This document shows, one piece after another, positions 1-64,000 of a stretch of DNA of 64,000 bases. The stretch covers positions 256,001-320,000 of the forward strand of contig CAVWEH010000001.1 of NCBI GenBank assembly GCA_963753975.1, given 5' to 3'. How positions within the stretch are numbered: position 1 is the first letter of the stretch; each line of letters starts with the position of its first letter. The translations under genes and the position numbers were made by a program. The DNA is from an uncultured delta proteobacterium. Its GTDB lineage: Bacteria > Desulfobacterota > Syntrophia > Syntrophales > Smithellaceae. Below the pieces are notes generated by a model. The model saw only the letters and a list, made by a program, of their open reading frames with translations. It was not told the origin of the DNA and ran no database searches.

Positions 1-1
1 C

Positions 2-694
2 GTGGGCGCCGGAGCGCCTGTTTTTATGAATATCCCCGGCGAAAACTTAAGCGGCATTTATTCCGCCAATGAATATTTGACCAGGTCCAATTTAATGAAA
101 GCGTATCGCTTTCCCGAGTATGATACGCCTATTGTTCGCGGCAAACTCGTAGCGGTAATCGGCGGCGGCAATGTGGCTATGGATTCGGTGCGCACGGCGC
201 TGCGCTTAGGCGCCGAGAAAGCCATGATAATTTATCGCCGTACCGAAGTGGAAATGCCCGCGCGCAAAGAAGAAGTCCATCATGCCCGGGAAGAAGGCGT
301 GGAGTTTCTGATGCTGACAGCTCCTGTGGAATATATCGGCAATGCTGCCGGTTGGGTTACCGGTGTGAAATGCATCAAAATGGAATTGGGCGAACCGGAT
401 GCATCGGGAAGAAGACGCCCCGTGCCCGTCAACGGATCGGAATTTGTGATAGATGTTGATACCGTTGTTGTTGCTGTGGGAACAATGGCCAATCCCATAG
501 TCCCGGCGACTACACCCGGACTTGCGACGAACAGACTCGGTTATATTGTTACGAAAGATGAATCGGGGCTTACCAGCCGCGAGGGCATTTATGCCGGCGG
601 CGACATTGTCACCGGTTCGGCGACGGTAATTTTAGCGATGGGCGCCGGCCGCAAAGCGGCCAATGCGATTCATGATTATCTATCCAAAAAGTAA
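2..694 (+). CDS. NADPH-dependent glutamate synthase small-subunit-like flavoprotein (GltD/NfnB/SudA family), 5' partial
   Basis: VIGGGNVAMD NADPH-binding motif, YRR..EMPA, and YAGGDIVTGSATVILAMGAG at the C-terminus; the ORF runs off the window start. Confidence 0.9.
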   Translation: MGAGAPVFMNIPGENLSGIYSANEYLTRSNLMKAYRFPEYDTPIVRGKLVAVIGGGNVAMDSVRTALRLGAEKAMIIYRRTEVEMPARKEEVHHAREEGVEFLMLTAPVEYIGNAAGWVTGVKCIKMELGEPDASGRRRPVPVNGSEFVIDVDTVVVAVGTMANPIVPATTPGLATNRLGYIVTKDESGLTSREGIYAGGDIVTGSATVILAMGAGRKAANAIHDYLSKK

Positions 695-834
695 AGTGTC
701 TTGCATCTCCGAGTGTGCGGAGATCTAGAAAACAATGTATCCCAGCGTGACCATTACTTTGTCGTTGCGCGATGTCTCTCCGGCAGAGTTTGCCAAGCAT
801 ATGCCGGGTGGCAATTTTATTCTCCCATAAACTG

Positions 835-1470
835 TTATTGGATAAAGAACTTATACGTCTGATAGAGAAAATAAAAACCAAATCCGACAAGAAATATTCC
901 GGCGATCAGAGAAATGTACCCGGTTATTTTTTCATTGATGATTTTTTTGCCCCAATGCAGAGCAATGGTAAAAGAAACCACCCAGAGAAAACAACCCAGC
1001 AAAATAGAAAGACACGATAAGAAGGCGGATAAGTTTGTTTGCGCATGAGTTTGTGAGGCCAGTAGTGCTCCAAAAACTCCGGTCCACCAGACAATCGTCA
1101 TCGGAGACGAAATAGCCAGAACATAGCCGGTAACAAAGGAATTATTGAACAGCCGTCGCGGCTGATTTTCCGCAATAGCAGCTTTATGGAAAAACTCTCT
1201 GGCGCTGATTAACCCGAGATAAATCAAAATAACGCTTCCGGCGCTGCCTAAAATAATTTTCATTAAAGTGATATGTAAAAAAGAAGTAAGGCCGAAAAAG
1301 ATCAGAGTCAAATAAGTTGTATCGGCACTCATAGCGCCGGCACCGGTAAGAAACGCCTCTCGGAAGCCGTAATTTAAACCACGTTTGATTATTTCCAGAT
1401 TCACCGGCCCAATCGGCGCGGCAAGGGAGAGACCTAAGATTATATTTTGCAGTAAGGAATATTTTTCCAA
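835..1470 (-). CDS. LysE/RhtB family amino-acid exporter
   Basis: LGLSLAAPIGPVN N-terminal motif, about 6 hydrophobic segments, 211 aa. Confidence 0.85.
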   Translation of the reverse strand: MEKYSLLQNIILGLSLAAPIGPVNLEIIKRGLNYGFREAFLTGAGAMSADTTYLTLIFFGLTSFLHITLMKIILGSAGSVILIYLGLISAREFFHKAAIAENQPRRLFNNSFVTGYVLAISSPMTIVWWTGVFGALLASQTHAQTNLSAFLSCLSILLGCFLWVVSFTIALHWGKKIINEKITGYISLIAGIFLVGFGFYFLYQTYKFFIQ

Positions 1471-1738
1471 GTCAAACCCTTCCCTCTGAACCGGGGCAAT
1501 TTTTTATTGCATATACATTACCATGTAATCTTGCATAATTTTTTTTATTTGTCAGCATAAACAGAAACAGTTGCGATTAATTGTAGTAAAAGAAGTGACC
1601 TTTAAACCCATGGCTTGTAAAAACATCTTTCTGGAAGCAGGATACCTCATCTAAATATTTTTAATGAACTTGTCTATTGTTTAATGATAGAATCAATAAA
1701 TAAAATTATTCATATTAAACTTATCGGGCGATATAGCT

Positions 1739-2584
1739 ATGGGAAAGCCGTATTACTTATTTAAGTACAACTACATTAAAGGCGACGAATTTACAACCAT
1801 CGCCCACCGCGGCGCTTCCGCTTATTATCCGGAAAACACCCTGAAATCATTTCAGGGCGCAATCTCGATGGGCGCCGATATGATCGAGTTCGATGTTCAA
1901 CTGACCAGAGACGGAGAAGTGGTAGTATTTCATGACGAAAAACTCGCGCGTTGTACAAACGGCAAAGGCCGGATTGCCGATTACCCCCTTGCCCAGCTAA
2001 AAAAACTGGATGTCGGAAGCTGGTTTGGTAAGGAATATCAAGGTGCAAAGATACCTATTTTGGAGGAAGTTTTAAGCCTTTGTCGGGATAAAGTTGCGGT
2101 CAATATTGAAATTAAAACCGAAGCAGTTAGCGAAAATATACGCAATGGCATTGAAGAAAAGAGCCTGAACATTGTGGAGACTAGAGGAATGCGGGAACAC
2201 GTAGTGTTTTCGAGCTTTGATCCACGGGCCATTACACATCTCAAGGAAATAGATCGCACTATAGCTGCAGCCGTGTTATTTGAAAAAGAGTATTATGGCT
2301 CAAAGCTGCCTTCGGAGATAATTGAATTACTCGGAGCCGATGCCTTCAACTGTTTCAAAAATGAGCTCAGCAAGAAATGGCTTATAAATCTTAAAGCGAA
2401 TAATATTCCTGTAAATATTTATACCGTAAATGATAGAAAGAACATGCATCGTTTTATCGAGTTGGGCGTCAGCGGAATATTTACCAATAAACCGGACATA
2501 TTAAAGGCGGTATTAGCGGATATAAAAGAAACTCAAAAAAAGACGAAGGTAAAAACTGATGACTATATCAAACACTCTGATTAG
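1739..2584 (+). CDS. Glycerophosphodiester phosphodiesterase (GDPD/UgpQ family)
   Basis: IAHRGAS..PENT, IEFDVQLTRDG..VVFHD, NIEIK, YTVN, GIFTNKP. Confidence 0.92.
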   Translation: MGKPYYLFKYNYIKGDEFTTIAHRGASAYYPENTLKSFQGAISMGADMIEFDVQLTRDGEVVVFHDEKLARCTNGKGRIADYPLAQLKKLDVGSWFGKEYQGAKIPILEEVLSLCRDKVAVNIEIKTEAVSENIRNGIEEKSLNIVETRGMREHVVFSSFDPRAITHLKEIDRTIAAAVLFEKEYYGSKLPSEIIELLGADAFNCFKNELSKKWLINLKANNIPVNIYTVNDRKNMHRFIELGVSGIFTNKPDILKAVLADIKETQKKTKVKTDDYIKHSD

Positions 2585-4733
2585 AACCATTGAGGTTACA
2601 TTGGATGCCTTGACTAAGGCATCGGGTACGGACATACGCATCCATGGAACAAGCAATGTTCCCGACGAGCCCGTCCTTTATGTCATCAATCACTTTACGC
2701 GCCTGGAGACTATTTTAATGCCCTATATAATCAAAAAGAGCATCAAAAAGTATCCAATTTCCTTGGCGGCCAGTGAGTTTTTTGGCGGGAGAATGGGCGA
2801 GCTCATGGACAAATTGGGTGCGATTTCCACCGCGAATCCGGAGAGAGACACACTTTTGATCAACGCACTTCTTACCGGTTCTAACCCGGTCATTATTTAT
2901 CCCGAAGGGCAGATGATCAAGGACAAAAAGATTATCGAGAAAGGCAAATACATGGTTTACAACACCGGCATCAGAAGGCCGCCGCACACGGGCGCGGCGC
3001 GTATCGCCCTGCGCTCTCAGTTCATTCGCGAAGAATTACGCTTCCTACGCGACCGAGGCGATGATTCGTCCATTATTCAAATCGCGAAACATTTTGGTTT
3101 TGATCCTGTGGCTTTAGACCAAATTTTGAAGCAGGAAACATATATTGTGCCGGTAAATATTACCTATTATCCGATCCGGGCGAGGAATAACGCCATCAAC
3201 AAGCTTGTCAATATATTTGTCGATAAGGTTTCAACGCGGTTTGAAGAAGAGATGCAGGTCGAGGGCTCCATGATTATAGACGGCGTGGACATCGATATTA
3301 ACTTCGGCCAGCCGATGTCAATGAAAAAGTATATCACGGCGAGTGTGGGAGTGAAAAAGATGCTGGCCGATAATAATCTTTATTTGCACCCCGGAGAATT
3401 GAAATATGTTTCTCCATTTAAAAAACTCTATATCGAAATTATGTATGATTATATGAAGGCCATATACTCCATGACGACGGTCAATCATGATCATCTTTTT
3501 TCTTATATCTTGACTAAATACAGTAGAAGCAAAATTAGTGAGAACGATTTTAAAAACCGCGTTTTTCTGGCCATCGAACATTTGCGCGCCAGCGGTTTAA
3601 CGAACTACCATACGTCTCTGAATAAGAAGCAGTTCTATCTTCTCACGGATGATTATCATGAAGAATACGAAAGTTTTATAAAGGCGGCCGTCGCCGACAA
3701 TCTCATTATTATGAAAAACAGAATGATTATCAAGAACAGGAAATGTTTCAGCAAAAAATATGATTTTCAGACTATCCGGAAGGATAATATTATCGAGGTT
3801 CTCAAAAACGAGATAGAGCCTCTCCAAGAGTTTACCAAAGCCTTGGATAGTCTAATGTTCCTGCCCGCTGCTTTTATCCGAAAGAAGATAAGGGATCACT
3901 TTATCGAGTTGGAAGCTCAGCTTTTCGAACAAGATTATGAGCAGTATTATATAAAAGGTGAAAGCAAGCCCAAAAATATCGGAGCGCCTTTTTTTATGAA
4001 GCGTTTCTTCAGTAAGAAAGGAACGATTCTGGTTCACGGATATATGGCGGCTCCGGAAGAAATTAGGCCGCTGGCGGATTATCTCTATAAAAAGGGCTAC
4101 AACGTATACGGCGCGCGTCTGCGTGGGCATGGTACGGCCCCGGAAGATTTGGCGGGCCGCAGCTGGCAAAAGTGGTATGATTCCGTAAGCAGGGCATATA
4201 TCATCATGAAAAATTCCCTGAAATCTTTTGCCATTGGCGGCTTTTCCACAGGTGCGGGAATAGCTTTATTACAGGCTTCAAATAAGCCCGGCAGGTTTGT
4301 GGGAGTAATATCTATTAACGCGCCTTTAAAACTGCAAAATATCTCCTCCAGGTTTTCATCTGTGGTTGTCGTCTGGAATAAATTTCTTTCGAAAATCAAC
4401 ACCAGCAAAGGGAAAATGGAATTCATCGCCAATGACCCGGAAAATCCAGATATAAATTACCTGCGTAATCCTGTCAGCGGCGTCAATGAACTGGAGAAGC
4501 TCATGAATTTCGTTGAAGAGAGACTTGAATACATCAAAGACCCAACTCTGGTCATACAGGGTTCGGAAGATCCGGTAGTGAATCCGGTAAGCGGGCGCGA
4601 AATTTTGGAAAAGCTGAGAACCAAGAAGAAGGAGCTTATCCGAATCGAGGCCAAACACCACGGGATATTGAGGGGAAAAGAAGCGGATCAGGTAAACGTG
4701 ACAGTATTGAAGTTCTTAAGGAGCGTTTTTTAA
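2559..4733 (+). CDS. Fusion of PlsC-like acyltransferase and alpha/beta-hydrolase (esterase/lipase)
   Basis: N-terminal NHFTRLE and IYPEG acyltransferase blocks; C-terminal LVHG, RLRGHGT, GFSTG nucleophile, QGSEDPVV and His. Confidence 0.8.
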   Translation: MTISNTLIRTIEVTLDALTKASGTDIRIHGTSNVPDEPVLYVINHFTRLETILMPYIIKKSIKKYPISLAASEFFGGRMGELMDKLGAISTANPERDTLLINALLTGSNPVIIYPEGQMIKDKKIIEKGKYMVYNTGIRRPPHTGAARIALRSQFIREELRFLRDRGDDSSIIQIAKHFGFDPVALDQILKQETYIVPVNITYYPIRARNNAINKLVNIFVDKVSTRFEEEMQVEGSMIIDGVDIDINFGQPMSMKKYITASVGVKKMLADNNLYLHPGELKYVSPFKKLYIEIMYDYMKAIYSMTTVNHDHLFSYILTKYSRSKISENDFKNRVFLAIEHLRASGLTNYHTSLNKKQFYLLTDDYHEEYESFIKAAVADNLIIMKNRMIIKNRKCFSKKYDFQTIRKDNIIEVLKNEIEPLQEFTKALDSLMFLPAAFIRKKIRDHFIELEAQLFEQDYEQYYIKGESKPKNIGAPFFMKRFFSKKGTILVHGYMAAPEEIRPLADYLYKKGYNVYGARLRGHGTAPEDLAGRSWQKWYDSVSRAYIIMKNSLKSFAIGGFSTGAGIALLQASNKPGRFVGVISINAPLKLQNISSRFSSVVVVWNKFLSKINTSKGKMEFIANDPENPDINYLRNPVSGVNELEKLMNFVEERLEYIKDPTLVIQGSEDPVVNPVSGREILEKLRTKKKELIRIEAKHHGILRGKEADQVNVTVLKFLRSVF

Positions 4734-4793
4734 ATTCCGATGGTAATACTTCTTTCCGTGGTCTAAGCGATATAGAGTTAGATTAAAATATCA

Positions 4794-7700
4794 TCAAGCG
4801 GCCAGATTGTAATTCTTCTCGCGGAAAAGCCGCATACAGGCATCGACAAGATCAGGATCATAGAGGATACCCTTGTTTTTAGTGATCTCATCCAATGCTA
4901 CTTCAATCCCGTGGGCAGCTCGGTAGGGCCGGTGGGAAGAGATGGCTTCCACTACATCGGCTATGGCCAAAATACGGGATTCCAGGAGGATTTGCTCTCC
5001 CGTCAGGCCGTTCGGGTAGCCGGAGCCGTTTATACGTTCGTGATGCTCCAGAACAATCCGGGCAATGGGCCAGGGAAACTCGATGTCTTTGAGGATATTA
5101 TATCCGGATACCGGGTGGGTTTTAATTAAATTGAATTCCAGGGTAGTAAGTTGAGTGGGCTTGGTGAGAATCTCGGAAGGAATGGATATTTTGCCGATAT
5201 CATGAATCATGCTGGCCATGCGCACACTGTCAATTTGCTCGCTTTTCAGATTCATCTCCGTGGCGATGGCGCGTGCCAGATCAGCCACTCTTCGTTGATG
5301 GCCTGCCGTGTAAGGATCTCTCGTTTCCACGGTTACGGCCATGGCATTAATCGTGGCGCCCAAGGATTTTCTTAAGCGCTCGATGTTTTCGCGGCGCTCG
5401 TCTTCTATTTTCTTTTTTTCTGTAATGTCCTGATTAATTCCCTGATAATAGAGCAAGCGTCCCTGGTCATCCCGGACGGCACGCATGTTGATGGATACCC
5501 AGATGCGACTACCGTCTTTTTTATAATATTCTGTTTCAAAATCCGTAACCGACCCTTTCTCATTCACCAATTCGAGCAATTTCCTGCGGTCGTCCGGATG
5601 GACATAAATCTGTTGGGCAATGTCGGTAATAGTTGCCATGACTTCTTCGGGGGAAGCATAGCCGAGCATACGGGCGAGTGCCGGGTTTAAGGTAAGGTAT
5701 CCGACGGCTGATTGGTAGATACCTTCCTGAGCGTTTTCGATAAGGCTCCGGTATTTTTCTTCACTCTTGCTTAATGCCTCCTCCGCCCGCTTGCGTTCGG
5801 TGATATCCCGAGAAATACCCCGAAATCCGATCGGTTTACCTTCGGCATCCCTGATAAGAGATACTGAAACTTCGTTAAAACCTTTCATTCCGTTTTTTTT
5901 GATAATTTCAACATCCAATGCCTTAACCGGTTCACTTGTTCTGTAGACTTGGCTGAAGAGTTGATACATTCCTTGAGCAGCTGTTTCATCCTGATAACGC
6001 CGGTTGTTCATCCCGATCAATTCCTCTCTGGGATATCCTATATTTCTGCACTCGGCGTCATTAATGAAGGTAAAATTACCGGCAAGGTCAAGTTCAAAAT
6101 AGCCCTCCTGCATATTCTCCAGAATATTCCTATATTTCTCCTCGCTCTCGCGCATTTTTTCCTCGGCCTGCTTGCGCTCGGTGATATCACGAACATTCAT
6201 GATAAAACCTGCAACGGCTGGATTATCTAAGAGATTTTTCCCCAACCCCTCGAAATAGTGTTCTGAACCGTCTTTGTGCACTATGAGAAATGCATTGGGG
6301 ATCGCGGAATCTGTTGTCAGAATAGCCTTGCCGAAATCAGCGACGGCGCGTTTTTTATCATCCGGATGAATAAGTGTGAGCGCATTTCTGCCGATCAGTT
6401 CCTCGGGCTTGTATCCGGTAAAACGCTCGATAGAACGACTGCAATATTTTATGTCGCCGTTTTTATCCGTAATGACAATAATATCTGAAGAGTTTTCTGT
6501 AATCTCCTTAAAGTAATTTTCGCTCTCCCGCAGCGCCTCCTCGGCCTGCCCGCGTTCGGTGATGTCCCGGATGATTCCTCTAAACCCTATCAGTTTACCA
6601 GAAGAGTCTTTACGTAACGATATAGATGTCTCAATGTATCTTTTGGCCCCATCTTTTCTTATAATCTGCCAATCGAATGCTTTGGCGGGCTCCCCTGTTC
6701 TATAAACTTCATTAAAGGTTTTAAAAAGTTTTTTTGCGGTCTCTTCGTCTGTAAACTGACGGTTATTCATGCCCATCATTTCTTCCTGGGAATACCCAAG
6801 GATTCGGCACATGGAATTGTTGAAAAAGGTGAAATTACCATTAAGATCTACTTCGTAATAACCGTCTTCGATATTTCCCAGAATATTTCGGTATTTCTCC
6901 TCACTTTTACGCAGATCGTCGAGCGCAGCCTCCCTTTGTGACTCCGCCTGTTTGCGCTCGGTGATATCCTGAGCGAAACCGATGAGGCCGATGGGCATGC
7001 CGTCTTTATCAAGAATCGGGACCTTGTCTGTATGTACCCACCGTGTGCCGCTTGCGGATTCATATTGCTCCGTTATGTTAAGTTTAGGCTGTCGCGATTG
7101 AAAAACTTCCCGGTCATCGTCGGTCATGCTCTGAGCAGTCCACTTCGAATAAAAGTCGAATACTGTTTTTCCCGCGAAATTTTCTTCGGGTATGTTCAGC
7201 ACTTTGGCAAAGGTTCTATTGACGCGTATAAATCTTCCTTTTCTATCTTTATAAAAAACTATGATCGGCGAAGAATCGATGATGAGTTTCAGTTCCTCCC
7301 GTTCTTTTTCCAGAATGTCTTCTAATTTCTTCCGGTCGGTGACGTCATGGTAGATGATCTGAAACTGTTTTGCGCCGTTCCAAACGACTTCCTTGCGGAA
7401 AACCTGAACATTACGGATTTCACCGTTTTTCTTCACGATATTTATATCATATTCAGGCGAGCCAAACTCGCTCCGTTCTCTTTTTTTCTTTCTTATCCGG
7501 AATTCGGCATAACTCTCCGGAGTGTAACGCTCCTTTAGGGGTGTTTTTCTCAACTCTTCGATGCTTTCGTAGCCATACATATCCAGAGCCGCCTGGTTGG
7601 CATAAAGTGTCTCGCCTTCCGCCGTCACAACACAGACTCCCAGAGGGGAATCATCCAGAGAGCGGCGGAAATTTTCTTCGCTCTCCCTGAGCGCCTCTTC

Positions 7701-8972
7701 CGCTCGCACGCGTTCGGTAATATCTCTGGCCACACAGGAGATACCGATAATTTTACCCTCCTGAACAATGGGTGACCCGGTAACTTCGCCTGTTCTCGTC
7801 AATCCCTCCTTCGTTATAAAATTGTAAACCACGTTTGGAACATCCGCTCCTGAAAGAACTCGCCCCACATTAAGGATTGCTCTCTCCAGCGATTCCGGCG
7901 TCATAAGATTCAAATCCGGGAAGGGTTTGTTGATTAATTCTTCCGGTTTGTAGCCCAATATTTTCTCAACACTGGGAGTGATATTGGAAATTTTTAATTC
8001 AGAATCCACCGTAAGGATAATGTCAGAGGTACTCGCAAAAGTAAGCCGGTATTTTTTCTCGCTTTGCCGCAATTCTTCCTCCGCCCTCTTGCGCGCAGTG
8101 ATATCGCGCGTCATCCCTCTAAAACCAATTTTTCTCCCCGCAGAATTTTTAAGCAATAATATAGAGGCGGAAACATAGGCTTTAGCTCCATTTTTCTTAA
8201 TAATCTCATAATCATATCCTTTAACGGGCTTTTCCGTTCTATAGACTTCATTAAATACTCGATACATTTTTTCTGCGGTTTCTTTAGTTGTATACTGCCT
8301 GTTGTTCATGCCTATCGATTCTTCCCGGGAATATCCGGATATTCGGCAGATGGAATCAGTGATAAAAGTTAAGTTACCGGTAAGATCAGACTCATAATAA
8401 GCCTCCTCGATGTTGTCCAAAATGGTTCGATATTTTTCCTCGCTCTCACGCAACATTTCTTCTGCCTGCTTGCGCTCCGTTATATCATCATATATGGCTA
8501 CAATTTCACCGGTAGGCAGCTTATAAACGTAATTTTCCTTCCAGCCCTGAATACGGGTATCTTTATAAAAAGCAGTAGGGTGATATTCCGGCTTTCCGGT
8601 TTTCCATACCCGTTGAAACACTTTGAATAATCCTAGATCCTTTACGCCCGGAAATACTTTAAGCACCGATTTACCGATAATTGTTTTTCTATCAATTTGC
8701 TCCACTTTTTCGGCTGATTTATTAAAATCTTTGAAAACAAAATCTTTTCCGTTTGCGCTTGCCGTATAAATGGCCACGCAACTGCTCATATTTTCAAACA
8801 GCTGCTTGAAGCTTTGTTCGTCCTCAAAGAAAGCTCTATGGGTTTTTCGTGCCTGTAGAGAATTTGGGCTTTTTTTGATTATATTTTTAGGTTTTTTAGT
8901 TGCTTTAAATTGTTTTCGCAGTGCGCTCGTCTTCTTCATAAGTTTTTGTTTGGAATGGGCTTTTGCTTTCAC
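4794..8972 (-). CDS. Multi-PAS (9 PAS/PAC) HD-GYP cyclic-dinucleotide phosphodiesterase
   Basis: Nine DITERK-type PAC ends; C-terminal RDPYTAGH, HDIGK, HHERINGSGYP. Start moved to GTG 8972, which follows a GGAGG RBS. Confidence 0.9.
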   Translation of the reverse strand: MKAKAHSKQKLMKKTSALRKQFKATKKPKNIIKKSPNSLQARKTHRAFFEDEQSFKQLFENMSSCVAIYTASANGKDFVFKDFNKSAEKVEQIDRKTIIGKSVLKVFPGVKDLGLFKVFQRVWKTGKPEYHPTAFYKDTRIQGWKENYVYKLPTGEIVAIYDDITERKQAEEMLRESEEKYRTILDNIEEAYYESDLTGNLTFITDSICRISGYSREESIGMNNRQYTTKETAEKMYRVFNEVYRTEKPVKGYDYEIIKKNGAKAYVSASILLLKNSAGRKIGFRGMTRDITARKRAEEELRQSEKKYRLTFASTSDIILTVDSELKISNITPSVEKILGYKPEELINKPFPDLNLMTPESLERAILNVGRVLSGADVPNVVYNFITKEGLTRTGEVTGSPIVQEGKIIGISCVARDITERVRAEEALRESEENFRRSLDDSPLGVCVVTAEGETLYANQAALDMYGYESIEELRKTPLKERYTPESYAEFRIRKKKRERSEFGSPEYDINIVKKNGEIRNVQVFRKEVVWNGAKQFQIIYHDVTDRKKLEDILEKEREELKLIIDSSPIIVFYKDRKGRFIRVNRTFAKVLNIPEENFAGKTVFDFYSKWTAQSMTDDDREVFQSRQPKLNITEQYESASGTRWVHTDKVPILDKDGMPIGLIGFAQDITERKQAESQREAALDDLRKSEEKYRNILGNIEDGYYEVDLNGNFTFFNNSMCRILGYSQEEMMGMNNRQFTDEETAKKLFKTFNEVYRTGEPAKAFDWQIIRKDGAKRYIETSISLRKDSSGKLIGFRGIIRDITERGQAEEALRESENYFKEITENSSDIIVITDKNGDIKYCSRSIERFTGYKPEELIGRNALTLIHPDDKKRAVADFGKAILTTDSAIPNAFLIVHKDGSEHYFEGLGKNLLDNPAVAGFIMNVRDITERKQAEEKMRESEEKYRNILENMQEGYFELDLAGNFTFINDAECRNIGYPREELIGMNNRRYQDETAAQGMYQLFSQVYRTSEPVKALDVEIIKKNGMKGFNEVSVSLIRDAEGKPIGFRGISRDITERKRAEEALSKSEEKYRSLIENAQEGIYQSAVGYLTLNPALARMLGYASPEEVMATITDIAQQIYVHPDDRRKLLELVNEKGSVTDFETEYYKKDGSRIWVSINMRAVRDDQGRLLYYQGINQDITEKKKIEDERRENIERLRKSLGATINAMAVTVETRDPYTAGHQRRVADLARAIATEMNLKSEQIDSVRMASMIHDIGKISIPSEILTKPTQLTTLEFNLIKTHPVSGYNILKDIEFPWPIARIVLEHHERINGSGYPNGLTGEQILLESRILAIADVVEAISSHRPYRAAHGIEVALDEITKNKGILYDPDLVDACMRLFREKNYNLAA

Positions 8973-9310
8973 CGTTAAGCCTCCGTAAATCACAACCATC
9001 AAAATAAAAACGTCGCCTTGATTAACGAAGACGAGGTTCCGCATGCAAACAATCTTCCCCTATGGGGAGAGCAATATCGAAAACAGTTTTAACAATATCA
9101 AAACATCAAGGTTATATTAATTTTACTCCCGAATTATTTAAAGTCAATCCTAATATTGTCAATCGTTTCAACACATTTTGCCTGATGTCAATGTTGGGAG
9201 ATGAGGGCATAATTCCCGGGCGGTGTTCATTATTAAGTCTGTGGCAATTAATTATGGAAATTCTTCTAATTATTTCATATATTCTGTAACGATCATTTAA
9301 AGAGGTTTTC

Positions 9311-10201
9311 ATGAAAGACCATCAGTTGGGCCGTCTGCGGTTTATTGGCGGTGAAAACCGCGGTAAATACCCGTTCAACCATTCGTTCTATGTTAAAGGA
9401 TCTGAGGCACGAGTCATTATCGATCCGGCCTGCAGTTGGGAAAAGCTCTCGCGCCTGCGCGATAAGGAAGGAGTCGATATGGTCTGGCTTTCCCACTGGC
9501 ATGAAGATCATTTTCATTATGTATATCTTTTTGAGGGGTTACCTTTGTGGATTTCCGGGCGGGATTTTCCGCCGCTGACGGACATCGAGATTTTTCTGGA
9601 TTGGTATGGCGTTTCCGATGGACGCAGCCGCGCTTACTGGAAAAAGGTAATGAGAGATGAATTCAATTTTCAGCCTAAGTCTCAAGCGCGCTTTATCGGG
9701 GATGACGAAAAGATTGATCTGGGGCAAGTAAGGGTTCAGGTAATTGCCACGCCGGGACATAGCCCCGGGCACCTGTCTTTCTTTTTCCCCGAAGAAGAGC
9801 TTCTTTTTTTGGGGGATTATGATTTAACGTCATTTGGCCCCTGGTATGGCGATGTTGCCTCCAGTATTGATGAAACCATCAAATCAATCCGGCGGCTCAA
9901 AGAAATTCCCGCCAAAACGTGGATTGCCTGTCATGAAGACGGTTTGTTTGAAGAAAATCCGGGAAAGCTCTGGGATAATTACGAAAACATTATCTACGAA
10001 CGGGAAAGGAAGATTCTGGAGTTTTTAAAAAACCCACATACATTCAAAGAAATTGCAGCCGCGTGGCTGATTTATGGCAAGCCTCGAAAGCCGCTGGAAT
10101 TTTTTGAATTTAATGAACGAGTCCTCGTGAATAAACATCTGGAGCGTTTGGAGAGGCAAGAACAAATTATCCGCGATAAGGATCAATACCGGAAAGTGTA
10201 A
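9311..10201 (+). CDS. Metallo-beta-lactamase fold hydrolase
   Basis: SHWHEDH motif, TPGHSPGH, LGD, late His. Confidence 0.85.
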   Translation: MKDHQLGRLRFIGGENRGKYPFNHSFYVKGSEARVIIDPACSWEKLSRLRDKEGVDMVWLSHWHEDHFHYVYLFEGLPLWISGRDFPPLTDIEIFLDWYGVSDGRSRAYWKKVMRDEFNFQPKSQARFIGDDEKIDLGQVRVQVIATPGHSPGHLSFFFPEEELLFLGDYDLTSFGPWYGDVASSIDETIKSIRRLKEIPAKTWIACHEDGLFEENPGKLWDNYENIIYERERKILEFLKNPHTFKEIAAAWLIYGKPRKPLEFFEFNERVLVNKHLERLERQEQIIRDKDQYRKV

Positions 10202-10272
10202 ATTTCATTTGACTTGAAAAAATATCGGCCGGGTTGTAAAAACTCTATAGATAATAGCCGGAGGAATTATAA

Positions 10273-11571
10273 ATGTATTGGGAAAAAAATGTGGAGACTC
10301 TCAATCGAGCTATGCTGGAAAAAATGCAATTGGCACAGCTCAAAGATGCTATCGGAAGAGCTCAGAAGTCTTTTTATTACGGCAAAACCCTGAAAGAAAA
10401 GGGATTGAACGTAAAATCGCTCAAGTCCCTGAACGATATTCACAAATTTCCCTTTACGACTAAAGATGATTTGCGTGAACACTGGCCTTACGGATTTATC
10501 GCCGTGCCGAGGGAGGAACTGGTGCGAATGCATTCGTCTTCGGGAACCACCGGCCGTGCCACGGTTATATTCCATACAGCACAGGATATAGCTGTCTGGT
10601 CGAATCTCCTGGCGCGTTGCATGTATATGGCCGGTATGCGTAAAAGCGACGTTTTTCAAAACATGATGACTTACGGACTTTTTACGGGCGGCCTCGGCTT
10701 CCATTACGGCGCCGAAAAAATCGGCGCGCTGGTTATTCCCGCCGGCGCGGGCAATTCTAAACGTCAAATTCAACTGATGATGGATTTTGCAACAACAGCT
10801 ATCCATGTCATCCCCAGCTACGCTTTGCATCTCTCCATTGTTTTCACCGAACTTAAAGTTGATCCGCGCAAAGATACGAAAGTTAAAATCGCTTTTCTGG
10901 GTGCGGAGCCACATACGGAAAAAATGCGCAAAAAGATTGAAGAAATATACGGTTATAAAGCTTTTAATTCCTATGGCCTTTCTGAAATGAACGGGCCGGG
11001 CGTGGCCTTTGAATGCCCTTATCAAAATGGCATGCATATCTGGGAAGACAGTTTTCTGGTGGAAATTATCGATCCGGACACTCTGGAGCCGGTTGCCGAA
11101 GGCCAAGAAGGCGAGCTGGTCATGACCACGTTGCAGAGGGAAGGCATGCCGCTCATTCGCTACCGCACCAAAGATTTAACCAGAATTATTCCCGAGTCCT
11201 GCGCCTGCGGGCGCACCCATCGCCGGATCGAGCGCATCAAGGGAAGAACAGACGACATGCTGATTCTGAAAGGCGTTAATATCTTTCCCATGCAGATTGA
11301 AAAGAAACTGATGGAGATAGAAGGCGTCGGTACTAACTTTTTGATTGTTCTGGAGCGCGAAGGATTCAACGATGACATGACGGTGAAAGTCGAGGTAAAC
11401 AAAAAGTATTTTGTAGGCGATGTGCAGCAACTGGAGAGTCTCAGAAAGAAAATCGTCGAGGAATTAAAAAGCGAAATTCTGGTTACACCCAAGGTCGATT
11501 TGGTTGAGCCGGACAGCATTCCGAAAGGAGAAGGTAAGGCGGTGCGGGTAGTAGACAACCGCAAAGACTGA
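10273..11571 (+). CDS. paaK: Phenylacetate-CoA ligase family protein
   Basis: HSSSGTTG, YGLSEMNGPG, LIRYRTKD, GRTDDMLILKGVNIFP. Confidence 0.88.
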   Translation: MYWEKNVETLNRAMLEKMQLAQLKDAIGRAQKSFYYGKTLKEKGLNVKSLKSLNDIHKFPFTTKDDLREHWPYGFIAVPREELVRMHSSSGTTGRATVIFHTAQDIAVWSNLLARCMYMAGMRKSDVFQNMMTYGLFTGGLGFHYGAEKIGALVIPAGAGNSKRQIQLMMDFATTAIHVIPSYALHLSIVFTELKVDPRKDTKVKIAFLGAEPHTEKMRKKIEEIYGYKAFNSYGLSEMNGPGVAFECPYQNGMHIWEDSFLVEIIDPDTLEPVAEGQEGELVMTTLQREGMPLIRYRTKDLTRIIPESCACGRTHRRIERIKGRTDDMLILKGVNIFPMQIEKKLMEIEGVGTNFLIVLEREGFNDDMTVKVEVNKKYFVGDVQQLESLRKKIVEELKSEILVTPKVDLVEPDSIPKGEGKAVRVVDNRKD

Positions 11572-11573
11572 AC

Positions 11574-11718
11574 TGATGATGCGATAAAAAGTCCATATGC
11601 TGGGTCCCACCTTCAGGTGGCGTTGCGCTGCATCCTTAGTCGTTGCGGCGTATGAAAAAATACGCCTCACTCCTTCGGCTTTGCGCGTCTTGCCTCTAGA
11701 GCTTTTTATGAATCATCA
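11574..11718. repeat. MITE-like intergenic element with imperfect terminal inverted repeats
   Basis: Left end TGATGATGCGATAAAAAG, right end CTTTTTATGAATCATCA; internal hairpins GGCGTA..TACGCC and CCACCT-TC-AGGTGG. Confidence 0.65.
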
Positions 11719-11819
11719 AAAAAAGATGTAAGGAATGGTGGCGACCATTCTCTCCACCGCCGCGTTCTACTTTGGAAATCAAGTTTGTGAAGATATTTGA
11801 TTGATATAAGGAGAAAATT

Positions 11820-12251
11820 ATGATTGCTTATCAACTTTCGATTTTTGCGGAAAATAAGCCCGGAAAACTTGCTCTCGTAACAGGAGTTTTGGCCAAAGAA
11901 AAAATCAACATCCGGGCGACGACAATAGCAACTGCCGATACATTCGGGGTAATCAACCTGATTGTTGACGACCCGAAGCGCGCGGAAACGGCTCTCACTA
12001 AAGCGGGAATGACAGTGCATCTGCGCGAGGTGTTGGCGATTCTTATTCCCGACAAACCCGGCGGTCTGGATAGCCTTACCCAATTGTTCAATCAGGAAGG
12101 CATCAATGTTAATAATGCCTATGGTTTTGTACTGGAAGAGTCAAAAAACGCGGTATTTGTAGTTGATGTAGATCAGATGCAAAAGACAGAAAAGCTTTTG
12201 CAGGAGAAGGGCTTTAAAACTTTAGATAGCCGGGCTCTTTCCGGCATGTAA
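11820..12251 (+). CDS. Tandem ACT-domain protein
   Basis: QLSIFAENKPGKL and PDKPGGL ACT motifs; a typical paaK neighbour. Confidence 0.88.
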   Translation: MIAYQLSIFAENKPGKLALVTGVLAKEKINIRATTIATADTFGVINLIVDDPKRAETALTKAGMTVHLREVLAILIPDKPGGLDSLTQLFNQEGINVNNAYGFVLEESKNAVFVVDVDQMQKTEKLLQEKGFKTLDSRALSGM

Positions 12252-12292
12252 AAACCGGTAAGTAAGTTAATTGTTTAATAGGGCAAGAAATT

Positions 12293-12727
12293 ATGACACA
12301 TCTGGACAAAGGTAAATATTTTGAAAAACACCCCGGGGATTCCCCAATAGATGATGATTTAAAACGGGAAATTATTGGAGAGATAAAGGATAATAATATT
12401 GCCTGCAAGAAAGCCGAGGAAATTGCCGGGAAAAAAGGAATGGCAATTCGTGAAATCGGCAAAGCTATCGATATTTTAAATATCAATATTGCCGAATGCC
12501 AATTGGGTCTTTTTGGCTACAGCCCGCATAAAAAAATTGTCGAGCCCGCCCAAGAAATTGCGCCGGCTTTGAAAGAAAATATTTTAGCGGCGCTCGCAAA
12601 TGACCGGCTTCCCTGCAGCGCGGCCTGGGCAATCGCCGCGAAATTGAATATCCCCCGCATGAAGATTTCCGCTGCATGTGAAGGTCTGCACATAAAAGTT
12701 AAACCGTGTCAACTGGGCGCTTTTTAA
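12293..12727 (+). CDS. Conserved hypothetical protein with two internal Cys-containing repeats
   Basis: Two repeats C..A..IA...CQLG(L/A)F. Confidence 0.7.
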   Translation: MTHLDKGKYFEKHPGDSPIDDDLKREIIGEIKDNNIACKKAEEIAGKKGMAIREIGKAIDILNINIAECQLGLFGYSPHKKIVEPAQEIAPALKENILAALANDRLPCSAAWAIAAKLNIPRMKISAACEGLHIKVKPCQLGAF

Positions 12728-12732
12728 TTTTT

Positions 12733-13443
12733 TTAAGAGTCCAATTTCAGATAACCGTGCAGCAATCGAATCATCAGATCAGCGTTTTTACTGATGCCGC
12801 CGAGTATCTCTTCCATGCCTAAAGGTTTACTAAGCAAGCCGTTACCGAAATTATCGATGGAACACGCAGACGCGTAAGGCATATCTAATTCCAGAGCGAT
12901 TGCCGCTTCGTTAGCCATAGTCATGCCGACAATATCGGCAAAATTGGCCATCATTTTGATTTCCGCTTTTGTCTCCAGCCGCGGACCCTGTGTTTGCCAG
13001 TAAGTTCCTTTATCTATAACTTGAATCTTGCAAATTTGTGCTGCCCGGATGAGTTTTTGCCGCACTTTTTCGTTTAATGAAGGGGTGATGTGACGAGTGC
13101 CGTTTTGATAAATGGTGGGAGTGGTGGTAAGCGTGATAAAATCGTCGGGAATAACGATCATTCCCGGACATAAATTATTTTTTAAAGAACCGGTCGAATT
13201 AATGCCGACTATTTCTGTTGCGCCGATATCCTTGAGCGCCTGCAAGTTGGAGCGATGGTTGATCAAATGAGGCAAAATATGATTATTAGGGTCATTGCCA
13301 TGTCGCAAAATCAAGGCTATTCTATCCGTGAGCAATACTTCTGTCCGGCCGAATTCGTTTTTCATCAGTCTGGCTTTACCTTTTCTTAATAAATCGCTTC
13401 TTTCCATGACTAATTTGGTGGAAATGACGCCTAAGAGACTCAT
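12733..13443 (-). CDS. MTAP/PNP family purine nucleoside phosphorylase
   Basis: LRHG, PHLINHRSN, STGSL, QGPRLETKAE, DIVGMT; start at ATG 13443 after GGAGG. Confidence 0.88.
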   Translation of the reverse strand: MSLLGVISTKLVMERSDLLRKGKARLMKNEFGRTEVLLTDRIALILRHGNDPNNHILPHLINHRSNLQALKDIGATEIVGINSTGSLKNNLCPGMIVIPDDFITLTTTPTIYQNGTRHITPSLNEKVRQKLIRAAQICKIQVIDKGTYWQTQGPRLETKAEIKMMANFADIVGMTMANEAAIALELDMPYASACSIDNFGNGLLSKPLGMEEILGGISKNADLMIRLLHGYLKLDS

Positions 13444-13727
13444 AAAAACCTCCTCCAATTCGCATCCTATTCGTATACTTTTGTTGACAAAACCTGCGCG
13501 GCGTGTTCCGGTCATCGACTCTTCAATCCGCCGCCGCGGACCCCTGAATCGCCTTTTTCTCGCCGTCAAGGTCCTCTTTTGACTGTAAAGTGGCATTAAT
13601 TCAAGTTTTTTAATATAAAACAAATTGTCATTTAGCAATCAAAAACTATTGCCAAATAGCATTTGACTTTTGGGGTTTCTCTATGACATATAGGCGTGCA
13701 TTAAAAAAGCTAAGGAGGGCGCGATTA

Positions 13728-14057
13728 ATGAGCAGTGAATTTTTAGGCGTCGCCACCGACGATAACTTCGAAGGTGAAGTTCTAAAAAACGCCAAACCGG
13801 TGCTCATTGATTTTTGGGCACCGTGGTGCGGGCCGTGTAAAGCTATCGGCCCTATAGTCGAAGAGCTTGCCTCTCAATTTAAAGACAGCATCAAAATAAT
13901 GAAATTAAATGTTGACGAAAATCAGAAAACAGCGCTTAATTTCGGCGTGCGCAGCATACCGACCCTGATCCTTTTTAAGGAAGGCAAAGTACTCGATACT
14001 CTCATCGGCCTTGTTCCCAAGGCAAAACTGGAAGAATTTATTAAGAAAAGTTTATAA
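13728..14057 (+). CDS. trxA: Thioredoxin
   Basis: WAPWCGPC active site; AAGGAGG RBS. Confidence 0.95.
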   Translation: MSSEFLGVATDDNFEGEVLKNAKPVLIDFWAPWCGPCKAIGPIVEELASQFKDSIKIMKLNVDENQKTALNFGVRSIPTLILFKEGKVLDTLIGLVPKAKLEEFIKKSL

Positions 14058-14090
14058 ATCAAGAATGTTCCGCTGAAAGGTAGTGAAGGC

Positions 14091-14864
14091 ATGTATTTAA
14101 GAAGATTGCGGGAAACATTGAATTGGAAAGTATTTATAATTGCTTTATTGGTATTATGCTTCAGCGGTTGTTCTTCATTGAATATATTTGGCAAGAAAGA
14201 GGTGGTCAAAAACACTCCGGAAGGACTTTACGCGCGCGGAGCTGCTGAATTTCAGGAAAGTAATTATTATCATGATTATAAAAAAGCCCGGGAATATTTT
14301 ATGAGGGTTAAAGAAGAATATCCCCTGCATAATCTGGCTATTTTAGCGGAAATAGGAATAGCCGATTGCTATTACAGCGATAAGGAATACCAGGAAGCGG
14401 AAAACGCGTACAACGATTTTGTCACTTTTCATCCTACTAACGAGAATGTTCCTTATGCCTTCTACCAAATAGGCATGTGTCATTACAAGCAGATGGATGC
14501 AATCGATCGTGATCAGACGGCGGCGATTAAAGCGAAAAAAGAATTCGAAAAACTTGTGTCCCGTTATCCTGATAGTAAGTTTTCCACTATGGCCGAGAAG
14601 TTGATTCGCGAATGCAAGCAAAAGCTGGCGGAACAAGAATTTTATGTGGGACATTTTTATTTCAAACAGAAAAAATATCAGGCCGCCCTCGCCCGTTTTG
14701 AAACAATAGTGCGAGATTATGCGAACGTCGGACTTGATTATAAGGTAGAATATTTTATTAACGAAACCAAAGCGAAAATTGCTGAAGAAGAGAAATTGAA
14801 AAAAGCCGAGGAAGAAAAATTAAAAAAGGCCCAGCAAGAAAAAAGCAGAACTGCAAAAAAATAA
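14091..14864 (+). CDS. bamD: Outer membrane protein assembly factor BamD
   Basis: Lipobox FSGC, TPR-like repeats, DRDQT, LAEQEFYVGHFY. Confidence 0.88.
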   Translation: MYLRRLRETLNWKVFIIALLVLCFSGCSSLNIFGKKEVVKNTPEGLYARGAAEFQESNYYHDYKKAREYFMRVKEEYPLHNLAILAEIGIADCYYSDKEYQEAENAYNDFVTFHPTNENVPYAFYQIGMCHYKQMDAIDRDQTAAIKAKKEFEKLVSRYPDSKFSTMAEKLIRECKQKLAEQEFYVGHFYFKQKKYQAALARFETIVRDYANVGLDYKVEYFINETKAKIAEEEKLKKAEEEKLKKAQQEKSRTAKK

Positions 14865-14874
14865 TACCAAGCCG

Positions 14875-15038
14875 TAATGAGACCCAAGTTTCAGAAACAG
14901 AGTGCGCCGAAACTTGCAAATCGAATTAATGACACTCGCTGAAAACGAACTACGTGAAGTTTGAAGTGTAAGTGGAATTAATCCCGCGTGCGAAGCGTAA
15001 GCGGGGCAATACTAAATACCCCGCAGCTTGCTTTGGGG
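14875..15038 (+). repeat. GA-mismatch hairpin element cluster A
   Basis: TAATGAGAC..ATCGAATTA (14875-14928), TAATGACAC..GTGGAATTA (14927-14980), CCCGC-GCGAAGC-GCGGG hairpin and a CCCCGCAGCTTGC palindrome remnant. Confidence 0.75.
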
Positions 15039-15190
15039 TTTATACCCATGGGGCTGCTCTTAAACGGTTTTCTAGTAAATCTATCAGCGGTTAAACTATC
15101 CCGACAATAACATATGATAATCAGGGCAAAATTTATTCTTGCTTGCAGGTTCCTTTCGTGGTTATTTCACCAAGCTATGAAATGGAGTGA

Positions 15191-15844
15191 ATGATGTTCA
15201 AGAAACTGCGTAAATTAGCCAAGACCAGATTTGCCGGAGCACTTCTTTACTGGGTAGTACGGCTGTACTCCGCTACATTTCGTCTGAAGATAGAAAATGA
15301 AGCCGAATGGTTTAAATATCTGGAGGAAGGCGGAAGGATTATTATTTGCGCCTGGCATCAGCAGTTTTTTGTCGGTGTTCGGGTTTTTAAGAGATACAAA
15401 AAATACTCGCCCGCTTTGATGTCTTCCCGAAGTTTGGATGGACAAATTGCCGCCGGTGTTGCTCAGAGAGTCGGATGTTATACCGTATGGGGTTCTTCCT
15501 CCCGCGGCGGCGGAACTGCCCTGAAAGAAATGATAAACAGAATAAAACAGCACCGGCTGGCGGCGCACATTATGGATGGGCCAAGGGGCCCGGCAGGTAT
15601 TGTTAAGGCCGGTGTCATTGCCCTTGCCCACGGCGCTGATGCCGCTATTGTTCCCGCGTACGCCAGGGCCGATCGAGCCTGGTACATGCACAGCTGGGAT
15701 AAATTTATGATTCCTAAGCCTTTCGCATGCGTTACCGTTAACTTCTGTCCCCAAATTAAACTGCCGCCGGCAAAAGCTAAAGCGGATATTGAAAATCAAA
15801 GACAAATGCTGGAAAATTTCATGCGGCCTTACCTGTATCGCTAA
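15191..15844 (+). CDS. DUF374 / lysophospholipid acyltransferase family protein
   Basis: AWH, SRSLDG, GSSSRGG, DGPRGP, SWDKFMIPKPF. Confidence 0.85.
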   Translation: MMFKKLRKLAKTRFAGALLYWVVRLYSATFRLKIENEAEWFKYLEEGGRIIICAWHQQFFVGVRVFKRYKKYSPALMSSRSLDGQIAAGVAQRVGCYTVWGSSSRGGGTALKEMINRIKQHRLAAHIMDGPRGPAGIVKAGVIALAHGADAAIVPAYARADRAWYMHSWDKFMIPKPFACVTVNFCPQIKLPPAKAKADIENQRQMLENFMRPYLYR

Positions 15845-15900
15845 GTATCTTCGGTTGGTAAAAAATCAGAGAGCATTGTATTGCCGCCCGGAAATTAGCA

Positions 15901-16971
15901 TTAATGTTCCAGCCACCTGGCTATAAGCTTCAACTCACGCTCTTCCCATTGGGGTAAATAGCGGATGTGTAAAAAAGATTCGAAAAGGTTATCCATTGTT
16001 TTTACTGCGTTTTCAATAAGATAAATTCTTTCCAATAGATTTCCCGCAGGGTCTTCTTGAGTTTTCGGCGAGAACATTCCCGGCAGGTTCAATGAATGAA
16101 AATTAAAAGAGTCGGCTTTAAAAGTGAATTCCCATTCATTTTGATTATAACTTAGCTTGATTCCTGCTTCTTTGACTTTTTTCCCCTGGCGGATAGCTTC
16201 CTTGCCTTCTTTAAGTTCGTTGTGTATTCCGGAACAAACAACACCCTGGGAATACTCGCCTTCGCCCGATTCCAAAACAATTCTTTTTAAGAAATGAAGT
16301 TCAACTTCTTCAGTGTCGGTTAACGCTATCCTGCCGTTGCGTTCTTCCGATTTAAACCAAAGCCAGGTTAAAAATTCACGGCCGATAATAGAGACAGTTT
16401 CCGCGGATTCATCATTTTTTACTATCCGCGGATTTTCTTGCGGCAAAATACGTTTAAGATTTAGAGAAAAAGTTTTTTTGAATAGATCAACAAATTCGTC
16501 AGCGACCGTGTCGGCAAGAGAAGAAAAATAAATCTTGTTTTGTCCTATGGCCCAGCAGACGTCATAAAAAGAAGGCACGGGATCAAGTTTAGTCATTAGC
16601 TCCAATTTGACCTTGTCTTTGATAGCTGTTGCAGTTTGTTTATTAATCCGGCCGGAGCCTGCGCTTTGGGCAAGATAGTTTCGTTCCTCTGTCATTAATT
16701 TAAGTTTCATCAACTTGGGCGGGATCGACCTACGGTCAATGCGCAGGCAGAAGATAAGATAATCGCCCAGCGCGTAATCAGCCTTTTTGAAGTCGGTATC
16801 CAATACATCAATAAGAGAAACCCAACCTAATTGTTTTTCTTCTGTTGATTTGGTCGTTTCTCGAAAGGCATGAGCTCTAATCCTTTCATTGACGAAATTC
16901 AAGAATGCCTGCGGCAGCTGGCCTTCCACATTAAATCTCATAAAAGTAAAATTGCCTTTGAGTAAACCCAT
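15901..16971 (-). CDS. RdgC-like recombination-associated protein
   Basis: GWV, LRIDRRSIP and IGREFLTWLWF motifs of RdgC-like proteins; start at MGLLKG. Confidence 0.65.
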   Translation of the reverse strand: MGLLKGNFTFMRFNVEGQLPQAFLNFVNERIRAHAFRETTKSTEEKQLGWVSLIDVLDTDFKKADYALGDYLIFCLRIDRRSIPPKLMKLKLMTEERNYLAQSAGSGRINKQTATAIKDKVKLELMTKLDPVPSFYDVCWAIGQNKIYFSSLADTVADEFVDLFKKTFSLNLKRILPQENPRIVKNDESAETVSIIGREFLTWLWFKSEERNGRIALTDTEEVELHFLKRIVLESGEGEYSQGVVCSGIHNELKEGKEAIRQGKKVKEAGIKLSYNQNEWEFTFKADSFNFHSLNLPGMFSPKTQEDPAGNLLERIYLIENAVKTMDNLFESFLHIRYLPQWEERELKLIARWLEH

Positions 16972-17146
16972 AATTAACACCTCACTGGCGTGCACCGTAT
17001 ATTAAACGCACCGAATCTGTCAAGACTTTATCCCCGGTAATTATCCTAAAAAATCAATTGCTTTGTAAATATATCAGTAAAATATTTATGCGTAGACAGC
17101 GGCTTTTTTTTATGTTAGTGAGCTTCATGTTTCGAGGTTGTAAGCG

Positions 17147-18040
17147 ATGAAAATCAAGAAAGTCGGCATTGTTGCCAATATAGAAAAAGTAAAAATAGCT
17201 GAGTTAGCCAAATCTTTAAAAAAGTGGCTGGAGGAAAAAAACACAGAAGTGTTTTTGGAAGCTCAGATAGCCGCTAAAACCGGTATCGGCGGCGGGCTTA
17301 AATGGGATGAGCTTGCGGCAAAATCGCAGCTTATTGTTGTTTTAGGCGGCGACGGCACAATGCTCCGCGCGGCGCGCTATGTGGCGAGATACGGTGTTCC
17401 CATTCTGGGAATCAATATGGGCAGTTTCGGCTATCTCACCGAAGTAAATTTAAACGAAATGCACTCCGCGTTGGAATTAATTCTGGGAGGCAAGTTTGTC
17501 GCGGAAAAAAGGATGATGCTGACTATAGCCATCAAACACGGCAAAACCGTTGCCAATGTCGGCGATGTGTTAAACGACGCCGTCATCAATCGCGGGAATC
17601 TCTCCCGTATCACCGAGCTGGAAACAGCAGTCGACGGCGAGTACCTGACAACTTACAAGGGAGACGGTCTGATTATTTCCACGCCTACCGGTTCCACGGC
17701 CTATTCGCTTTCAGCGGGCGGCCCGATTGTCTTTCCCGCAAAAGACTTGATAATTATTAATCCCATCTGTCCTCACACCTTGACTAACCGCCCGATTATT
17801 TTTCCGCAAGATGCGAATCTGGAAATAACGCTCTGGTCCAAAGGAAGAGGCGCCACCTTGACTTTGGACGGGCAGGAGTCTTACCAAATCGAATCCGGAG
17901 ACGTCGTGACCATAAAAAAATCGCAATATGCTATCAAGCTGGTTCTTTCGCCGCATCGCAGTTACTGGGAAATACTGCGTTCCAAACTAGGATGGGGCGG
18001 TTTGCCTTCAGGAGCTGGGAAAAGGAAAAATGCTAAATGA
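17147..18040 (+). CDS. nadK: NAD kinase
   Basis: LGGDGT, LND, GDGLIISTPTGSTAYSLSAGG. Confidence 0.95.
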   Translation: MKIKKVGIVANIEKVKIAELAKSLKKWLEEKNTEVFLEAQIAAKTGIGGGLKWDELAAKSQLIVVLGGDGTMLRAARYVARYGVPILGINMGSFGYLTEVNLNEMHSALELILGGKFVAEKRMMLTIAIKHGKTVANVGDVLNDAVINRGNLSRITELETAVDGEYLTTYKGDGLIISTPTGSTAYSLSAGGPIVFPAKDLIIINPICPHTLTNRPIIFPQDANLEITLWSKGRGATLTLDGQESYQIESGDVVTIKKSQYAIKLVLSPHRSYWEILRSKLGWGGLPSGAGKRKNAK

Positions 18041-19742
18041 GTTGAGCATCAAAAACTTCGCGATCATCGATGAGCTCCAGGTTTCCTTCGGTGACAGGCT
18101 GAATGTCATTACCGGAGAAACCGGCGCCGGGAAGTCGATAATTATCGGTGCGGTAAGCTTGCTCTTAGGCGACAGGGCGGCGGCGGATATGATCAGATCG
18201 CAGACGGACGCGGCCACAGTGGAAGCGCTCTTTAATATAGCCGCGAATAGTGAGCTCCGGGAGAAGATCAGGGCCATGGGTTTTGCCGACGGCGACGAAC
18301 TGATCATCCGCCGGGTAATTTCGCGCACGGGCAAAAACAAAGCGCTCATCAACGGGCAGATGGCGACGCTCGCCAATTTGTCCGCCATCAGCGAATCGCT
18401 CATTAATATCTGCGGCCAGCACGAACATCAGGTAATCCTCAATGCCGAAAATCATATCGATATACTCGATGAATTCGGCAGCTCTCTGCCTTCTCGGGCT
18501 TCCTATGCCGAAGCGTATAATCAATATACGCAAATCAGAGCTAAAATAGAAAAATTGGAAAATTTGCGTAAGAGCCGTGAAGAAAAAGCGGATCTGTTTA
18601 AATTTCAGCTGCGGGAAATTCAGGATATTGATCCGCAGCCGGCGGAAGACACGGCGCTCTCCGCTGAAAAAAAAGTTTTCGTTAACGCGCAAAAACTTCT
18701 GGATTGGGCCAACCGCGCATACGATTTGCTCTACGGCGAGAAGGATTCGGCCGTCGTGAAGTTGAAGGAAGTCCAAAATCAGGTAAAGGAAATCAAGAAT
18801 ATCGATGCGAATTTAAAGCTTGCCCCTCAAGATATTGAAGGCAGTTTCATTACCTTGCAGGAAGCGGCCCTGGTTTTGCGCGACTATAGCAAAAATCTTT
18901 TCTTTGATCCGGATAAGCTCTCGGCGATTGACGAGCGCCTGGAAATGCTGGGTCGGCTCAAACGCAAACACGGCGGTTCTCTGGAGAGTGTTCTGGCCAA
19001 AAAACAGGAGATAGAAAAAGAATTGCAGCAGGTTTTTTCCGTCGAAGAAGAATTGGAGGCTCTGGCAAAAGAAGAAACAGCCGTCATGAACAGTCTAAGG
19101 CAAAAGGCGCTGGAGCTTTCTCAGAGGAGAAGGGGAGCAGCGGCGAAGCTCAAAGACGCCGTGGATAAAGAAATCCATGAACTGAATATGCCTCACGCTT
19201 CTTTTGAGGCCAATTTTAAAAAAAGCGCTACAGATAAAAATGTCGAATCTTTCGGACCGAAAGGCGGCGACGAAATAGAGTTTTATCTTGCGGCTAATGC
19301 CGGAGAAGAGCCCAAACCCTTAAACAGGATTGCTTCCGGTGGTGAGTTATCGCGCATAGTTCTGGCGCTGAAAAATGTTTTATCGCGCACCGGCTCCGTG
19401 GATACAATTATTTTTGATGAGGTGGATAACGGCATCGGCGGAGCGACGGCGGAAATCGTCGGCCGCAAATTAAAAGATGTTTCCGCCAATCATCAGGTCA
19501 TCTGTATCACCCATTTGCCGCAGATCGCGTGTTTCGGCGAGGATCATTTGTATGTTACGAAAAAGATCGTGAAAGGCAGAACGACCACCTCCGTCGCAAA
19601 GCTCGATCCCGAGCAGAAGATCGAAGAAATCAGCCGGATGCTGGGCGGAGTGGACGTAACCCAGACTACCCGCAAACATGCCCGCGAGATGATCGACGGC
19701 TCCCTGTCTTCCGGCAATCCGGGCGGGAGGGGGAAATGTTGA
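18030..19742 (+). CDS. recN: DNA repair protein RecN
   Basis: TGETGAGKS, GQHEHQ, ASGGELSR, FDEVD, ITHLPQIA. Confidence 0.95.
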   Translation: MLNELSIKNFAIIDELQVSFGDRLNVITGETGAGKSIIIGAVSLLLGDRAAADMIRSQTDAATVEALFNIAANSELREKIRAMGFADGDELIIRRVISRTGKNKALINGQMATLANLSAISESLINICGQHEHQVILNAENHIDILDEFGSSLPSRASYAEAYNQYTQIRAKIEKLENLRKSREEKADLFKFQLREIQDIDPQPAEDTALSAEKKVFVNAQKLLDWANRAYDLLYGEKDSAVVKLKEVQNQVKEIKNIDANLKLAPQDIEGSFITLQEAALVLRDYSKNLFFDPDKLSAIDERLEMLGRLKRKHGGSLESVLAKKQEIEKELQQVFSVEEELEALAKEETAVMNSLRQKALELSQRRRGAAAKLKDAVDKEIHELNMPHASFEANFKKSATDKNVESFGPKGGDEIEFYLAANAGEEPKPLNRIASGGELSRIVLALKNVLSRTGSVDTIIFDEVDNGIGGATAEIVGRKLKDVSANHQVICITHLPQIACFGEDHLYVTKKIVKGRTTTSVAKLDPEQKIEEISRMLGGVDVTQTTRKHAREMIDGSLSSGNPGGRGKC

Positions 19743-20194
19743 GGAAAGCGCGCATCGATGATGTGAAGACTATTCACCGCATGATAAATGCATCGGCGGG
19801 CAAAGGCGAAATGCTGCCGCGCTCGCTCATGGATATTTACGGTTCTTTGCGGGATTTTTTTGTTTATTACGATGAGGACGAATCGCAGGTGGCGGGTATT
19901 TGCGCGATGAACATCATCTGGGAAAATCTTGCGGAAATCCGGTCGCTTTATGTTGACGAAAATTATCGGGGAAAAGGCGTCGGGAAAGAACTGGTGGAAG
20001 CCTGTATTTCCGAGGCTATTACCCTGGGGCTCTTTAAGATATTTACGCTTACCTACAAAAAGGATTTATTTGCCAAGCTGAGCTTTATTGAAGTGGATAG
20101 GGCGACTCTGCCGGAGAAGATTTGGTCGGATTGTCTGCGCTGTTCCAAGTATCCCGACTACTGCGATGAAATAGCGATGATTATGGAGCTATGA
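19736..20194 (+). CDS. argA: GNAT N-acetyltransferase (short ArgA-type N-acetylglutamate synthase)
   Basis: MLPRS, AEIRSL, RGKGVG, LPEKIWSDC..C; start at ATG 19736 overlapping the recN end. Confidence 0.75.
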   Translation: MLRKARIDDVKTIHRMINASAGKGEMLPRSLMDIYGSLRDFFVYYDEDESQVAGICAMNIIWENLAEIRSLYVDENYRGKGVGKELVEACISEAITLGLFKIFTLTYKKDLFAKLSFIEVDRATLPEKIWSDCLRCSKYPDYCDEIAMIMEL

Positions 20195-21375
20195 AAAACC
20201 GGCGCAATATTATCCGATTGATATTGATTATCGCCTTCCTTACCGGGTGCGTAAGGGCTCTGCCCAAAATTCCGGCAAGGCCTCCGGAGAAACCTCTCAC
20301 ACCTTTTATTCTTGTTTCCCCCTCCAATATCGATTTTGCGGATGATCTTGATTCCGCTTCTCTGCAATTAGCGATTGAACGCAGCATCAAATATTATGAA
20401 ACTAACGGGCGGGATAAAGTCTACCGTATCGCGGATAGAGTAATCGATGCGGGCAAACTTAAAGAAACACTTATTGCCTTCGGTGAAGTTCTGCGCCAAG
20501 TGGGCGCCACCGACGATTTAAATAAAATAATCGCCGCCGACTTCGATGTCTATAAGGTGTCCGGCCCCGACCGGGACGGAAGAACGCTTTTCACCGGCTA
20601 TTACGAACCACTCATGGAAGGATCATTAACGAAAAGCGGAAAATACAAATATCCGCTTTATCGAGTGCCGGACGATTTGATTGTAAAACGAGTATCTCCC
20701 AATGAAAATAAGATCGGCCGAAATCAGGGCGGCGAGTTTGTTCCTTATTATAGCCGCAGGGAAATCGATGTCGGCGGAGTCCTGCGGGAAAAAAATCTCG
20801 AGCTTCTCTGGGTTGCCGATCCGGTGGAGTTGTTTTCTCTGCACATACAGGGTTCCGGCAAAATTAAACTGGAAGATGGAACACTTTTAACGGTCGGTTA
20901 CGCGCAGACTAATGACCGGCCTTTTCGTAGTATAACCAAGTTTATGCTGGATCAAGGCAAAATAAAAAGCAGTGAAGCTTCTTACCGTCATCTTTTCTTA
21001 AAAGGAAAGAATGAGCAAGAAATTTATGATATCTTAAGCTATAACGAAAGATACACATTCTTTCGCTTTTTGGATAAAGATCCTCTGGGCTCTTTGAGCG
21101 TGCCGGTAACTGAGGGAAGATCGATTGCCACCGATCCGGACTTCTTTCCGGAAGGCGCTCTGGCTTTTATCCGCCTGAAGAAACCGATTTTAGATGCGGC
21201 TGGTAAAGCCCGGGAGAGAGTCAATTTTTCCCGGTTTGTATTAAACCAGGATAAAGGCTCGGCCATCAAAGGCCCCGGGCGGGTCGATCTCTTCTGCGGG
21301 TTTGGGGCAAAGGCAGAAGCAGAGGCCGGCACCCTCAAAGAAAAGGGTGAACTGTATTTATTGCTGAAAAAATAA
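20191..21375 (+). CDS. mltA: Membrane-bound lytic murein transglycosylase A
   Basis: Lipobox LTGC, FTGYYEP, HIQGSG, RSIATDP, QDKGSAIKGPGRVDLFCG. Confidence 0.9.
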   Translation: MKNRRNIIRLILIIAFLTGCVRALPKIPARPPEKPLTPFILVSPSNIDFADDLDSASLQLAIERSIKYYETNGRDKVYRIADRVIDAGKLKETLIAFGEVLRQVGATDDLNKIIAADFDVYKVSGPDRDGRTLFTGYYEPLMEGSLTKSGKYKYPLYRVPDDLIVKRVSPNENKIGRNQGGEFVPYYSRREIDVGGVLREKNLELLWVADPVELFSLHIQGSGKIKLEDGTLLTVGYAQTNDRPFRSITKFMLDQGKIKSSEASYRHLFLKGKNEQEIYDILSYNERYTFFRFLDKDPLGSLSVPVTEGRSIATDPDFFPEGALAFIRLKKPILDAAGKARERVNFSRFVLNQDKGSAIKGPGRVDLFCGFGAKAEAEAGTLKEKGELYLLLKK

Positions 21376-21472
21376 TATATGGTTCACTCCCCTGGTGGGG
21401 AATGAAGCATATATCTTTGTGCCTAAAAACGAAACTACTTATTTAAGTTAAGTTCCAGTAATTGTCCTGGAT

Positions 21473-21880
21473 CTAATTGTCGCAAACTTTCTTTCGGCGT
21501 GTCGTCCAGATGATGGCGCCAAAAATCAAAATCATTATTATCAGGGAAAGCAAAGTTGCCGTCGCTCCCAGTGGAGTGTCAGATAAGAAACGCCGATAAC
21601 GGGCATTAAACTCCAGCGCGTCAGCCAACGCAAGATTTAATTTTCGGCAATTGTTTGGGCAATAGGGGGACTTACCTCATAGTAAAAGTTAACCAACGCT
21701 TTTCCCACAGCGGAATTCAACAAATGGCGATCCCGGAAATCCCGCAGGATCCGGACATGCTTTTCCAGCGGTGAACCAAGGGCCGCCGTGGCAATAAAAC
21801 GCATATTACCGCTGGTTTTTACAGTTGGAGGAGCCACCGGAGTAGTCGCGGTGGCTTCGCTGGAATAACCGAAGTCTCTC
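21473..21880 (-). pseudogene. Remnant of a CFI-box-CTERM surface protein (C-terminus only; premature stop and frameshift)
   Basis: [38 protein letters not shown]; reading past TAA 21637 gives ILRWLTRWSLMPVIG, then a frameshifted TM segment and RRKK tail. Confidence 0.75.
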
Positions 21881-22228
21881 CGCTATCCCAGTGCGATTAG
21901 AGCCTGCCATACAATTCGCGGCAAATATCAAGCAAAGAAAGATGAACGGCGATAATCGGATGAACATGAGCGTTATATCATTTTTTTGTTAATCCATTAT
22001 ACAAGAATGCCCAAGAAACCTTGTTATCCGCAAGCATTCTACTTCTTTTGTCTATGGCTAACCCACCAGTTTGGAACGAGAAAATTGATAAGATATTCTA
22101 TTTGTTACAGAAAGTATAATTACAGTTATTTTAATGTCAACTTTTTAAATTCTTTAAAACCTCCTTGACAGCTATGGGGAAAGGCTTGGCTTGGACCCGT
22201 CACTGGTTAGATTCTTTCCTTTTGGTCA

Positions 22229-23113
22229 TTATGTGGGTGTCACAGCCCTCCAGGGGACAATCTTGGCGACAATCCAGGTAACTGCGTAAAATATTCCCAG
22301 AAGAACGACATCCGTTGGACCGACAGGCAAATCCAATTTATAGGCAATGCAGAAACCGAGGAAAGCGGCTACACCACCGATCAAAGGGGCTAGCACCGTA
22401 AACTGGTGCATGTTGCGAGCAACCAGGTGCGCCGTTAAAGCGGGAATCAGCAGGAACCCGAACGCAATCAGCGGACCGACGCTGAGCACTGCCATCGAAA
22501 CAGTCAGGCCGATCAGTAAGTAGAGCAGCACGTCCCAGAAAATGATATTCTTGCGCAGTATAATTGCCATTTCGCGGTCGAACGAGACAAGGAGCAAATC
22601 CCTGTGGAATAATACCATCACGGCGATGACCAGCGTAAGCGTAGCTGCCGTCAGTCCCAAATCGAAATTGGAGATGGCGATGACCTCTCCTTTCAGCATA
22701 TCGAGCCAGCCGATTTCACCGTAAGGATTTTTTGACAGCAACAGAATGCTCAGCGCGGCGGCCACGACGTACACGGTACCAAGCCGGCCCTCAGGTTGTC
22801 CACGTCCGCGTCGTTCTAAAAACGCCAGCACCAGGATCGCGGTCAGGGAAAATGTAATTGAGCCGACAAAAGCGAGCATGTGCGCGCTGTGTGAACCATG
22901 TTCGGACAGATGGAATCCGAGCCACAACGGAAGCGAGAGGGCGATAGCAACGCCTGTCGAGGAAATCTGAGGCAGTGCTACTCCCATGAACACCAATCGG
23001 CGCATGACAAGAAACACGCCGACGAGCGGGCAAACGAGACCGACGAGAACGCTGGTGTATATCGAATTGCGCAGGAGAAAATCTGGTGATAGAATCTGAT
23101 AAAATGTTTCCAT
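22229..23113 (-). CDS. Zn/Mn ABC transporter permease (ZnuB family)
   Basis: VGVFLVMRR, SFDREMA, LDLPVGP; multiple TM segments. Confidence 0.88.
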   Translation of the reverse strand: METFYQILSPDFLLRNSIYTSVLVGLVCPLVGVFLVMRRLVFMGVALPQISSTGVAIALSLPLWLGFHLSEHGSHSAHMLAFVGSITFSLTAILVLAFLERRGRGQPEGRLGTVYVVAAALSILLLSKNPYGEIGWLDMLKGEVIAISNFDLGLTAATLTLVIAVMVLFHRDLLLVSFDREMAIILRKNIIFWDVLLYLLIGLTVSMAVLSVGPLIAFGFLLIPALTAHLVARNMHQFTVLAPLIGGVAAFLGFCIAYKLDLPVGPTDVVLLGIFYAVTWIVAKIVPWRAVTPT

Positions 23114-23114
23114 G

Positions 23115-23828
23115 TTAGTCCATCCCCATTTCAAAGATTTTTGCCATCCGTTCGGCAGTTAAGAGTTCGTGCGTTGCGCCGAGGAATATCTTGCCCTCAT
23201 GAAGCCAGATGACGTGCTCAGCATAGTGACGCACCACTGCAAAGTCGTGCGTTATAAGAAGTACCGTGATCTTTTTTTCTTTGTGGATCTGCGAAATAAA
23301 CTCCAGCACCAAATTCGTCGCTTCCCGGTCCACACCCACGGTGGGCTCGTCCAGCACCAGGACATCGGGGCGCGTAGTCAGAGCGCGGGCAATAAGCACA
23401 CGCTGTTTCTGACCGCCGGAGAGTTCGGCAAAGCGCCGCTGGGCAAACTCCTCGGCACCCGCCGCACGCAGGCATTCGCGGGTGAAGGCGCGTTCGCTTA
23501 AAGGGACGATGTGACCCGGCCGGACACGCCCGTATACGCCCATAAGGGCGACGTCGAACCCCGTGAGCAGATAAATCGGGTCGAACTGAAAAGCTTGAGG
23601 GACATAACCGAACTCGAGTGGTGCACTTGTCGATGCGGTATTAATGCGACCAGCAACTGGTGGCAACAGTCCCAGCACCGTCTTGATCAGAGTCGATTTG
23701 CCCGAGCCATTGGCGCCGAGAATAGCAGTGAAACTGGCACGGGCAATAGAAAGCGAAATACCGGATAGCACAGGTTGGTTGTTATAGCCGATAATCAGGT
23801 TGTCTAGTGTGATGAGTGCTTCATTCAT
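23115..23828 (-). CDS. Zn/Mn ABC transporter ATPase
   Basis: GANGSGKST, LSGGQKQR, LDEP, ITHD. Confidence 0.9.
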   Translation of the reverse strand: MNEALITLDNLIIGYNNQPVLSGISLSIARASFTAILGANGSGKSTLIKTVLGLLPPVAGRINTASTSAPLEFGYVPQAFQFDPIYLLTGFDVALMGVYGRVRPGHIVPLSERAFTRECLRAAGAEEFAQRRFAELSGGQKQRVLIARALTTRPDVLVLDEPTVGVDREATNLVLEFISQIHKEKKITVLLITHDFAVVRHYAEHVIWLHEGKIFLGATHELLTAERMAKIFEMGMD

Positions 23829-23882
23829 AATTTGTTGTGTGTCTCCGTCCGGAAAAGGCAAGCGGATACAGCCTCCATATTT

Positions 23883-24815
23883 TTATTTTTTCGTCTGTAC
23901 GGCAGCGACAATTGTTTGAATAATGTAATCCATCATCTTGATATACGTCTCCGTGTGCGGCACGCCGCCCGGCATGATGGGGAGTGTTATCATGGTTGCG
24001 TCAGTCTGTTCGGCGATCTGTTCTGGCACCTTTTCCGGAAACTGCGGTTCACGAACGACGATAGAGACATGCTCAGCCTTCATCGAGGTGATCAATTCCT
24101 GGATGTAGCGCGCTGTCGGGTCGATGCCCGGCTTCATTTCAATCGTGCCGAAGTAGTTTAAACCGAAGCGCGCCGCGAAATAGGGCCAATGCTCGTGATA
24201 GGATACGAACTTTGTCCCTTTGAATGGTTTGAGCGCTTTTTCCCATTCGGCAATCTTGGCATTGAGTATGGCGAGGTAAGCGTTGCGGTTACGAGTGAAT
24301 TCCGCTTTATGCTGCGGCGCAAATTCCACTAAGGCGTTGTAGATGTTAGCGATCGCGGTCTTTGCCAATACCGGATCAAGCATATAATGCGGATTGCCGT
24401 AAGGGTGAACGTCGCCCTCGGAATGATCGGTCGATTTGGGCACGTCGAGCGGAATGATTCCCTGGGAACAGTCAACGTAGCCTGGTTTGTTTACCTGAAT
24501 GCGCGGGTTCTTGCTCGCCTCCAGGAGAGCGGGAAGGAAGGCGTGCTCGCAATCAAATCCCACCAGGATCATCAGGTCTGCCCGGTTCATCATTGGCACG
24601 AAGCTCGGCTTCATCGGCACCCCGTGGGTGTCTTCAACGCCGGTCGCCAGGCTGTGAACATCGACCAGATCGCCGCCGACAGAACGAGCAAAATCCGCCA
24701 GATCGGTCAGCGTTGTAACTACGCGAATCTTCTCAGCGTGAGCGGGCATAGCCCACCCCCACAATACGCCAGTGAGCGCGATGATCAATAATAGACTATA
24801 TGACTTAGATTTCAT
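23883..24815 (-). CDS. Metal ABC transporter substrate-binding protein (ZnuA/TroA family)
   Basis: Signal peptide, DTH, GDVHPYGNPHYMLDP, SYHEHWPYF; start at ATG 24815 after AAGGAGG. Confidence 0.9.
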   Translation of the reverse strand: MKSKSYSLLLIIALTGVLWGWAMPAHAEKIRVVTTLTDLADFARSVGGDLVDVHSLATGVEDTHGVPMKPSFVPMMNRADLMILVGFDCEHAFLPALLEASKNPRIQVNKPGYVDCSQGIIPLDVPKSTDHSEGDVHPYGNPHYMLDPVLAKTAIANIYNALVEFAPQHKAEFTRNRNAYLAILNAKIAEWEKALKPFKGTKFVSYHEHWPYFAARFGLNYFGTIEMKPGIDPTARYIQELITSMKAEHVSIVVREPQFPEKVPEQIAEQTDATMITLPIMPGGVPHTETYIKMMDYIIQTIVAAVQTKK

Positions 24816-24828
24816 GTTGAATTCCTCC

Positions 24829-26271
24829 TTAACGTTGCTGCCAACCATGTGAGTGTGAGCCGATGATCCACGCCCATTGCAGATAAACAGCACTGTCGGC
24901 GGGTCTGCCGGACTCTGCGTTGGGATCGGTGTATGTGTACTGAAGGCGCAATTGATTCCAGTGACTAAATGCCCAGGTAATGTAAGGAGAATAGGCAAAT
25001 GTTTTATCCTGATTATTCACCTCATTCTCTACATATTCCAACAGGAACCCGGCTGACCACTCCCGATCAAACTTGTAAGTGAGATAAGAATACAAGCCAA
25101 GGGCGCCAACGGACTGGCCGGGGAGGGCGTTATCCGATGAATCGGTTACGTCATAGCGGTTATCGCTGTAGAGCACTTCTGTGCCCCAGGTGACGCTCTG
25201 GAACTGATTGTTGCGCAGTGGCTTGTAGCTTAGAACCATGTCTGCTCCCCAAAGGCGGCGCTCGCGTTCAGTGAAGGTGTTGCCAGCTACTATAGGAAAC
25301 GGAGGATTAACACCGCCGGCTGCTGCCCACTGTGCGTCCGTACTTGGATTCCACAGGGCTGAAATGCCCGGTTCGAGTGATATATCGGAAGTCAGGTCGA
25401 AATAAGTGGACAAATGGCCCCAATAATTTAACCCGCTGCCGTTACGGAAATCGCCGACAAAGTTTGGCGGATTGTCGCCACCAAACTGGTTGCCCGCGCC
25501 AACGGTCAGGCTCACGTAGTGCTCGACCGGCAACAGCCAATTAAGCTGCAAGCCGTCTGTCCTCGATTCGCCGCCGATATATTGGGCGAGCGCCAGTGGA
25601 CGGTTAACAAACGGCAGTTCGTGGTCGTGGATATATCCCAGTCGGCCAAACTCGCCGAAAAAACGTCCTGCCTTCAGCTCCAGGTTCCAGGGCAGCGATG
25701 TCGTCTGCAGTGCGGCCTCTTCGACATTCAAAGCCGCTTCGCCGGTAACGGGATCGGCTGATGCGTTGAGCACAACATAGGCCTTCGCAAACGGGTCGAC
25801 CGCTGCCGCTGCATTCAATTCCACCGAACGTTGAAATACATCAAACCCGCCGGGACGATCGCTTCCTGTTTCCGTCGATCCCTTGCTGCGATAACTAAAG
25901 ATTGTCTCGCCCACAAGCCCGATGGATGGGTTGAACTCGCTCGGCAAGACTTTCCTTTGCGCTTCGGCTACTTGATCTACCTTCTCCTTCAGTTCTTTTA
26001 CTTCCTGCTGCATCTCGCCGGATGGTGCCGTCTTTTCGGCAGCGACGCCCTCAGGCTTTGATGAGGGGTGCATTTGTTTGGCCTCATTCTTCTTATTTTG
26101 TTCTTTCAGTTCATTAATCATTATTTGTTGCGCTTTGATCGTTTCTTCCTGTTTTTTTAATGCCTCCTCCAGTGTGCGAATCCTCGATTCAATTTCACCT
26201 TCAGCAAATGCATGGCTTGATAGCGCCGGAAGAAAACAAAGGAAAATAAATATAATTATTCCTTGTTTCAT
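24829..26271 (-). CDS. Putative outer-membrane beta-barrel for metal uptake with N-terminal coiled coil
   Basis: Signal peptide, coiled coil, NPSIG, VDPF, EEA, KAGRFFGEFG..HDH, C-terminal IGSHSH; alternating beta pattern. Confidence 0.7.
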   Translation of the reverse strand: MKQGIIIFIFLCFLPALSSHAFAEGEIESRIRTLEEALKKQEETIKAQQIMINELKEQNKKNEAKQMHPSSKPEGVAAEKTAPSGEMQQEVKELKEKVDQVAEAQRKVLPSEFNPSIGLVGETIFSYRSKGSTETGSDRPGGFDVFQRSVELNAAAAVDPFAKAYVVLNASADPVTGEAALNVEEAALQTTSLPWNLELKAGRFFGEFGRLGYIHDHELPFVNRPLALAQYIGGESRTDGLQLNWLLPVEHYVSLTVGAGNQFGGDNPPNFVGDFRNGSGLNYWGHLSTYFDLTSDISLEPGISALWNPSTDAQWAAAGGVNPPFPIVAGNTFTERERRLWGADMVLSYKPLRNNQFQSVTWGTEVLYSDNRYDVTDSSDNALPGQSVGALGLYSYLTYKFDREWSAGFLLEYVENEVNNQDKTFAYSPYITWAFSHWNQLRLQYTYTDPNAESGRPADSAVYLQWAWIIGSHSHGWQQR

Positions 26272-26343
26272 ACACACATCTCCTTCATCCTCAATACAGG
26301 GGATAATCGTCAGTAATGCGGTTTCTTATTATTATTGATTGAA

Positions 26344-26640
26344 CTACGCAGATACTGAAACTGGAGGTGCCCGGTCAGAATATATGGGAAATTTGGATAT
26401 GGCCTGATGAAATGTTTCTTCGGGCTGGTGAAGATTAGTGCTTGAAGGATAAAAAACAAAGGAATTGTGAATTTCTAAAGTGCCGGAGAAAAATAAAGTT
26501 GCGGCAACACATAATGGACATTCAGAATGTTTGCACCCGTCATCGTGATGATGGAACGTAATTGCCAGGAAGGCAAATAGAAACATAATCGCAAAAAAAA
26601 TAAATATTTTTTTACGATTTACTTGGGAAATAGTCATCAT
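26344..26640 (-). CDS. DUF2946-like His/Cys-rich leader protein ending in a RAPP motif
   Basis: TM/signal segment, FHHHDDGCKHSECPLC, C-terminal SDRAPP; lies directly upstream of the metal receptor gene. Confidence 0.75.
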   Translation of the reverse strand: MMTISQVNRKKIFIFFAIMFLFAFLAITFHHHDDGCKHSECPLCVAATLFFSGTLEIHNSFVFYPSSTNLHQPEETFHQAISKFPIYSDRAPPVSVSA

Positions 26641-26937
26641 TTTTATACGCCGGATAAACAAATTCTTTAGTGCAGGTATATAGGAAATGAATGATCGCTT
26701 GTCAAGAAGAAATGAGACGGAGATTATTTTGGGTGAATAGGCGAAAAAATATTTTCACCACTGCCAGTTGAAGTGTTGCATATTGGCAGGGATCTTGAGA
26801 CTCACGATTTCACGAAGAAGCACTCACCGAAAAACACCTTATCTTTTAAAATCATAGTAAGAATTTATTGTTGATTATTATTCGAAATGATCACAGCTTA
26901 GATGGATTGAGAAGTGATTCAAGATCTCTTCAGGAAG

Positions 26938-27873
26938 CTATCGGGGTCTGGCCGGACGGCCGTAGGTTACTCCCGCAATGGGTTCTTCCAAGATAGCCTG
27001 TTGCAGCTTGTTCAGGGTGTCCTGACACAAAAACATCACCCTGCGCTTCTGATTAAGGGAAATGGACAGTGACTTTACGTTAGTGTTTTCACGCGAAAGC
27101 GCCAGAATCCGGGTTCTGATCTTGCTGAACCGGGCATAGCTTGATACAGCCGTCGCCAGATCAGTATTCTGCTTTAATTTCGGGAGCGCAGTCAGTTCAT
27201 CCAGATTTTTACGAATCTGGTTGTCTTCCTTGGACATCAGGGTTTCCAATTCATCCATCTTCTGATCGCTTTCCTCAGCAATATGCGGTGGGATCAACGT
27301 CTGAAGGCGCAAGCTGCTGATCTCAGCGCCATAAGCAAGGAGTATCACCTGTTTTTCTTCTGGAGATCCGGTATTTGATGCAATCAAGCGCGATAGCGCG
27401 GTATTCATTTCGTTGATTGTAGCTCTGGCCGGCCCAAACGTTAGATTATACGCTTTGATATTGGTGTCCTTGACCGCCAGATCCAGTAAATCGTTATCGA
27501 TGCGCTGGAACTCGGTGAAAAGTTCAGAGAATTGGTTAAATAACTCCTTCTCGCTTTGGGTAGCGCCAGTTTTCAGGAGTTCGCCCAACTCCCGACGTAC
27601 CTGTTCGACTTCCGCCGTAGCCGTTCGGGCTTGGCTCGCAAATGTTTGCGAATCCTGGTCTGTGATGGCAAGGACTGCACTCTTTTCTGCTTCTGACGCC
27701 GAGGCCAGGCCTAATCGTATCCGACTTACTAAGTCAACTCGGCTCGCCTTGAAGGCCAATTGCTCAGCGGGATTCTGATTTTGGTAGAAATGAAACACTA
27801 TCAGGATAAGCAAAAGCAGCATTACTGCTCCAGCAGCCATCCAAACGACGTTCTCTTTGTCGGGTTTGATCAT
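26938..27873 (-). CDS. Membrane-anchored four-helix-bundle (MCP-type sensor domain) protein without signalling domain
   Basis: Single N-terminal TM followed by all-helical sequence (AEKSAVLA motif); no second TM or HAMP. Confidence 0.55.
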   Translation of the reverse strand: MIKPDKENVVWMAAGAVMLLLLILIVFHFYQNQNPAEQLAFKASRVDLVSRIRLGLASASEAEKSAVLAITDQDSQTFASQARTATAEVEQVRRELGELLKTGATQSEKELFNQFSELFTEFQRIDNDLLDLAVKDTNIKAYNLTFGPARATINEMNTALSRLIASNTGSPEEKQVILLAYGAEISSLRLQTLIPPHIAEESDQKMDELETLMSKEDNQIRKNLDELTALPKLKQNTDLATAVSSYARFSKIRTRILALSRENTNVKSLSISLNQKRRVMFLCQDTLNKLQQAILEEPIAGVTYGRPARPR

Positions 27874-28144
27874 CAGAAATTCCTATTGGAAACTAGATTG
27901 ATTGACAAGAACCTTCTTTTTCCGGCGTGAGAATATACTAAGAACGATCTTGCGAGTCAATGGAATTTTGACCAGAAAATATGGGGTGCGGTGTAGTTGT
28001 TTGTCGTCGGACGTGAACCGTGTTTATTACGGATTGAAGTCTTACCTTTTAATTAAGAAGGATAAAAAATGATACAAAAATGTACGGCAAATATCGCTTG
28101 ACAGACATATAAAAAGGGCATAGCTAGCTCGACAATGTTTTAAC

Positions 28145-28270
28145 AATGCCTAAATCCGTCAGCATTGGATGCGGGGGAACCAAGAGTTTCGGGGCGAATT
28201 TCTTAGCGAGTGAAGAAAGGGACACTTCCATGTCCGAGCCCGTCAGCTAACCTCGTCGGCGTATGGGAGG
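28145..28270 (+). promoter_or_regulatory. Cyclic di-AMP (ydaO/yuaA) riboswitch
   Basis: AATCC..GGAT, CGGGGGAACC, GGGGCGAAT, GGACA..TGTCC, GAGCCCGTCAGCTAACCTCGTCGGCGT match the family pattern; pseudoknot CTTCCA/TGGGAG; upstream of K+ uptake genes. Confidence 0.9.
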
Positions 28271-28278
28271 ATAAAAAA

Positions 28279-28392
28279 ATGCCTGTTCTTCTTTCGTCAA
28301 TTCTACGGCGATTGTCTGTTGCTGAAAACCGTAAATCACTGTGGCAGCTTGCATATGGCCATCCTGGGCTTGATCGGCCACGTTGCGTTTAA
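28279..28392 (+). CDS. Putative 37-aa upstream ORF of kdp operon
   Basis: GGAGG 8 nt before ATG; MPVLLSSILRRLSVAENRKSLWQLAYGHPGLDRPRCV. Confidence 0.45.
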   Translation: MPVLLSSILRRLSVAENRKSLWQLAYGHPGLDRPRCV

Positions 28393-28436
28393 TTTTTAGC
28401 CGCGTTTTCCAAGAGGGGAAGACAAAGGAGGTTTAA

Positions 28437-30146
28437 ATGACAACGAACGACTGGTTATGCCTGACGTTATTTCCGTTAATCTTGACGATATTGGCTTTCC
28501 CTTTGGGAGAATATATGGCTCGGGTATTCAGCGGCGAGCGTTCATTTCTCGCGCCCGTTCTCGCTCCTGTGGAAAGACTATTCTATCGGCTGTTCGGCAT
28601 AGATACAAGCGAAGAGATGTCCTGGAAAACCTATGCCGTCTCTCTGGTTCTTTTTAATGTAGTCGGCATAGCAGCATTATTCTTACTACAGCTTATTCAG
28701 GGAATACTTCCGTTTAATCCGCAGAAATTCGGCGCAGTCCGCTGGGATACTGCTCTCAATACCGCTATCTCTTTTGGTACCAACACTAATTGGCAGGCCT
28801 ACAGCGGCGAACAAACCATGAGTTACCTCACCCAGATGTTGGGCCTTACTTTCCAAAACTTTTCTTCCGCCGCCATCGGCATTGTTTCCGTGATGGCCTT
28901 AATCAGGGGATTTATCCGCAAATCAGCAGCAGCTATCGGGAACTTCTGGGTGGATCTCACGCGCTGTGTTTTATATGTATTATTACCGCTGGCCGTTATC
29001 TGGTCTTTTGTTCTGGTCTCTGAAGGCGCCGTTCAAACTTTTAGTCCCTCTATACAGGTGCAGACATTGGAAGGAGCTAAACAAGTAATTGCTGTCGGTC
29101 CTGCAGCTTCGCAGGTAGCAATCAAACAGATCGGCACCAATGGGGGGGGATTCTTTAACGCCAATTCCGCTCATCCCTTCGAAAATCCGACGCCGCTCAC
29201 TGATTTTTTTGAAGTATTGGGACTTCTTTTAATTGCGGCCGCTCTGCCCTTTACTTTTGGAGCAATGTTGAAAAACCGCCGTCAAGGATTGGCGATATTC
29301 GCCGCGATGATGATTCTCTATCTTGCGGGCCTGGGTCTATTTACCTGGGCGGAAATGCGGGGGAATCCCCTGCTGGAAAAAGCAGGGGTAGCAAATGGGA
29401 TAAACATGGAAGGCAAGGAGGTACGATTCGGAGTTGTCAATTCCGTTTTATTTGCCGAGTCGACGACTGTTACTTCCTGCGGGGCCGTAAACACCATGCA
29501 TGATAGTTTAATGCCGCTCGGCGGACTGATTCTCATGTTTAACATAGCCATAGGTGAAGTGATCTTCGGCGGCGTGGGGACCGGCCTTATCGGAATGCTC
29601 GCTTACGCCGTCCTCACGATGTTTCTCGCCGGATTGATGATTGGCCGGACTCCGGAATTTATGGGTAAAAAGCTGGAGCTTTTGGAAATGGTTATGGCAG
29701 TAGTGATTATTATTTCTCCGGCTATTTTACTGCTCATCTTATCGAGCCGCGGCTATCTCTACGTCGGCGGGTATCTTACCAGCCTTGGCAATGCCGGGCC
29801 GCATGGGTTATCCGAAATTATTTACGCTTATGCCTCTACCTCCGGCAATAACGGCTCGGCTTTTGCCGGACTAAATGCCAATACAATTTTCTATAATCTC
29901 ACCACTTCTTTGGCCATGCTGGTCGGCAGGTTTTCCACAATCATACCGGCACTGGCCATAGCCGGAGCTCTGGCCGGCAAAAAAATAGTTCCGGCAAGCG
30001 TGGCAACATTTCCTACTACAAGTCTTCTTTTTATTGTCATGCTGGTTAGTGTAGTCGTTGTTGTCGGAGCGCTGACATTTTTTCCTGTATTTACTTTGGG
30101 GCCGCTTCTGGAACATCTTCTTCTGGCGATCGGCAGAACGTTTTGA
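28437..30146 (+). CDS. kdpA: K+-transporting ATPase subunit A
   Basis: [48 protein letters not shown]. Confidence 0.97.
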
Positions 30147-30157
30147 GGAGAAGGAAA

Positions 30158-32194
30158 ATGAAATCAAAAAAAATCAATATCTGGCAGATGAAGTTTGTTC
30201 TGCCCGCGCTGAAAGATTCGCTGACGAAACTAAATCCGGCGATCATGATTCAAAGTCCGGTGATGTTCATAGTGGAGTTGGTCACCATCGTAACTTCGTG
30301 TATAGTATTGGATGATATATTTACCGGTAGCAGTATCGCCTTTGATTTACAGATCACCTTGTGGCTGTGGTTTACGGTAATATTTGCCAATTTTGCGGAA
30401 GCCCTTGCCGAAGGTCAGGGAAGGGCCCAAGCCGATTCTCTTAAAAAGAACCGTTCGGAAGCCGTAGCCAAACGATTATTGAATGATGGCAGCACGGAAA
30501 CGATATCCGCCCTCCAGTTGAAAAAAGAAGACATGATTCTTCTCACAGACGGCGACACTATCCCTGGAGACGGTGAGGTCGCCGTGGGAACCGCGCTTAT
30601 CGATGAATCGGCCATAACCGGCGAATCCGCACCCGTCATCAGGGAATGCGGCGGCGACCGCAGCGGCGTCACCGGCGGAACACGAGTGCTTTCGGGGGAA
30701 ATAAAAGTTCGCATTACCGCCAATCCCGGTGAAAGCTTCCTCGATCAAATGATTCAGATGGTTGAAGGTGCAAAAAGACAGAAGACTCCCAATGAAAAAG
30801 CACTCAATGTATTTTTAATTGCGCTTACAATATTGTTCGTTGTTGTCGTCGTTACTTTAAAATATTTTGCCGCCTATATGAGCGTCAATGTTGCCGTAGC
30901 CACGCTGATTGCGCTCTTGGTGTGCCTGATGCCCACCACAATAGGAGGATTATTGCCGGCAATAGGAATTGCCGGCATGGACAGATTGCTGCAGTATAAT
31001 TTCATAGCGACAAGTGGCCGGGCCGTGGAAGCGTCCGGTGATGTTGATGTTGTGCTTATGGATAAAACCGGCACAATAACGCTGGGCAACAGAATGGCTA
31101 CTGAATTTATTCCTCTGGATAAGAAAAAAGAAACCGACCTTATCAATGCGGCGCTTTTGTCATCGCTTGCCGACGATACACCAGAAGGCAGAAGTATCGT
31201 CGTTTTGGCCAAAGAAAAGCTCGGAATACGCGGCAGTGATATTCGTGCTCCGGAGGGAGCTGTTTTTTCTCCCTTTAGTGCGGAGACGCGGATGAGCGGT
31301 ATTGATTGGAGCGGCCACCGGATAAGAAAAGGAGCTTTTGATGCTATCAAAGATTTTGTTGCGGTCAAAGGGGTGCTAATGGCGGAGGATGTTGAAAAAA
31401 TAGTAATGAACATTTCCACTGAAGGTTCGACGCCGCTTTTGGTGGCGAAGGATGGGGAAATTCTCGGTGTAATCCGGCTCAAAGATGTTCTCAAAGAAGG
31501 CATCAGCGGCCGTATTGCCAAACTGCGGCATATGGGGATCAAATCGATTATGATTACCGGAGATAATCCCTTAACGGCGGCGACCATTGCGGCTGAAGCC
31601 GGAGTGAATGACTTTGTTGCCCAGGCAAAACCGGTAACAAAATTGGAACTCATTCGTAAATATCAGGGGATGGGACATCTGGTGGCGATGATCGGTGACG
31701 GAACCAACGATGCGCCGGCGCTGGCTCAGGCCGACGTGGCCGTGGCGATGAACGCCGGCACACAGGCAGCCCGGGAAGCGGCCAATATTGTTGACCTTGA
31801 TTCTAATCCGACCAAACTTCTCGACCTTGTTGAAATCGGCAAGCAGATTCTCATTACCCGCGGAGCGCTGACGACTTTTAGCGTCGCCAATGATGTCGCC
31901 AAATATTTTGCGATCATTCCGGCGATCTTTGCACTTGAGTATCCTCAGTTGCGGATACTCGATATCATGCATCTGGCCAGTCCTCAGAGTGCGGTTTTGT
32001 CGGCGGTGATTTTTAACGCTATCATCATTCCGCTCTTGATTCCCCTGGCGCTGCGCGGCGTTCATTACAATCTTTCCAGTGTTTCGGCGTTACTGCGCCG
32101 TAATCTCCTTATTTACGGACTGGGCGGGTTGCTACTGCCTTTTGCCGGCATAAAACTTATTGACATTTTCCTGTCTGCATTGAAGGTACTATAA
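30158..32194 (+). CDS. kdpB: K+-transporting ATPase subunit B
   Basis: [29 protein letters not shown]. Confidence 0.97.
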
Positions 32195-32205
32195 AGGAGG
32201 ATTCT

Positions 32206-32784
32206 ATGTTGCCAATGAAACGTTCTCTTCTGGTATTTGCCGGATTAACACTTATTTGCGGCTTGATTTATCCACTGATTATTACCGGAATATCGCAAAT
32301 AGTATTCTTTCCGGAATCAAACGCCAGTGTCATTAAAAAGGGCAATATAATTATCGGGTCGCAACAGATAGGACAGCTCTTTAGCGACCCCAAATACTTT
32401 CATGGCCGTCCATCCGCTTCCGATCCTCCGTATGATGCGAGCAATTCCGGCGGCAGTAATCTGGCGCCCTCCAGTGCCAAGCTCTTGGGGCAAGTCCAGA
32501 CGCGTATTGAGCAGGTTCGCCGTGAAAATAAATTGCCGGCGGATACACCGATTCCCGCCGATCTGGTTTTAGCATCGGGGAGCGGTCTTGATCCTCATAT
32601 AAGCGTGGATGCGGCGCTGCTTCAGGCTCCCCGCATTGCCCGGGAAAGAAAAATAACGGTGGCGGATGTGGAAAAAATGATTCGTGAGAACACGCAGCAT
32701 CCTTTTTGGGGAATTTGGGGAAAAGAGAGGGTGCATGTGCTGAATCTGAACATAGCGCTCGATAATTTTAAGACTAAGCAGTAA
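32206..32784 (+). CDS. kdpC: K+-transporting ATPase subunit C
   Basis: YFHGRPS, SGGSNL, ASGSGLDPHIS. Confidence 0.97.
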   Translation: MLPMKRSLLVFAGLTLICGLIYPLIITGISQIVFFPESNASVIKKGNIIIGSQQIGQLFSDPKYFHGRPSASDPPYDASNSGGSNLAPSSAKLLGQVQTRIEQVRRENKLPADTPIPADLVLASGSGLDPHISVDAALLQAPRIARERKITVADVEKMIRENTQHPFWGIWGKERVHVLNLNIALDNFKTKQ

Positions 32785-32812
32785 TCTGTTTAATCGCTAA
32801 AAGGCAACCGGT

Positions 32813-34840
32813 ATGAAAGAAAAAAAAATAAGACCTGATCCCGATGCCCTTTTAAGAGAAGTCGAAAAAGAAGATGTCCGGAAGGGAAGATTAAAAATAT
32901 TTCTCGGCTACGCTCCGGGTGTCGGTAAAACCTATGCGATGCTCAATGATGCCCACGTGTTGAAGAAACGCGGTATAGATGTCGTAGTTGGTTTCGTCGA
33001 AACACATCAGCGTGCCGAAACGGAAGCGCTTGTTGCCGATCTGGAAACGATACCCCGGAAGGTGACTGATTACAAGGGTATTTCTATCCACGAAATGGAT
33101 CTGGATGCCGTTCTCACGCGTCGTCCCGCCGTTGTTCTGGTAGACGAACTTGCCCATACCAATGTTGAGGGCAGCCGCCATCCGAAGCGTTATCAGGATA
33201 TTGAAGAATTACTGGAAAGAGGGATAGATGTGCACACGACGGTCAATATCCAGCACTTTGAGAGCATGAATGATGCCGTCGCCAAGATCACCGGCGTTCG
33301 CATGCTGGAAACATTGCCGGACACATTTTTTGACCGTGCCGACGAGGTACAGGTGATCGACATTCCTTGGGAAGAGTTAACGCAAAGGTTAAAAGAGGGC
33401 AAGGTTTATATCCCCCAGCAGGCTCTCCATGCCATTGATAACTTTTTCCAACGGGGCAATTTATTCGCTCTGCGCGAACTCATGCTAACTCTCGTAGCTC
33501 GCAAGATGGACAGCGAGCTGATCAACTATATGAGGGCGAAAGCGATTCCCGGTCCCTGGCCTACTGCGGAAAAACTCGTCGTCTGTATCGCCGCCAGTCC
33601 CTATGCCAAACAATTGATACGCAAAGCCTATTCGATCGCTAAAGATACGCACGCCGAATGGTACGCAGTCTATGTTTTGCCCAGTGGTCTTACCGAGCCT
33701 TCGGGCAAGGCAAAAGTTTATTTAACGGAGGCGCTGAATCTTGCGGAAGAACTGGGAGCAAAAATCATAACGCTTTCCGGCGATGATATTGCCGATGAAA
33801 TTATTCGTTTTGCCCGGGAGAACAATATTACACAGATCGTGATCGGTAAGCCTCTGCGGTCGGCGCTTATTGAATTTTTTAAAAGGTCGCCTGTCTCCCG
33901 CCTTCTTTATGCTTCAAGTGATTTTGAACTTCATCTCATTACTCCGACAGTGGGGAAAAAAGAAAAAGAACCCAGCGCCCCTCGTCGGCAAATGGCATTT
34001 AAGTTCTCCAATTACTTAATGACGCTGGTCATGATTGCCATTATCACTCTCATTAACACCGTTCTTCAGAACTTTGTTGATCCGTCTTCATTGGTTTATA
34101 TCTATTTAATTGCCACAATTGTCAGTGCATTGTTGTTTGGCGTATGGCCGTCAATATTCACTTCGATCATCAGTCTTTTAACTTACGATTTTTTCTTTAC
34201 CGAGCCCAGATACAGCTTTTCGATGAATGACCCCAAAGAAATAATCAACCTGCTGGTTTTTCTTTTTACCGCAATTATTGTCGGGCAGTTGGTCAAAGTC
34301 GTAAAAAAACAGAATGTCGCCTTGCAACTAAGGCTGGAGAGGGTTGTCCTGGTCGAAGAGATGAGTAAGGAATTCTTGATCCTCCCTCCTCTCGAACAGC
34401 TGGTGGAAGGACTCGCTACGTTTTCTCAGGAGACAATGAGCACCCTGGCCTTCCTCAAGACGACAATTCTTAATGACATAAGCAATCTGACCATCAAGTA
34501 TGTTCAGAAAGTTATCAACGTTCCGTGTTTTGTTCTGTTCAGGGCAAAGTCAGGCGACCTCCAGCTATGGTCAAGAAGCAGTCCGGATTTGGAAATTAAT
34601 CAAAATGATATGGCCGTTGCCCATTGGTCGTTTTCTCACGGGGAAATTTCCGGTGCCGGAACGGAGACTCTGCCGAGTATCTCTTATTGTTTCCTGCCGA
34701 TTAAATCCCAGGAGGAGACGATCGGTGTAGTCGGCATAAAATATGAGTTTAAGAACCTGCTCCCGGAACAGCGCCGCATTCTGGGAACCATATCCAATTT
34801 GACATCCCTTGTTGCCTCCCGGTGGATACGGATCGGATAA
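32813..34840 (+). CDS. kdpD: KdpD-like protein (KdpD N-terminal, Usp, TM and GAF-like domains) lacking the histidine kinase module
   Basis: LKIFLGYAPGVGKTYAML, VDELAHTN, RHPKRYQDIEELL, Usp region, 4 TM, GAGTETLP; ends before any H-box. Confidence 0.85.
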   Translation: MKEKKIRPDPDALLREVEKEDVRKGRLKIFLGYAPGVGKTYAMLNDAHVLKKRGIDVVVGFVETHQRAETEALVADLETIPRKVTDYKGISIHEMDLDAVLTRRPAVVLVDELAHTNVEGSRHPKRYQDIEELLERGIDVHTTVNIQHFESMNDAVAKITGVRMLETLPDTFFDRADEVQVIDIPWEELTQRLKEGKVYIPQQALHAIDNFFQRGNLFALRELMLTLVARKMDSELINYMRAKAIPGPWPTAEKLVVCIAASPYAKQLIRKAYSIAKDTHAEWYAVYVLPSGLTEPSGKAKVYLTEALNLAEELGAKIITLSGDDIADEIIRFARENNITQIVIGKPLRSALIEFFKRSPVSRLLYASSDFELHLITPTVGKKEKEPSAPRRQMAFKFSNYLMTLVMIAIITLINTVLQNFVDPSSLVYIYLIATIVSALLFGVWPSIFTSIISLLTYDFFFTEPRYSFSMNDPKEIINLLVFLFTAIIVGQLVKVVKKQNVALQLRLERVVLVEEMSKEFLILPPLEQLVEGLATFSQETMSTLAFLKTTILNDISNLTIKYVQKVINVPCFVLFRAKSGDLQLWSRSSPDLEINQNDMAVAHWSFSHGEISGAGTETLPSISYCFLPIKSQEETIGVVGIKYEFKNLLPEQRRILGTISNLTSLVASRWIRIG

Positions 34841-34910
34841 ATTTCTCTAATAAATTATTTTCCGTGCGGCAATATATCACGAAGAGTTATTTCATCAGTG
34901 GCGTAAAGGA

Positions 34911-35064
34911 GTCTCATCCCGCTGGCCTCGGCCACGGGATCAATTCGGCCAACAAATTTCAGCGCACTTCCACCGCTTTGCGGGATAGTTCGTCTAACAG
35001 ATTTCAGTGCGCTTCGCTTCTAAAATCTGGGACTCACTACGTTTTGGAGATTTGAGTCTCATTA
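34911..35064 (-). repeat. GA-mismatch hairpin element cluster B (nested)
   Basis: Reverse complement is near-identical to 42147-42306 apart from two short inserts; it overlaps the radical SAM gene stop. Confidence 0.85.
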
Positions 35065-36260
35065 ACAAAACAGCGGGGGTCTTCCGCCAGGTAGTCTCCA
35101 CTGTAAGCTAAAGCGCGACCGCGGCAGCCGCCGCAAACAGTTTTGTAATTGCATTCGCCGCAGGCACCTTTGAGTTTATCTTCCCGCCGCCGCAAATTTT
35201 GGAATACCGGCGCATCCTTATATATTTCACGGAAACTTTTATTTCTGATGTTTCCCGCATTGACCTCCACAAAGGGACAGGGCCAGACATCGCCGTTAGC
35301 TTTGATGTAAACAAAACCTCTGCCTGCGGCGCAGCCGTGAAAAACTTTACCCGCCAGTTTTAACAGCGAACCGTTCCGAACGCCGTTTTTTTCCAGAATA
35401 TAGGGCCAATATTGCGGTCCGGCAACCGGCTCGATAATGGTTCTAGCGATTTTTTGTTTAGCGGCAATAAGTTCGCTTAAATATTTATTCGCGCTTTTCT
35501 TTAAAGTGGCTTTTTCTATCTTTTCTCCCCGGCCGACGGCGACCAACTGATACATCAGCATGATGCCGGCGCCGCAGCTGTCGGCAAAATCAATGAGCTC
35601 GGGTAAGTGCGGCATATTGTATTCCATCGCCGTTGTATTGATCTGCAAAAGGATCCCCGCTTTTTTTGTGGCCTCAATTGCTCTGAGCGCCTGATCAAAA
35701 GCGCCGGGCTTGTTCCTTACCAAATCATGAATTTCGGGATTGGCGGCGTCAATGCTGATGGCGTTGCAAACAACGCCATGATCCTTCAACTTAAAAGCCA
35801 TTTCTTCGTCAATTAGTGTGCCGTTGGTGGCAATAATATTGGCCAGACCGGCTTGCTGGGAATGCTTAAGTAAAGTGAAAATATCCGGTCGTACCAGCGG
35901 TTCACCGCCGGTAAAGATCAATGTTCTGAATTCGCTGATTGCGGCCAGCATATCAATGAGTTTTTTTCCTTCATCGGTGGTAAGTTCATTCGCGGCAGTC
36001 TTGCCGCTTATCGCATGACAATGAATACATCTTAAATTACAGGCGCCAGTCACCTCCCAGGCCGGATGTCCCGGGTAACCGATGCAGCCCATGCCTAAGG
36101 AACCGTTGGCTGCGGGTATGGAGGGGAAACCGTGCCGGAAAAGCCATCCCGGAAAATGCCGCCAGCGATTTAAGTATCCCATGAGTAAAACGCTGCCCAT
36201 TTGTCTTACCAAAAGGGAAGGGGGATTATAAAACCGTTTCGTTTTCTTTTTTGATTGCAT
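35037..36260 (-). CDS. Radical SAM/SPASM domain protein
   Basis: CNLRCIHC, FTGGEP, GCAAG..GDVWPC, CGEC..CGGCRGRA..DPRC. Confidence 0.9.
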   Translation of the reverse strand: MQSKKKTKRFYNPPSLLVRQMGSVLLMGYLNRWRHFPGWLFRHGFPSIPAANGSLGMGCIGYPGHPAWEVTGACNLRCIHCHAISGKTAANELTTDEGKKLIDMLAAISEFRTLIFTGGEPLVRPDIFTLLKHSQQAGLANIIATNGTLIDEEMAFKLKDHGVVCNAISIDAANPEIHDLVRNKPGAFDQALRAIEATKKAGILLQINTTAMEYNMPHLPELIDFADSCGAGIMLMYQLVAVGRGEKIEKATLKKSANKYLSELIAAKQKIARTIIEPVAGPQYWPYILEKNGVRNGSLLKLAGKVFHGCAAGRGFVYIKANGDVWPCPFVEVNAGNIRNKSFREIYKDAPVFQNLRRREDKLKGACGECNYKTVCGGCRGRALAYSGDYLAEDPRCFVNETQISKT

Positions 36261-36269
36261 AATTAAAAT

Positions 36270-37190
36270 TTAAAGGTAGACCATGATGTAAGCAAGGGAT
36301 GTTCCTAAATTGACGGCAATGTTCAAGCCGCAGAGAATCTCCAATATTTTATGATTTTCATATTTTGCGCGCAGCATCATGATAATTATGAATAGGGAAA
36401 TAATCAGGAAGGGCAGATAAAAATAAATTGCCTGCAAAGGAATGCCCCATAACGGCGATAGGAGCATAGTCAGGGAAGTCAATAGGGAACAAATCACATA
36501 AAGTGCCATTCCTTTTTGCTTGCCGAGCCGATATAGTAAATTTTTTTTATCCGTTGCCTTGTCCGCTTCATAGTCGGGAAATTCATTGAGCAGGATTACA
36601 TTAAAAATCGAAAAGCCGATGGGTAGAGCCAGCCAATGAACTAAGGGGTGAATTGTGCCGGTCTGTATATAATAGGCCGAGGCGACGGGCAGCCAGCCGT
36701 AACAAAAACCGATAAAAATTTCGCCGAAGCCGCGCTGGACAAGGCGTATCGGCTTAGTCGAATAAAAGAAACCGGGAAAAGCTCCGAGGAAACCCAAGGC
36801 CAATGTATAGGGGCCGGTTTTTAAAACGAATTGCAGGATTATTCCGATAATTCCGGCAATGATCAGCGTGACGATGCTTGTCCAAAGGGGGACCAGCGGC
36901 GATATTTTCCCGGTTGGGAGCACACGTGCGCCGCCAGCAAACCGGTTTTTGTGTAAACGATTCGCTAGAATGTCTCCTTCATAATCGAAATATTCGCCGG
37001 AATGATAAGTGGAAAGCATAATCAAGATGACCCCGGAGACACCGAGAACAAAAATTTTAATACTAATGGCAGAATTAATTTTGTATGCGAGAAATGTTCC
37101 CAATATAAAGGGAAGGATGCCGACAGTGTGAAAAGGCGGCCGGGAGAGACCAATCCATGCCTTTATTTTTTCTATATTAGAATTTTGCAT
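36270..37190 (-). CDS. UbiA/MenA family prenyltransferase
   Basis: RPPF, EYFDYEGD, FFYS..P..RGFGE, NEFPDYEAD. Confidence 0.85.
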   Translation of the reverse strand: MQNSNIEKIKAWIGLSRPPFHTVGILPFILGTFLAYKINSAISIKIFVLGVSGVILIMLSTYHSGEYFDYEGDILANRLHKNRFAGGARVLPTGKISPLVPLWTSIVTLIIAGIIGIILQFVLKTGPYTLALGFLGAFPGFFYSTKPIRLVQRGFGEIFIGFCYGWLPVASAYYIQTGTIHPLVHWLALPIGFSIFNVILLNEFPDYEADKATDKKNLLYRLGKQKGMALYVICSLLTSLTMLLSPLWGIPLQAIYFYLPFLIISLFIIIMMLRAKYENHKILEILCGLNIAVNLGTSLAYIMVYL

Positions 37191-37589
37191 AAAATACCTA
37201 AGTCAGTTGGGCGGTTTACTAACATAAAGGGTCTTTGTTGTCAAAGGGCTACGGTATTTTCTGACAGCAGTAAAATTGGCTGCACAAAGCCGTGGAGGGT
37301 AAATCACTTTTTTTCTTGCTTGTGCATTTTTTTTGTGCTAGGCGTAGCGGAAGTTTGCAGAAAGAATCCTTCCCGAATGAGTAACCACGCGGCTTGCGAA
37401 AAGATCAAGAATTTGCGAATTTGTCGGATGGGCGATGGATTCAGTGCTTACTTTGACGTTTAACTCCGTTTATTACCGGGGAAAATATAGGCTCAATAGC
37501 GGTTTAGTGCCGGAAGTTTAGCTATAGCCGCAAAAGGCGGTTGGTTATAATGTTATATATTTAATCTTAGGAAAGGGGGCATTTCAAGG

Positions 37590-37862
37590 ATGACAAAAGC
37601 AGATTTGGTCGATGTTATGGCAAAAGAAGCGGATATTACTAAAGCGGCGGCGGCAATGGCTCTGGACGCTTACGTTGACGCGGTCACGAAGGAACTGAAG
37701 AAGGGCGGTAAGATTGGCCTGGTAGGATTTGGAACATTCACCGTGGCAAAAAGGAAAGCAAGAGAAGGCAGGAATCCTCAAACCGGTAAAGCCATTAAGA
37801 TTCCGGCGAAGAAAGTTGTAAAATTCAAGGCCGGTAAAGAACTGGCCGATAAATGTAAATAA
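37590..37862 (+). CDS. hup: DNA-binding protein HU
   Basis: MTKADLV, GFGTF, REGRNPQTG, FKAGKEL. Confidence 0.95.
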   Translation: MTKADLVDVMAKEADITKAAAAMALDAYVDAVTKELKKGGKIGLVGFGTFTVAKRKAREGRNPQTGKAIKIPAKKVVKFKAGKELADKCK

Positions 37863-37887
37863 TAAATTATTAAGTCATTATTCAACT

Positions 37888-37927
37888 GGGGCCTCCGCAT
37901 TATTCAGAGAAACAATCGGAGGCCTCA
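37888..37927 (+). terminator. Stem-loop after HU gene (possible terminator or stability hairpin)
   Basis: GGGGCCTCCG ... CGGAGGCCTC inverted repeat; weak U-tract. Confidence 0.4.
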
Positions 37928-37968
37928 GTGCATTTATCTTAGTTAATAAATCTGTAAGGAGTTTTGTT

Positions 37969-38958
37969 TTGGGACTCAAGAGAATTCTCAGCGGGATGAG
38001 GCCTACCGGAAAACTGCATTTAGGCCATATACACGGTGCATTGAGAAACTGGATTGAATTGCAGGAAAGCGGCAAGTATGATTGTTTTTATTTTGTCGCC
38101 GATTGGCATGCCGTTACCAGTGAATACACCTCTACGGAAGAAATCAAGGATAACATAACCAGCATGGTGATTGACTGGCTCAGCGTTGGTCTTGATCCTC
38201 AGAAAAGCACTCTCTTTGTGCAATCGGCGATTAAAGAACATGCCGAGCTCTTTCTTCTGCTTTCGATGATTACTCCTCTGGCCTGGCTCACGCGCAATCC
38301 TACCTATAAGGAAATGAAAGCCGAACTGGCCACTAAGGATTTATCCACTTTCGGCTTTTTGGGTTATCCCGTGCTGCAAGCCGCGGATATTATCATGTAT
38401 AAGGCTTATGGCGTTCCTGTCGGAGTTGATCAGTTACCCCACATAGAACTGACCCGCGAGATTGCCCGTCGTTTTAATTTTCTCTATAAGGAAATCCTTC
38501 CGATTCCGGAGCCTTTATTGACCAGCGTGCCCAAGCTTCTGGGTATTGACGGAAGAAAAATGAGTAAGTCGTATGAGAATTCAATTTATATCAGTGATCG
38601 CGGCAAAGAGTTACAGCAGAAGATTTCATCCATGTTCACTGATCCTCAGCGCATAAAAAAGGCCGATCCGGGGAATCCTGAAATATGCAACGTCTTTACT
38701 TTTCAGGGTTTGTACTCGGATGCGACAACGGTAAAACAAATCGACGTAGACTGCAGGAAAGCGGCCATCGGCTGCACCGATTGTAAGAAAGTGCTCGCGG
38801 GGCGTATTGCCGAGGCGATGCATCCCATTCATGAACGGATGGACTATTACATGAAGCATCCGGACGAAATTAACTCGGTTGTTGAAGAGGGCAACAAGAA
38901 GGCCACAAAGGTAGCGCGTCAAACAATGGAGGAAGTCCGCGCCGCGGTTAAGATCTGA
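37969..38958 (+). CDS. trpS: Tryptophan-tRNA ligase
   Basis: SGMRPTGKLHLGH, YPVLQAADI, VPVGVDQ, KMSKS. Confidence 0.96.
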   Translation: MGLKRILSGMRPTGKLHLGHIHGALRNWIELQESGKYDCFYFVADWHAVTSEYTSTEEIKDNITSMVIDWLSVGLDPQKSTLFVQSAIKEHAELFLLLSMITPLAWLTRNPTYKEMKAELATKDLSTFGFLGYPVLQAADIIMYKAYGVPVGVDQLPHIELTREIARRFNFLYKEILPIPEPLLTSVPKLLGIDGRKMSKSYENSIYISDRGKELQQKISSMFTDPQRIKKADPGNPEICNVFTFQGLYSDATTVKQIDVDCRKAAIGCTDCKKVLAGRIAEAMHPIHERMDYYMKHPDEINSVVEEGNKKATKVARQTMEEVRAAVKI

Positions 38959-38968
38959 CCCGGCTGCA

Positions 38969-39718
38969 ATGTTTATGAACGAAGAACAGACAACAGGTTA
39001 TGCCATCAAGCTTGATATTTTCGAAGGTCCTCTCGACCTGCTTCTGTATTTGATTAAGAAAAATGAAATTGATATCTACAATATCCCCGTAGCGTTGATT
39101 ACAGAGCAGTATCTGCAGTATCTCAAAATGATCAAATCTCTCAACCTGGATTTAGCCGGCGAATATCTGGTCATGGCCTCGACGCTCATTCATATAAAAT
39201 CCAAAATGCTTCTGCCTGAGCCTGCGGAGCCGGAGGAAGAAGAGGAAGAAGACCCTCGTGCCGAATTAGTGAGACAGCTTTTAGAATATCAGGCGTTTAA
39301 AGAAGCTGCGGCTAATTTGGGGGAAAGGCCGATTCTGGAAAGAGACGTGTTTACCCGCGCACCTTTTTTGCCGGAGGAAACCGAAAAAGCCGCGGCGGCT
39401 GAAGACGAACTTATTGAAGTAAGCATTTTTGAACTGATTGAAGCTTTTCACCGCATTGTCTCCCGCATCGATAAAAAAGAGCTGATGGAAATAGATCTGG
39501 AAAAGATGTCGCTTACTGATATAATTAACGAAATAATGGAACGGCTCTCTACTGAAAAAAACCTGACTTTTGATGAATTGCTCGGGGGAAAAAAAGCGCG
39601 CTGGCGCATCATTTACACTTTTTTAGCCCTGCTGGAATTGGTTAAACTCAGAATGGTGAAAGCTTATCAAACTTCTGCTTTCGGTGTAATCCGGATTTTT
39701 CCGGCTGTGGAGTCTTAA
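38969..39718 (+). CDS. scpA: Segregation/condensation protein A
   Basis: FEGPLDLLLYLI, IKSKMLLP, FLALLEL. Confidence 0.93.
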   Translation: MFMNEEQTTGYAIKLDIFEGPLDLLLYLIKKNEIDIYNIPVALITEQYLQYLKMIKSLNLDLAGEYLVMASTLIHIKSKMLLPEPAEPEEEEEEDPRAELVRQLLEYQAFKEAAANLGERPILERDVFTRAPFLPEETEKAAAAEDELIEVSIFELIEAFHRIVSRIDKKELMEIDLEKMSLTDIINEIMERLSTEKNLTFDELLGGKKARWRIIYTFLALLELVKLRMVKAYQTSAFGVIRIFPAVES

Positions 39719-40273
39719 ATGGAAAATATTAAATCTGTAATTGAAGCTCTTATTCTAGCTTCCGACGCGCCGCTGGTGAGGGAAAAGATTTGTGCTGTTC
39801 TCCCGGAAACGGGAAAAGCGCTGATCGAAGAAGCTGTCGGTGAATTGATTGCCGAATATAAGGAGAGGCAGGGCGGGATTTATTTGCAGGAAGTTGCCGG
39901 CGGGCTGCAATTCCGGACAAGGCCGGAATTCGGTGATTGGATAAAAAAATTGAAAAACACAAAGCCGGCTTCGTTATCGGCCGCGGCCATGGAAACTCTG
40001 GCGATCGTTGCTTACCGACAGCCGATTGTCAAATCGGAAATTGAAAGTATCCGCGGTGTGGATGTGGGTTATCAGCTCAAGAATCTTCTGGAGAAGAAGC
40101 TTGTGCGCATTGTGGGGCGCAAGGATGTGCCGGGCAAGCCCATCATTTACGGAACGACAAAAAAGTTTCTGGAAGTATTCAACCTGAAAGATCTCGCGGA
40201 GCTGCCTACTTTACGGGAATTGAAAGAACTTCACGAGCAGCACGAGCCCGGCGAAGATTATTCCGGCACATGA
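39719..40273 (+). CDS. scpB: Segregation/condensation protein B
   Basis: ETLAIVAYRQP, IRGVD, YGTTKKFL..F.L..L..LP. Confidence 0.93.
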   Translation: MENIKSVIEALILASDAPLVREKICAVLPETGKALIEEAVGELIAEYKERQGGIYLQEVAGGLQFRTRPEFGDWIKKLKNTKPASLSAAAMETLAIVAYRQPIVKSEIESIRGVDVGYQLKNLLEKKLVRIVGRKDVPGKPIIYGTTKKFLEVFNLKDLAELPTLRELKELHEQHEPGEDYSGT

Positions 40274-41001
40274 AAGAGCGTTTACAAAAGATTATTTCCG
40301 CCGCCGGTGTCGCCTCGCGGCGCCACGCGGAAAAATTGATAACTGCCGGGCGAGTAAGTGTTGATGGCGTAGTAGTAAACGAGTTAGGGGTAAAAGCCGA
40401 CGCCACCAAAAACATTATTCGCATTGACGGCAAAATCATTTCTCTCGAAAAAACAAATTTATATATTGCTTTAAATAAACCGGCTGGATTCGTGACCACT
40501 ATGAGCGATCCGCAAAAGCGGCCGACTGTTGTGGATTTGCTGGGCTCTGTGCCGGAAAGGGTTTATCCGGTAGGCAGGCTTGATTACGATTCCGCAGGAC
40601 TTTTGCTTTTGACTAATGACGGCGATTTCGCGCAAAAAATTCAGCATCCCCGCTTTCAGATACCTAAAGTTTACCGGGTTAAGATTCAAGGACATTTGTC
40701 CAAAGAAGAATTAGTAAAGTTGAGCTACGGTGTCAAATTGCCGGACGGCATCTTTAAACCGGAAAATATCCAAAGGGAAAAAATCAATGACCGTAGTTGT
40801 TGGTTGCGGCTGACGCTGAAAGAGGGGAAAAATAGAATAATAAGAAGAGGTTTTGAAGCGAATTCTTATCGGGTAACACGTCTGGTGCGGGAAGCCGTAG
40901 GCGACATTAAACTGGGGAATCTGAAGGAAGGTTCCTGGCGGTACTTGACGAAAAAAGAAATAAACCGCCTGCTCGATTGCGCGCTAAATAAGAATAAATA
41001 A
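40270..41001 (+). CDS. rluB: rRNA pseudouridine synthase (RluB/RsuA family)
   Basis: S4 domain ERLQK..SRR, PVGRLD, EGKNR. Confidence 0.85.
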   Translation: MKERLQKIISAAGVASRRHAEKLITAGRVSVDGVVVNELGVKADATKNIIRIDGKIISLEKTNLYIALNKPAGFVTTMSDPQKRPTVVDLLGSVPERVYPVGRLDYDSAGLLLLTNDGDFAQKIQHPRFQIPKVYRVKIQGHLSKEELVKLSYGVKLPDGIFKPENIQREKINDRSCWLRLTLKEGKNRIIRRGFEANSYRVTRLVREAVGDIKLGNLKEGSWRYLTKKEINRLLDCALNKNK

Positions 41002-41117
41002 AATTTTCTTGACATTCGCCATAAAATAAATAATAACCTTAAACACGTATAAGCGTCTAGAAATAAACATAATATCATCAGGCGACACAGGATTGTAAAC
41101 AGCTTTAAGGAGGCTCT

Positions 41118-41399
41118 ATGAACAAATCCGATCTAATCGAAACTTTGAGCACGAAGCTCAATTTGACCGAAAAGAAAGCAATTGACGTTGTCAATCTTGT
41201 TTTCAAAGGTTTTACCGATGAACTAAAAAAAGGCGGCCGTATTGAAATCAGAGGTTTTGGCAGTTTTGTAGTGAAAAAGTATGGCGCTTACACGGGAAGA
41301 AACCCTAAAACGGGCGCTAAAATTCAAGTTGAACCCAAGAAATTGCCCTTCTTTAAAGTGGGGAAAGAATTAAAAGATAGAGTTGACAGAAAGAAATAG
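41118..41399 (+). CDS. ihfB: Integration host factor beta-like subunit
   Basis: RIEIRGFGSF, GRNPKTG, PFFKVGKELKDRV. Confidence 0.85.
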   Translation: MNKSDLIETLSTKLNLTEKKAIDVVNLVFKGFTDELKKGGRIEIRGFGSFVVKKYGAYTGRNPKTGAKIQVEPKKLPFFKVGKELKDRVDRKK

Positions 41400-41425
41400 C
41401 AATCCTTGCCTGCTTATATAAAATA

Positions 41426-41456
41426 AAAAAAGGGGACGTAAATAAAGTCCCCTTTT
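41426..41456. terminator. Bidirectional intrinsic terminator between convergent ihfB and sod
   Basis: AAAAGGGGAC-GTAAATAAA-GTCCCCTTTT. Confidence 0.75.
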
Positions 41457-41484
41457 AATCATTAATTGTCATCGTTCAATCAAA

Positions 41485-42078
41485 TTAGCCCAAGTTTCCG
41501 TTAACAAAATCCCAATTAATCAAATTTTGAATGACAGCAGAAAGATAATCCGGTCTTCTGTTTTGATAATCGAGGTAATAGGCATGTTCCCATACATCGA
41601 TAGTCAGGAGCGGTTTCTGGCCATGGGCAATGGGAGTATCAGCATTAGCTGTTTTTGTTATTTTTAATTGCTTTCCCTCCAAGACCAGCCAGGCCCAGCC
41701 ACTGCCAAATTGAGTGATTCCGGCGTTTTTCAGTTCTTCGGCAAATTTATCATAGGTTCCCCAAGTAGCGTTTATCTTGCCGCCAATTGTTCCGGTAGGT
41801 GTGCCCCCGCCTGATTTCTTCAGGCATTGCCAGTAGAAAGAATGATTCCAAACTTGAGCCGCATTGTTGAAGATGCCGGCCTTGGCCGGATCTTTGGCTG
41901 CGATCTTAATAATTTCTTCCAGTGGCTTTTCTTGAAGGTCGGTTCCGGCAATCAGCTTCACTAAGTTATCCACATAAGCTTTGTGATGCTTACCATAGTG
42001 GAAATCCAAAGTATTGGAGCTGATATAGGGCGCTAGCGCGTCTTTCCCGTAAGGCAGGTTTGGTAAATTTATAGCCAT
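41485..42078 (-). CDS. sodB: Superoxide dismutase (Fe type)
   Basis: FHYGKHH, FNNAAQVWNH, FGSGWAWL, DVWEHAYY. Confidence 0.92.
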   Translation of the reverse strand: MAINLPNLPYGKDALAPYISSNTLDFHYGKHHKAYVDNLVKLIAGTDLQEKPLEEIIKIAAKDPAKAGIFNNAAQVWNHSFYWQCLKKSGGGTPTGTIGGKINATWGTYDKFAEELKNAGITQFGSGWAWLVLEGKQLKITKTANADTPIAHGQKPLLTIDVWEHAYYLDYQNRRPDYLSAVIQNLINWDFVNGNLG

Positions 42079-42146
42079 CTTTTGTTCTCCTTTCTTCATT
42101 GTTTCTTTAATGTCTAAAATATAAGGCGCAATTCCGGAATGTCAAT

Positions 42147-42635
42147 CAATGAGACCCAAATTTCCAAAACGTAGTGAGTCCCAGATTTTAGAAGCGAAGC
42201 GCATAACCTAAAGGTCATCTACGACTGAAATCTGTTAGACGAACTATCCCGCAAAGCGGTGGAAGTGCATAACCTGAAGGCCACTGCCGCTGAAGTTTAC
42301 TGGACGTAATGAGACTCAAACTTTAAAAGCGAAGCGTATTAAAGTTTGTTAGTCGAATTATCCAATAGCTAAAGGCTATTGGAAATTATCCCCGAAGCGA
42401 AGCGTAGCGGGATGAGGAGACCAGTAAGCGCAGCTTATTGGGATCAGTACCTTGGTGTAGGTCGAATTAATGAAACTCAGGTATTGCAAGCGAAGTGCAG
42501 CAATATCTGCTAGCTGTAATGAGACTAAAACTTCAAAAGCAAATAACCTAAAGGTCACTATAGGCGCATTGAAGTTTTTTAGCCGAATTATCCAATAGCC
42601 AAAGGCTATTGGAAATTATCCCGCGCCAGTCGGGG
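42147..42635 (+). repeat. GA-mismatch hairpin element cluster C (largest, multiply nested)
   Basis: At least five TA(A/G)TGA-nnn..nnn-GAA(C/T)TA units, three TAACCT(A/G)AAGG inserts and two TCCAATAGC-AAAGGCTATTGGA hairpins. Confidence 0.88.
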
Positions 42636-42723
42636 TTGATCCTACCAGAGGTGGAATTGATCACGATTTTGAGGTATTAAGTTTTGGGTTCAGGGCTTGC
42701 ACAAACGGTTAATGCCCCTTACT

Positions 42724-43641
42724 TTAATCGGCAGTGTTATGCCCCATTCTATATTGGAGCCAATTTATATAAAAGAAAGTGACAATAGCGAATATTAATG
42801 AAGGAAGAGCGGCTTCCTTGCTAAAGATAATAAGTGCTATACCGCCGGAAAGCTCGTAATTTTTCATAGTTCCCAGAAGAAGAGAAGAAGTAATCTTTTT
42901 TTCAGCGATCTGAAAAAGCTTTCCAGTTTTTTCAATAGTCAGAGCTAACAAAAAAATGCCAATAACAGCAATGAAAACAATGGAAGAAAGGTCGTCCGGC
43001 CAATTCAAGAGTATATCCCTTCCGTTTGCCGTCAGGGAATAAAATACAATAAATAGACAACAATCGGTTATTATGTTTTCATATGGTTCAATGATTTTAT
43101 CCCATTCTTTTTCCACAATGAGTCGCGAAAGCGCCAGCGGCAGTATAATTAATTCGACTATCAGCAAAATAATACCCCAAAAATTAAAGGGAATATTTTT
43201 AAGAAAACCCAAGCCTATCAATGGTATAATTAAAATAGCGCCCAAATAAGCTCCCGCAAATCCGGCGTATGTCGAAGTAGCGTCGGCCCGGAATGATTTA
43301 CTCAAGGGCAATATGGCCACTGCGGGCGGTATAGCGGCAATCAGCACCATGCCTATCCAGAGGGCTTCGTCGAAAATAAAAAACATGCCGGTCAATATTA
43401 TCAAATTTCCCCAGAGAAGATAATTCATAACATTGCCGCGGATAGCCGAACTGATAAGTTTTTTGGGGCGGCGGAAAAAACCGCGCGGTATTTTCAAAGG
43501 TGTAATTGTCAGAATGACCGTGAGCGCGGGCAAGGTCAGCGCGGCGGCGACTACATTTGCCTGAGGTAAAAGAAAACCGCAAAGCACGGACGCGAGAAAA
43601 ACTATGTTGGAGCGGGAAACAAGATATTTGAAACGGGCCAT
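42724..43641 (-). CDS. Bile acid:sodium symporter-like membrane protein
   Basis: About 10 TM, MNY, AAIPPAVA, GTMKNY motifs. Confidence 0.6.
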   Translation of the reverse strand: MARFKYLVSRSNIVFLASVLCGFLLPQANVVAAALTLPALTVILTITPLKIPRGFFRRPKKLISSAIRGNVMNYLLWGNLIILTGMFFIFDEALWIGMVLIAAIPPAVAILPLSKSFRADATSTYAGFAGAYLGAILIIPLIGLGFLKNIPFNFWGIILLIVELIILPLALSRLIVEKEWDKIIEPYENIITDCCLFIVFYSLTANGRDILLNWPDDLSSIVFIAVIGIFLLALTIEKTGKLFQIAEKKITSSLLLGTMKNYELSGGIALIIFSKEAALPSLIFAIVTFFYINWLQYRMGHNTAD

Positions 43642-43645
43642 TATT

Positions 43646-44476
43646 TTACCTCTGAAAATGCAAGATTTTTTTAACTCCAAAAATAATCAAAAGGAAAGCT
43701 ACATTGCAGATTACTATAGTTCCTCCTGCCGGCAAGTTCAATAGAAAAGAAAAAATTATGCCGTTAACTACCGAGAGGATGGAAATAACGGCAGAGACAA
43801 TAATAGTTGTTTTAAAGCTGAAAGAAAACTGCAGCGCCGTAAGGGGGGGAATAATCATCAATGCCGAAACCAACATTATACCCGTAACTTTCATCGCTAA
43901 AACAGCGGCCACGGCAGTCAATAATAAAAGAATGATATTGATTCTGTTTGTCTTGATGCCCATGCTTTTGGCGAGTTCTTCGTCAAAAGTAACTGCAAAC
44001 AGGTCATTATAGAAAAAAATAACAGTACCAACTACAACTATAAAAACAATAAAAGACAGCAAAAGCTCCGTTGGAGTTACCGTGAGGATATTGCCAAAGA
44101 GGTAGCTTAATAAATCGACATTATAGCCTCCCGAGAGACTGGCCAGAATTATGCCTGCGGCAATTCCGACGGAAGAGACGATACCGATGGCTGCATCACC
44201 GTGAATACGTTTGTAGCGAGTCAGTTGAAGTATGGCCAGAGATGAAAGCATAACCAGAGGCAGGGCGGCCAACGTAACATAAACAGGGCTGAAACCAATT
44301 AATAATACGACTGCTACACTGCCAAAGGTAATGTGCCCAAGTCCGTCGCCAATCAAGGAAAGACGGCGCAAAACGAGAAATACCCCCAACACGGAAGAAA
44401 CGGCGGCAATGAGCATGCCGGCAAGCAAAGCTCGCTGAACGAATTCATATTGGAATATTTCCGAAAGCCCGATCAT
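43646..44476 (-). CDS. znuB: Zn ABC transporter permease
   Basis: LGVFLVLRRLSLIGDGLGH, YLFGNIL, TFDEELA. Confidence 0.85.
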   Translation of the reverse strand: MIGLSEIFQYEFVQRALLAGMLIAAVSSVLGVFLVLRRLSLIGDGLGHITFGSVAVVLLIGFSPVYVTLAALPLVMLSSLAILQLTRYKRIHGDAAIGIVSSVGIAAGIILASLSGGYNVDLLSYLFGNILTVTPTELLLSFIVFIVVVGTVIFFYNDLFAVTFDEELAKSMGIKTNRINIILLLLTAVAAVLAMKVTGIMLVSALMIIPPLTALQFSFSFKTTIIVSAVISILSVVNGIIFSFLLNLPAGGTIVICNVAFLLIIFGVKKILHFQR

Positions 44477-45216
44477 CGATTATTCTCCAATCCGTCATGC
44501 TGGTGGCAGATGATGTGTTGGCTCATTGACCCGAAAAGTTCCGTCATATCTGGTGAGGTGCAAAAATCTTCAAATGTTCCCGCAAAAATTATTTTCTTAT
44601 CGAGATAGAGAAGATTTCGGGCATATTTACCGATGAGTCCTATATCATGGGTAATAAGAACGATCGTTGTGCCGTGAACTCGATTCAATTCGTGGGTCAG
44701 CGAGTAAAAAATATTCCTTGTCTCGGGATCGAGAGCGGTTGTCGGTTCATCGAAAACAAGTAGTTCCGGCCGCCCGATCAGTGCATGCGCCAGCATTGCC
44801 CGTTGCTGTTCGCCGTAAGAGAGCTCGCCGATCAGGCGGGAAGAAAGATGCCTAATTCCCATAAGCTGAAGAACCTGTTCCAAATTTTGCGCGTTCTTAT
44901 TGGGCAGTCCCAGTTGAACTATTTCTTCAACCTTGCCGGGGAAATGTGTGTTTAAGGCATTTAACTTCTGGGGCAGATAACCGATTTTACTCCACTGACG
45001 AAAAGAAGAGAGTGGCTGTCCGAAAAGACTGATAGAACCTTTCTGCGGCTGCAGGATGCCCAGAATATTTTTAACCAGAGTGCTTTTTCCTGAACCGTTT
45101 GGTCCCGCAATGCCCACATAATCGCCTTTTTTTACGGTAAAGGAAATGTCGCTCAGGACTTCCACTCCGTTGAAACAGAAGGTTAGATTTTCGATGCCGA
45201 TCAAGTTTACGGACAT
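44473..45216 (-). CDS. znuC: Zn ABC transporter ATPase
   Basis: GPNGSGKST, LSYGEQQR, FDEP, C-terminal His/Cys tail. Confidence 0.85.
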   Translation of the reverse strand: MSVNLIGIENLTFCFNGVEVLSDISFTVKKGDYVGIAGPNGSGKSTLVKNILGILQPQKGSISLFGQPLSSFRQWSKIGYLPQKLNALNTHFPGKVEEIVQLGLPNKNAQNLEQVLQLMGIRHLSSRLIGELSYGEQQRAMLAHALIGRPELLVFDEPTTALDPETRNIFYSLTHELNRVHGTTIVLITHDIGLIGKYARNLLYLDKKIIFAGTFEDFCTSPDMTELFGSMSQHIICHQHDGLENNR

Positions 45217-46145
45217 AACAATCCCCTTTTTAAATTTTTTAAATTCTCTTCCATCAGCGAGAGAAAGGTTACTCCTTTTTTCAGATCATCCTTGCTTATA
45301 TCGTGGCCATTGTTGAGTTGGAGCAAACGCGCCCCTGTTTCTTTAGCAATCGTTTGCGCTAGGCGTGGAGCAGTCAGGTTTTCATAAAAAATGTAACGAA
45401 TTTTTTGTTTTTTTATCTGTTCGATCAGAGTAAAAATATTTTGCGGCAGAGGTTCGGATTCTGCCGATGCATTATAAGCGGCAACATATTTTAAATTATA
45501 TCTTTTGACCAAATAAGCAAAAGCCCAATGTCCGGCGTGAAAAATTGTTTTGTTCCGGCATTTGGCCAGTTCAGTGTTATATCTTCGATCCAGGAGAGCC
45601 AATTTCAATTTGTATTCGGCGGCGTTTTTTAAATAATAGTCGCTGTTGCGCTGATCCTTTTGGACGAATGACTTGGCAATATTATCCACAATTTTTTGAG
45701 CATTATCAAAATCCAGCCAGATGTGCGGATCGAACTTGTACTCTTTATTTTCCTGGTCTTCTTCATTGAGCGGCAGTAAGAAAATGCCTGCGCCTGTTTC
45801 CACCGCCAGCATATTTGTATTTTCCGCCGCCCCCTGAATGATTTTATAAGCCCATTGTTCCATTTCAAAGTTGGTAAAAAGAAAAATATCGCTTTTAGAC
45901 ACCTTAATTATATCATCGGGTTTCAATTCGTAATGGTGGGCGTCGGTTGCCGGCGGCAAGAGCATGGTTACATTGATTTTGTCCCCGCCGATAATCCGGG
46001 CGAAATCATAAAGAGGGAAAATCGTGGCTATTACCTTTAATTTATTATTTGCTGGGCCTGTTTCTCTTGCGGGCTGACAGGATAAAATAATTGACGAAAC
46101 GAGAAGAAGAAAAACAAATATATTTTTTGAAGACATAATCTTCAC
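45207..46145 (-). CDS. znuA: Zn ABC transporter substrate-binding lipoprotein
   Basis: Lipobox ILSC, DAHHYE, DPHIWLD, H.AFAYL. Confidence 0.85.
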   Translation of the reverse strand: MKIMSSKNIFVFLLLVSSIILSCQPARETGPANNKLKVIATIFPLYDFARIIGGDKINVTMLLPPATDAHHYELKPDDIIKVSKSDIFLFTNFEMEQWAYKIIQGAAENTNMLAVETGAGIFLLPLNEEDQENKEYKFDPHIWLDFDNAQKIVDNIAKSFVQKDQRNSDYYLKNAAEYKLKLALLDRRYNTELAKCRNKTIFHAGHWAFAYLVKRYNLKYVAAYNASAESEPLPQNIFTLIEQIKKQKIRYIFYENLTAPRLAQTIAKETGARLLQLNNGHDISKDDLKKGVTFLSLMEENLKNLKRGLLCP

Positions 46146-46606
46146 CCTTGTTTATTTAGCTGCTTTCGCAACTTGGTTGCATTTCTGCATGCGGCACAAA
46201 GGCCGGATATATTGATTTCGATGTGGTCAATGCTGTAATCATCTTTCCCGGAAATTAGCTGGCGCGCCTGGGAAAAAGTCAGAGGTTCCATGCAGCTCAA
46301 CTCTCCGCAGTTGCGGCAGTTAAAATGAGGATGCACGGGATTCTCCAGGGAAGCCATTTCAAAATAATTAGTGCCGCCGGACGAAGCTATTTCACGCGCA
46401 ATACCATGCTGTTTAAAGAGCGACAGAATACGGTAAATTGTCACTCTATCAATGCGTACTCTGGCTGCCAGTTCCTGACTTATATCGCGTACGCTTAATG
46501 GCGCTTCCGCTTTGAACAATAAGGTTAAAACAGCAATACGTTGCGGCGTTTTGGAGAGTGCTGCTTTTTGTAAAGTAAGCAAGGCATCTTTATATTTTTC
46601 ATTCAT
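46142..46606 (-). CDS. Fur-family transcriptional regulator (Zur-like)
   Basis: TPQRIAVL, TIYRIL..F, HPHFNCRNCG, GLCAAC; heads a znu operon. Confidence 0.88.
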   Translation of the reverse strand: MNEKYKDALLTLQKAALSKTPQRIAVLTLLFKAEAPLSVRDISQELAARVRIDRVTIYRILSLFKQHGIAREIASSGGTNYFEMASLENPVHPHFNCRNCGELSCMEPLTFSQARQLISGKDDYSIDHIEINISGLCAACRNATKLRKQLNKQG

Positions 46607-46620
46607 GGCTGATCTTTATC

Positions 46621-46649
46621 AATAATGCAACACAGTTGCAACAATTATT
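46621..46649. promoter_or_regulatory. Palindromic operator candidate for the Fur-family regulator
   Basis: TGCAAC-ACA-GTTGCA (46626-46640) flanked by AATAAT/ATTATT, 20 bp upstream of the regulator start. Confidence 0.6.
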
Positions 46650-46732
46650 TTTGGCTATCAACCGGATTTGTGCTATAAATAGCGGCCAAATACCGCATAA
46701 ATAATCAGAGAAACAGGAAAGGAGGATGGTTT

Positions 46733-47278
46733 ATGAAACCAATTGGGCCGTTGATGTGGGAACATAGATTGATTGAAAAAATGCTGGGCCAGGTGATGCG
46801 CCATATCGATCAAGCCGAAAAAAGCGGGAAAATTAATCCCCTGGTAATAGATATAGCTGTCGATTTTATCCGTACCTACGCTGATCGCACCCACCATGGG
46901 AAGGAAGAAGAAATTCTCTTTCGGGATCTGACCAAGAAAAATCTTACGCCGGAATTGAAGAAAACAATGCAGGGGCTCTTTGACGACCACATGTGGGCGC
47001 GCAAGACAACGGGAGCGCTGGTGGCAGCCAAAGAAAAATACTTGCAGCGGGGCGACAAAGAAAAGCTTGCCGGGATAATAGACCTCGCGCGGCAGCTAGG
47101 CGTTTTTTACCCGAAGCACATCGAAAAGGAAGATAAACATTTCTTTTTCCCCTGCCAGGAATATTTCACCAAAGACGAGCAGGGAAAGATGCTGGCCGAA
47201 TTTTGGGAATTCGACCGCAAAATGATTCACGAAAAATACAATAAAGTCGTTGAGGAATACTCCGGGCTCAGCCTCTAG
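46733..47278 (+). CDS. Hemerythrin domain protein
   Basis: L..EH, HHGKEE..LF, DH, HIEKED..FF. Confidence 0.85.
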   Translation: MKPIGPLMWEHRLIEKMLGQVMRHIDQAEKSGKINPLVIDIAVDFIRTYADRTHHGKEEEILFRDLTKKNLTPELKKTMQGLFDDHMWARKTTGALVAAKEKYLQRGDKEKLAGIIDLARQLGVFYPKHIEKEDKHFFFPCQEYFTKDEQGKMLAEFWEFDRKMIHEKYNKVVEEYSGLSL

Positions 47279-47928
47279 TATTTCCAGCCCAAAAATCCGA
47301 AAGCGAGTATATTCATCAAAACCGGCACGGCGTAAATGATTCCCACGGTGATAATTTTAGTTTTCAGCTTTTTTAAGCTGATCACTAAAATCGCCCAGCA
47401 GAAGAATTGGAAGTAGCCGATAAGAAAGATCAGCCAGATACCCTTAAAAGATAAGTTCCAGAAAGGGTATTCCCAGACGAGAAGTCCGCCGATATTCAAA
47501 AGGCATTCGATGAATACGCAAAAAGCGCTGTAACCGATAGCCCAAAACCATTTTTCCGGCAGGCCGAGAATCTTCTCTTTTTTACTTTTCGAAAGAGTGT
47601 GATAGTAGATAATTCCCAGAAGCAGAAACATGAACATTATTTCGATGTTCCAACCCACCAGCGTCCGGAGCGCCGTATCTCCCGGAGTTGTCCAGAGAGC
47701 GGAACGTTGGGTAAGATACATCACCCAGCTGTTCCATGTTTCATTGAAGAAATCCGCGCCGAAAATCGCAAGACCCGCGAAGACGGCATCCCAGTTTTTA
47801 GATTGGCGCGCCTCCTTTATTTCCCGAGTGTAAACATAAAAGACAAAAGCTAAAAGAGGGATTATATACCACTTAAGCATGGTAAGATCTCTCAGACCGT
47901 TTAAGGCTTGTTGGGTTGCTGGCGTCAT
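47275..47928 (-). CDS. Hypothetical integral membrane protein
   Basis: GGAGG RBS, about 6 TM segments, DFFNETWN and GWNIEI motifs. Confidence 0.7.
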   Translation of the reverse strand: MTPATQQALNGLRDLTMLKWYIIPLLAFVFYVYTREIKEARQSKNWDAVFAGLAIFGADFFNETWNSWVMYLTQRSALWTTPGDTALRTLVGWNIEIMFMFLLLGIIYYHTLSKSKKEKILGLPEKWFWAIGYSAFCVFIECLLNIGGLLVWEYPFWNLSFKGIWLIFLIGYFQFFCWAILVISLKKLKTKIITVGIIYAVPVLMNILAFGFLGWKY

Positions 47929-47970
47929 ATAACCTCCTTCTCGATGTTTTGGTTACAAAATGTCTGCTGG

Positions 47971-48076
47971 TGAATTCGGTAGCGAGCTCATTCCCCGTTG
48001 CTTGCTGCGGGGGTAAGCGAGCGCATACTGTCCTTAAGAATCGAAGATTATCCGCAACTTGCCGCGGAGAGCTTCA
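47971..48076. repeat. Non-autonomous palindromic element with two CCCCGCAGCAAGCTGCGGGG-type hairpins
   Basis: TTCCCCGTTGCTTGCTGCGGGGG and TCCGCAACTTGCCGCGGA hairpins; TGAA/TTCA ends; related remnant near 15018. Confidence 0.6.
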
Positions 48077-48202
48077 ATCTTCTTATCAGGCAATAAAATA
48101 TTTATACAGTTGAATTATACTATAACGTCATATAAACAAAAAGACAAAAATTTGTTAATTTCAGCGCTGGATTTTTATAGAGAATGTGTTTAAATAAGCT
48201 TG

Positions 48203-48307
48203 CCCCGTTAGAAATGTTGAAATTATTATATACCTGCTATGATTTGTCAGCCGCGACTTTGATTAAAAAATAAAGATTAGCCCCAAGTTATTACATTTCT
48301 AACGGGG
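48203..48307. mobile_element. CCCCGTTAGA-type inverted-end element, copy 1
   Basis: Perfect 15-bp inverted ends CCCCGTTAGAAATGT / ACATTTCTAACGGGG. Confidence 0.75.
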
Positions 48308-48324
48308 TGAAGGAGAAATGAACT

Positions 48325-49326
48325 TTGATTCTTACCGGTAAATTGAAAATTGCCCTGCTGATTTTGCTTACCATTTTTATAGTCGGCACTGTCGGTTTTC
48401 ATTTTATTGAAAAATGGAGTCTTGTCGACTCTTTTTACGTCACAATTACTACTTTATCGACTGTCGGCTACGGTGATTTCGTACCGCAAACGGTGGAAGG
48501 TAAATTTTTTGCAGTTTTTATAATTATTTTCGGCGTAGGCACGATGCTTTATTCATTCGGCCTGATTTCGGAAACAGTAATCGAGGGCCGCTTGCGCGGT
48601 TTATTGGGGAGGGGTAAATTGGAAAAAATAATCGAAAAAATGAATAATCATTATATCATTTGCGGTTGCGGCCGTATCGGTCTTTTGATTTGCCGTGAAT
48701 TGACCGCGGAAAAAGTGTCTTGCCTCGTTATCGATAACAATCCCGAGGTGATTCAGAAGGCACACGATGAAGGATTTATTTACTGCAAAGGGGATGCGAC
48801 CCAGGATAAAACTTTAATCGAAGCGGGAATCAAGCGGGCCAAGGGTATCGTGTGCGTGCTCCCGTCGGATGCAGAAAATCTCTACGTTATCTTGACTGCG
48901 AAGGAACTCAACCATAATATATATATAATGTCGCGTTCCGAAGACGAAGCATCGGAGCACAGGCTTGTCCGGGCGGGAGCCGATAGAGTTATTTCTCCCT
49001 ATAAGCTGGGAGGGGTCAGGATGGCCATGGCCATTTTACGTCCGGCCATGCTGGATTTTATCGAAATAACGAGCCGCAGACAAAGTCTGGAGCTGCGCAT
49101 GGAAGAAATTCCCATTACGCCGGGCTCACAGTTTATCGGCAAGTCGCTGGAAAATTCGGGAATCCGTCAGGACTACGGGCTGATTATTATCACGGTAAAG
49201 AAAGATTCGGGAAAGATGATTTTCAATCCGCAGGCCGACTATGTTATTGCCGAAGGCGACAGATTGATAGCGATGGGTGAGGATGAGAATGTAAAGAAGC
49301 TGATCAAAGCATCTTTACCCCGTTAA
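48325..49326 (+). CDS. Potassium channel protein with TrkA-N/TrkA-C (RCK) domains
   Basis: TVGYGD selectivity filter, ICGCGRIG, GDAT, FNP..D..I..GD. Confidence 0.92.
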   Translation: MILTGKLKIALLILLTIFIVGTVGFHFIEKWSLVDSFYVTITTLSTVGYGDFVPQTVEGKFFAVFIIIFGVGTMLYSFGLISETVIEGRLRGLLGRGKLEKIIEKMNNHYIICGCGRIGLLICRELTAEKVSCLVIDNNPEVIQKAHDEGFIYCKGDATQDKTLIEAGIKRAKGIVCVLPSDAENLYVILTAKELNHNIYIMSRSEDEASEHRLVRAGADRVISPYKLGGVRMAMAILRPAMLDFIEITSRRQSLELRMEEIPITPGSQFIGKSLENSGIRQDYGLIIITVKKDSGKMIFNPQADYVIAEGDRLIAMGEDENVKKLIKASLPR

Positions 49327-49415
49327 AAATTAAATGGCTTATGCTGCACCATGTATATTTTTTGAGAAGTACTAATAACAGGAAAGTTTATAGTATAAAA
49401 TGATTTCTAACGGGG
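49318..49415. mobile_element. CCCCGTTAGA-type inverted-end element, copy 2
   Basis: CCCCGTTAAAAAT ... ATTTCTAACGGGG; the left end contains the K+ channel stop codon. Confidence 0.7.
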
Positions 49416-49423
49416 AGGAAAAT

Positions 49424-50125
49424 ATGAAAAATAATTATTTGTTTATTCTGAAGAGAAGCGCGCTGCTTGTTTTGTTGATAGCTTTCAGTTTGGGTATATT
49501 AGATTGTGGACCTGTTCTCAGCATTTACAGTGTCAATATGCAGTATGACGCGGCCAAGGCAGTTATTCCGGCAGATTTGAAGGCCGGAGAAAAAATGCGC
49601 GACGCCGTAATTACCATCGCGGAATTTACTGATACACGCCAGGTGGATGATAAAAAAATACTCGGCCGGGTGACGGAGAGAGACGGCGTGAAAGCTCTTG
49701 TATTTCCGAAGTATGTTATACCCACGAAAGCCGTTGCTTACGGCATCAAAGATTATTTGACAAAAGCGGGTTATAAGGTTGCCGATAAGATTGCCCAGTG
49801 GGATCTAAAAGAAGAAACGATCCCGAAGGGATCCGGCAAAGTTCTGATAGGCGGGAACATTGAAGAGCTCGAAGCATCCTGCGAGCGCGGTGTTTTTGCG
49901 AACTCTTATAAGATCAGTTTGAAGCTGACCATTGTTTTTGCGGATCCGGCTAAAGGCAAGATATTATATAAAAGCAAAGTGGAGAGCTTGCTTTCCCGGG
50001 ATGATGTTTCCTTTTCCGAACAGTGGTTCGGAGATCAGGCAAGTAGTGTTCTGGGCGACGCCATTGAAAAAGTATTTCAGGAAAAGGCTGTAGCGCAAAA
50101 GATAAAAGAAGCTTTATCCCGGTAG
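49424..50125 (+). CDS. Putative lipoprotein/exported protein (YajG-like)
   Basis: Hydrophobic signal segment followed by Cys; FTDTR motif; GGAGG RBS. Confidence 0.6.
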   Translation: MKNNYLFILKRSALLVLLIAFSLGILDCGPVLSIYSVNMQYDAAKAVIPADLKAGEKMRDAVITIAEFTDTRQVDDKKILGRVTERDGVKALVFPKYVIPTKAVAYGIKDYLTKAGYKVADKIAQWDLKEETIPKGSGKVLIGGNIEELEASCERGVFANSYKISLKLTIVFADPAKGKILYKSKVESLLSRDDVSFSEQWFGDQASSVLGDAIEKVFQEKAVAQKIKEALSR

Positions 50126-50130
50126 ATTAA

Positions 50131-50232
50131 CCCCGTTAGAGATTAATGAACGTACGGGGATTATACTCAGCAAATTTTTTGGGATGATAAATCGTGAGGG
50201 CTATACAATTTCGGCAGTAATTTCTAACGGGG
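50131..50232. mobile_element. CCCCGTTAGA-type inverted-end element, copy 3
   Basis: CCCCGTTAGAGATTA ... TAATTTCTAACGGGG. Confidence 0.75.
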
Positions 50233-50245
50233 TGAACGAGGTTCA

Positions 50246-50337
50246 CCCCGTTTAGAAATTAGATAACTTAAAGCCTCGGAACCTCGAAAATCTCCTCAGG
50301 AGTTATGTTTCTATGAATAGAAAAATTTCTAACGGGG
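50246..50337. mobile_element. CCCCGTTAGA-type inverted-end element, copy 4
   Basis: CCCCGTTTAGAAATT ... AATTTCTAACGGGG; its interior is homologous to 53457-53547. Confidence 0.8.
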
Positions 50338-52388
50338 AAAATATCCCCCGCTACAATCACGCAAACTTTAACGCGGCCTTAGCCCCGAAGGGCAGGTTCC
50401 GCATTCTGCTGCCGCTGATCCTGATGATGATCTTCCTCTCCCCCTTCCCTGTGGTAGCCCAAGACCTTACTTGCAGCGACCTTCCCAAACTGATGGAAGC
50501 ATTCTACGCCAAACACTACGTGATGAAGAGTACCACCCCGGAGATCAGGATGCACGCTGTGGACCAGATGGTCAAGCGCCTTGATCCCTCTAAAACGCTG
50601 CTGTACGAGTCTGATTTGAAAAAGCTCAAACCGCTTCTCGCGGACCTGTTTGAAGGCGCGGGAAAAGGCAACTGCGCCTCGCTCCAGTCGGTTTATGACC
50701 TGCTTGTTGCCCGGGTACGGGAGAATGAAACCATCGTCAAAAAGATTCTGGGGCCGGACTTCCGTCTGGACATGATGACGGAGCTGAATATCAACGTGGA
50801 CAAACGCCCCTATCTGAAGACAATGACAGAAAAGCAGGGGCTTCTGAAAAAGATCGTGCAATTCCAGATCGAAAACTCACTGCTCGCCGGCATTGACCTG
50901 GCAACAGCTAAAAAGAAGCAGATACACCGCTACGAGTTACAGACGATGCGGGTGGTTGAGCAAAATCCCGCCGAGCTCATTACAACCTCCGCCGAGGCCT
51001 TCGCCCTGGCCCTGGATCCGCACACCAGTTACCTGCCCCCCAAAGAGCTTGAGGATCTCCAGATTCAGATGAATCTTTCTCTGGAGGGGATCGGGGCTAT
51101 TCTGAGCAGCGACACCGGCTTTACCATTATTGAAGAATTGGTTCCCGGGGGCGCCGCTGAGAAAACCGGTCTGTTGAAGCCAAAGGATAAAATCATCGCC
51201 GTGGCTCAGGAAGGGGAAATGCCCGTTGACGTCATCGACATGGATCTGCGCGACGTTATCAGCATGATCCGCGGCAAGAAAGGCACACGAGTAACCCTAA
51301 CGATCCTGCGGCAGGGGAAGCGCAAGGAGCGCTTTGATGTAACCATCACGCGCGACAAGATCGACGTGAAGGAGCAGGAGGCGAAGATCACCTACGAGAT
51401 TCGGAAAGTGAGCGGAAGGCAGTATCGCTTCGGTGTAATCGATCTTCCTTCCTTTTACGGCGGCGAAAAGGGCGGCAAATCCAGTTACGAAGACGTGAAA
51501 AAACTTCTTGCCGAGGCAAAAAGACAGCGAGTGGACGGCATCGTGCTGAACCTGTCGCGCAACGGCGGTGGGCTGCTCGAAGAGGCGGTGCGCCTTACCG
51601 GCCTTTTTATTGGTAATGGTGGAATAGTAGCGGTCAAGGACAGCCAGGGGCGGGAGACGATTCTTGCCAATGGTTCTGCCGCATCGGGAAAGGACGGTGA
51701 CGAACGCCGCATCAATGCGGCCCCTGCGGAGGATCCACGGGCACTCTACCTGGGCCCCCTTGCCGTTCTGACGAGCCGCCTCAGTGCGTCGGCAAGCGAA
51801 ATAGTCGCGGGCGCTCTGCAAGATTACCACCGTGCGGTGATCGTCGGCTCGGACCATACCTTCGGCAAGGGTTCCGTGCAGGCGCTAATGCCGCTGCCCT
51901 GGGAGCTTGGCGCAATGAAGGTCACAACGGCGTTATACTTCCTGCCCGGCGGCAAATCGACGCAGAAGACGGGTGTGATGGCGGATGTCAGGCTGCCCGG
52001 CTGGTTTGTATTAGAAGATATCGGTGAAGCGGCGCTGGACTATCCGCTGCCGGCTCAGGCGATCGAGCCCTTCCTGGGCGTGCGGGAGAAAGCTGCGCCG
52101 CATTGGAAGTCTGTTGACGAGCCACTGATCGCAAGGCTTTCGTCCAAATCGCAGAGCCGCGTGGCGAAAAACGCAAAGTTTGCCAAAATCATCAAAGACA
52201 ACAAAGAAGCCGCGGAAAAGAAGGGCATCATCCAGCTTGATGATTTACGCAAGACGATAAAGGACGAAGACGCAGACATTGAGAATGAAACGCGTTCCGA
52301 ACAAAGGCAAAAGGCCCGGGAGCAGTATGCGCCTTTTGTAAACGAGAGCGTCAACATCCTGCTCGACGAAGTAGTGAGACTCAACTGA
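50313..52388 (+). CDS. prc: Carboxy-terminal processing protease (S41A, Prc/Tsp family)
   Basis: LDPHTSY, LEGIGA PDZ, NGGGLL, SASASEI, TFGKGSVQ. Confidence 0.88.
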   Translation: MNRKISNGENIPRYNHANFNAALAPKGRFRILLPLILMMIFLSPFPVVAQDLTCSDLPKLMEAFYAKHYVMKSTTPEIRMHAVDQMVKRLDPSKTLLYESDLKKLKPLLADLFEGAGKGNCASLQSVYDLLVARVRENETIVKKILGPDFRLDMMTELNINVDKRPYLKTMTEKQGLLKKIVQFQIENSLLAGIDLATAKKKQIHRYELQTMRVVEQNPAELITTSAEAFALALDPHTSYLPPKELEDLQIQMNLSLEGIGAILSSDTGFTIIEELVPGGAAEKTGLLKPKDKIIAVAQEGEMPVDVIDMDLRDVISMIRGKKGTRVTLTILRQGKRKERFDVTITRDKIDVKEQEAKITYEIRKVSGRQYRFGVIDLPSFYGGEKGGKSSYEDVKKLLAEAKRQRVDGIVLNLSRNGGGLLEEAVRLTGLFIGNGGIVAVKDSQGRETILANGSAASGKDGDERRINAAPAEDPRALYLGPLAVLTSRLSASASEIVAGALQDYHRAVIVGSDHTFGKGSVQALMPLPWELGAMKVTTALYFLPGGKSTQKTGVMADVRLPGWFVLEDIGEAALDYPLPAQAIEPFLGVREKAAPHWKSVDEPLIARLSSKSQSRVAKNAKFAKIIKDNKEAAEKKGIIQLDDLRKTIKDEDADIENETRSEQRQKAREQYAPFVNESVNILLDEVVRLN

Positions 52389-52640
52389 AAACGAGCACAG
52401 CAAAGGTTGAAGTGTTAGTCGAACTAATGAAACTCCAATTTCGAAAGCGAAGCACATAGAAATTGGATAGTTGAATTATCCCCGCCATAGGCGGAGGATA
52501 TCGAAGATATCTGTGATATCCCCGAAGCAAAGCGTAGTGGGGTAGTGAGTCCCAAGTTTTAGAAGCGTAGCGCACTGAAATTTGTTGGACGAACTATCCC
52601 CGAAGCAAAGCGTAGTGGGGTAATGACACTCGCTAAAACA
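52372..52640 (+). repeat. GA-mismatch hairpin element cluster D
   Basis: Units at 52372-52426, 52425-52478 and 52543-52596, partial unit from 52621; 28-bp direct repeat TATCCCCGAAGCAAAGCGTAGTGGGGTA (52517, 52595). Confidence 0.85.
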
Positions 52641-52812
52641 GCACCTTTTGGCGTTGTATATCTGTTAGGCAATTGTTCCCATAAAAGGTACATTTAGTGA
52701 ATAATAAGACAATGCGTCCTGGGGGATATTCAAAAACAAATAATTGTCCGAAAATTTAGTTGGTGCACAAAATGCACATTGCAAATAATAATAAGCTTGG
52801 GGATAGCAGGAC

Positions 52813-53195
52813 GTGACTGAAAAAAATATCATAATGCAAGATACAAAAGGGCAAGTGGTTTTATACAAGAACCGGCTGGAAGTCCGTTTAGAAAAGGATA
52901 CTGTCTGGTTAAGCCTGAGTCAATTGGTAGATTTATTCGAACGTGACAAGTCCGTTATCTCAAGACATTTACTCAATATATTTAAATCAAAGGAGTTAGA
53001 CAAAGCATCAACTGTTGCATATTTTGCAACAGTTCAAAAAGAGGGTGGTCGAATTATTGAACGGAATATCGAATATTTCAACTTAGATGCAATCATCTCT
53101 GTTGGCTATCGTGTTAATTCAATTCGAGGCACTCAATTCCGCATTTGGGCAACAAATGTTTTGCGGCAGCATCTGGTTGCCGGTTATACCATTTA
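52813..53195 (+). pseudogene. Truncated RhuM/virulence-family (Fic-associated) DNA-binding protein
   Basis: TVWLS...LF, ISRHL.NIF, FNLDAIISVGYRVNS.RGTQFRIWAT; family-like sequence stops at GYTI, exactly where CCCCGTTAGAG begins. Confidence 0.75.
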
Positions 53196-53565
53196 CCCCG
53201 TTAGAGGCGAATATTTATGCATTATGTGTACGTGCTTAAGAGCATAAAAGACAAAAAAATGTATACGGGGTGCACAGAGGATTTACGGAAGCGTTTTCGT
53301 GAGCATAATATTGGGAAGGTTAATTCCACAAAAGGGCGAGGGCCTTTTGAATTAATATACTATGAGGCCTCGTCAGATAAAACAGATGCTTTTGCCCGAG
53401 AGAAATATCTGAAATCAGGGATGGGGAAAGATCATGTTCTATGTAAAGGGGATTTACCCCGTTAGAAATTGCCTAACTTAAAGCTCCAGAACTTAGAAAA
53501 CCTCCTCAGGAGTTAGTTTTATATGAATAAAAAGATTTCTAACGGGGAAAAAATCTCTAACGGGA
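53196..53565. mobile_element. CCCCGTTAGA-type element enclosing a GIY-YIG gene and a nested element copy
   Basis: Left end CCCCGTTAGAG (53196), right end CTCTAACGGGA (53555-53565); nested copy at 53457-53547. Confidence 0.65.
53217..53465 (+). CDS. Small stand-alone GIY-YIG nuclease (C-terminus possibly altered)
   Basis: YVYVL..YTG.T.DL..R..EHN, LIYYE, A..RE.YLKSG. Confidence 0.88.
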   Translation: MHYVYVLKSIKDKKMYTGCTEDLRKRFREHNIGKVNSTKGRGPFELIYYEASSDKTDAFAREKYLKSGMGKDHVLCKGDLPR

Positions 53566-54245
53566 TAAAAAGCTGGCCCAAGGACGACCGGCCGAGGGAG
53601 AAACTGCTTAAGCGCGGCGCAGGCACTTTGAGCAACTCCGAGCTTCTGGCGATACTTCTGCGCACCGGAGTTAAAGGCAACAGCGCCATTGATCTCGCGA
53701 GAAAAATACTTAGTAAATTCGATACATTTCGCAATATGAGCCACTCTGATATCCGCGATTGGAAAGAATTTAAAGGTTTAGGCCCCGCCAAAATTGCACA
53801 AATAAAAGCCGCGTTGGAAATCGGCAGGCGTTTCCGTGAAGATGAAGTAGTGAGTGTCAAGCAAAAAATTGCCACGGCCGGGGATGTCGTCGATATCATT
53901 ATGCCGCAAATGCGCGACCTCAAGACGGAGGTCTTTAAAGTTGTCTACCTCAACAGCAACAACGGAATAATTGATATTGCCGATGCGGCTCAAGGCACTG
54001 TAAATCAGGCCGCGCCGATTGTCCGGGAAATTATTCATACGGCATTACAAAAATTTGCCGCCTCTATTATTTGTGTTCACAATCACCCCAGCGCGAATAT
54101 TGCACCCAGCCCGGAAGACAAAAAAATAACGGCGGAGTTATCAGCCGCATGCAAGCTGATGGGAATCAGAATGCTGGATCATATCATCATCGGCGACGGT
54201 AGCTACTTTAGTTTTACAGATGAGGGAATGCTTGAATCAATATGA
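53523..54245 (+). CDS. radC: RadC family JAB-domain protein
   Basis: RPREKL, ELLAILLRTG, GLGPAK, HNHPS..PS.ED, LDHIIIG. Confidence 0.93.
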   Translation: MNKKISNGEKISNGIKSWPKDDRPREKLLKRGAGTLSNSELLAILLRTGVKGNSAIDLARKILSKFDTFRNMSHSDIRDWKEFKGLGPAKIAQIKAALEIGRRFREDEVVSVKQKIATAGDVVDIIMPQMRDLKTEVFKVVYLNSNNGIIDIADAAQGTVNQAAPIVREIIHTALQKFAASIICVHNHPSANIAPSPEDKKITAELSAACKLMGIRMLDHIIIGDGSYFSFTDEGMLESI

Positions 54246-57037
54246 TTAAGAGCGAAGCTCAAACCAGAAAAGAGATTATTGATAAACGGCTCTTGCAGGT
54301 TGGCTGGAATGTGAAGAATCCTCTTCACGCCACGGAGGAGTTAAGTATTTGGATTGGTTTGCAGGAAGGCGTGCATGAGCCGCAGACTATTTATCAGGGG
54401 CAGCTTTTTGTAGATTATGCACTTCTTGGTGAAGATGGCACGCCGGTTGCTGTTGTAGAAGCGAAAAAGACTTCAACTGAGGCGGAGCGAGGCAAAGAGC
54501 AGGCGCGTAATTATGCTGAGAAAATTCAGAAAAATCACGGCGGGCCTATACCCTTCGTTCTTTACACAAACGGCTACGACATTTTCTTCTGGGATACAGA
54601 TCGTTACCCACCCCGCAAGGTTTACGGATTTCCATCAAAAGCCGACTTGGAGCGCATCCAATTTTTGCGTGATAACAGCAGACCTCTATCCAGTGAATTA
54701 ATCAATACTATAATAGCTGGAAGGCCATACCAAATAGAGGCAATTCGTTCTGTTTTGGAAGCTCTGGAAAAGAAACGGCGTAAATTTCTCTTGGTTATGG
54801 CAACTGGCACAGGCAAAACACGCACCTGCATGGCGCTGCTTGATGTTCTAATGCGCACTAATTGGGTTCAGCGCGTTTTATTTCTTGTGGATCGCATCGC
54901 TTTACAGGAGCAAGCACTTGATACATTCAAGGAGTATCTACCTAATGCGCCTATATGGCCAAAGCAAGGTGAAAAAGAATTTGTGACAGATCGGCGTGTC
55001 TATGTATCAACTTATCCGACAATGCTCAATATCATTGAACAGGAAAATTGTCCGCTGACAGCTCATTTTTTCGATCTGATTGTTGCTGATGAAAGTCATC
55101 GTTCCATTTATAACGTTTATAAAAATATTTTCGAGTATTTTGATTCCGTACAGCTAGGGCTTACGGCTACGCCGAAGGATCATGTTGACCACAATACTTT
55201 CTCGCTTTTTGAATGCGACAACGGATTGCCGACATTTGCTTATTCGTATGAAGAAGCAATCAATAACATCCCGGCTTATTTATGTGATTTTGAAGTATTG
55301 AAAATAAGAACAAAATTTCAACAAGAAGGCATTAATAGTAAGACAATTGCGGAACACGACAGAAAGAAACTATTAATTGAAGGTCGTGATCCGGATGAAA
55401 TCAGCTTCGAAGGAACAGAGCTGGAGATAAAAGTATCCAACAAAGGCACTAATGCGCTCATTGTCCGCGAGTTTATGGAAGAGTGTATTAAAGACGCAGA
55501 TGGCGTGCTGCCCGGTAAAACCATCTTTTTTGCGTTATCTAAAAAGCATGCATATCGGCTCTGTGAAGTATTTAACGCTCTATATCCCGAATATAAAGGA
55601 CAGCTCGCCGAAGTAATCATTTCCGACGTAAAGGGAGTGCACGGCAAAGGAGGCATTCTTGACCGTTTCAAAAACAACGACATGCCACGTATTGCTATAA
55701 GCGTTGACATGCTAGATACCGGCATTGATGTGCGGGAAGTTGTAAATCTGGTTTTTGCCAAGCCTGTTTTCTCCTACACAAAATTTTGGCAGATGATTGG
55801 CAGAGGTACCCGTGTTCTTGATCCTGAAAAGATCAAACCCTGGTGTCCATCCAAAGATAAATTTCTGATCATGGACTGCTGGGATAATTTTGAATATTTC
55901 AAAATGAATCCCAAAGGCAAAGAGCAGAAGCCTACCCGGCCTCTTCCCGTAAGATTGTTTGAAGCCAGGTTGGACAAACTGCAAGCGGCGCTGGAAATGC
56001 AGGATGAAACAATATCTCAAAAGACCGTACAGCAAATCAAAAAAGATATTGATTTACTTCCAGCCAACTCCGTTATTGTTCTTGATGGGAAAGAATACAT
56101 CGATTATGCGCAAGACGTATCTTTCTTTAGTAAAATTACACCGGAAGCAGTCGGATTTCTGCGGCAAAATGTTGCGCCAATTATGCGGGCAAAATCTGAT
56201 GCTGATTTTAAAGCCATGCATTTTGAATTGAATGTTGTAGAGGTATCGACAGCTCATCTTGTAAAAGATAAAGAACGTTTTGAGGTATTGAAAGAAGGTT
56301 TAGTCGAAATCATTAGTGAACTTCCGCTTTCGGTAAATATTGCTGCTAAACAACAAGCGTATATTGAAAAAGTGACCGGTAATAATTTTTGGCACACCCT
56401 GGTAGATAATGATTTTGATGAAATGGTGGTCAGGCTTGCCCCGTTGATGAAGTTCAGGGAGCAGGACAAAATAATTGAAGTTAAAACGGATTTAACCGAT
56501 CTTCTAACTGTTAAAGAATATATAGAGTTTGGGCCAGAACATGAACGGCTGACGATTAATAAATATCGTCAGAAGGTTGAAGAATTAATCAGGGAAATGG
56601 TTAAAACCAATAAATCTCTGCAAAAAATAATTGCTGGTGAAGATTTAACCAATCAAGAGATAGAAGAACTTGCAACAATCCTGCGCGACAAATATCCCAA
56701 TGTCACGGAATTAATACTACAAGAGATTTATGATAACCGTAGTGCCAAATTTATTCAGTTTATCAAGCATGTGCTTGGGCTGGAACCATTGGAGACCTTT
56801 ACGGAGAAAGTATCGTTTGCCTTTGATGAATTTATCCGGGCGCACAACAACTATGGACAACAACAAATTCAATTTTTGCAGACATTAAAAACATTCGTTC
56901 TACAAAAAGGCAAAATTGAGAAAAGCGATTTAGTCCATGCGCCATTTACGCAACTACACCCACAGGGGATTCGCGGTGTATTTAAACCTGGCGAAATTGA
57001 CGAAATTATAAACCTGACGCAGAAGCTTGCGGCATAA
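54242..57037 (+). CDS. hsdR: Type I restriction enzyme R subunit (EcoEI/EcoAI-like)
   Basis: DY..VVEAK nuclease motif, MATGTGKT, DESH, QMIGRGTR, C-terminal PFT..P.G. Confidence 0.93.
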   Translation: MIKSEAQTRKEIIDKRLLQVGWNVKNPLHATEELSIWIGLQEGVHEPQTIYQGQLFVDYALLGEDGTPVAVVEAKKTSTEAERGKEQARNYAEKIQKNHGGPIPFVLYTNGYDIFFWDTDRYPPRKVYGFPSKADLERIQFLRDNSRPLSSELINTIIAGRPYQIEAIRSVLEALEKKRRKFLLVMATGTGKTRTCMALLDVLMRTNWVQRVLFLVDRIALQEQALDTFKEYLPNAPIWPKQGEKEFVTDRRVYVSTYPTMLNIIEQENCPLTAHFFDLIVADESHRSIYNVYKNIFEYFDSVQLGLTATPKDHVDHNTFSLFECDNGLPTFAYSYEEAINNIPAYLCDFEVLKIRTKFQQEGINSKTIAEHDRKKLLIEGRDPDEISFEGTELEIKVSNKGTNALIVREFMEECIKDADGVLPGKTIFFALSKKHAYRLCEVFNALYPEYKGQLAEVIISDVKGVHGKGGILDRFKNNDMPRIAISVDMLDTGIDVREVVNLVFAKPVFSYTKFWQMIGRGTRVLDPEKIKPWCPSKDKFLIMDCWDNFEYFKMNPKGKEQKPTRPLPVRLFEARLDKLQAALEMQDETISQKTVQQIKKDIDLLPANSVIVLDGKEYIDYAQDVSFFSKITPEAVGFLRQNVAPIMRAKSDADFKAMHFELNVVEVSTAHLVKDKERFEVLKEGLVEIISELPLSVNIAAKQQAYIEKVTGNNFWHTLVDNDFDEMVVRLAPLMKFREQDKIIEVKTDLTDLLTVKEYIEFGPEHERLTINKYRQKVEELIREMVKTNKSLQKIIAGEDLTNQEIEELATILRDKYPNVTELILQEIYDNRSAKFIQFIKHVLGLEPLETFTEKVSFAFDEFIRAHNNYGQQQIQFLQTLKTFVLQKGKIEKSDLVHAPFTQLHPQGIRGVFKPGEIDEIINLTQKLAA

Positions 57038-57061
57038 AGTAAATAGTAAGGAATAGTTGTT

Positions 57062-58612
57062 ATGTTGATGCCCGAAATGAAATCTCTGATCAATGCTCTA
57101 TGGGACAAATTCTGGAGTGGCGGCATATCTAATCCGCTTACCGCAATTGAGCAAATATCTTATCTGCTATTCATGCGCCGTCTGGATGAAATGGATACAA
57201 AACTAGTAAATGACGCCGAGTTTACGGGCGATAATTATAACTCCATTTTCAAGGGGAAGTTTAAACTGCCATCGGGTGAAACCATTGATAAAAAAACTTT
57301 ACGCTGGAGTCACTTCAAACAGATGGAAGGCGGTGAAATGCTCCGTCATGTGCAAATCAATGTATTTCCATTCATTAAGCAGCTTAATGGTAGTAATACA
57401 ACCTTCACGAAACATATGGAAGACGCTGTGTTTATTATACCTAAAGCTTCGCTTCTAGTGGAAGCAGTCATCATTATCGACCGGCTATATGATGAAATTG
57501 AAAAACAGATGCAGTCTGGTCAAATTTTTCATGACACGCAGGGCGATATGTATGAATTTTTGCTTTCTGAAATTGCTACTTCCGGTAAAAACGGACAGTT
57601 TCGCACGCCACGCCACATCATTGCGCTCATGTGCGAGCTTGTTGACCCGAGGATTCCAGATTTGGTTTGTGATCCTGCCTGCGGTACCAGCGGTTTTTTG
57701 CTCGGCGCTTATCAACACATCCTTACCCAACATACGAGTAAGGAGAATCTTTTTATCGATGAAAATGGTTTTACCCGCGGTAGCCTGGGTGACAAGCTTA
57801 CTGACAAAAAGCTCTGGAAGCATTTGAAAGAGACAACTTTTTACGGGTATGATTTTGACTCAACCATGGTGCGTATCGGCCTTATGAACATGATTCTGCA
57901 TGGCATTACCAATCCCAATATTAAGCGGAAAGACACGCTTTCCAAAAAATATAACGAAGACAATAAATACAACTGTATCTTTGCCAACCCGCCATTCAAA
58001 GGCAGCATTGACAAAGGGGATATCAACGAAACCCTATCACTTGCGACTACCAAGACAGAACTTTTATTTGTCAATCGCATTATTAATTCTTTGCGCATCG
58101 GCGGCCGTGCAGCGGTGATTGTGCCGGATGGCGTGCTCTTTGGTTCAAGCAACGCGCATAAAGATTTGCGCAAAATGCTTATTGAAAAGTGCGAACTTCA
58201 GGGCGTAGTATCCATGCCCAGTGGTGTGTTCAAACCCTATGCCGGAGTGAGCACAGCGATTATTGTTTTTGTAAAAGGTGGCACAACAGAAAAAGTTTGG
58301 TTCTACGACATGCAGACCGACGGATTTTCACTGGATGACAAAAGAGAGAAAATCGAGGCAAATGATCTGCCGGATATTGTAAAGAATTGGAAAGTTCGCA
58401 ACAAAAGCAAAAGCGATAACCGCACAGCCAAACACTTCTTTGTGCCTGTAAAAGAAATCATTGATAACGGTTTTGACCTTTCCATCAATCGCTATAAAGA
58501 AACCATATATATTACAACTGAGTATGAGAAGCCGAAAGTGATTTTGGGAAAGATTGAAGCTATTGAGAAGGAAATAATGGATGGGATCAAAGAATTAAAG
58601 AAGATAATGTAA
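57062..58612 (+). CDS. hsdM: Type I RM methyltransferase subunit (N6-adenine)
   Basis: GQFRTPRH, DPACGTSGFL, ANPPF, VPDGVLF. Confidence 0.95.
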   Translation: MLMPEMKSLINALWDKFWSGGISNPLTAIEQISYLLFMRRLDEMDTKLVNDAEFTGDNYNSIFKGKFKLPSGETIDKKTLRWSHFKQMEGGEMLRHVQINVFPFIKQLNGSNTTFTKHMEDAVFIIPKASLLVEAVIIIDRLYDEIEKQMQSGQIFHDTQGDMYEFLLSEIATSGKNGQFRTPRHIIALMCELVDPRIPDLVCDPACGTSGFLLGAYQHILTQHTSKENLFIDENGFTRGSLGDKLTDKKLWKHLKETTFYGYDFDSTMVRIGLMNMILHGITNPNIKRKDTLSKKYNEDNKYNCIFANPPFKGSIDKGDINETLSLATTKTELLFVNRIINSLRIGGRAAVIVPDGVLFGSSNAHKDLRKMLIEKCELQGVVSMPSGVFKPYAGVSTAIIVFVKGGTTEKVWFYDMQTDGFSLDDKREKIEANDLPDIVKNWKVRNKSKSDNRTAKHFFVPVKEIIDNGFDLSINRYKETIYITTEYEKPKVILGKIEAIEKEIMDGIKELKKIM

Positions 58613-58613
58613 G

Positions 58614-59771
58614 ATGCGACTAGTGAACATTACTGAAGCAGTTGAAAATACAAATAGCCGTGTTAAACCATTTACTGGCCAGCGCCAATATATGGCTACC
58701 GGCGATTTATCTAAAAACAAAATTAATGAAATGATGGCAGTTGACTATGAAACAAAACCAAGTCGTGCTGATTTACTTGTAAATGCTGGCCAAATTATTT
58801 TGGCGCGCATGAAAGCCACAAATAAAGTTCTTTTAATTGATCAATCCAGTAAAGATTTTATTGTTTCCACTGGGTTTATAACACTTACGCCAAAGAAAGG
58901 GTTCAATTCTGGTTATCTATCTCATTATTTTAAGTCTGGTTTTTTTCAATCACAAAAAGATAAATATTGTACTGGTGCAACTCAAAAAGCAATAAACAAT
59001 ACTTCCTTAAAAAAAATAAACGTTCCTTATTGTTCTATAGATGAACAACAAAAAATAGCTGCTATTCTCGACCAAGCCGATGCCCTGCGGAAAAAGCGCC
59101 AAGAGTCGCTCCGACTTCTGGATGCGCACTTGAAGTCGATGTTTCTGGAGATGTTCAAAAAAGGAACCCTTAATTGGAAAATCTGTAAAATAAAAGATAT
59201 TGCTGAGAATAAAAAAGGAAGCATGAGGACGGGCCCGTTTGGAAGCAGTCTGCTACATAGTGAATTTGTAGAAGAAGGCATAGCTGTACTCGGCATTGAC
59301 AATGCTGTGGAGAATAAATTCTTATGGAAAGAAAGAAGATATATTACTAAAGAGAAGTATTCTCAGCTGAAACAATACACCGTTCGTCCTGGTGATATTA
59401 TTATTACTATCATGGGAACATTAGGTAGATCCGCAGTGATTCCAGAAAATATTCCTCTTTCTATAAATACAAAGCATTTAGCTTGTATTACTTTAAGTAG
59501 AGAAATTGCTAATCCATATTTTATTAATTACACATTCCAATCTGATCCGGACGTAATTCGTCAGCTAAGTGGGAAGAAACGTGGCGCTATTATGGATGGA
59601 TTAAATCTGACGATAATTAAAGAATTAGACATAAAGTTGCCTCCTTTAGCATTGCAGGAAAAGTTTGTTACGATATTGAAAAAGGTCGAATTTCAAAAAG
59701 ATCAAATGAATAAATCCCTCACCGAAATTGACACTCTCTTCAACGCTCTTTCACAACGGTATTTCGGGTGA
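58614..59771 (+). CDS. hsdS: Type I RM specificity subunit
   Basis: Two TRDs with conserved EQQKIAAILD and PPLALQEKF helices. Confidence 0.92.
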   Translation: MRLVNITEAVENTNSRVKPFTGQRQYMATGDLSKNKINEMMAVDYETKPSRADLLVNAGQIILARMKATNKVLLIDQSSKDFIVSTGFITLTPKKGFNSGYLSHYFKSGFFQSQKDKYCTGATQKAINNTSLKKINVPYCSIDEQQKIAAILDQADALRKKRQESLRLLDAHLKSMFLEMFKKGTLNWKICKIKDIAENKKGSMRTGPFGSSLLHSEFVEEGIAVLGIDNAVENKFLWKERRYITKEKYSQLKQYTVRPGDIIITIMGTLGRSAVIPENIPLSINTKHLACITLSREIANPYFINYTFQSDPDVIRQLSGKKRGAIMDGLNLTIIKELDIKLPPLALQEKFVTILKKVEFQKDQMNKSLTEIDTLFNALSQRYFG

Positions 59772-59890
59772 AGATAAAGATGGTTGGTGAATTTATTTCA
59801 AAGAGATCATGGCAACCATCAACGGCGATAGGAATTTATAGTGGATAATTAGCTGCGACATTCAAACAAACGAGTAAATAGGATTAGCGC

Positions 59891-60718
59891 GTGCAACGGC
59901 TTAATGTGAGACAATCTCAGATTAGAGAATGTATTGAAAAATCGCTCTTCGCGATTGATCAAACACCGCATTTCCATAAAGGGGAAATCCTTCTTTTACA
60001 ACTCGTTAAAACTGAAGCTCAAGGTTTAGGCAAACTGCGCGCGCGAATTGAATTTGCGCTCGTCTATGACCGCTACGAAGCTGACTATGCAGGCGAGATA
60101 AGTCGTCAACATTGGCCGCAGGCGGGAAAGACATGGAAATATATTCTTGTTTGTTCCGATACAATACCCACTATTCCATTTAGTCTGGAAGAGCTGCAAC
60201 TTTCAAATAAGTATGCAGGCCAAACCAATCCTCTGGCAATTAGTCAAGAAGACGAAGTTGTAATATCTCCTTATGTGTGGGGTAAATTAACCGGCTACGA
60301 ACTCAGGGATACGTTTGGCCCGAGTTTGGTTAAAGAAACACTTGGTAATTATGACGTGATTACACATCCCAAAAAGCAAAAAAAGATTATTGTTCCTGAA
60401 CACGAAGAATTCTATCGCGATCCCTTTTTATCCGAATCTTTAAAAGCGCTTTATGATCACAGATGCCAGGTTTGCGGAATGAATTTTAGAATTAAGTACG
60501 AAGAGCCATTTGCAGAAACTCATCATATTGATTCTTTGAGTAGCGGAGGATTGGATATCAGCAAAAATATTATTGTCACCTGCCCGAATCATCATCGAAT
60601 AATCCACAAAACTAGCGCTGAATTTGATCGCGCAAAACTTTTATACAAATATCCAAATGGATTAGAAGAGCGGTTAGTATTAGCTGATCACTTCGAACAA
60701 AAATCATTTTGGGCGTAG
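59891..60718 (+). CDS. HNH endonuclease with uncharacterised N-terminal domain
   Basis: CQVCG..ETHHI..L..GG...NIIVTCPNHH. Confidence 0.82.
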   Translation: MQRLNVRQSQIRECIEKSLFAIDQTPHFHKGEILLLQLVKTEAQGLGKLRARIEFALVYDRYEADYAGEISRQHWPQAGKTWKYILVCSDTIPTIPFSLEELQLSNKYAGQTNPLAISQEDEVVISPYVWGKLTGYELRDTFGPSLVKETLGNYDVITHPKKQKKIIVPEHEEFYRDPFLSESLKALYDHRCQVCGMNFRIKYEEPFAETHHIDSLSSGGLDISKNIIVTCPNHHRIIHKTSAEFDRAKLLYKYPNGLEERLVLADHFEQKSFWA

Positions 60719-60796
60719 GCGCGAAAAAAACACAAAAAACGTTATTAATCAATATATTCGACATATTGCCGTATATTGACAGGCCTGGCAGGAAAT

Positions 60797-60843
60797 CAAA
60801 TTAGCGGCAATTTATTTGACTTATTGCCGATAATTTGTATACT
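60797..60843 (+). promoter_or_regulatory. Sigma70-type promoter with flanking inverted-repeat operator
   Basis: TTGACT (60816)-16 bp-TATACT; IR CAAATTAGCGGCAAT / ATTGCCGATAATTTG (1 mismatch). Confidence 0.7.
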
Positions 60844-61590
60844 AGCGCAAGGAGGCTTAGTAAAAAAACGGATAATTTATTTAAACATTTTGAAAATCGG
60901 GAATCGTTTACCACAAATGAAATTTTCGGTTTTTTCTCTCAAACACAGCCCAATATTAAAAAAGCAACCGTAAATTGGCGGATTTACAATCTTGTCCAAA
61001 AGGGTTTATTAAGAAAAATCGGTCGCGGAATATATTCTTTAGGCAAAGAAAATTGTTTCTCTCCAATTCTTGACAAGAAACAAAAAAATATTTTCGTCCT
61101 GATTAAAAAGCAATTCCCTCTTATCACCTTTTGCTGTTGGCATACTGCTTTGTTAAAAGAATTTTTTCAGCATGTATCAGTGTATGATTTTCTACTGGTC
61201 GAAGTGGAACGCGAAGCAATAGATTCCGTTTTTCTTTCTATCAAAGAGACTAACAAAGACACTTTCAAAGAACCGTCGCGCGATGTGATGGAAAATTATG
61301 TATTCAATGGCAAAGACGCTATAATTGTTAAATCCCTGATCAGCGAAGCTCCTCTTCAGGATATTGATAATATAATTGTGCCGACTATAGAAAAGATTCT
61401 TGTTGATTTATACGCAGATCGTGAAATTTTCTTTTTCCTGCAAGGCAATGAAATGCTGAGCATCTTCAAAAGCGCGCTGGGAAAATATACGGTTAATACG
61501 GACAGGCTTTTGCGTTACGCAAAAAGAAGGAATAAGAGAGAAGAACTGCAAAAAATATTAGCCCAAATAAACGGCAAAAATAGGGAATAG
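60835..61590 (+). CDS. AbiEi-like antitoxin / transcriptional regulator (DUF6577-like); start uncertain
   Basis: wHTH TVNWRIYNLVQKG..IGRGIY, LISEAP, PTIEKILVD, LLRYAKRR. Confidence 0.75.
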   Translation: MYTSARRLSKKTDNLFKHFENRESFTTNEIFGFFSQTQPNIKKATVNWRIYNLVQKGLLRKIGRGIYSLGKENCFSPILDKKQKNIFVLIKKQFPLITFCCWHTALLKEFFQHVSVYDFLLVEVEREAIDSVFLSIKETNKDTFKEPSRDVMENYVFNGKDAIIVKSLISEAPLQDIDNIIVPTIEKILVDLYADREIFFFLQGNEMLSIFKSALGKYTVNTDRLLRYAKRRNKREELQKILAQINGKNRE

Positions 61591-61605
61591 TGCCAAAAAT
61601 TTGAT

Positions 61606-62679
61606 ATGATTTCAAAAGACGCATTAAAACCGGAATGGATAAAGAAGGTATCTGCCGAAAACCGCAAGGCAGATAAGATTCTTGTTGAAAAAGTCATCCG
61701 CGCTTTGCTTCTTCTGGAAGGTCTTGCGGAAACCGGCTTGCCCTTTGTTTTTAAAGGCGGCACTTCCGTAATGCTGCTTCAGAAAATTCCCCGAAGATTT
61801 TCCATTGACATTGATATAATCGTACCGGAGAAGAAAAACTTTGAAGCGCTTTTTGCAAAATTCATTAAAGAGAAAAGCTTCACCAGATTTGAGTTTCAGA
61901 AAAGAGATTCGTCTTCAGAAATCAATAAACTCCACTACAAGTTTTTTTATACTCCTGCACATCAAAAGAATATTGCCGAAGACAATATCATGCTCGATAT
62001 TCTTATAGAATCATCAAAATACCAAAACGTTATTTCCCGAGACATTGATTTGTCGTTTGTCAAACAGGACGGATCACCTGCTCAGGTAAAAATTCCCAGC
62101 AAAGAAGATATTCTGGGCGATAAACTGACCGCCTTTGCGCCAAACACTACGGGAATTCCCTACCAAAAGAGCGGCTTTAGTATGGCCATGGAGATTATAA
62201 AACAATTATACGATATAGGGAATCTGTTCGAAGATATCAGCGATATAAAAGTGGTTGCCGAAACATTTAAAAATATCGCACAAACGGAAATGAAATACCG
62301 CGGACTTACGAAAGATGTAAAAATTGTATTGGATGATATTTTAGCCACAGCGCTTTGCCTCGCCACCAGGGGTAAGTCAGGCAAAGGTGACTTTGCGGCC
62401 CTGCAAAACGGTATATCGCAGACCAGAGCTTATATTTTCTCCGAAAGTTACCACATAGAAAAAGCCATTGTTCATGCGGCGCGCGCGGCGTATCTGACAA
62501 AACTCATTGATACCGGCGCCAATAAATTTGTCCGTTTTGAAAATGCCCAACAAATACTTGATTGGCAAATCGAAGCGCCGTTGGACACAAAGCTTAACAA
62601 ACTCAAGAAGAGCAACCCCGAGGCATTTTTCTATTGGTATCAGTTTTATTTGATAAATAAACGGGGCGACACAATTTAG
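61606..62679 (+). CDS. AbiEii/AbiGii family nucleotidyltransferase toxin
   Basis: FVFKGGTS, RRFSIDIDI, GDKLTAF, KQLYD. Confidence 0.88.
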   Translation: MISKDALKPEWIKKVSAENRKADKILVEKVIRALLLLEGLAETGLPFVFKGGTSVMLLQKIPRRFSIDIDIIVPEKKNFEALFAKFIKEKSFTRFEFQKRDSSSEINKLHYKFFYTPAHQKNIAEDNIMLDILIESSKYQNVISRDIDLSFVKQDGSPAQVKIPSKEDILGDKLTAFAPNTTGIPYQKSGFSMAMEIIKQLYDIGNLFEDISDIKVVAETFKNIAQTEMKYRGLTKDVKIVLDDILATALCLATRGKSGKGDFAALQNGISQTRAYIFSESYHIEKAIVHAARAAYLTKLIDTGANKFVRFENAQQILDWQIEAPLDTKLNKLKKSNPEAFFYWYQFYLINKRGDTI

Positions 62680-62755
62680 AAAGTATAACGTGGGCAATTA
62701 TATTTAATTGCTGAAACAATCGGGGACAGGTACAATTTTGAGACTAGGAGGATAA

Positions 62756-63097
62756 ATGGAAAGCATTCTTAAACTGCAAGCTGACATCTGTAAAATATTC
62801 GCCAATGATAAACGCTTGGAAATTATCAATTTGCTGAAGGACAAAGAAATGTCCAACGGCGAATTAATGCAAAAAACTGGCCTGACTAAAGTGAATATAT
62901 CTCAGCACATGAATGTTTTAAAGTCGAAAGGTGTCATTGTGGCACGGCGTGAAGGTGTCCAATTATATTATCGGATGGCCAATCCCAAAATAATTCAAGC
63001 CTGCAACCTGATGAAAGAGGTTTTGGTGGAACAGCTTATGGAAAAAGAAAAGATGGCTTCCATGATGGTTAAAGCTTCCAATAAACTTATAGCATGA
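62756..63097 (+). CDS. ArsR/SmtB family transcriptional regulator
   Basis: K.FAN..RLEII..L, NISQHMNVLK, RREG...YY. Confidence 0.88.
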   Translation: MESILKLQADICKIFANDKRLEIINLLKDKEMSNGELMQKTGLTKVNISQHMNVLKSKGVIVARREGVQLYYRMANPKIIQACNLMKEVLVEQLMEKEKMASMMVKASNKLIA

Positions 63098-63202
63098 ATA
63101 ATAATCAGGGTTCAAGAAAATCGGAACGGTTCTATTGAAGAGACGCGCATTTCGTGAAGAGTGAAACGTGCAGAGTGAAGGTTGCAGAGGTGTATGCCGG
63201 AA

Positions 63203-63298
63203 TTGCCTAACTGAAATAACTTAAACAATTAATTGTTAGGCAAAGTGTGGTTGACTTATTGCCTAACAATATTTATAATTTGGCAATATTGTTAGGCA
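63203..63298 (+). promoter_or_regulatory. Sigma70 promoter with two inverted-repeat operators
   Basis: TTGACT (63251)-17 bp-TATAAT (63274); perfect IR TGCCTAACAATATT / AATATTGTTAGGCA; second IR TTGCCTAAC/GTTAGGCAA upstream. Confidence 0.8.
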
Positions 63299-63307
63299 GA
63301 GGCGTTT

Positions 63308-63622
63308 ATGAGTGTTATAAAGGGTATCTTAGAAGAAGAGCTCAAACGATTGGAAGAACTCTTGGTTTTCTATAAGGAAAAGATTGCGCGAATCCCCGGC
63401 GGATCTATATCCGCCAAGGAGAGGGGAGGACAGCGATACCTCTATCTCGCGCGCCGTGAGGGCAAGAAAGTCATCTTCGATTATGTTGGCAAAGATGTCC
63501 CTGAAGTGCGGAATGTCCTCAATGATCGTATACGCCAAAGAAAGGAGTATCAGGTAAAACTACATCAAGTGAGGGAAAATCTTAAGGAAGTGAGAAAGGC
63601 TCTCCGTGGAAAAAAGGCATGA
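63308..63622 (+). CDS. Small basic helix-beta-helix protein, probable DNA-binding antitoxin partner
   Basis: PGGSI..K....YLYLARREGKKV...YVGK flanked by helices; overlaps the next gene. Confidence 0.65.
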   Translation: MSVIKGILEEELKRLEELLVFYKEKIARIPGGSISAKERGGQRYLYLARREGKKVIFDYVGKDVPEVRNVLNDRIRQRKEYQVKLHQVRENLKEVRKALRGKKA

Positions 63623-64000
63623 TTTGTTCTTCATTATATTGACCAAACTCGCTGAGGAAGACGTCCTTCAAGATATCATTCTCATAGGGGGCTGGTGCCC
63701 TCTCGTATACAAGGAGTACTTTGGTAATCCTGTGGAGATTTCCATGCAGCGGACGACAGATCTCGATTTCCTGGTGCCTAACCCTCCGCGTATACATAAG
63801 GATGTTGATGTCTCCCTGATTTTGGAAGGCTTTGGGTTGGACAAGAAAATATCGCTTCCGGATGGGTATGTGAAGTTTGTTCATCCGGATCTTGAAGTGG
63901 AATTTCTCACACCCGAAAGAGGCAGGGGTAGTAAAAAGCCTTACTCAATAAACAAACTCCACGTGAATGCCCAAGGATTACGATATCTGGATCTTCTCCA
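63606..64000 (+). CDS. GSU2403-like nucleotidyltransferase-fold protein, 3' partial (not in ORF track)
   Basis: Manual translation from GTG 63606: MEKRHDLF..ILIGGWC..RTTDLDF..VEFLTP..NAQGLRYLDLL, open to the window end. Confidence 0.75.
   Translation, partial: MEKRHDLFFIILTKLAEEDVLQDIILIGGWCPLVYKEYFGNPVEISMQRTTDLDFLVPNPPRIHKDVDVSLILEGFGLDKKISLPDGYVKFVHPDLEVEFLTPERGRGSKKPYSINKLHVNAQGLRYLDLL

What the first reader, a model, noticed from the sequence alone, without database searches (positions are those of the whole stretch)
42147..42635. Family of covarying hairpin units with tandem GA mismatches and GNA loops: candidate structured ssDNA mobile elements
Seen: a ~54-nt unit recurs in four clusters (14875-14980, 34917-35064 on the minus strand, 42147-42635, 52372-52640). 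Its frame is TA(A/G)T-GA-xyz ... x'y'z'-GA-A(T/C)TA. The pairings covary: GAC/GTC (42307, 52372), GTC/GAC (42172, 52543), AAC/GTT (52425), CAC/GTG (14927), and TAAT/ATTA versus TAGT/ACTA. The opposed GA/GA mismatch never changes. The inner stems also vary compensatorily (CAAGTTTC/GAAACTTG, CAAACTTTAA/TTAAAGTTTG, CCAATTTC/GAAATTGG). The loops carry GCGAAGC, GCGTAGC or GCGCAGC. Established: tandem sheared GA pairs and C(GNA)G triloops are exceptionally stable in DNA. Inference: selection acts on a folded single strand, probably DNA, recognised by a trans-acting enzyme such as an HUH/Y1 transposase or small nuclease. I do not recognise this as a named family.
Basis: partly seen in the sequence, partly recalled or inferred. 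Interest (0 to 1): 0.85.

Follow-up and report, generated by a model that had tools for sequence, protein, structure and literature searches.

The report
Gene-less hairpin mobile DNA in Smithella
The repeated hairpins are the left ends of a family of tiny gene-less mobile DNA elements, common in Smithella-type anaerobic bacteria, that look built to move as folded single-stranded DNA, but the enzyme that moves them was not found.

Summary
Observation confirmed. The genome holds 221 unit hits in 130 clusters, with none in a reversed control. Stems covary strongly (18 of 20 pairs). GA/GA is kept in 99 of 114 units.

The unit is the left end of a 79-370-base gene-less element: long hairpin, small hairpin, third hairpin, then TGAT/TGGT. 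Of 18 readable empty/filled junctions, 16 show no target duplication and 9 follow TTAT. Copies nest in each other. The family is in 61 of 91 family genomes, 0 of 393 other genomes of the phylum sample, and as a shorter variant in a Desulfobulbaceae bin.

There is no Rfam match, no tie to transcription direction and no G-U excess, so folded ssDNA fits better than RNA. It works like a PATE (gene-less IS200/IS605 derivative, peel-and-paste).

Membership is unproven. None of 82 Y1 loci has these ends, this genome has no Y1, Y2, IS110 or IS630 hit, no left guide was found, and there is no replichore bias. The scan noted this family before on other DNA, also without an enzyme.

The parts
14875..14928 (+). 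left-end hairpin unit (hp1), TAA class
14927..14980 (+). hp1 of the CAC subfamily, with a second tandem GA/GA replacing two Watson-Crick pairs in the inner stem
   Evidence: GA/GA at 15-16/37-38 in 7 of 65 seeds
14981..15006 (+). small hairpin hp2 (ATCCCG...CGGG)
15016..15052 (+). CTTG-loop hairpin like IS200 right ends, then a decayed right end (CCCATGG); the G064 orthologue has an intact CCCGTGGT here
34916..35064 (-). outer hp1 (35064-34942) interrupted in its loop by an inserted hp1+hp2 module (about 35039-34969), followed by hp2; it starts on the stop codon of the radical SAM gene. G064 carries a different, complete element at the same site
42140..42145 (-). host TTGACA (-35-like box upstream of the superoxide dismutase gene); the cluster starts beside it. 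Empty in G026 and G015, and filled with different elements in G064, G067, G059, G066 and G065
   Evidence: promoter role is inference
42147..42635 (+). compound cluster: at least six hp1 units or halves, nested hp1+hp2 modules inserted at G|AA, and hp2 hairpins at 42246, 42360, 42388, 42590 and 42618; no intact right end
42205..42217 (+). core of the 18-21-nt ACC-TRAA-GGT micro-module nested in an hp1 loop (others at 42271-42283 and 42545-42557)
   Evidence: 67 copies genome-wide
52372..52640 (+). cluster of three hp1 units, hp2 hairpins and a truncated fourth unit; it supplies the last codons and stop of the S41 protease ORF (50313-52388). Absent at this site in G059 and G067

Best explanation
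The units are the left-end module of a gene-less, modular mobile element that moves as single-stranded DNA, PATE-style, using an HUH (Y1-type) transposase supplied in trans. SHOWN: the element runs from 2-3 nt before TGA, through hp1 (4-bp closing stem, tandem GA/GA, 4 bp, 2-nt 3' bulge, 10-bp stem, mini-hairpin loop), hp2 and hp3 (GGGTA...TACCC), to G-TGAT or G-TGGT. It inserts 3' of a T-ending 4-mer, mostly TTAT, without a detectable target duplication. It has no terminal inverted repeats. It is present or absent between congeneric genomes. Copies insert into one another (at GAAT|T, and as hp1+hp2 modules at G|AA), which makes the chains and nests. INFERRED: the folded top strand is the substrate. 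An HUH enzyme cuts 3' of the host 4-mer and 3' of TGRT, the strand circularises and inserts at a new NNAT/TTAT site. The GA/GA plus bulge base of hp1 is the recognition signal, because it survives in the shortened Desulfobulbaceae variant while the upper stem and loop do not. The transposase comes and goes, leaving orphan copies, as for the IS200-type PATE family in this same TnpA-less genome.
For: Ends and target: (16 of 18 readable junctions with no duplication; TTAT in 9 of 18; T last in 17 of 18). The base after TGRT varies: T55, C12, A7, G2 of 76. This is the IS608 pattern of insertion 3' of a retained host tetranucleotide (PMC3201880, passages) and the PATE definition (PMC3119063, passages). 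TTTAT is a known TAM (bioRxiv 2023.03.14.532601, passages). The 4 nt at the 5' foot of hp3 are CGGA in 118 of 124, and they pair with TGRT by the IS608 guide scheme. Positions 1-2 of that scheme come from PMC5934647; position 4 is recalled. The variable base of TGRT is the one left unpaired. DNA-type motifs: GNA triloops (PMC13037366, passages) and pyrimidine-GA-purine tandem sheared pairs (PMC10085684, passages). G.T 22 versus A.C 29 mismatches on the top strand. An internal 21-nt hairpin matches IS200 right ends at 19-20 of 21 bases (E 0.004-0.05). An IS200-derived PATE family also persists here without TnpA.
Against: No autonomous partner: 0 of 82 Y1 loci has these ends (71 of the 258 family matches plus 11 from three outlier genomes). 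Unit-rich genomes G000, G059 and G025 have no Y1 hit. No left-end guide fits the IS608 scheme: hp1 starts at the cut site, not about 19 nt inside. Only 1 nt separates hp3 from TGRT, against a cut 10 nt from the foot in IS608, and the minimal hp3 has a 5-bp stem. There is no orientation bias to replichore (64:47, p=0.13). The left end comes in two registers (12 versus 4 junctions) and the target is loose. hp1+hp2 modules appear to move without the TGRT end. A 1-nt T duplication cannot be excluded.
Confidence: 0.55

Rival explanations
1. The elements are moved by an enzyme outside the Y1 family, or by a housekeeping enzyme, that reads the GA/GA-bulge hairpin base. They would be a separate ssDNA mobile class like the SMR-A repeats of Haloquadratum, whose mobilisation is unexplained.
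For: No cognate Y1 was found. Geometry departs from IS608 at both ends. Sub-modules insert at G|AA inside other units. Copy number runs from 0 to 188 with no shared Y1 type seen among the richest genomes. SMR-A elements also lack duplications and target palindromes (PMC3119063, passages).
Against: No candidate gene recurs beside 274 sites. IS91, IS110, IS630 and RT hits are patchy over 5 unit-rich genomes (1, 2, 1 and 2 of 5). The TAM/TEM-like ends are exactly what IS200/IS605 elements show.
Confidence: 0.2
2. The elements are REP/BIME-like repeats spread by the family's RAYT (TnpA-REP).
For: Smithellaceae have a RAYT clade with GTAG REPs whose 5' end (AAYGTAGT) resembles the hp1 loop, and the micro-module nests in those REPs too. 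The clustered mosaic layout is BIME-like.
Against: Units lack a GTAG tag and are not arranged as inverted pairs (64 of 64 clusters on one strand). They do not flank the RAYT genes. The genome has 0 such REPs and an empty RAYT locus. RAYT-bearing G107 and G080 have 0 units.
Confidence: 0.1
3. Spread and covariation arise without a dedicated enzyme: template switching and gene conversion between copies homogenise the stems and build the chains.
For: Orthologous sites often carry different unit sets. There are tandem arrays (C4:307575) and chimeric junctions.
Against: Precise insertions at new, unrelated sites with fixed ends. GA/GA and the bulge are preserved rather than corrected. A variant has expanded in a distant Desulfobulbaceae bin.
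Confidence: 0.08
4. The unit is a structured non-coding or cis-regulatory RNA, or moves through an RNA intermediate.
For: The top strand folds slightly better than the bottom in both RNA and DNA models (46-47 of 65). Many copies follow terminators or stop codons.
Against: No Rfam family. Orientation is unlinked to neighbouring genes (50 same/same, 39 opposite/opposite, 23 divergent, 18 convergent of 130; crude ORF calls). There is no G-U excess. Loops are triloops, which suit DNA. An RT was found in only 2 of 5 unit-rich genomes.
Confidence: 0.07

Closest known systems
PATEs, gene-less derivatives of IS200/IS605 elements (Haloquadratum, PMC3119063; ISGst PATE-like elements, bioRxiv 2023.03.14.532601)
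   Same: No terminal inverted repeats, palindromes near both ends, no target duplication, too short to code, short host target motif at the left, strain-specific insertions, targeted by other small repeats.
   Different: No parent IS with the same ends was found. The left hairpin is long (about 50 nt), begins at the cut site and carries a conserved tandem GA/GA and bulge. The element is modular and self-nesting, with many compensated subfamilies (mean 18 of 54 mismatches between units).
IS608/ISDra2 peel-and-paste transposons (PMC3201880, PMC5934647)
   Same: Insertion 3' of a host tetranucleotide, own tetranucleotide at the right end, a guide-like 4-mer at the 5' foot of the right hairpin.
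   Different: No tnpA or tnpB; spacing differs at both ends; no left guide identified; loose target; no replichore bias detected.
REP/BIME with RAYT (PMC8266576 abstract; PMC6006769 and PMC3733652 passages)
   Same: High-copy intergenic ssDNA hairpins with bulges, in mosaics.
   Different: No GTAG or CGTC tag, head-to-tail rather than inverted, not flanking the family's RAYT, which has its own REPs.
SMR-A repeats of Haloquadratum (PMC3119063 passages); Nostoc small dispersed repeats
   Same: Small, no target duplication, insert into hairpins of other elements, mechanism unknown.
   Different: SMR-A have terminal inverted repeats and are homogeneous. The resemblance fits the nested modules more than the full element.
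IS630-type MITEs (ERIC, Correia, RUP; recalled)
   Same: Apparent TA at both ends of the commonest unit.
   Different: The TA is part of a variable closing stem, not a duplicated target, and the full element has no terminal inverted repeats.

Membership tests
PATE (IS200/IS605 derivative) | no terminal inverted repeats; palindromes near both ends; too short for a transposase | tested here: met
   (96-nt element folds into three hairpins, z -4.97); element lengths 79-373 nt
PATE (IS200/IS605 derivative) | no target site duplication | tested here: met
   16 of 18 readable junctions, of 32 pairs examined; 4 of the 18 are tandem self-comparisons; 2 fit a 3-4-nt loss; a 1-nt T duplication cannot be excluded
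PATE (IS200/IS605 derivative) | insertion 3' of a conserved host 4-5-mer | tested here: met
   loosely: TTAT 9 of 18, T-ending 17 of 18; left flanks
PATE (IS200/IS605 derivative) | ends shared with an autonomous tnpA/tnpB element | tested here: inconclusive
   0 of 82 Y1 loci read, but 187 of 258 family matches were not read; only an internal 21-nt hairpin matches IS200 ends
IS200/IS605 | guide 4-mer at the 5' foot of each hairpin that pairs with the cleavage site | tested here: inconclusive
   right end fits (CGGA 118 of 124) but with a 1-nt spacer and no covariation to test; no left guide found
IS200/IS605 | orientation bias to the lagging-strand template | tested here: not met
   64:47 of 111 clusters, 19 ambiguous, p=0.13, by local GC skew on a 6-contig draft; weak test
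IS200/IS605 | strand-specific cleavage and circle formation by TnpA | not testable with these tools
   only contigs of distant relatives were available
REP/BIME-RAYT | GTAG (or CGTC) tag at the foot of the palindrome | tested here: not met
   GTAG occurs only in some loops (6 of 65)
REP/BIME-RAYT | copies flank a cognate RAYT gene | tested here: not met
IS630-type MITE | terminal inverted repeats and TA duplication | tested here: not met
   no DDE_3 hit in this genome
described structured RNA family | Rfam match | tested here: not met
   window, gathering; 4 loci, E up to 1; no hit on the elements

The most novel reading that the evidence does not exclude
A distinct class of ssDNA mobile elements whose identity signal is a three-dimensional DNA feature (tandem sheared GA pairs plus a bulge at the very end), not a sequence. 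It is moved by an enzyme that is not an IS200/IS605 TnpA or a RAYT, can transpose whole elements and hp1+hp2 sub-modules, and has crossed between bacterial orders.
Probability: 0.2. Interest if true: 0.8.

Novelty: new variant of a known kind. Interest (0 to 1): 0.52.

Why it matters
This is a rare genomic case of strong compensatory evolution on a DNA fold rather than an RNA fold. It includes a natural swap of two Watson-Crick pairs for a tandem GA/GA pair, which shows those pairs are under selection in vivo. The defined ends, target and thousands of natural variants make it a ready substrate set for asking what HUH transposases recognise, and for finding the missing enzyme. The elements also reshape promoters, terminators and protein C-termini in syntrophic bacteria. 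If the mover is an ordinary TnpA, the result is a well-defined new PATE family of moderate interest.

Tried and rejected
1. 'TA duplication / IS630 MITE': rejected.
2. My own idea that the 3 nt before TGA are host target read by a variable internal guide: rejected. Empty sites show these bases belong to the element.
3. Y1 genes lying near units (L109, L114, L115, L318): separate insertions. L114 and L115 were read in full and have their own ends. L109 and L318 were judged by coordinates.
4. Smithellaceae RAYT as cognate: has its own REPs and is absent here.
5. IS91, IS110, IS630 and RT loci of five unit-rich genomes: no shared ends among 25 loci. The single RT here looks retron-like and was not found in G059, G040 or G002.
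6. Neighbour-gene clustering at 274 sites and a HUH-motif scan of this genome's 90-420-aa ORFs (8 hits, none transposase-like by eye): nothing.
7. Viral contigs, plasmids and phages: no match.
8. Metagenome scan for the short variant: 2 loci, both gene-less.
9. Sequencing runs: no RNA holder listed, only small-share contigs. Laying four runs gave joints among repeats that cannot be interpreted.
10. Paper searches with no relevant hit: (0 papers). One search found 119 papers; none of the 10 listed mentions Smithella. One search did not return the Elhai paper. ISfinder and R-scape were not available. Supplements were not read.

Full report
**Observation.** The four clusters are as described. 61 of 184 are fully paired, against 0-1 in three shuffles. 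An HMM from 65 seeds finds 240 hits, 221 of them at 15 bits or more, in 130 clusters, and none in the reversed genome. The top mutual-information column pairs are the predicted base pairs, and every one of 64 multi-unit clusters lies on a single strand. On 80 units (6 from the window and 74 of 127 from relatives), 94.6% of cells pair and 18 of 20 pairs change on both sides. The covariation score is 0.557, against 0.222 shuffled and 0.04-0.10 when slid. With a model that omits the GA columns, GA/GA stands in 99 of 114 units, and 10 exceptions are GT where another unit sits at G|AA.

**Anatomy.** Reading all 130 clusters and 76 GTDB loci shows that the unit (hp1) is the first module of a larger element. 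hp1 has a 4-bp closing stem, tandem GA/GA, 4 bp, a 2-nt 3' bulge, a 10-bp stem and an R-C-[RNA]-G-Y mini-hairpin. It is followed by hp2 (ATCCCGC...GCGG), hp3 (GGGTA...TACCC, loop 3-59 nt) and G-TGAT or G-TGGT. A minimal copy folds into these three hairpins (z -4.97). The three bases before TGA vary (TAA, CAA, TAG, TTG, TCG) and pair with the three after GAA, so the apparent TA ends are not a duplication. Chains and nests come from full elements inserted at GAAT|T of another copy, from hp1+hp2 modules inserted at G|AA, and from an 18-21-nt micro-module in loops (67 cores in this genome). Three of the four window clusters lack an intact right end; the fourth has a decayed one.

**Mobility and ends.** About 0.95 Mb of three congeneric genomes was fetched, plus pattern loci. 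159 complete-looking elements gave 32 candidate empty/filled pairs. 18 have 3 or fewer mismatches over the 18 junction bases. Of these, 12 fit an element starting 3 nt before TGA, 4 fit one starting 2 nt before, and 2 fit a 3-4-nt loss. Four of the 18 are tandem self-comparisons, and 14 pairs were too diverged to read. The host 4-mer to the left is TTAT in 9 of 18 and ends in T in 17. The base after TGRT is T, C, A or G in 55, 12, 7 and 2 of 76. A one-base T duplication cannot be excluded. For the window's sites, the sod site is empty in G026 and G015 and filled with different elements in five congeners. The 52372 site is empty in G059 and G067. The 34917 site holds a different element in G064.

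**Distribution.** A relaxed pattern hits 61 of 91 family genomes at 0-188 copies and 0 of 393 non-family genomes in a phylum sample. Record titles are mostly Smithella, Smithellaceae, Syntrophaceae or unclassified Deltaproteobacteria, so the family name is inferred from these titles and from earlier notes. Four loci have other titles. One Desulfobulbaceae bin carries at least 19 copies of a shorter variant that keeps the closing stem, GA/GA, the next 4 bp, hp2 and hp3 but not the mini-hairpin; 1 of 301 genomes of its order matched the exact pattern. Bin contamination was not excluded for these outliers. Earlier notes report the family in Bacteroidales; none of my 76 loci had such a title.

**DNA or RNA.** There is no Rfam match. 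Orientation is unlinked to flanking genes (50/39/23/18 of 130, crude ORF calls). Top-strand stems have 22 G.T and 29 A.C mismatches, so neither strand shows RNA-like wobble preference. 7 of 65 seeds replace two stem pairs by a second tandem GA/GA in a T-GA-A context. GCGNAGC mini-hairpins are far more stable as DNA than the RNA counterpart tested (PMC13037366, passages). Tandem sheared G:A pairs in pyrimidine-GA-purine are a known DNA motif (PMC10085684, passages). Folded ssDNA is therefore the better reading; it is an inference, not a measurement.

**Mechanism.** Insertion 3' of a retained host 4-mer, an own 4-mer at the right end, no duplication and hairpin ends are the IS608 pattern (PMC3201880, passages) and the PATE definition (PMC3119063, passages; PMC7290912, passages). 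In IS608 the guide's first two bases pair with the first two of the cleavage site (PMC5934647, passages); the pairing of the fourth bases is recalled. CGGA at the 5' foot of hp3 (118 of 124) fits TGRT by that scheme, and the autonomous IS200 ends read obey it too. A hairpin often found in the hp3 loop matches IS200 right ends at 19-20 of 21 bases, a weak link. Against membership: hp1 begins at the cut site and shows no left guide, hp3 is 1 nt from TGRT, there is no replichore bias (64:47, p=0.13), and sub-modules move without the TGRT end.

**The enzyme was not found.** This genome has no Y1 hit, no tblastn remnant from 81 HUH-motif frames, and no IS91, IS110 or IS630 hit. Of 258 Y1 matches in 86 of 116 family genomes, 71 were read, plus 11 from three outlier genomes. 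None is bounded by these ends. The family's RAYT has its own GTAG REPs and is absent here. No gene family recurs beside 274 sites except 3 dissimilar GIY-YIG genes. Absence is weak evidence: a second, plainly IS200-like PATE family (window 47971-48078; 11 further hits; ends similar to IS200 loci) also survives in this TnpA-less genome, and multi-copy IS are often lost from assemblies.

**Comparison and novelty.** It works like a PATE, but membership of the IS200/IS605 family is not established. It fails the tests for REP/RAYT, IS630 MITE and Rfam RNA. Searches found no description of the family; that library lacks most subscription papers, and ISfinder was not available. Earlier notes of this scan describe the same family on other DNA, with PATE, REP, BOX or Nostoc-repeat analogies and no enzyme. 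They gave me the PATE lead and the family name, and are not independent support.

**Verdict.** A real, undescribed family of modular gene-less hairpin elements under selection as folded ssDNA. It is most likely moved by an HUH transposase in trans (0.55), with an unknown enzyme as the main alternative (0.2). New variant of a known kind; interest 0.52.

Noticed in passing
window 47971-48078: A second repeat family with two CTTG-loop hairpins and a TTCAA end, like IS200 ends in relatives; 11 further hits in this TnpA-less genome. A conventional-looking IS200 PATE.
   Followed up: partly
window 48203-53547: Nine copies of CCCCGTTAGA (0.09 expected), several as inverted pairs. Two flank a small GIY-YIG ORF (53217-53465) that follows a RhuM fragment. 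The same repeat lies beside a GIY-YIG gene in G067 and at the empty 52372 site in G059. Possibly a nuclease-repeat system.
   Followed up: partly
L121 (G040:C22), L118, L307-L309, L311, L312, L314: A Smithellaceae RAYT clade flanked by GTAG REPs. The 18-21-nt micro-module nests in those REP loops as well as in hp1 loops. The locus is empty in this genome.
   Followed up: partly
G000:C4:299091 and G064:C1: A third gene-less element (GTGGAGCC start, GCGGGAT-like end), absent at the orthologous site, into which hp1 units have inserted.
   Followed up: no
G000:C4:307575: Tandem array of four near-identical 94-nt full elements.
   Followed up: partly
G000:C5:209974 and many others: Elements start right after a tRNA-like CCA end or a terminator T-tract. 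Several start on the upstream gene's stop codon.
   Followed up: no
window 28137-28276: c-di-AMP riboswitch upstream of kdpABC-kdpD; ordinary.
   Followed up: no
window 52813-63097: Defence-like island: RhuM fragment, RadC, type I R-M genes, HNH, DUF6577 with an AbiEii-type partner, ArsR.
   Followed up: no
L343 (G000:C2:427937-431470): Single retron-like reverse transcriptase with an upstream HTH gene.
   Followed up: no

Follow-up and report, generated by a model that had tools for sequence, protein, structure and literature searches.

Small GIY-YIG nucleases accompanied by dispersed repeats are known from Neisseria. SsnA is a single-domain GIY-YIG protein of 94 aa that cuts ssDNA beside the stem of the NTS hairpin; the arrangement NTS-ssnA-NTS was termed IS-like, and a domesticated mobile element was suggested (Chenal et al. 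2025, PMC11893778). GIY-YIG insertions not tied to introns occur in CPR rRNA genes (PMC11270868), and PMC1564403 leaves open whether further GIY-YIG members are parasites.

The locus analysed here lies in a stretch of 64,000 bp (the window) from a Smithellaceae genome of 2.43 Mb, assembled in six contigs and 95 % complete. We consider it a damaged member of a family of mobile elements of ~275 bp, whose GIY-YIG nuclease likely mobilises the elements together with gene-less derivatives of 26-110 bp, and we give this reading a probability of roughly 60 %. No description of the element or its motif was found in the literature searched, outside which subscription papers largely lay, and the supplements of PMC11893778 could list some of the proteins. 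The term GIY-YIG had no occurrence in the available portions of PMC10969869 and PMC3733652.

Comparison with described systems

Like the Ssn system (cd10448; PMC11893778), the family combines a small single-domain GIY-YIG gene with flanking repeats that are dispersed in the genome. However, each SRM of Ssn is a self-contained hairpin of 20-50 nt according to the same text, whereas the two ends described here together make up one inverted repeat, and the last residues of the protein are encoded in the right one. The target duplications and start-codon targeting that we observed are not reported for Ssn in the available part of PMC11893778. The published SRM pattern was present within 500 bp of none of our 80 loci, while the positive control returned it in 15 of 20 Ssn-type loci, in 11 of them on both sides. 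In a quick tree of 89 columns, with proxies standing in for SsnA and CDD, 23 SRM-flanked or similar proteins formed one branch (SH-aLRT 100, length 1.69) that held none of the inverted-repeat proteins; the nuclease is 37 % identical to an SRM-flanked homologue. Membership in Ssn was rejected on the absence of the motif and, as far as such a tree goes, on the separate branch. Ssn-type GIY-YIG genes with SRM hairpins do occur in 24 of 81 genomes of this order (L309, L312, L319-L338). They were not found in the own genome of the window, and some relatives, e.g. G019, carry both nuclease/repeat systems together.

With classical insertion sequences and MITEs, of which Correia/NEMIS and RUP are examples, the elements share terminal inverted repeats, a short target duplication and gene-less derivatives with the same ends, as well as nesting, adjacent deletions and start codons donated to host genes. 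They differ from classical insertion sequences in their size of ~275 bp and in having an 86-aa hydrolytic nuclease in place of a DDE transposase, and from both groups in uneven duplication length, heterogeneous interiors of the derivatives and base-by-base covariation of the ends. The short elements resemble MITEs in being short and gene-less, in sharing their ends with a longer coding element and in having filled and empty alleles, but they lack a homogeneous high-copy interior.

Similarly to IS200/IS605 and REP/RAYT, the enzyme is very small, the non-autonomous repeats are clustered and a tetranucleotide target is preferred, and hairpin recognition in ssDNA is probable. The elements of these known groups have subterminal hairpins and no target duplication; unlike these systems, our element lacks an HUH/Y1 domain, and none was found in the own genome either. 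The GIY-YIG homing endonucleases (I-TevI) and the GIY-YIG inserts in CPR rRNA have the same catalytic fold and a selfish life style. In contrast to I-TevI-type homing, the element has inverted-repeat ends, no intron and no separate DNA-binding domain, and it occupies many unrelated target sites with varying flanks rather than one allelic site. TIGR01453, used as a test for homing DNA-binding domains, scored far below its cut-off. B. subtilis YazA and the UPF0213-like gene of the own genome group on a distant branch and lack such ends.

The locus and its gene context

The exact 10-mer CCCGTTAGA occurs 10 times in the window, always inside 48204-53564 (5.4 kb; expected 0.32; 0 of 100 shuffles), and 19 times genome-wide. 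Beyond the window cluster there are about nine more short pairs with a start-to-start spacing of 21-103 bp. The initial annotation had seen five inverted-end elements of ~90-105 bp within these 5.4 kb and a sixth pair of ends around an 82-aa GIY-YIG gene, which it proposed as a candidate autonomous partner of a MITE-like family. We recovered the five short elements at the same places, with lengths of 91-105 bp. The features are as follows.

48203..48307, no strand assigned: short element of 105 bp, just 5′ of the ribosome-binding site of the K+ channel/TrkA gene
49318..49415, + strand: short element of 98 bp with left end CCCCGTTAAA, spanning the TrkA stop; its interior opens like the nuclease N-terminus (LHHVYFLRSTNNRKVYS)
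50131..50232, no strand assigned: short element of 102 bp at the end of the lipoprotein-like gene
50246..50337, + strand: short element of 92 bp with an additional T in the left end; it gives the S41 peptidase ORF its predicted ATG and first codons (MNRKISNG)
52813..53195, + strand: 5′ 128 codons of a RhuM-family gene (Pfam PF13310), ending at the left end of the element
53196..53207, + strand: left inverted repeat of the nuclease element (CCCCGTTAGAGG), 21 bp 5′ of the ATG, positioned as in homologues
53217..53429, + strand: GIY-YIG nuclease codons 1-71, with Y5, Y16, G18, R26 and E62 intact and with the last 15 residues and its own right end gone
53420..53429, + strand: 10-bp microhomology GATGGGGAAA at the joint of the nuclease gene and the outer radC-start element, from the G010 alignment
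53430..53565, + strand: remainder of an older outer short element at the radC start, with right end TCTAACGGGA at 53556-53565
53457..53547, + strand: inner short element of 91 bp, nested in the outer one; it gives radC its predicted ATG and N-terminus (MNKKISNG)
53523..54245, + strand: radC (JAB) host gene, first ~13 codons element-derived, with a type I restriction-modification operon downstream

As the initial annotation had remarked, the left end at 53196 coincides with the truncation point of rhuM: it follows directly after codon 128, and 12 of 14 rhuM homologues extend ~200 codons further. The native radC start is apparently located 5′ of the rhuM fragment at 52813. The right ends at 53523-53565, 50313-50337 and 49400-49423 provide in-frame ATG starts, reading MNKKISNG in radC, MNRKISNG in the S41 peptidase and MISNG in the lipoprotein-like ORF.

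Positions 54242-62679, after radC, hold a defence island with type I R-M (hsdR, hsdM, hsdS), an HNH nuclease, DUF6577 and an AbiEii-family gene, and the gene cassette downstream of radC varies among relatives. PADLOC gave no match that would identify the nuclease as part of a defence system. A known RNA family or intron at 47500-54500 was discarded, as Rfam returned only a chance miRNA match there, and the COG2827 RNA motif, considered as a lead, was absent from the Rfam results for the same interval. The window also contains two further dispersed hairpin repeat families at 47971-48080 and 52420-52630, one of the CCCCG-N-GCTTGCTGCGGGG type and one of the CCCCGAAGCAAAGCGTAGTGGGG type. Both have many copies in relatives, some of them nested within CCCGTTAGA-ended elements.

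The nuclease and its ends across phyla

The 82-aa ORF at 53217-53465 matches the Pfam GIY-YIG domain with an E-value of 2e-16. In its complete form the unit is ~275 bp long and its sole gene, between inverted repeats of 12-13 bp, encodes an 86-residue GIY-YIG nuclease with a single domain (PF01541 only; pLDDT of the structure model 92). The catalytic residues Y5, Y16, G18, R26 and E62 are invariant in 62 aligned sequences, and the dN/dS of the family is 0.04-0.18 where measurable; the nuclease is under purifying selection. The nearest solved structures by both sequence and fold are UPF0213 (1zg2), Slx1 and HIGLE, types of nucleases that are branch- or flap-selective.

Scanning genome contigs with nuclease codons 1-71, we confirmed 132 relatives and analysed the best 80 of them, which come from Smithellaceae, Omnitrophota, Planctomycetota, many Patescibacteria and others. 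Among the relatives listed, the closest homologues of the window's nuclease belong to Smithellaceae, and the identity across phyla is 75-87 %. The protein search gave 4963 relatives at E ≤ 0.001, and the best 120 of the 4963 are mostly 86 aa long. A check proposed in advance was whether the ends are enriched around homologues. A motif-free inverted repeat (score of at least 10) surrounds the gene in 60 of the 80 loci but in only 6 of 914 equally shaped control windows, and the loci without it are mostly distant homologues at tRNA genes (13 of 80). Typically the left end lies 13-31 bp 5′ of the ATG and the right end encodes the final residues (RFLSLTG-stop). The association holds in the reverse direction as well: when only the ends were searched, in pairs 263-293 bp apart (at least 122 from metagenomes and 2 viral), 95 of 124 among the matches listed enclosed the nuclease, 22 were nested short elements and 7 something else. 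The GIY-YIG gene is thus the only gene in 95 of the 102 non-nested end pairs among the matches listed.

The variant ends CCCGCCAA, CCCTGTGA, CCCGGTGG and CCGTTACATC are altered on both arms and track the nuclease subclades. For the CCCGCCAAA-type ends, two of the four genomes of the type have further pairs: G499 has a short copy of 69 bp and G497 a pair of 184 bp; CCCTGTG/CCCGGTG end types had no short copy in any of three genomes. The G497 pair (C5:8229-8412) surrounds an apparent tRNA-like sequence, which suggests that the ends can bracket passenger DNA. One metagenome contig carries two identical full elements, spaced by 5.7 kb, which share the left flank but differ in the right flank (L220 and L221). 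A phage or plasmid vehicle was considered and dropped, as plasmid and phage collections contained only distant matches (<46 % identity) and neither of the 2 viral end pairs held the nuclease. The mini-element family is real, widespread and apparently unpublished.

Junctions and target preference

Junctions were analysed in 89 of the 95 elements among the matches listed, after one exact duplicate and five short-flanked elements had been dropped; near-orthologous copies were kept. The terminal base is complementary between the ends in 87 of 89 elements (shuffle mean 41, max 57), and three positions inside the end core match in 88, 85 and 72. Perfect repeats of at least 12 bp occur in 71 (shuffle mean 19); counted from CCCG inward, 79 of 89 have a perfect repeat of 11-13 bp in addition to the covarying terminal base.

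An exact direct duplication of 4 bp flanks 33 of the 89 elements (shuffle mean 11.8, max 21), while 5 have one of 3 bp, 3 have one of 5 bp and 48 have none; when lengths of 3-6 bp are taken together, 41 are duplicated (shuffle mean 14.9). The duplicated tetramers include the unusual TCTA, TTCG, TATG, TGCG and TGGA. The right flank reads TGAA in 45 and TAAA in 11 of the 89 elements, and 16 of the 33 other right flanks carry a 3-5-bp duplication on the left. The left flank is TTTA/TTCA in 25 of 89. We rejected the idea that this TTCA/TTTA is an inverted copy of the current right flank, since 4 of 89 elements have an exact 4-bp inverted match, fewer than the 7 averaged in shuffles.

Where the flanks were sufficiently long (80 elements), an ATG/GTG stands at the right junction in 54, 42 of which stay open for 80 codons in that frame compared with 1 and 2 in the other frames, and the junction provides a stop codon in 55. 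Many copies therefore occupy a host start codon and leave the gene unbroken. At host start and stop codons, T(G/A)AA is strongly preferred as the target.

The nuclease copy of the window

The interval 53196-53565 had been read as one pair of ends enclosing the nuclease gene. The gene is there, but a single 370-bp element is ruled out by the end types, by the alignment with G010 and by contigs from public runs. The left end at 53196 is C-type and the right end at 53556-53565 A-type, compared with complementary terminal bases in 87 of 89 intact elements among the matches listed. Beyond GATGGGGAAA, the window aligns with the outer radC-start element of G010 and not with the 3′ end of the nuclease gene; in G010 this outer element is intact (TCCCG..CGGGA) and holds the same nested inner element. 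In contigs of runs X2 and X6 the outer element has its own left end at 53420, a contig of X2 skips ~53443-53545 and so represents the outer element without the inner one, and a contig of X3 joins 52787 to 53574, with the whole block absent. These contigs come from relatives at 85 % likeness and not from this strain, since the public runs share only 5-6 % of words with this DNA.

The order of events reconstructed from these alignments is likely that the outer element was inserted at about radC codon 9, the inner element became nested in it and a deletion then occurred at the microhomology. The deletion likely took the last 15 codons of the nuclease together with its right end and the left end of the outer element, and probably the remainder of rhuM as well. 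Because it fused the nuclease copy to a separate, older element, the locus is not an intact autonomous element. The suggested role of autonomous partner is well supported for the family, in which the ends bound the homologues and select the gene, and fails for this fused copy without its own right end. Damage had been suspected from a C-terminus that runs into the nested element; the copy is indeed damaged, but by deletion and fusion to the older element and not by an insertion into its 3′ end. In the structure model (pLDDT 92), the lost residues account for most of a long C-terminal helix (68-85), and the window's copy is therefore probably inactive. Its dN/dS against the six closest homologues is 0.04-0.11.

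Short elements and empty sites

All five short elements of the window fold as end-to-end stems (z -2.5 to -5.6). Their interiors are 38-52 % identical in nine of ten pairs, the exception being 50246/53457 with 78 %, and the interiors of short elements elsewhere in the own family and in Patescibacteria are likewise diverse. Most short elements are therefore not recent copies of one founder. They derive at least partly from full elements, because 6 of 46 short elements of at least 55 bp (4 distinct) open with nuclease-like codons. These six include the orthologue of the 49318 element, which reads MLHYIYVLGSTNNRKVYS in G002; the 49318 element itself gave a weak tblastn match to the nuclease (E 9.5).

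Empty sites, which had also been named beforehand as something to look for, were found at several junctions when the neighbourhood was compared in 20 regions from relatives. At the TrkA-start junction (window 48203) there is a full nuclease element in G010, other short elements in G002 and G011, and nothing in G005, G013, G015 and G021. The 49318 junction is empty in G005, G010, G011, G013, G015 and G021. The lipoprotein-end junction (window 50131) holds a full nuclease element in G002 and a different short one in G011, and further full nuclease elements lie 5′ of the S41 gene (G010, G011) and at the radC end (G019).

Short elements tend to occur together with the nuclease. In 300 Patescibacteria they are present in 9 of 9 genomes with a nuclease at E<1e-28 and in 28 of 291 without, in a set that leaves out the centre genome, with genomes that are not independent and a cut picked after the lists had been seen. 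At E<1e-18 the counts, again from non-independent genomes, are 24 of 64 with and 13 of 236 without; in the own family minus G000, subject to the same dependence, 4 of 6 with a close nuclease and 27 of 109 without. Of the 37 Patescibacteria genomes bearing short elements, 28 have no close nuclease. Rich examples without a close nuclease are G232 (56 copies), G204 and G356 (22 each), G074 and G006, and these ends do not border the GIY-YIG loci checked in G232, G204 and G356. G375, in turn, carries a canonical element but lacks short copies. In genomes without the nuclease, the autonomous copy could have been lost or the assembly could be incomplete; another mobiliser fits too.

Sister clades at tRNA and RNase P genes

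Small GIY-YIG genes of sister clades lie directly 5′ of a tRNA gene at L003:1408-1851 (own genome, C5:719393), L296-L306, L315, L057, L058, L061, L064, L067, L070 and L074. The tRNA is tRNA-Ser in the own family and tRNA-Gln in others, and a duplicate of its 5′ part precedes the GIY-YIG gene. The same nuclease group seems to have a second life style here, one that targets tRNAs. The tRNA-Ser beside the sister nuclease (L003:1759-1795) contains TAACGGGAT, the same 9 bases as the right end of the element, possibly by chance or as a hint at the origin of the ends. At L356:1455-1800 and L052:2960-3310, GIY-YIG genes bounded by inverted repeats lie within the 5′ part of the RNase P RNA gene, a placement based on an Rfam match from the right arm in L356 and on the visible motif only in L052. 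Presumably the two arms would pair as the P3 helix and the gene would occupy its loop.

What moves the elements

The nuclease probably mobilises the elements: it would nick the paired ends, the T(G/A)AA target or both, and host repair would complete the insertion; the enzymatic steps are reconstructed by analogy with related nucleases. When the element DNA becomes single-stranded, the two ends would pair into a stem. Acting in the manner of Slx1 and SsnA, its structure-selective relatives, the nuclease would then nick the foot of the stem, a T(G/A)AA target close by or both. The copy-in would have to be finished by polymerase and ligase of the host, because hydrolysis is the only DNA reaction known for GIY-YIG enzymes, none of which is known to carry out strand transfer. 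An insertion completed by repair would explain the uneven junctions (direct duplications of 3-5 bp, inverted TTYA or none) as well as the local hopping. When the element lands on a start codon, the host gene would keep its ATG and the nuclease would gain a stop codon.

A bolder version, to which we would give slightly less than even odds, is that the lone 86-aa GIY-YIG protein is the transposase of a class of ~275-bp transposons. It would recognise the stem of the paired ends, insert on start and stop codons with host repair and move almost any passenger of 25-110 bp, while the sister clades would use other ends or tRNA/RNase P landing sites.

The strongest competing explanation, still unlikely in our opinion, is that another transposase or recombinase moves the elements in trans and that the GIY-YIG gene is cargo which aids persistence, e.g. 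through cleavage of sites that are empty or from which the element was excised, the role of TnpB in IS605 elements. DDE transposition is usually recognised by terminal inverted repeats and a 4-bp duplication, some element-rich genomes have no close nuclease, and G232 and G285 carry Y1 or DDE genes. However, the full-length ends enclose nothing but the nuclease among the matches listed, and the end variants follow the nuclease subclades. None of the 17 transposase loci of element-rich genomes is bounded by these ends. Ten Y1 loci in G232 and G285 lack such ends at their borders, though one has a short element upstream. On 3.03 Mb of sequence enriched for the nuclease, 204 of 220 exact ends pair either at up to 130 bp (111) or at 251-320 bp (93), and the four ends at a spacing of 321-3000 bp represent the window locus, a full-plus-short pair counted twice and one orphan. 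The absence of a transposase or recombinase from the window, which had been asserted earlier, was borne out by Pfam in the 44 ORFs scanned, and in the own genome (95 % complete) PF01797 (Y1), PF13612, PF01609, PF13701 and PF00665 had no match. The genome-wide partner search covered these five families in a few draft genomes. A DDE or Y1 partner was thus sought and not found in the five families of the own genome or at the 17 transposase loci, and in the families and genomes covered the ends did not turn out to be the terminal repeats of a known DDE insertion sequence.

We find it improbable that the spread is homing-like and poor in enzymology, with a nuclease that just breaks DNA near loosely similar sites, a hairpin-ended unit copied by microhomology-guided repair or template switching and short elements that need the nuclease little or not at all. 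The radC target does resemble the right end (GGGAT is common to both), junctions are uneven with the TTTA/TTCA left flank in 25 of 89 among the matches listed, and the interiors of short elements are unrelated to each other; against this, unusual tetramers are among the exact 4-bp duplications, from which a staggered cut at a constant distance from the ends follows, and the ends are conserved across phyla. Equally little weight goes to a host-domesticated Ssn-like system, in which the nuclease would cut incoming ssDNA at the repeats to modulate transformation or recombination, with the spread of repeats as a by-product: Neisseria SsnA acts in this way at NTS hairpins (PMC11893778) and the window's copy adjoins radC, rhuM and the type I R-M operon, but the gene is not tied to one locus and changes junctions within a single genus, close homologues exist in only 7 of 116 family genomes with at least 2 of them broken, the SRM motif is missing from all 80 loci, and target duplications together with the 75-87 % cross-phylum identity point to a mobile unit.

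Implications

If mobilisation by the nuclease is true, a fold known only for DNA hydrolysis would suffice for transposition, in a unit far below the size of a classical insertion sequence, and the enzyme would be of a type not described for transposition in the literature searched. The family would offer a cleaner test case for the published, unproven idea of ssnA-type nuclease/repeat units as mobile elements. As exact ends, target duplications and empty sites are defined, the 86-aa protein and 275 bp of DNA suffice for an assay. The locus itself contributes a reconstructed fusion and, for a single neighbourhood compared over a genus, filled, short and empty alleles. The repeat family rewrites gene starts, here the N-termini of radC and the S41 peptidase, and promotes local deletions; if our reading is true, the source has been identified for a repeat family abundant in Patescibacteria, Omnitrophota and Smithellaceae.
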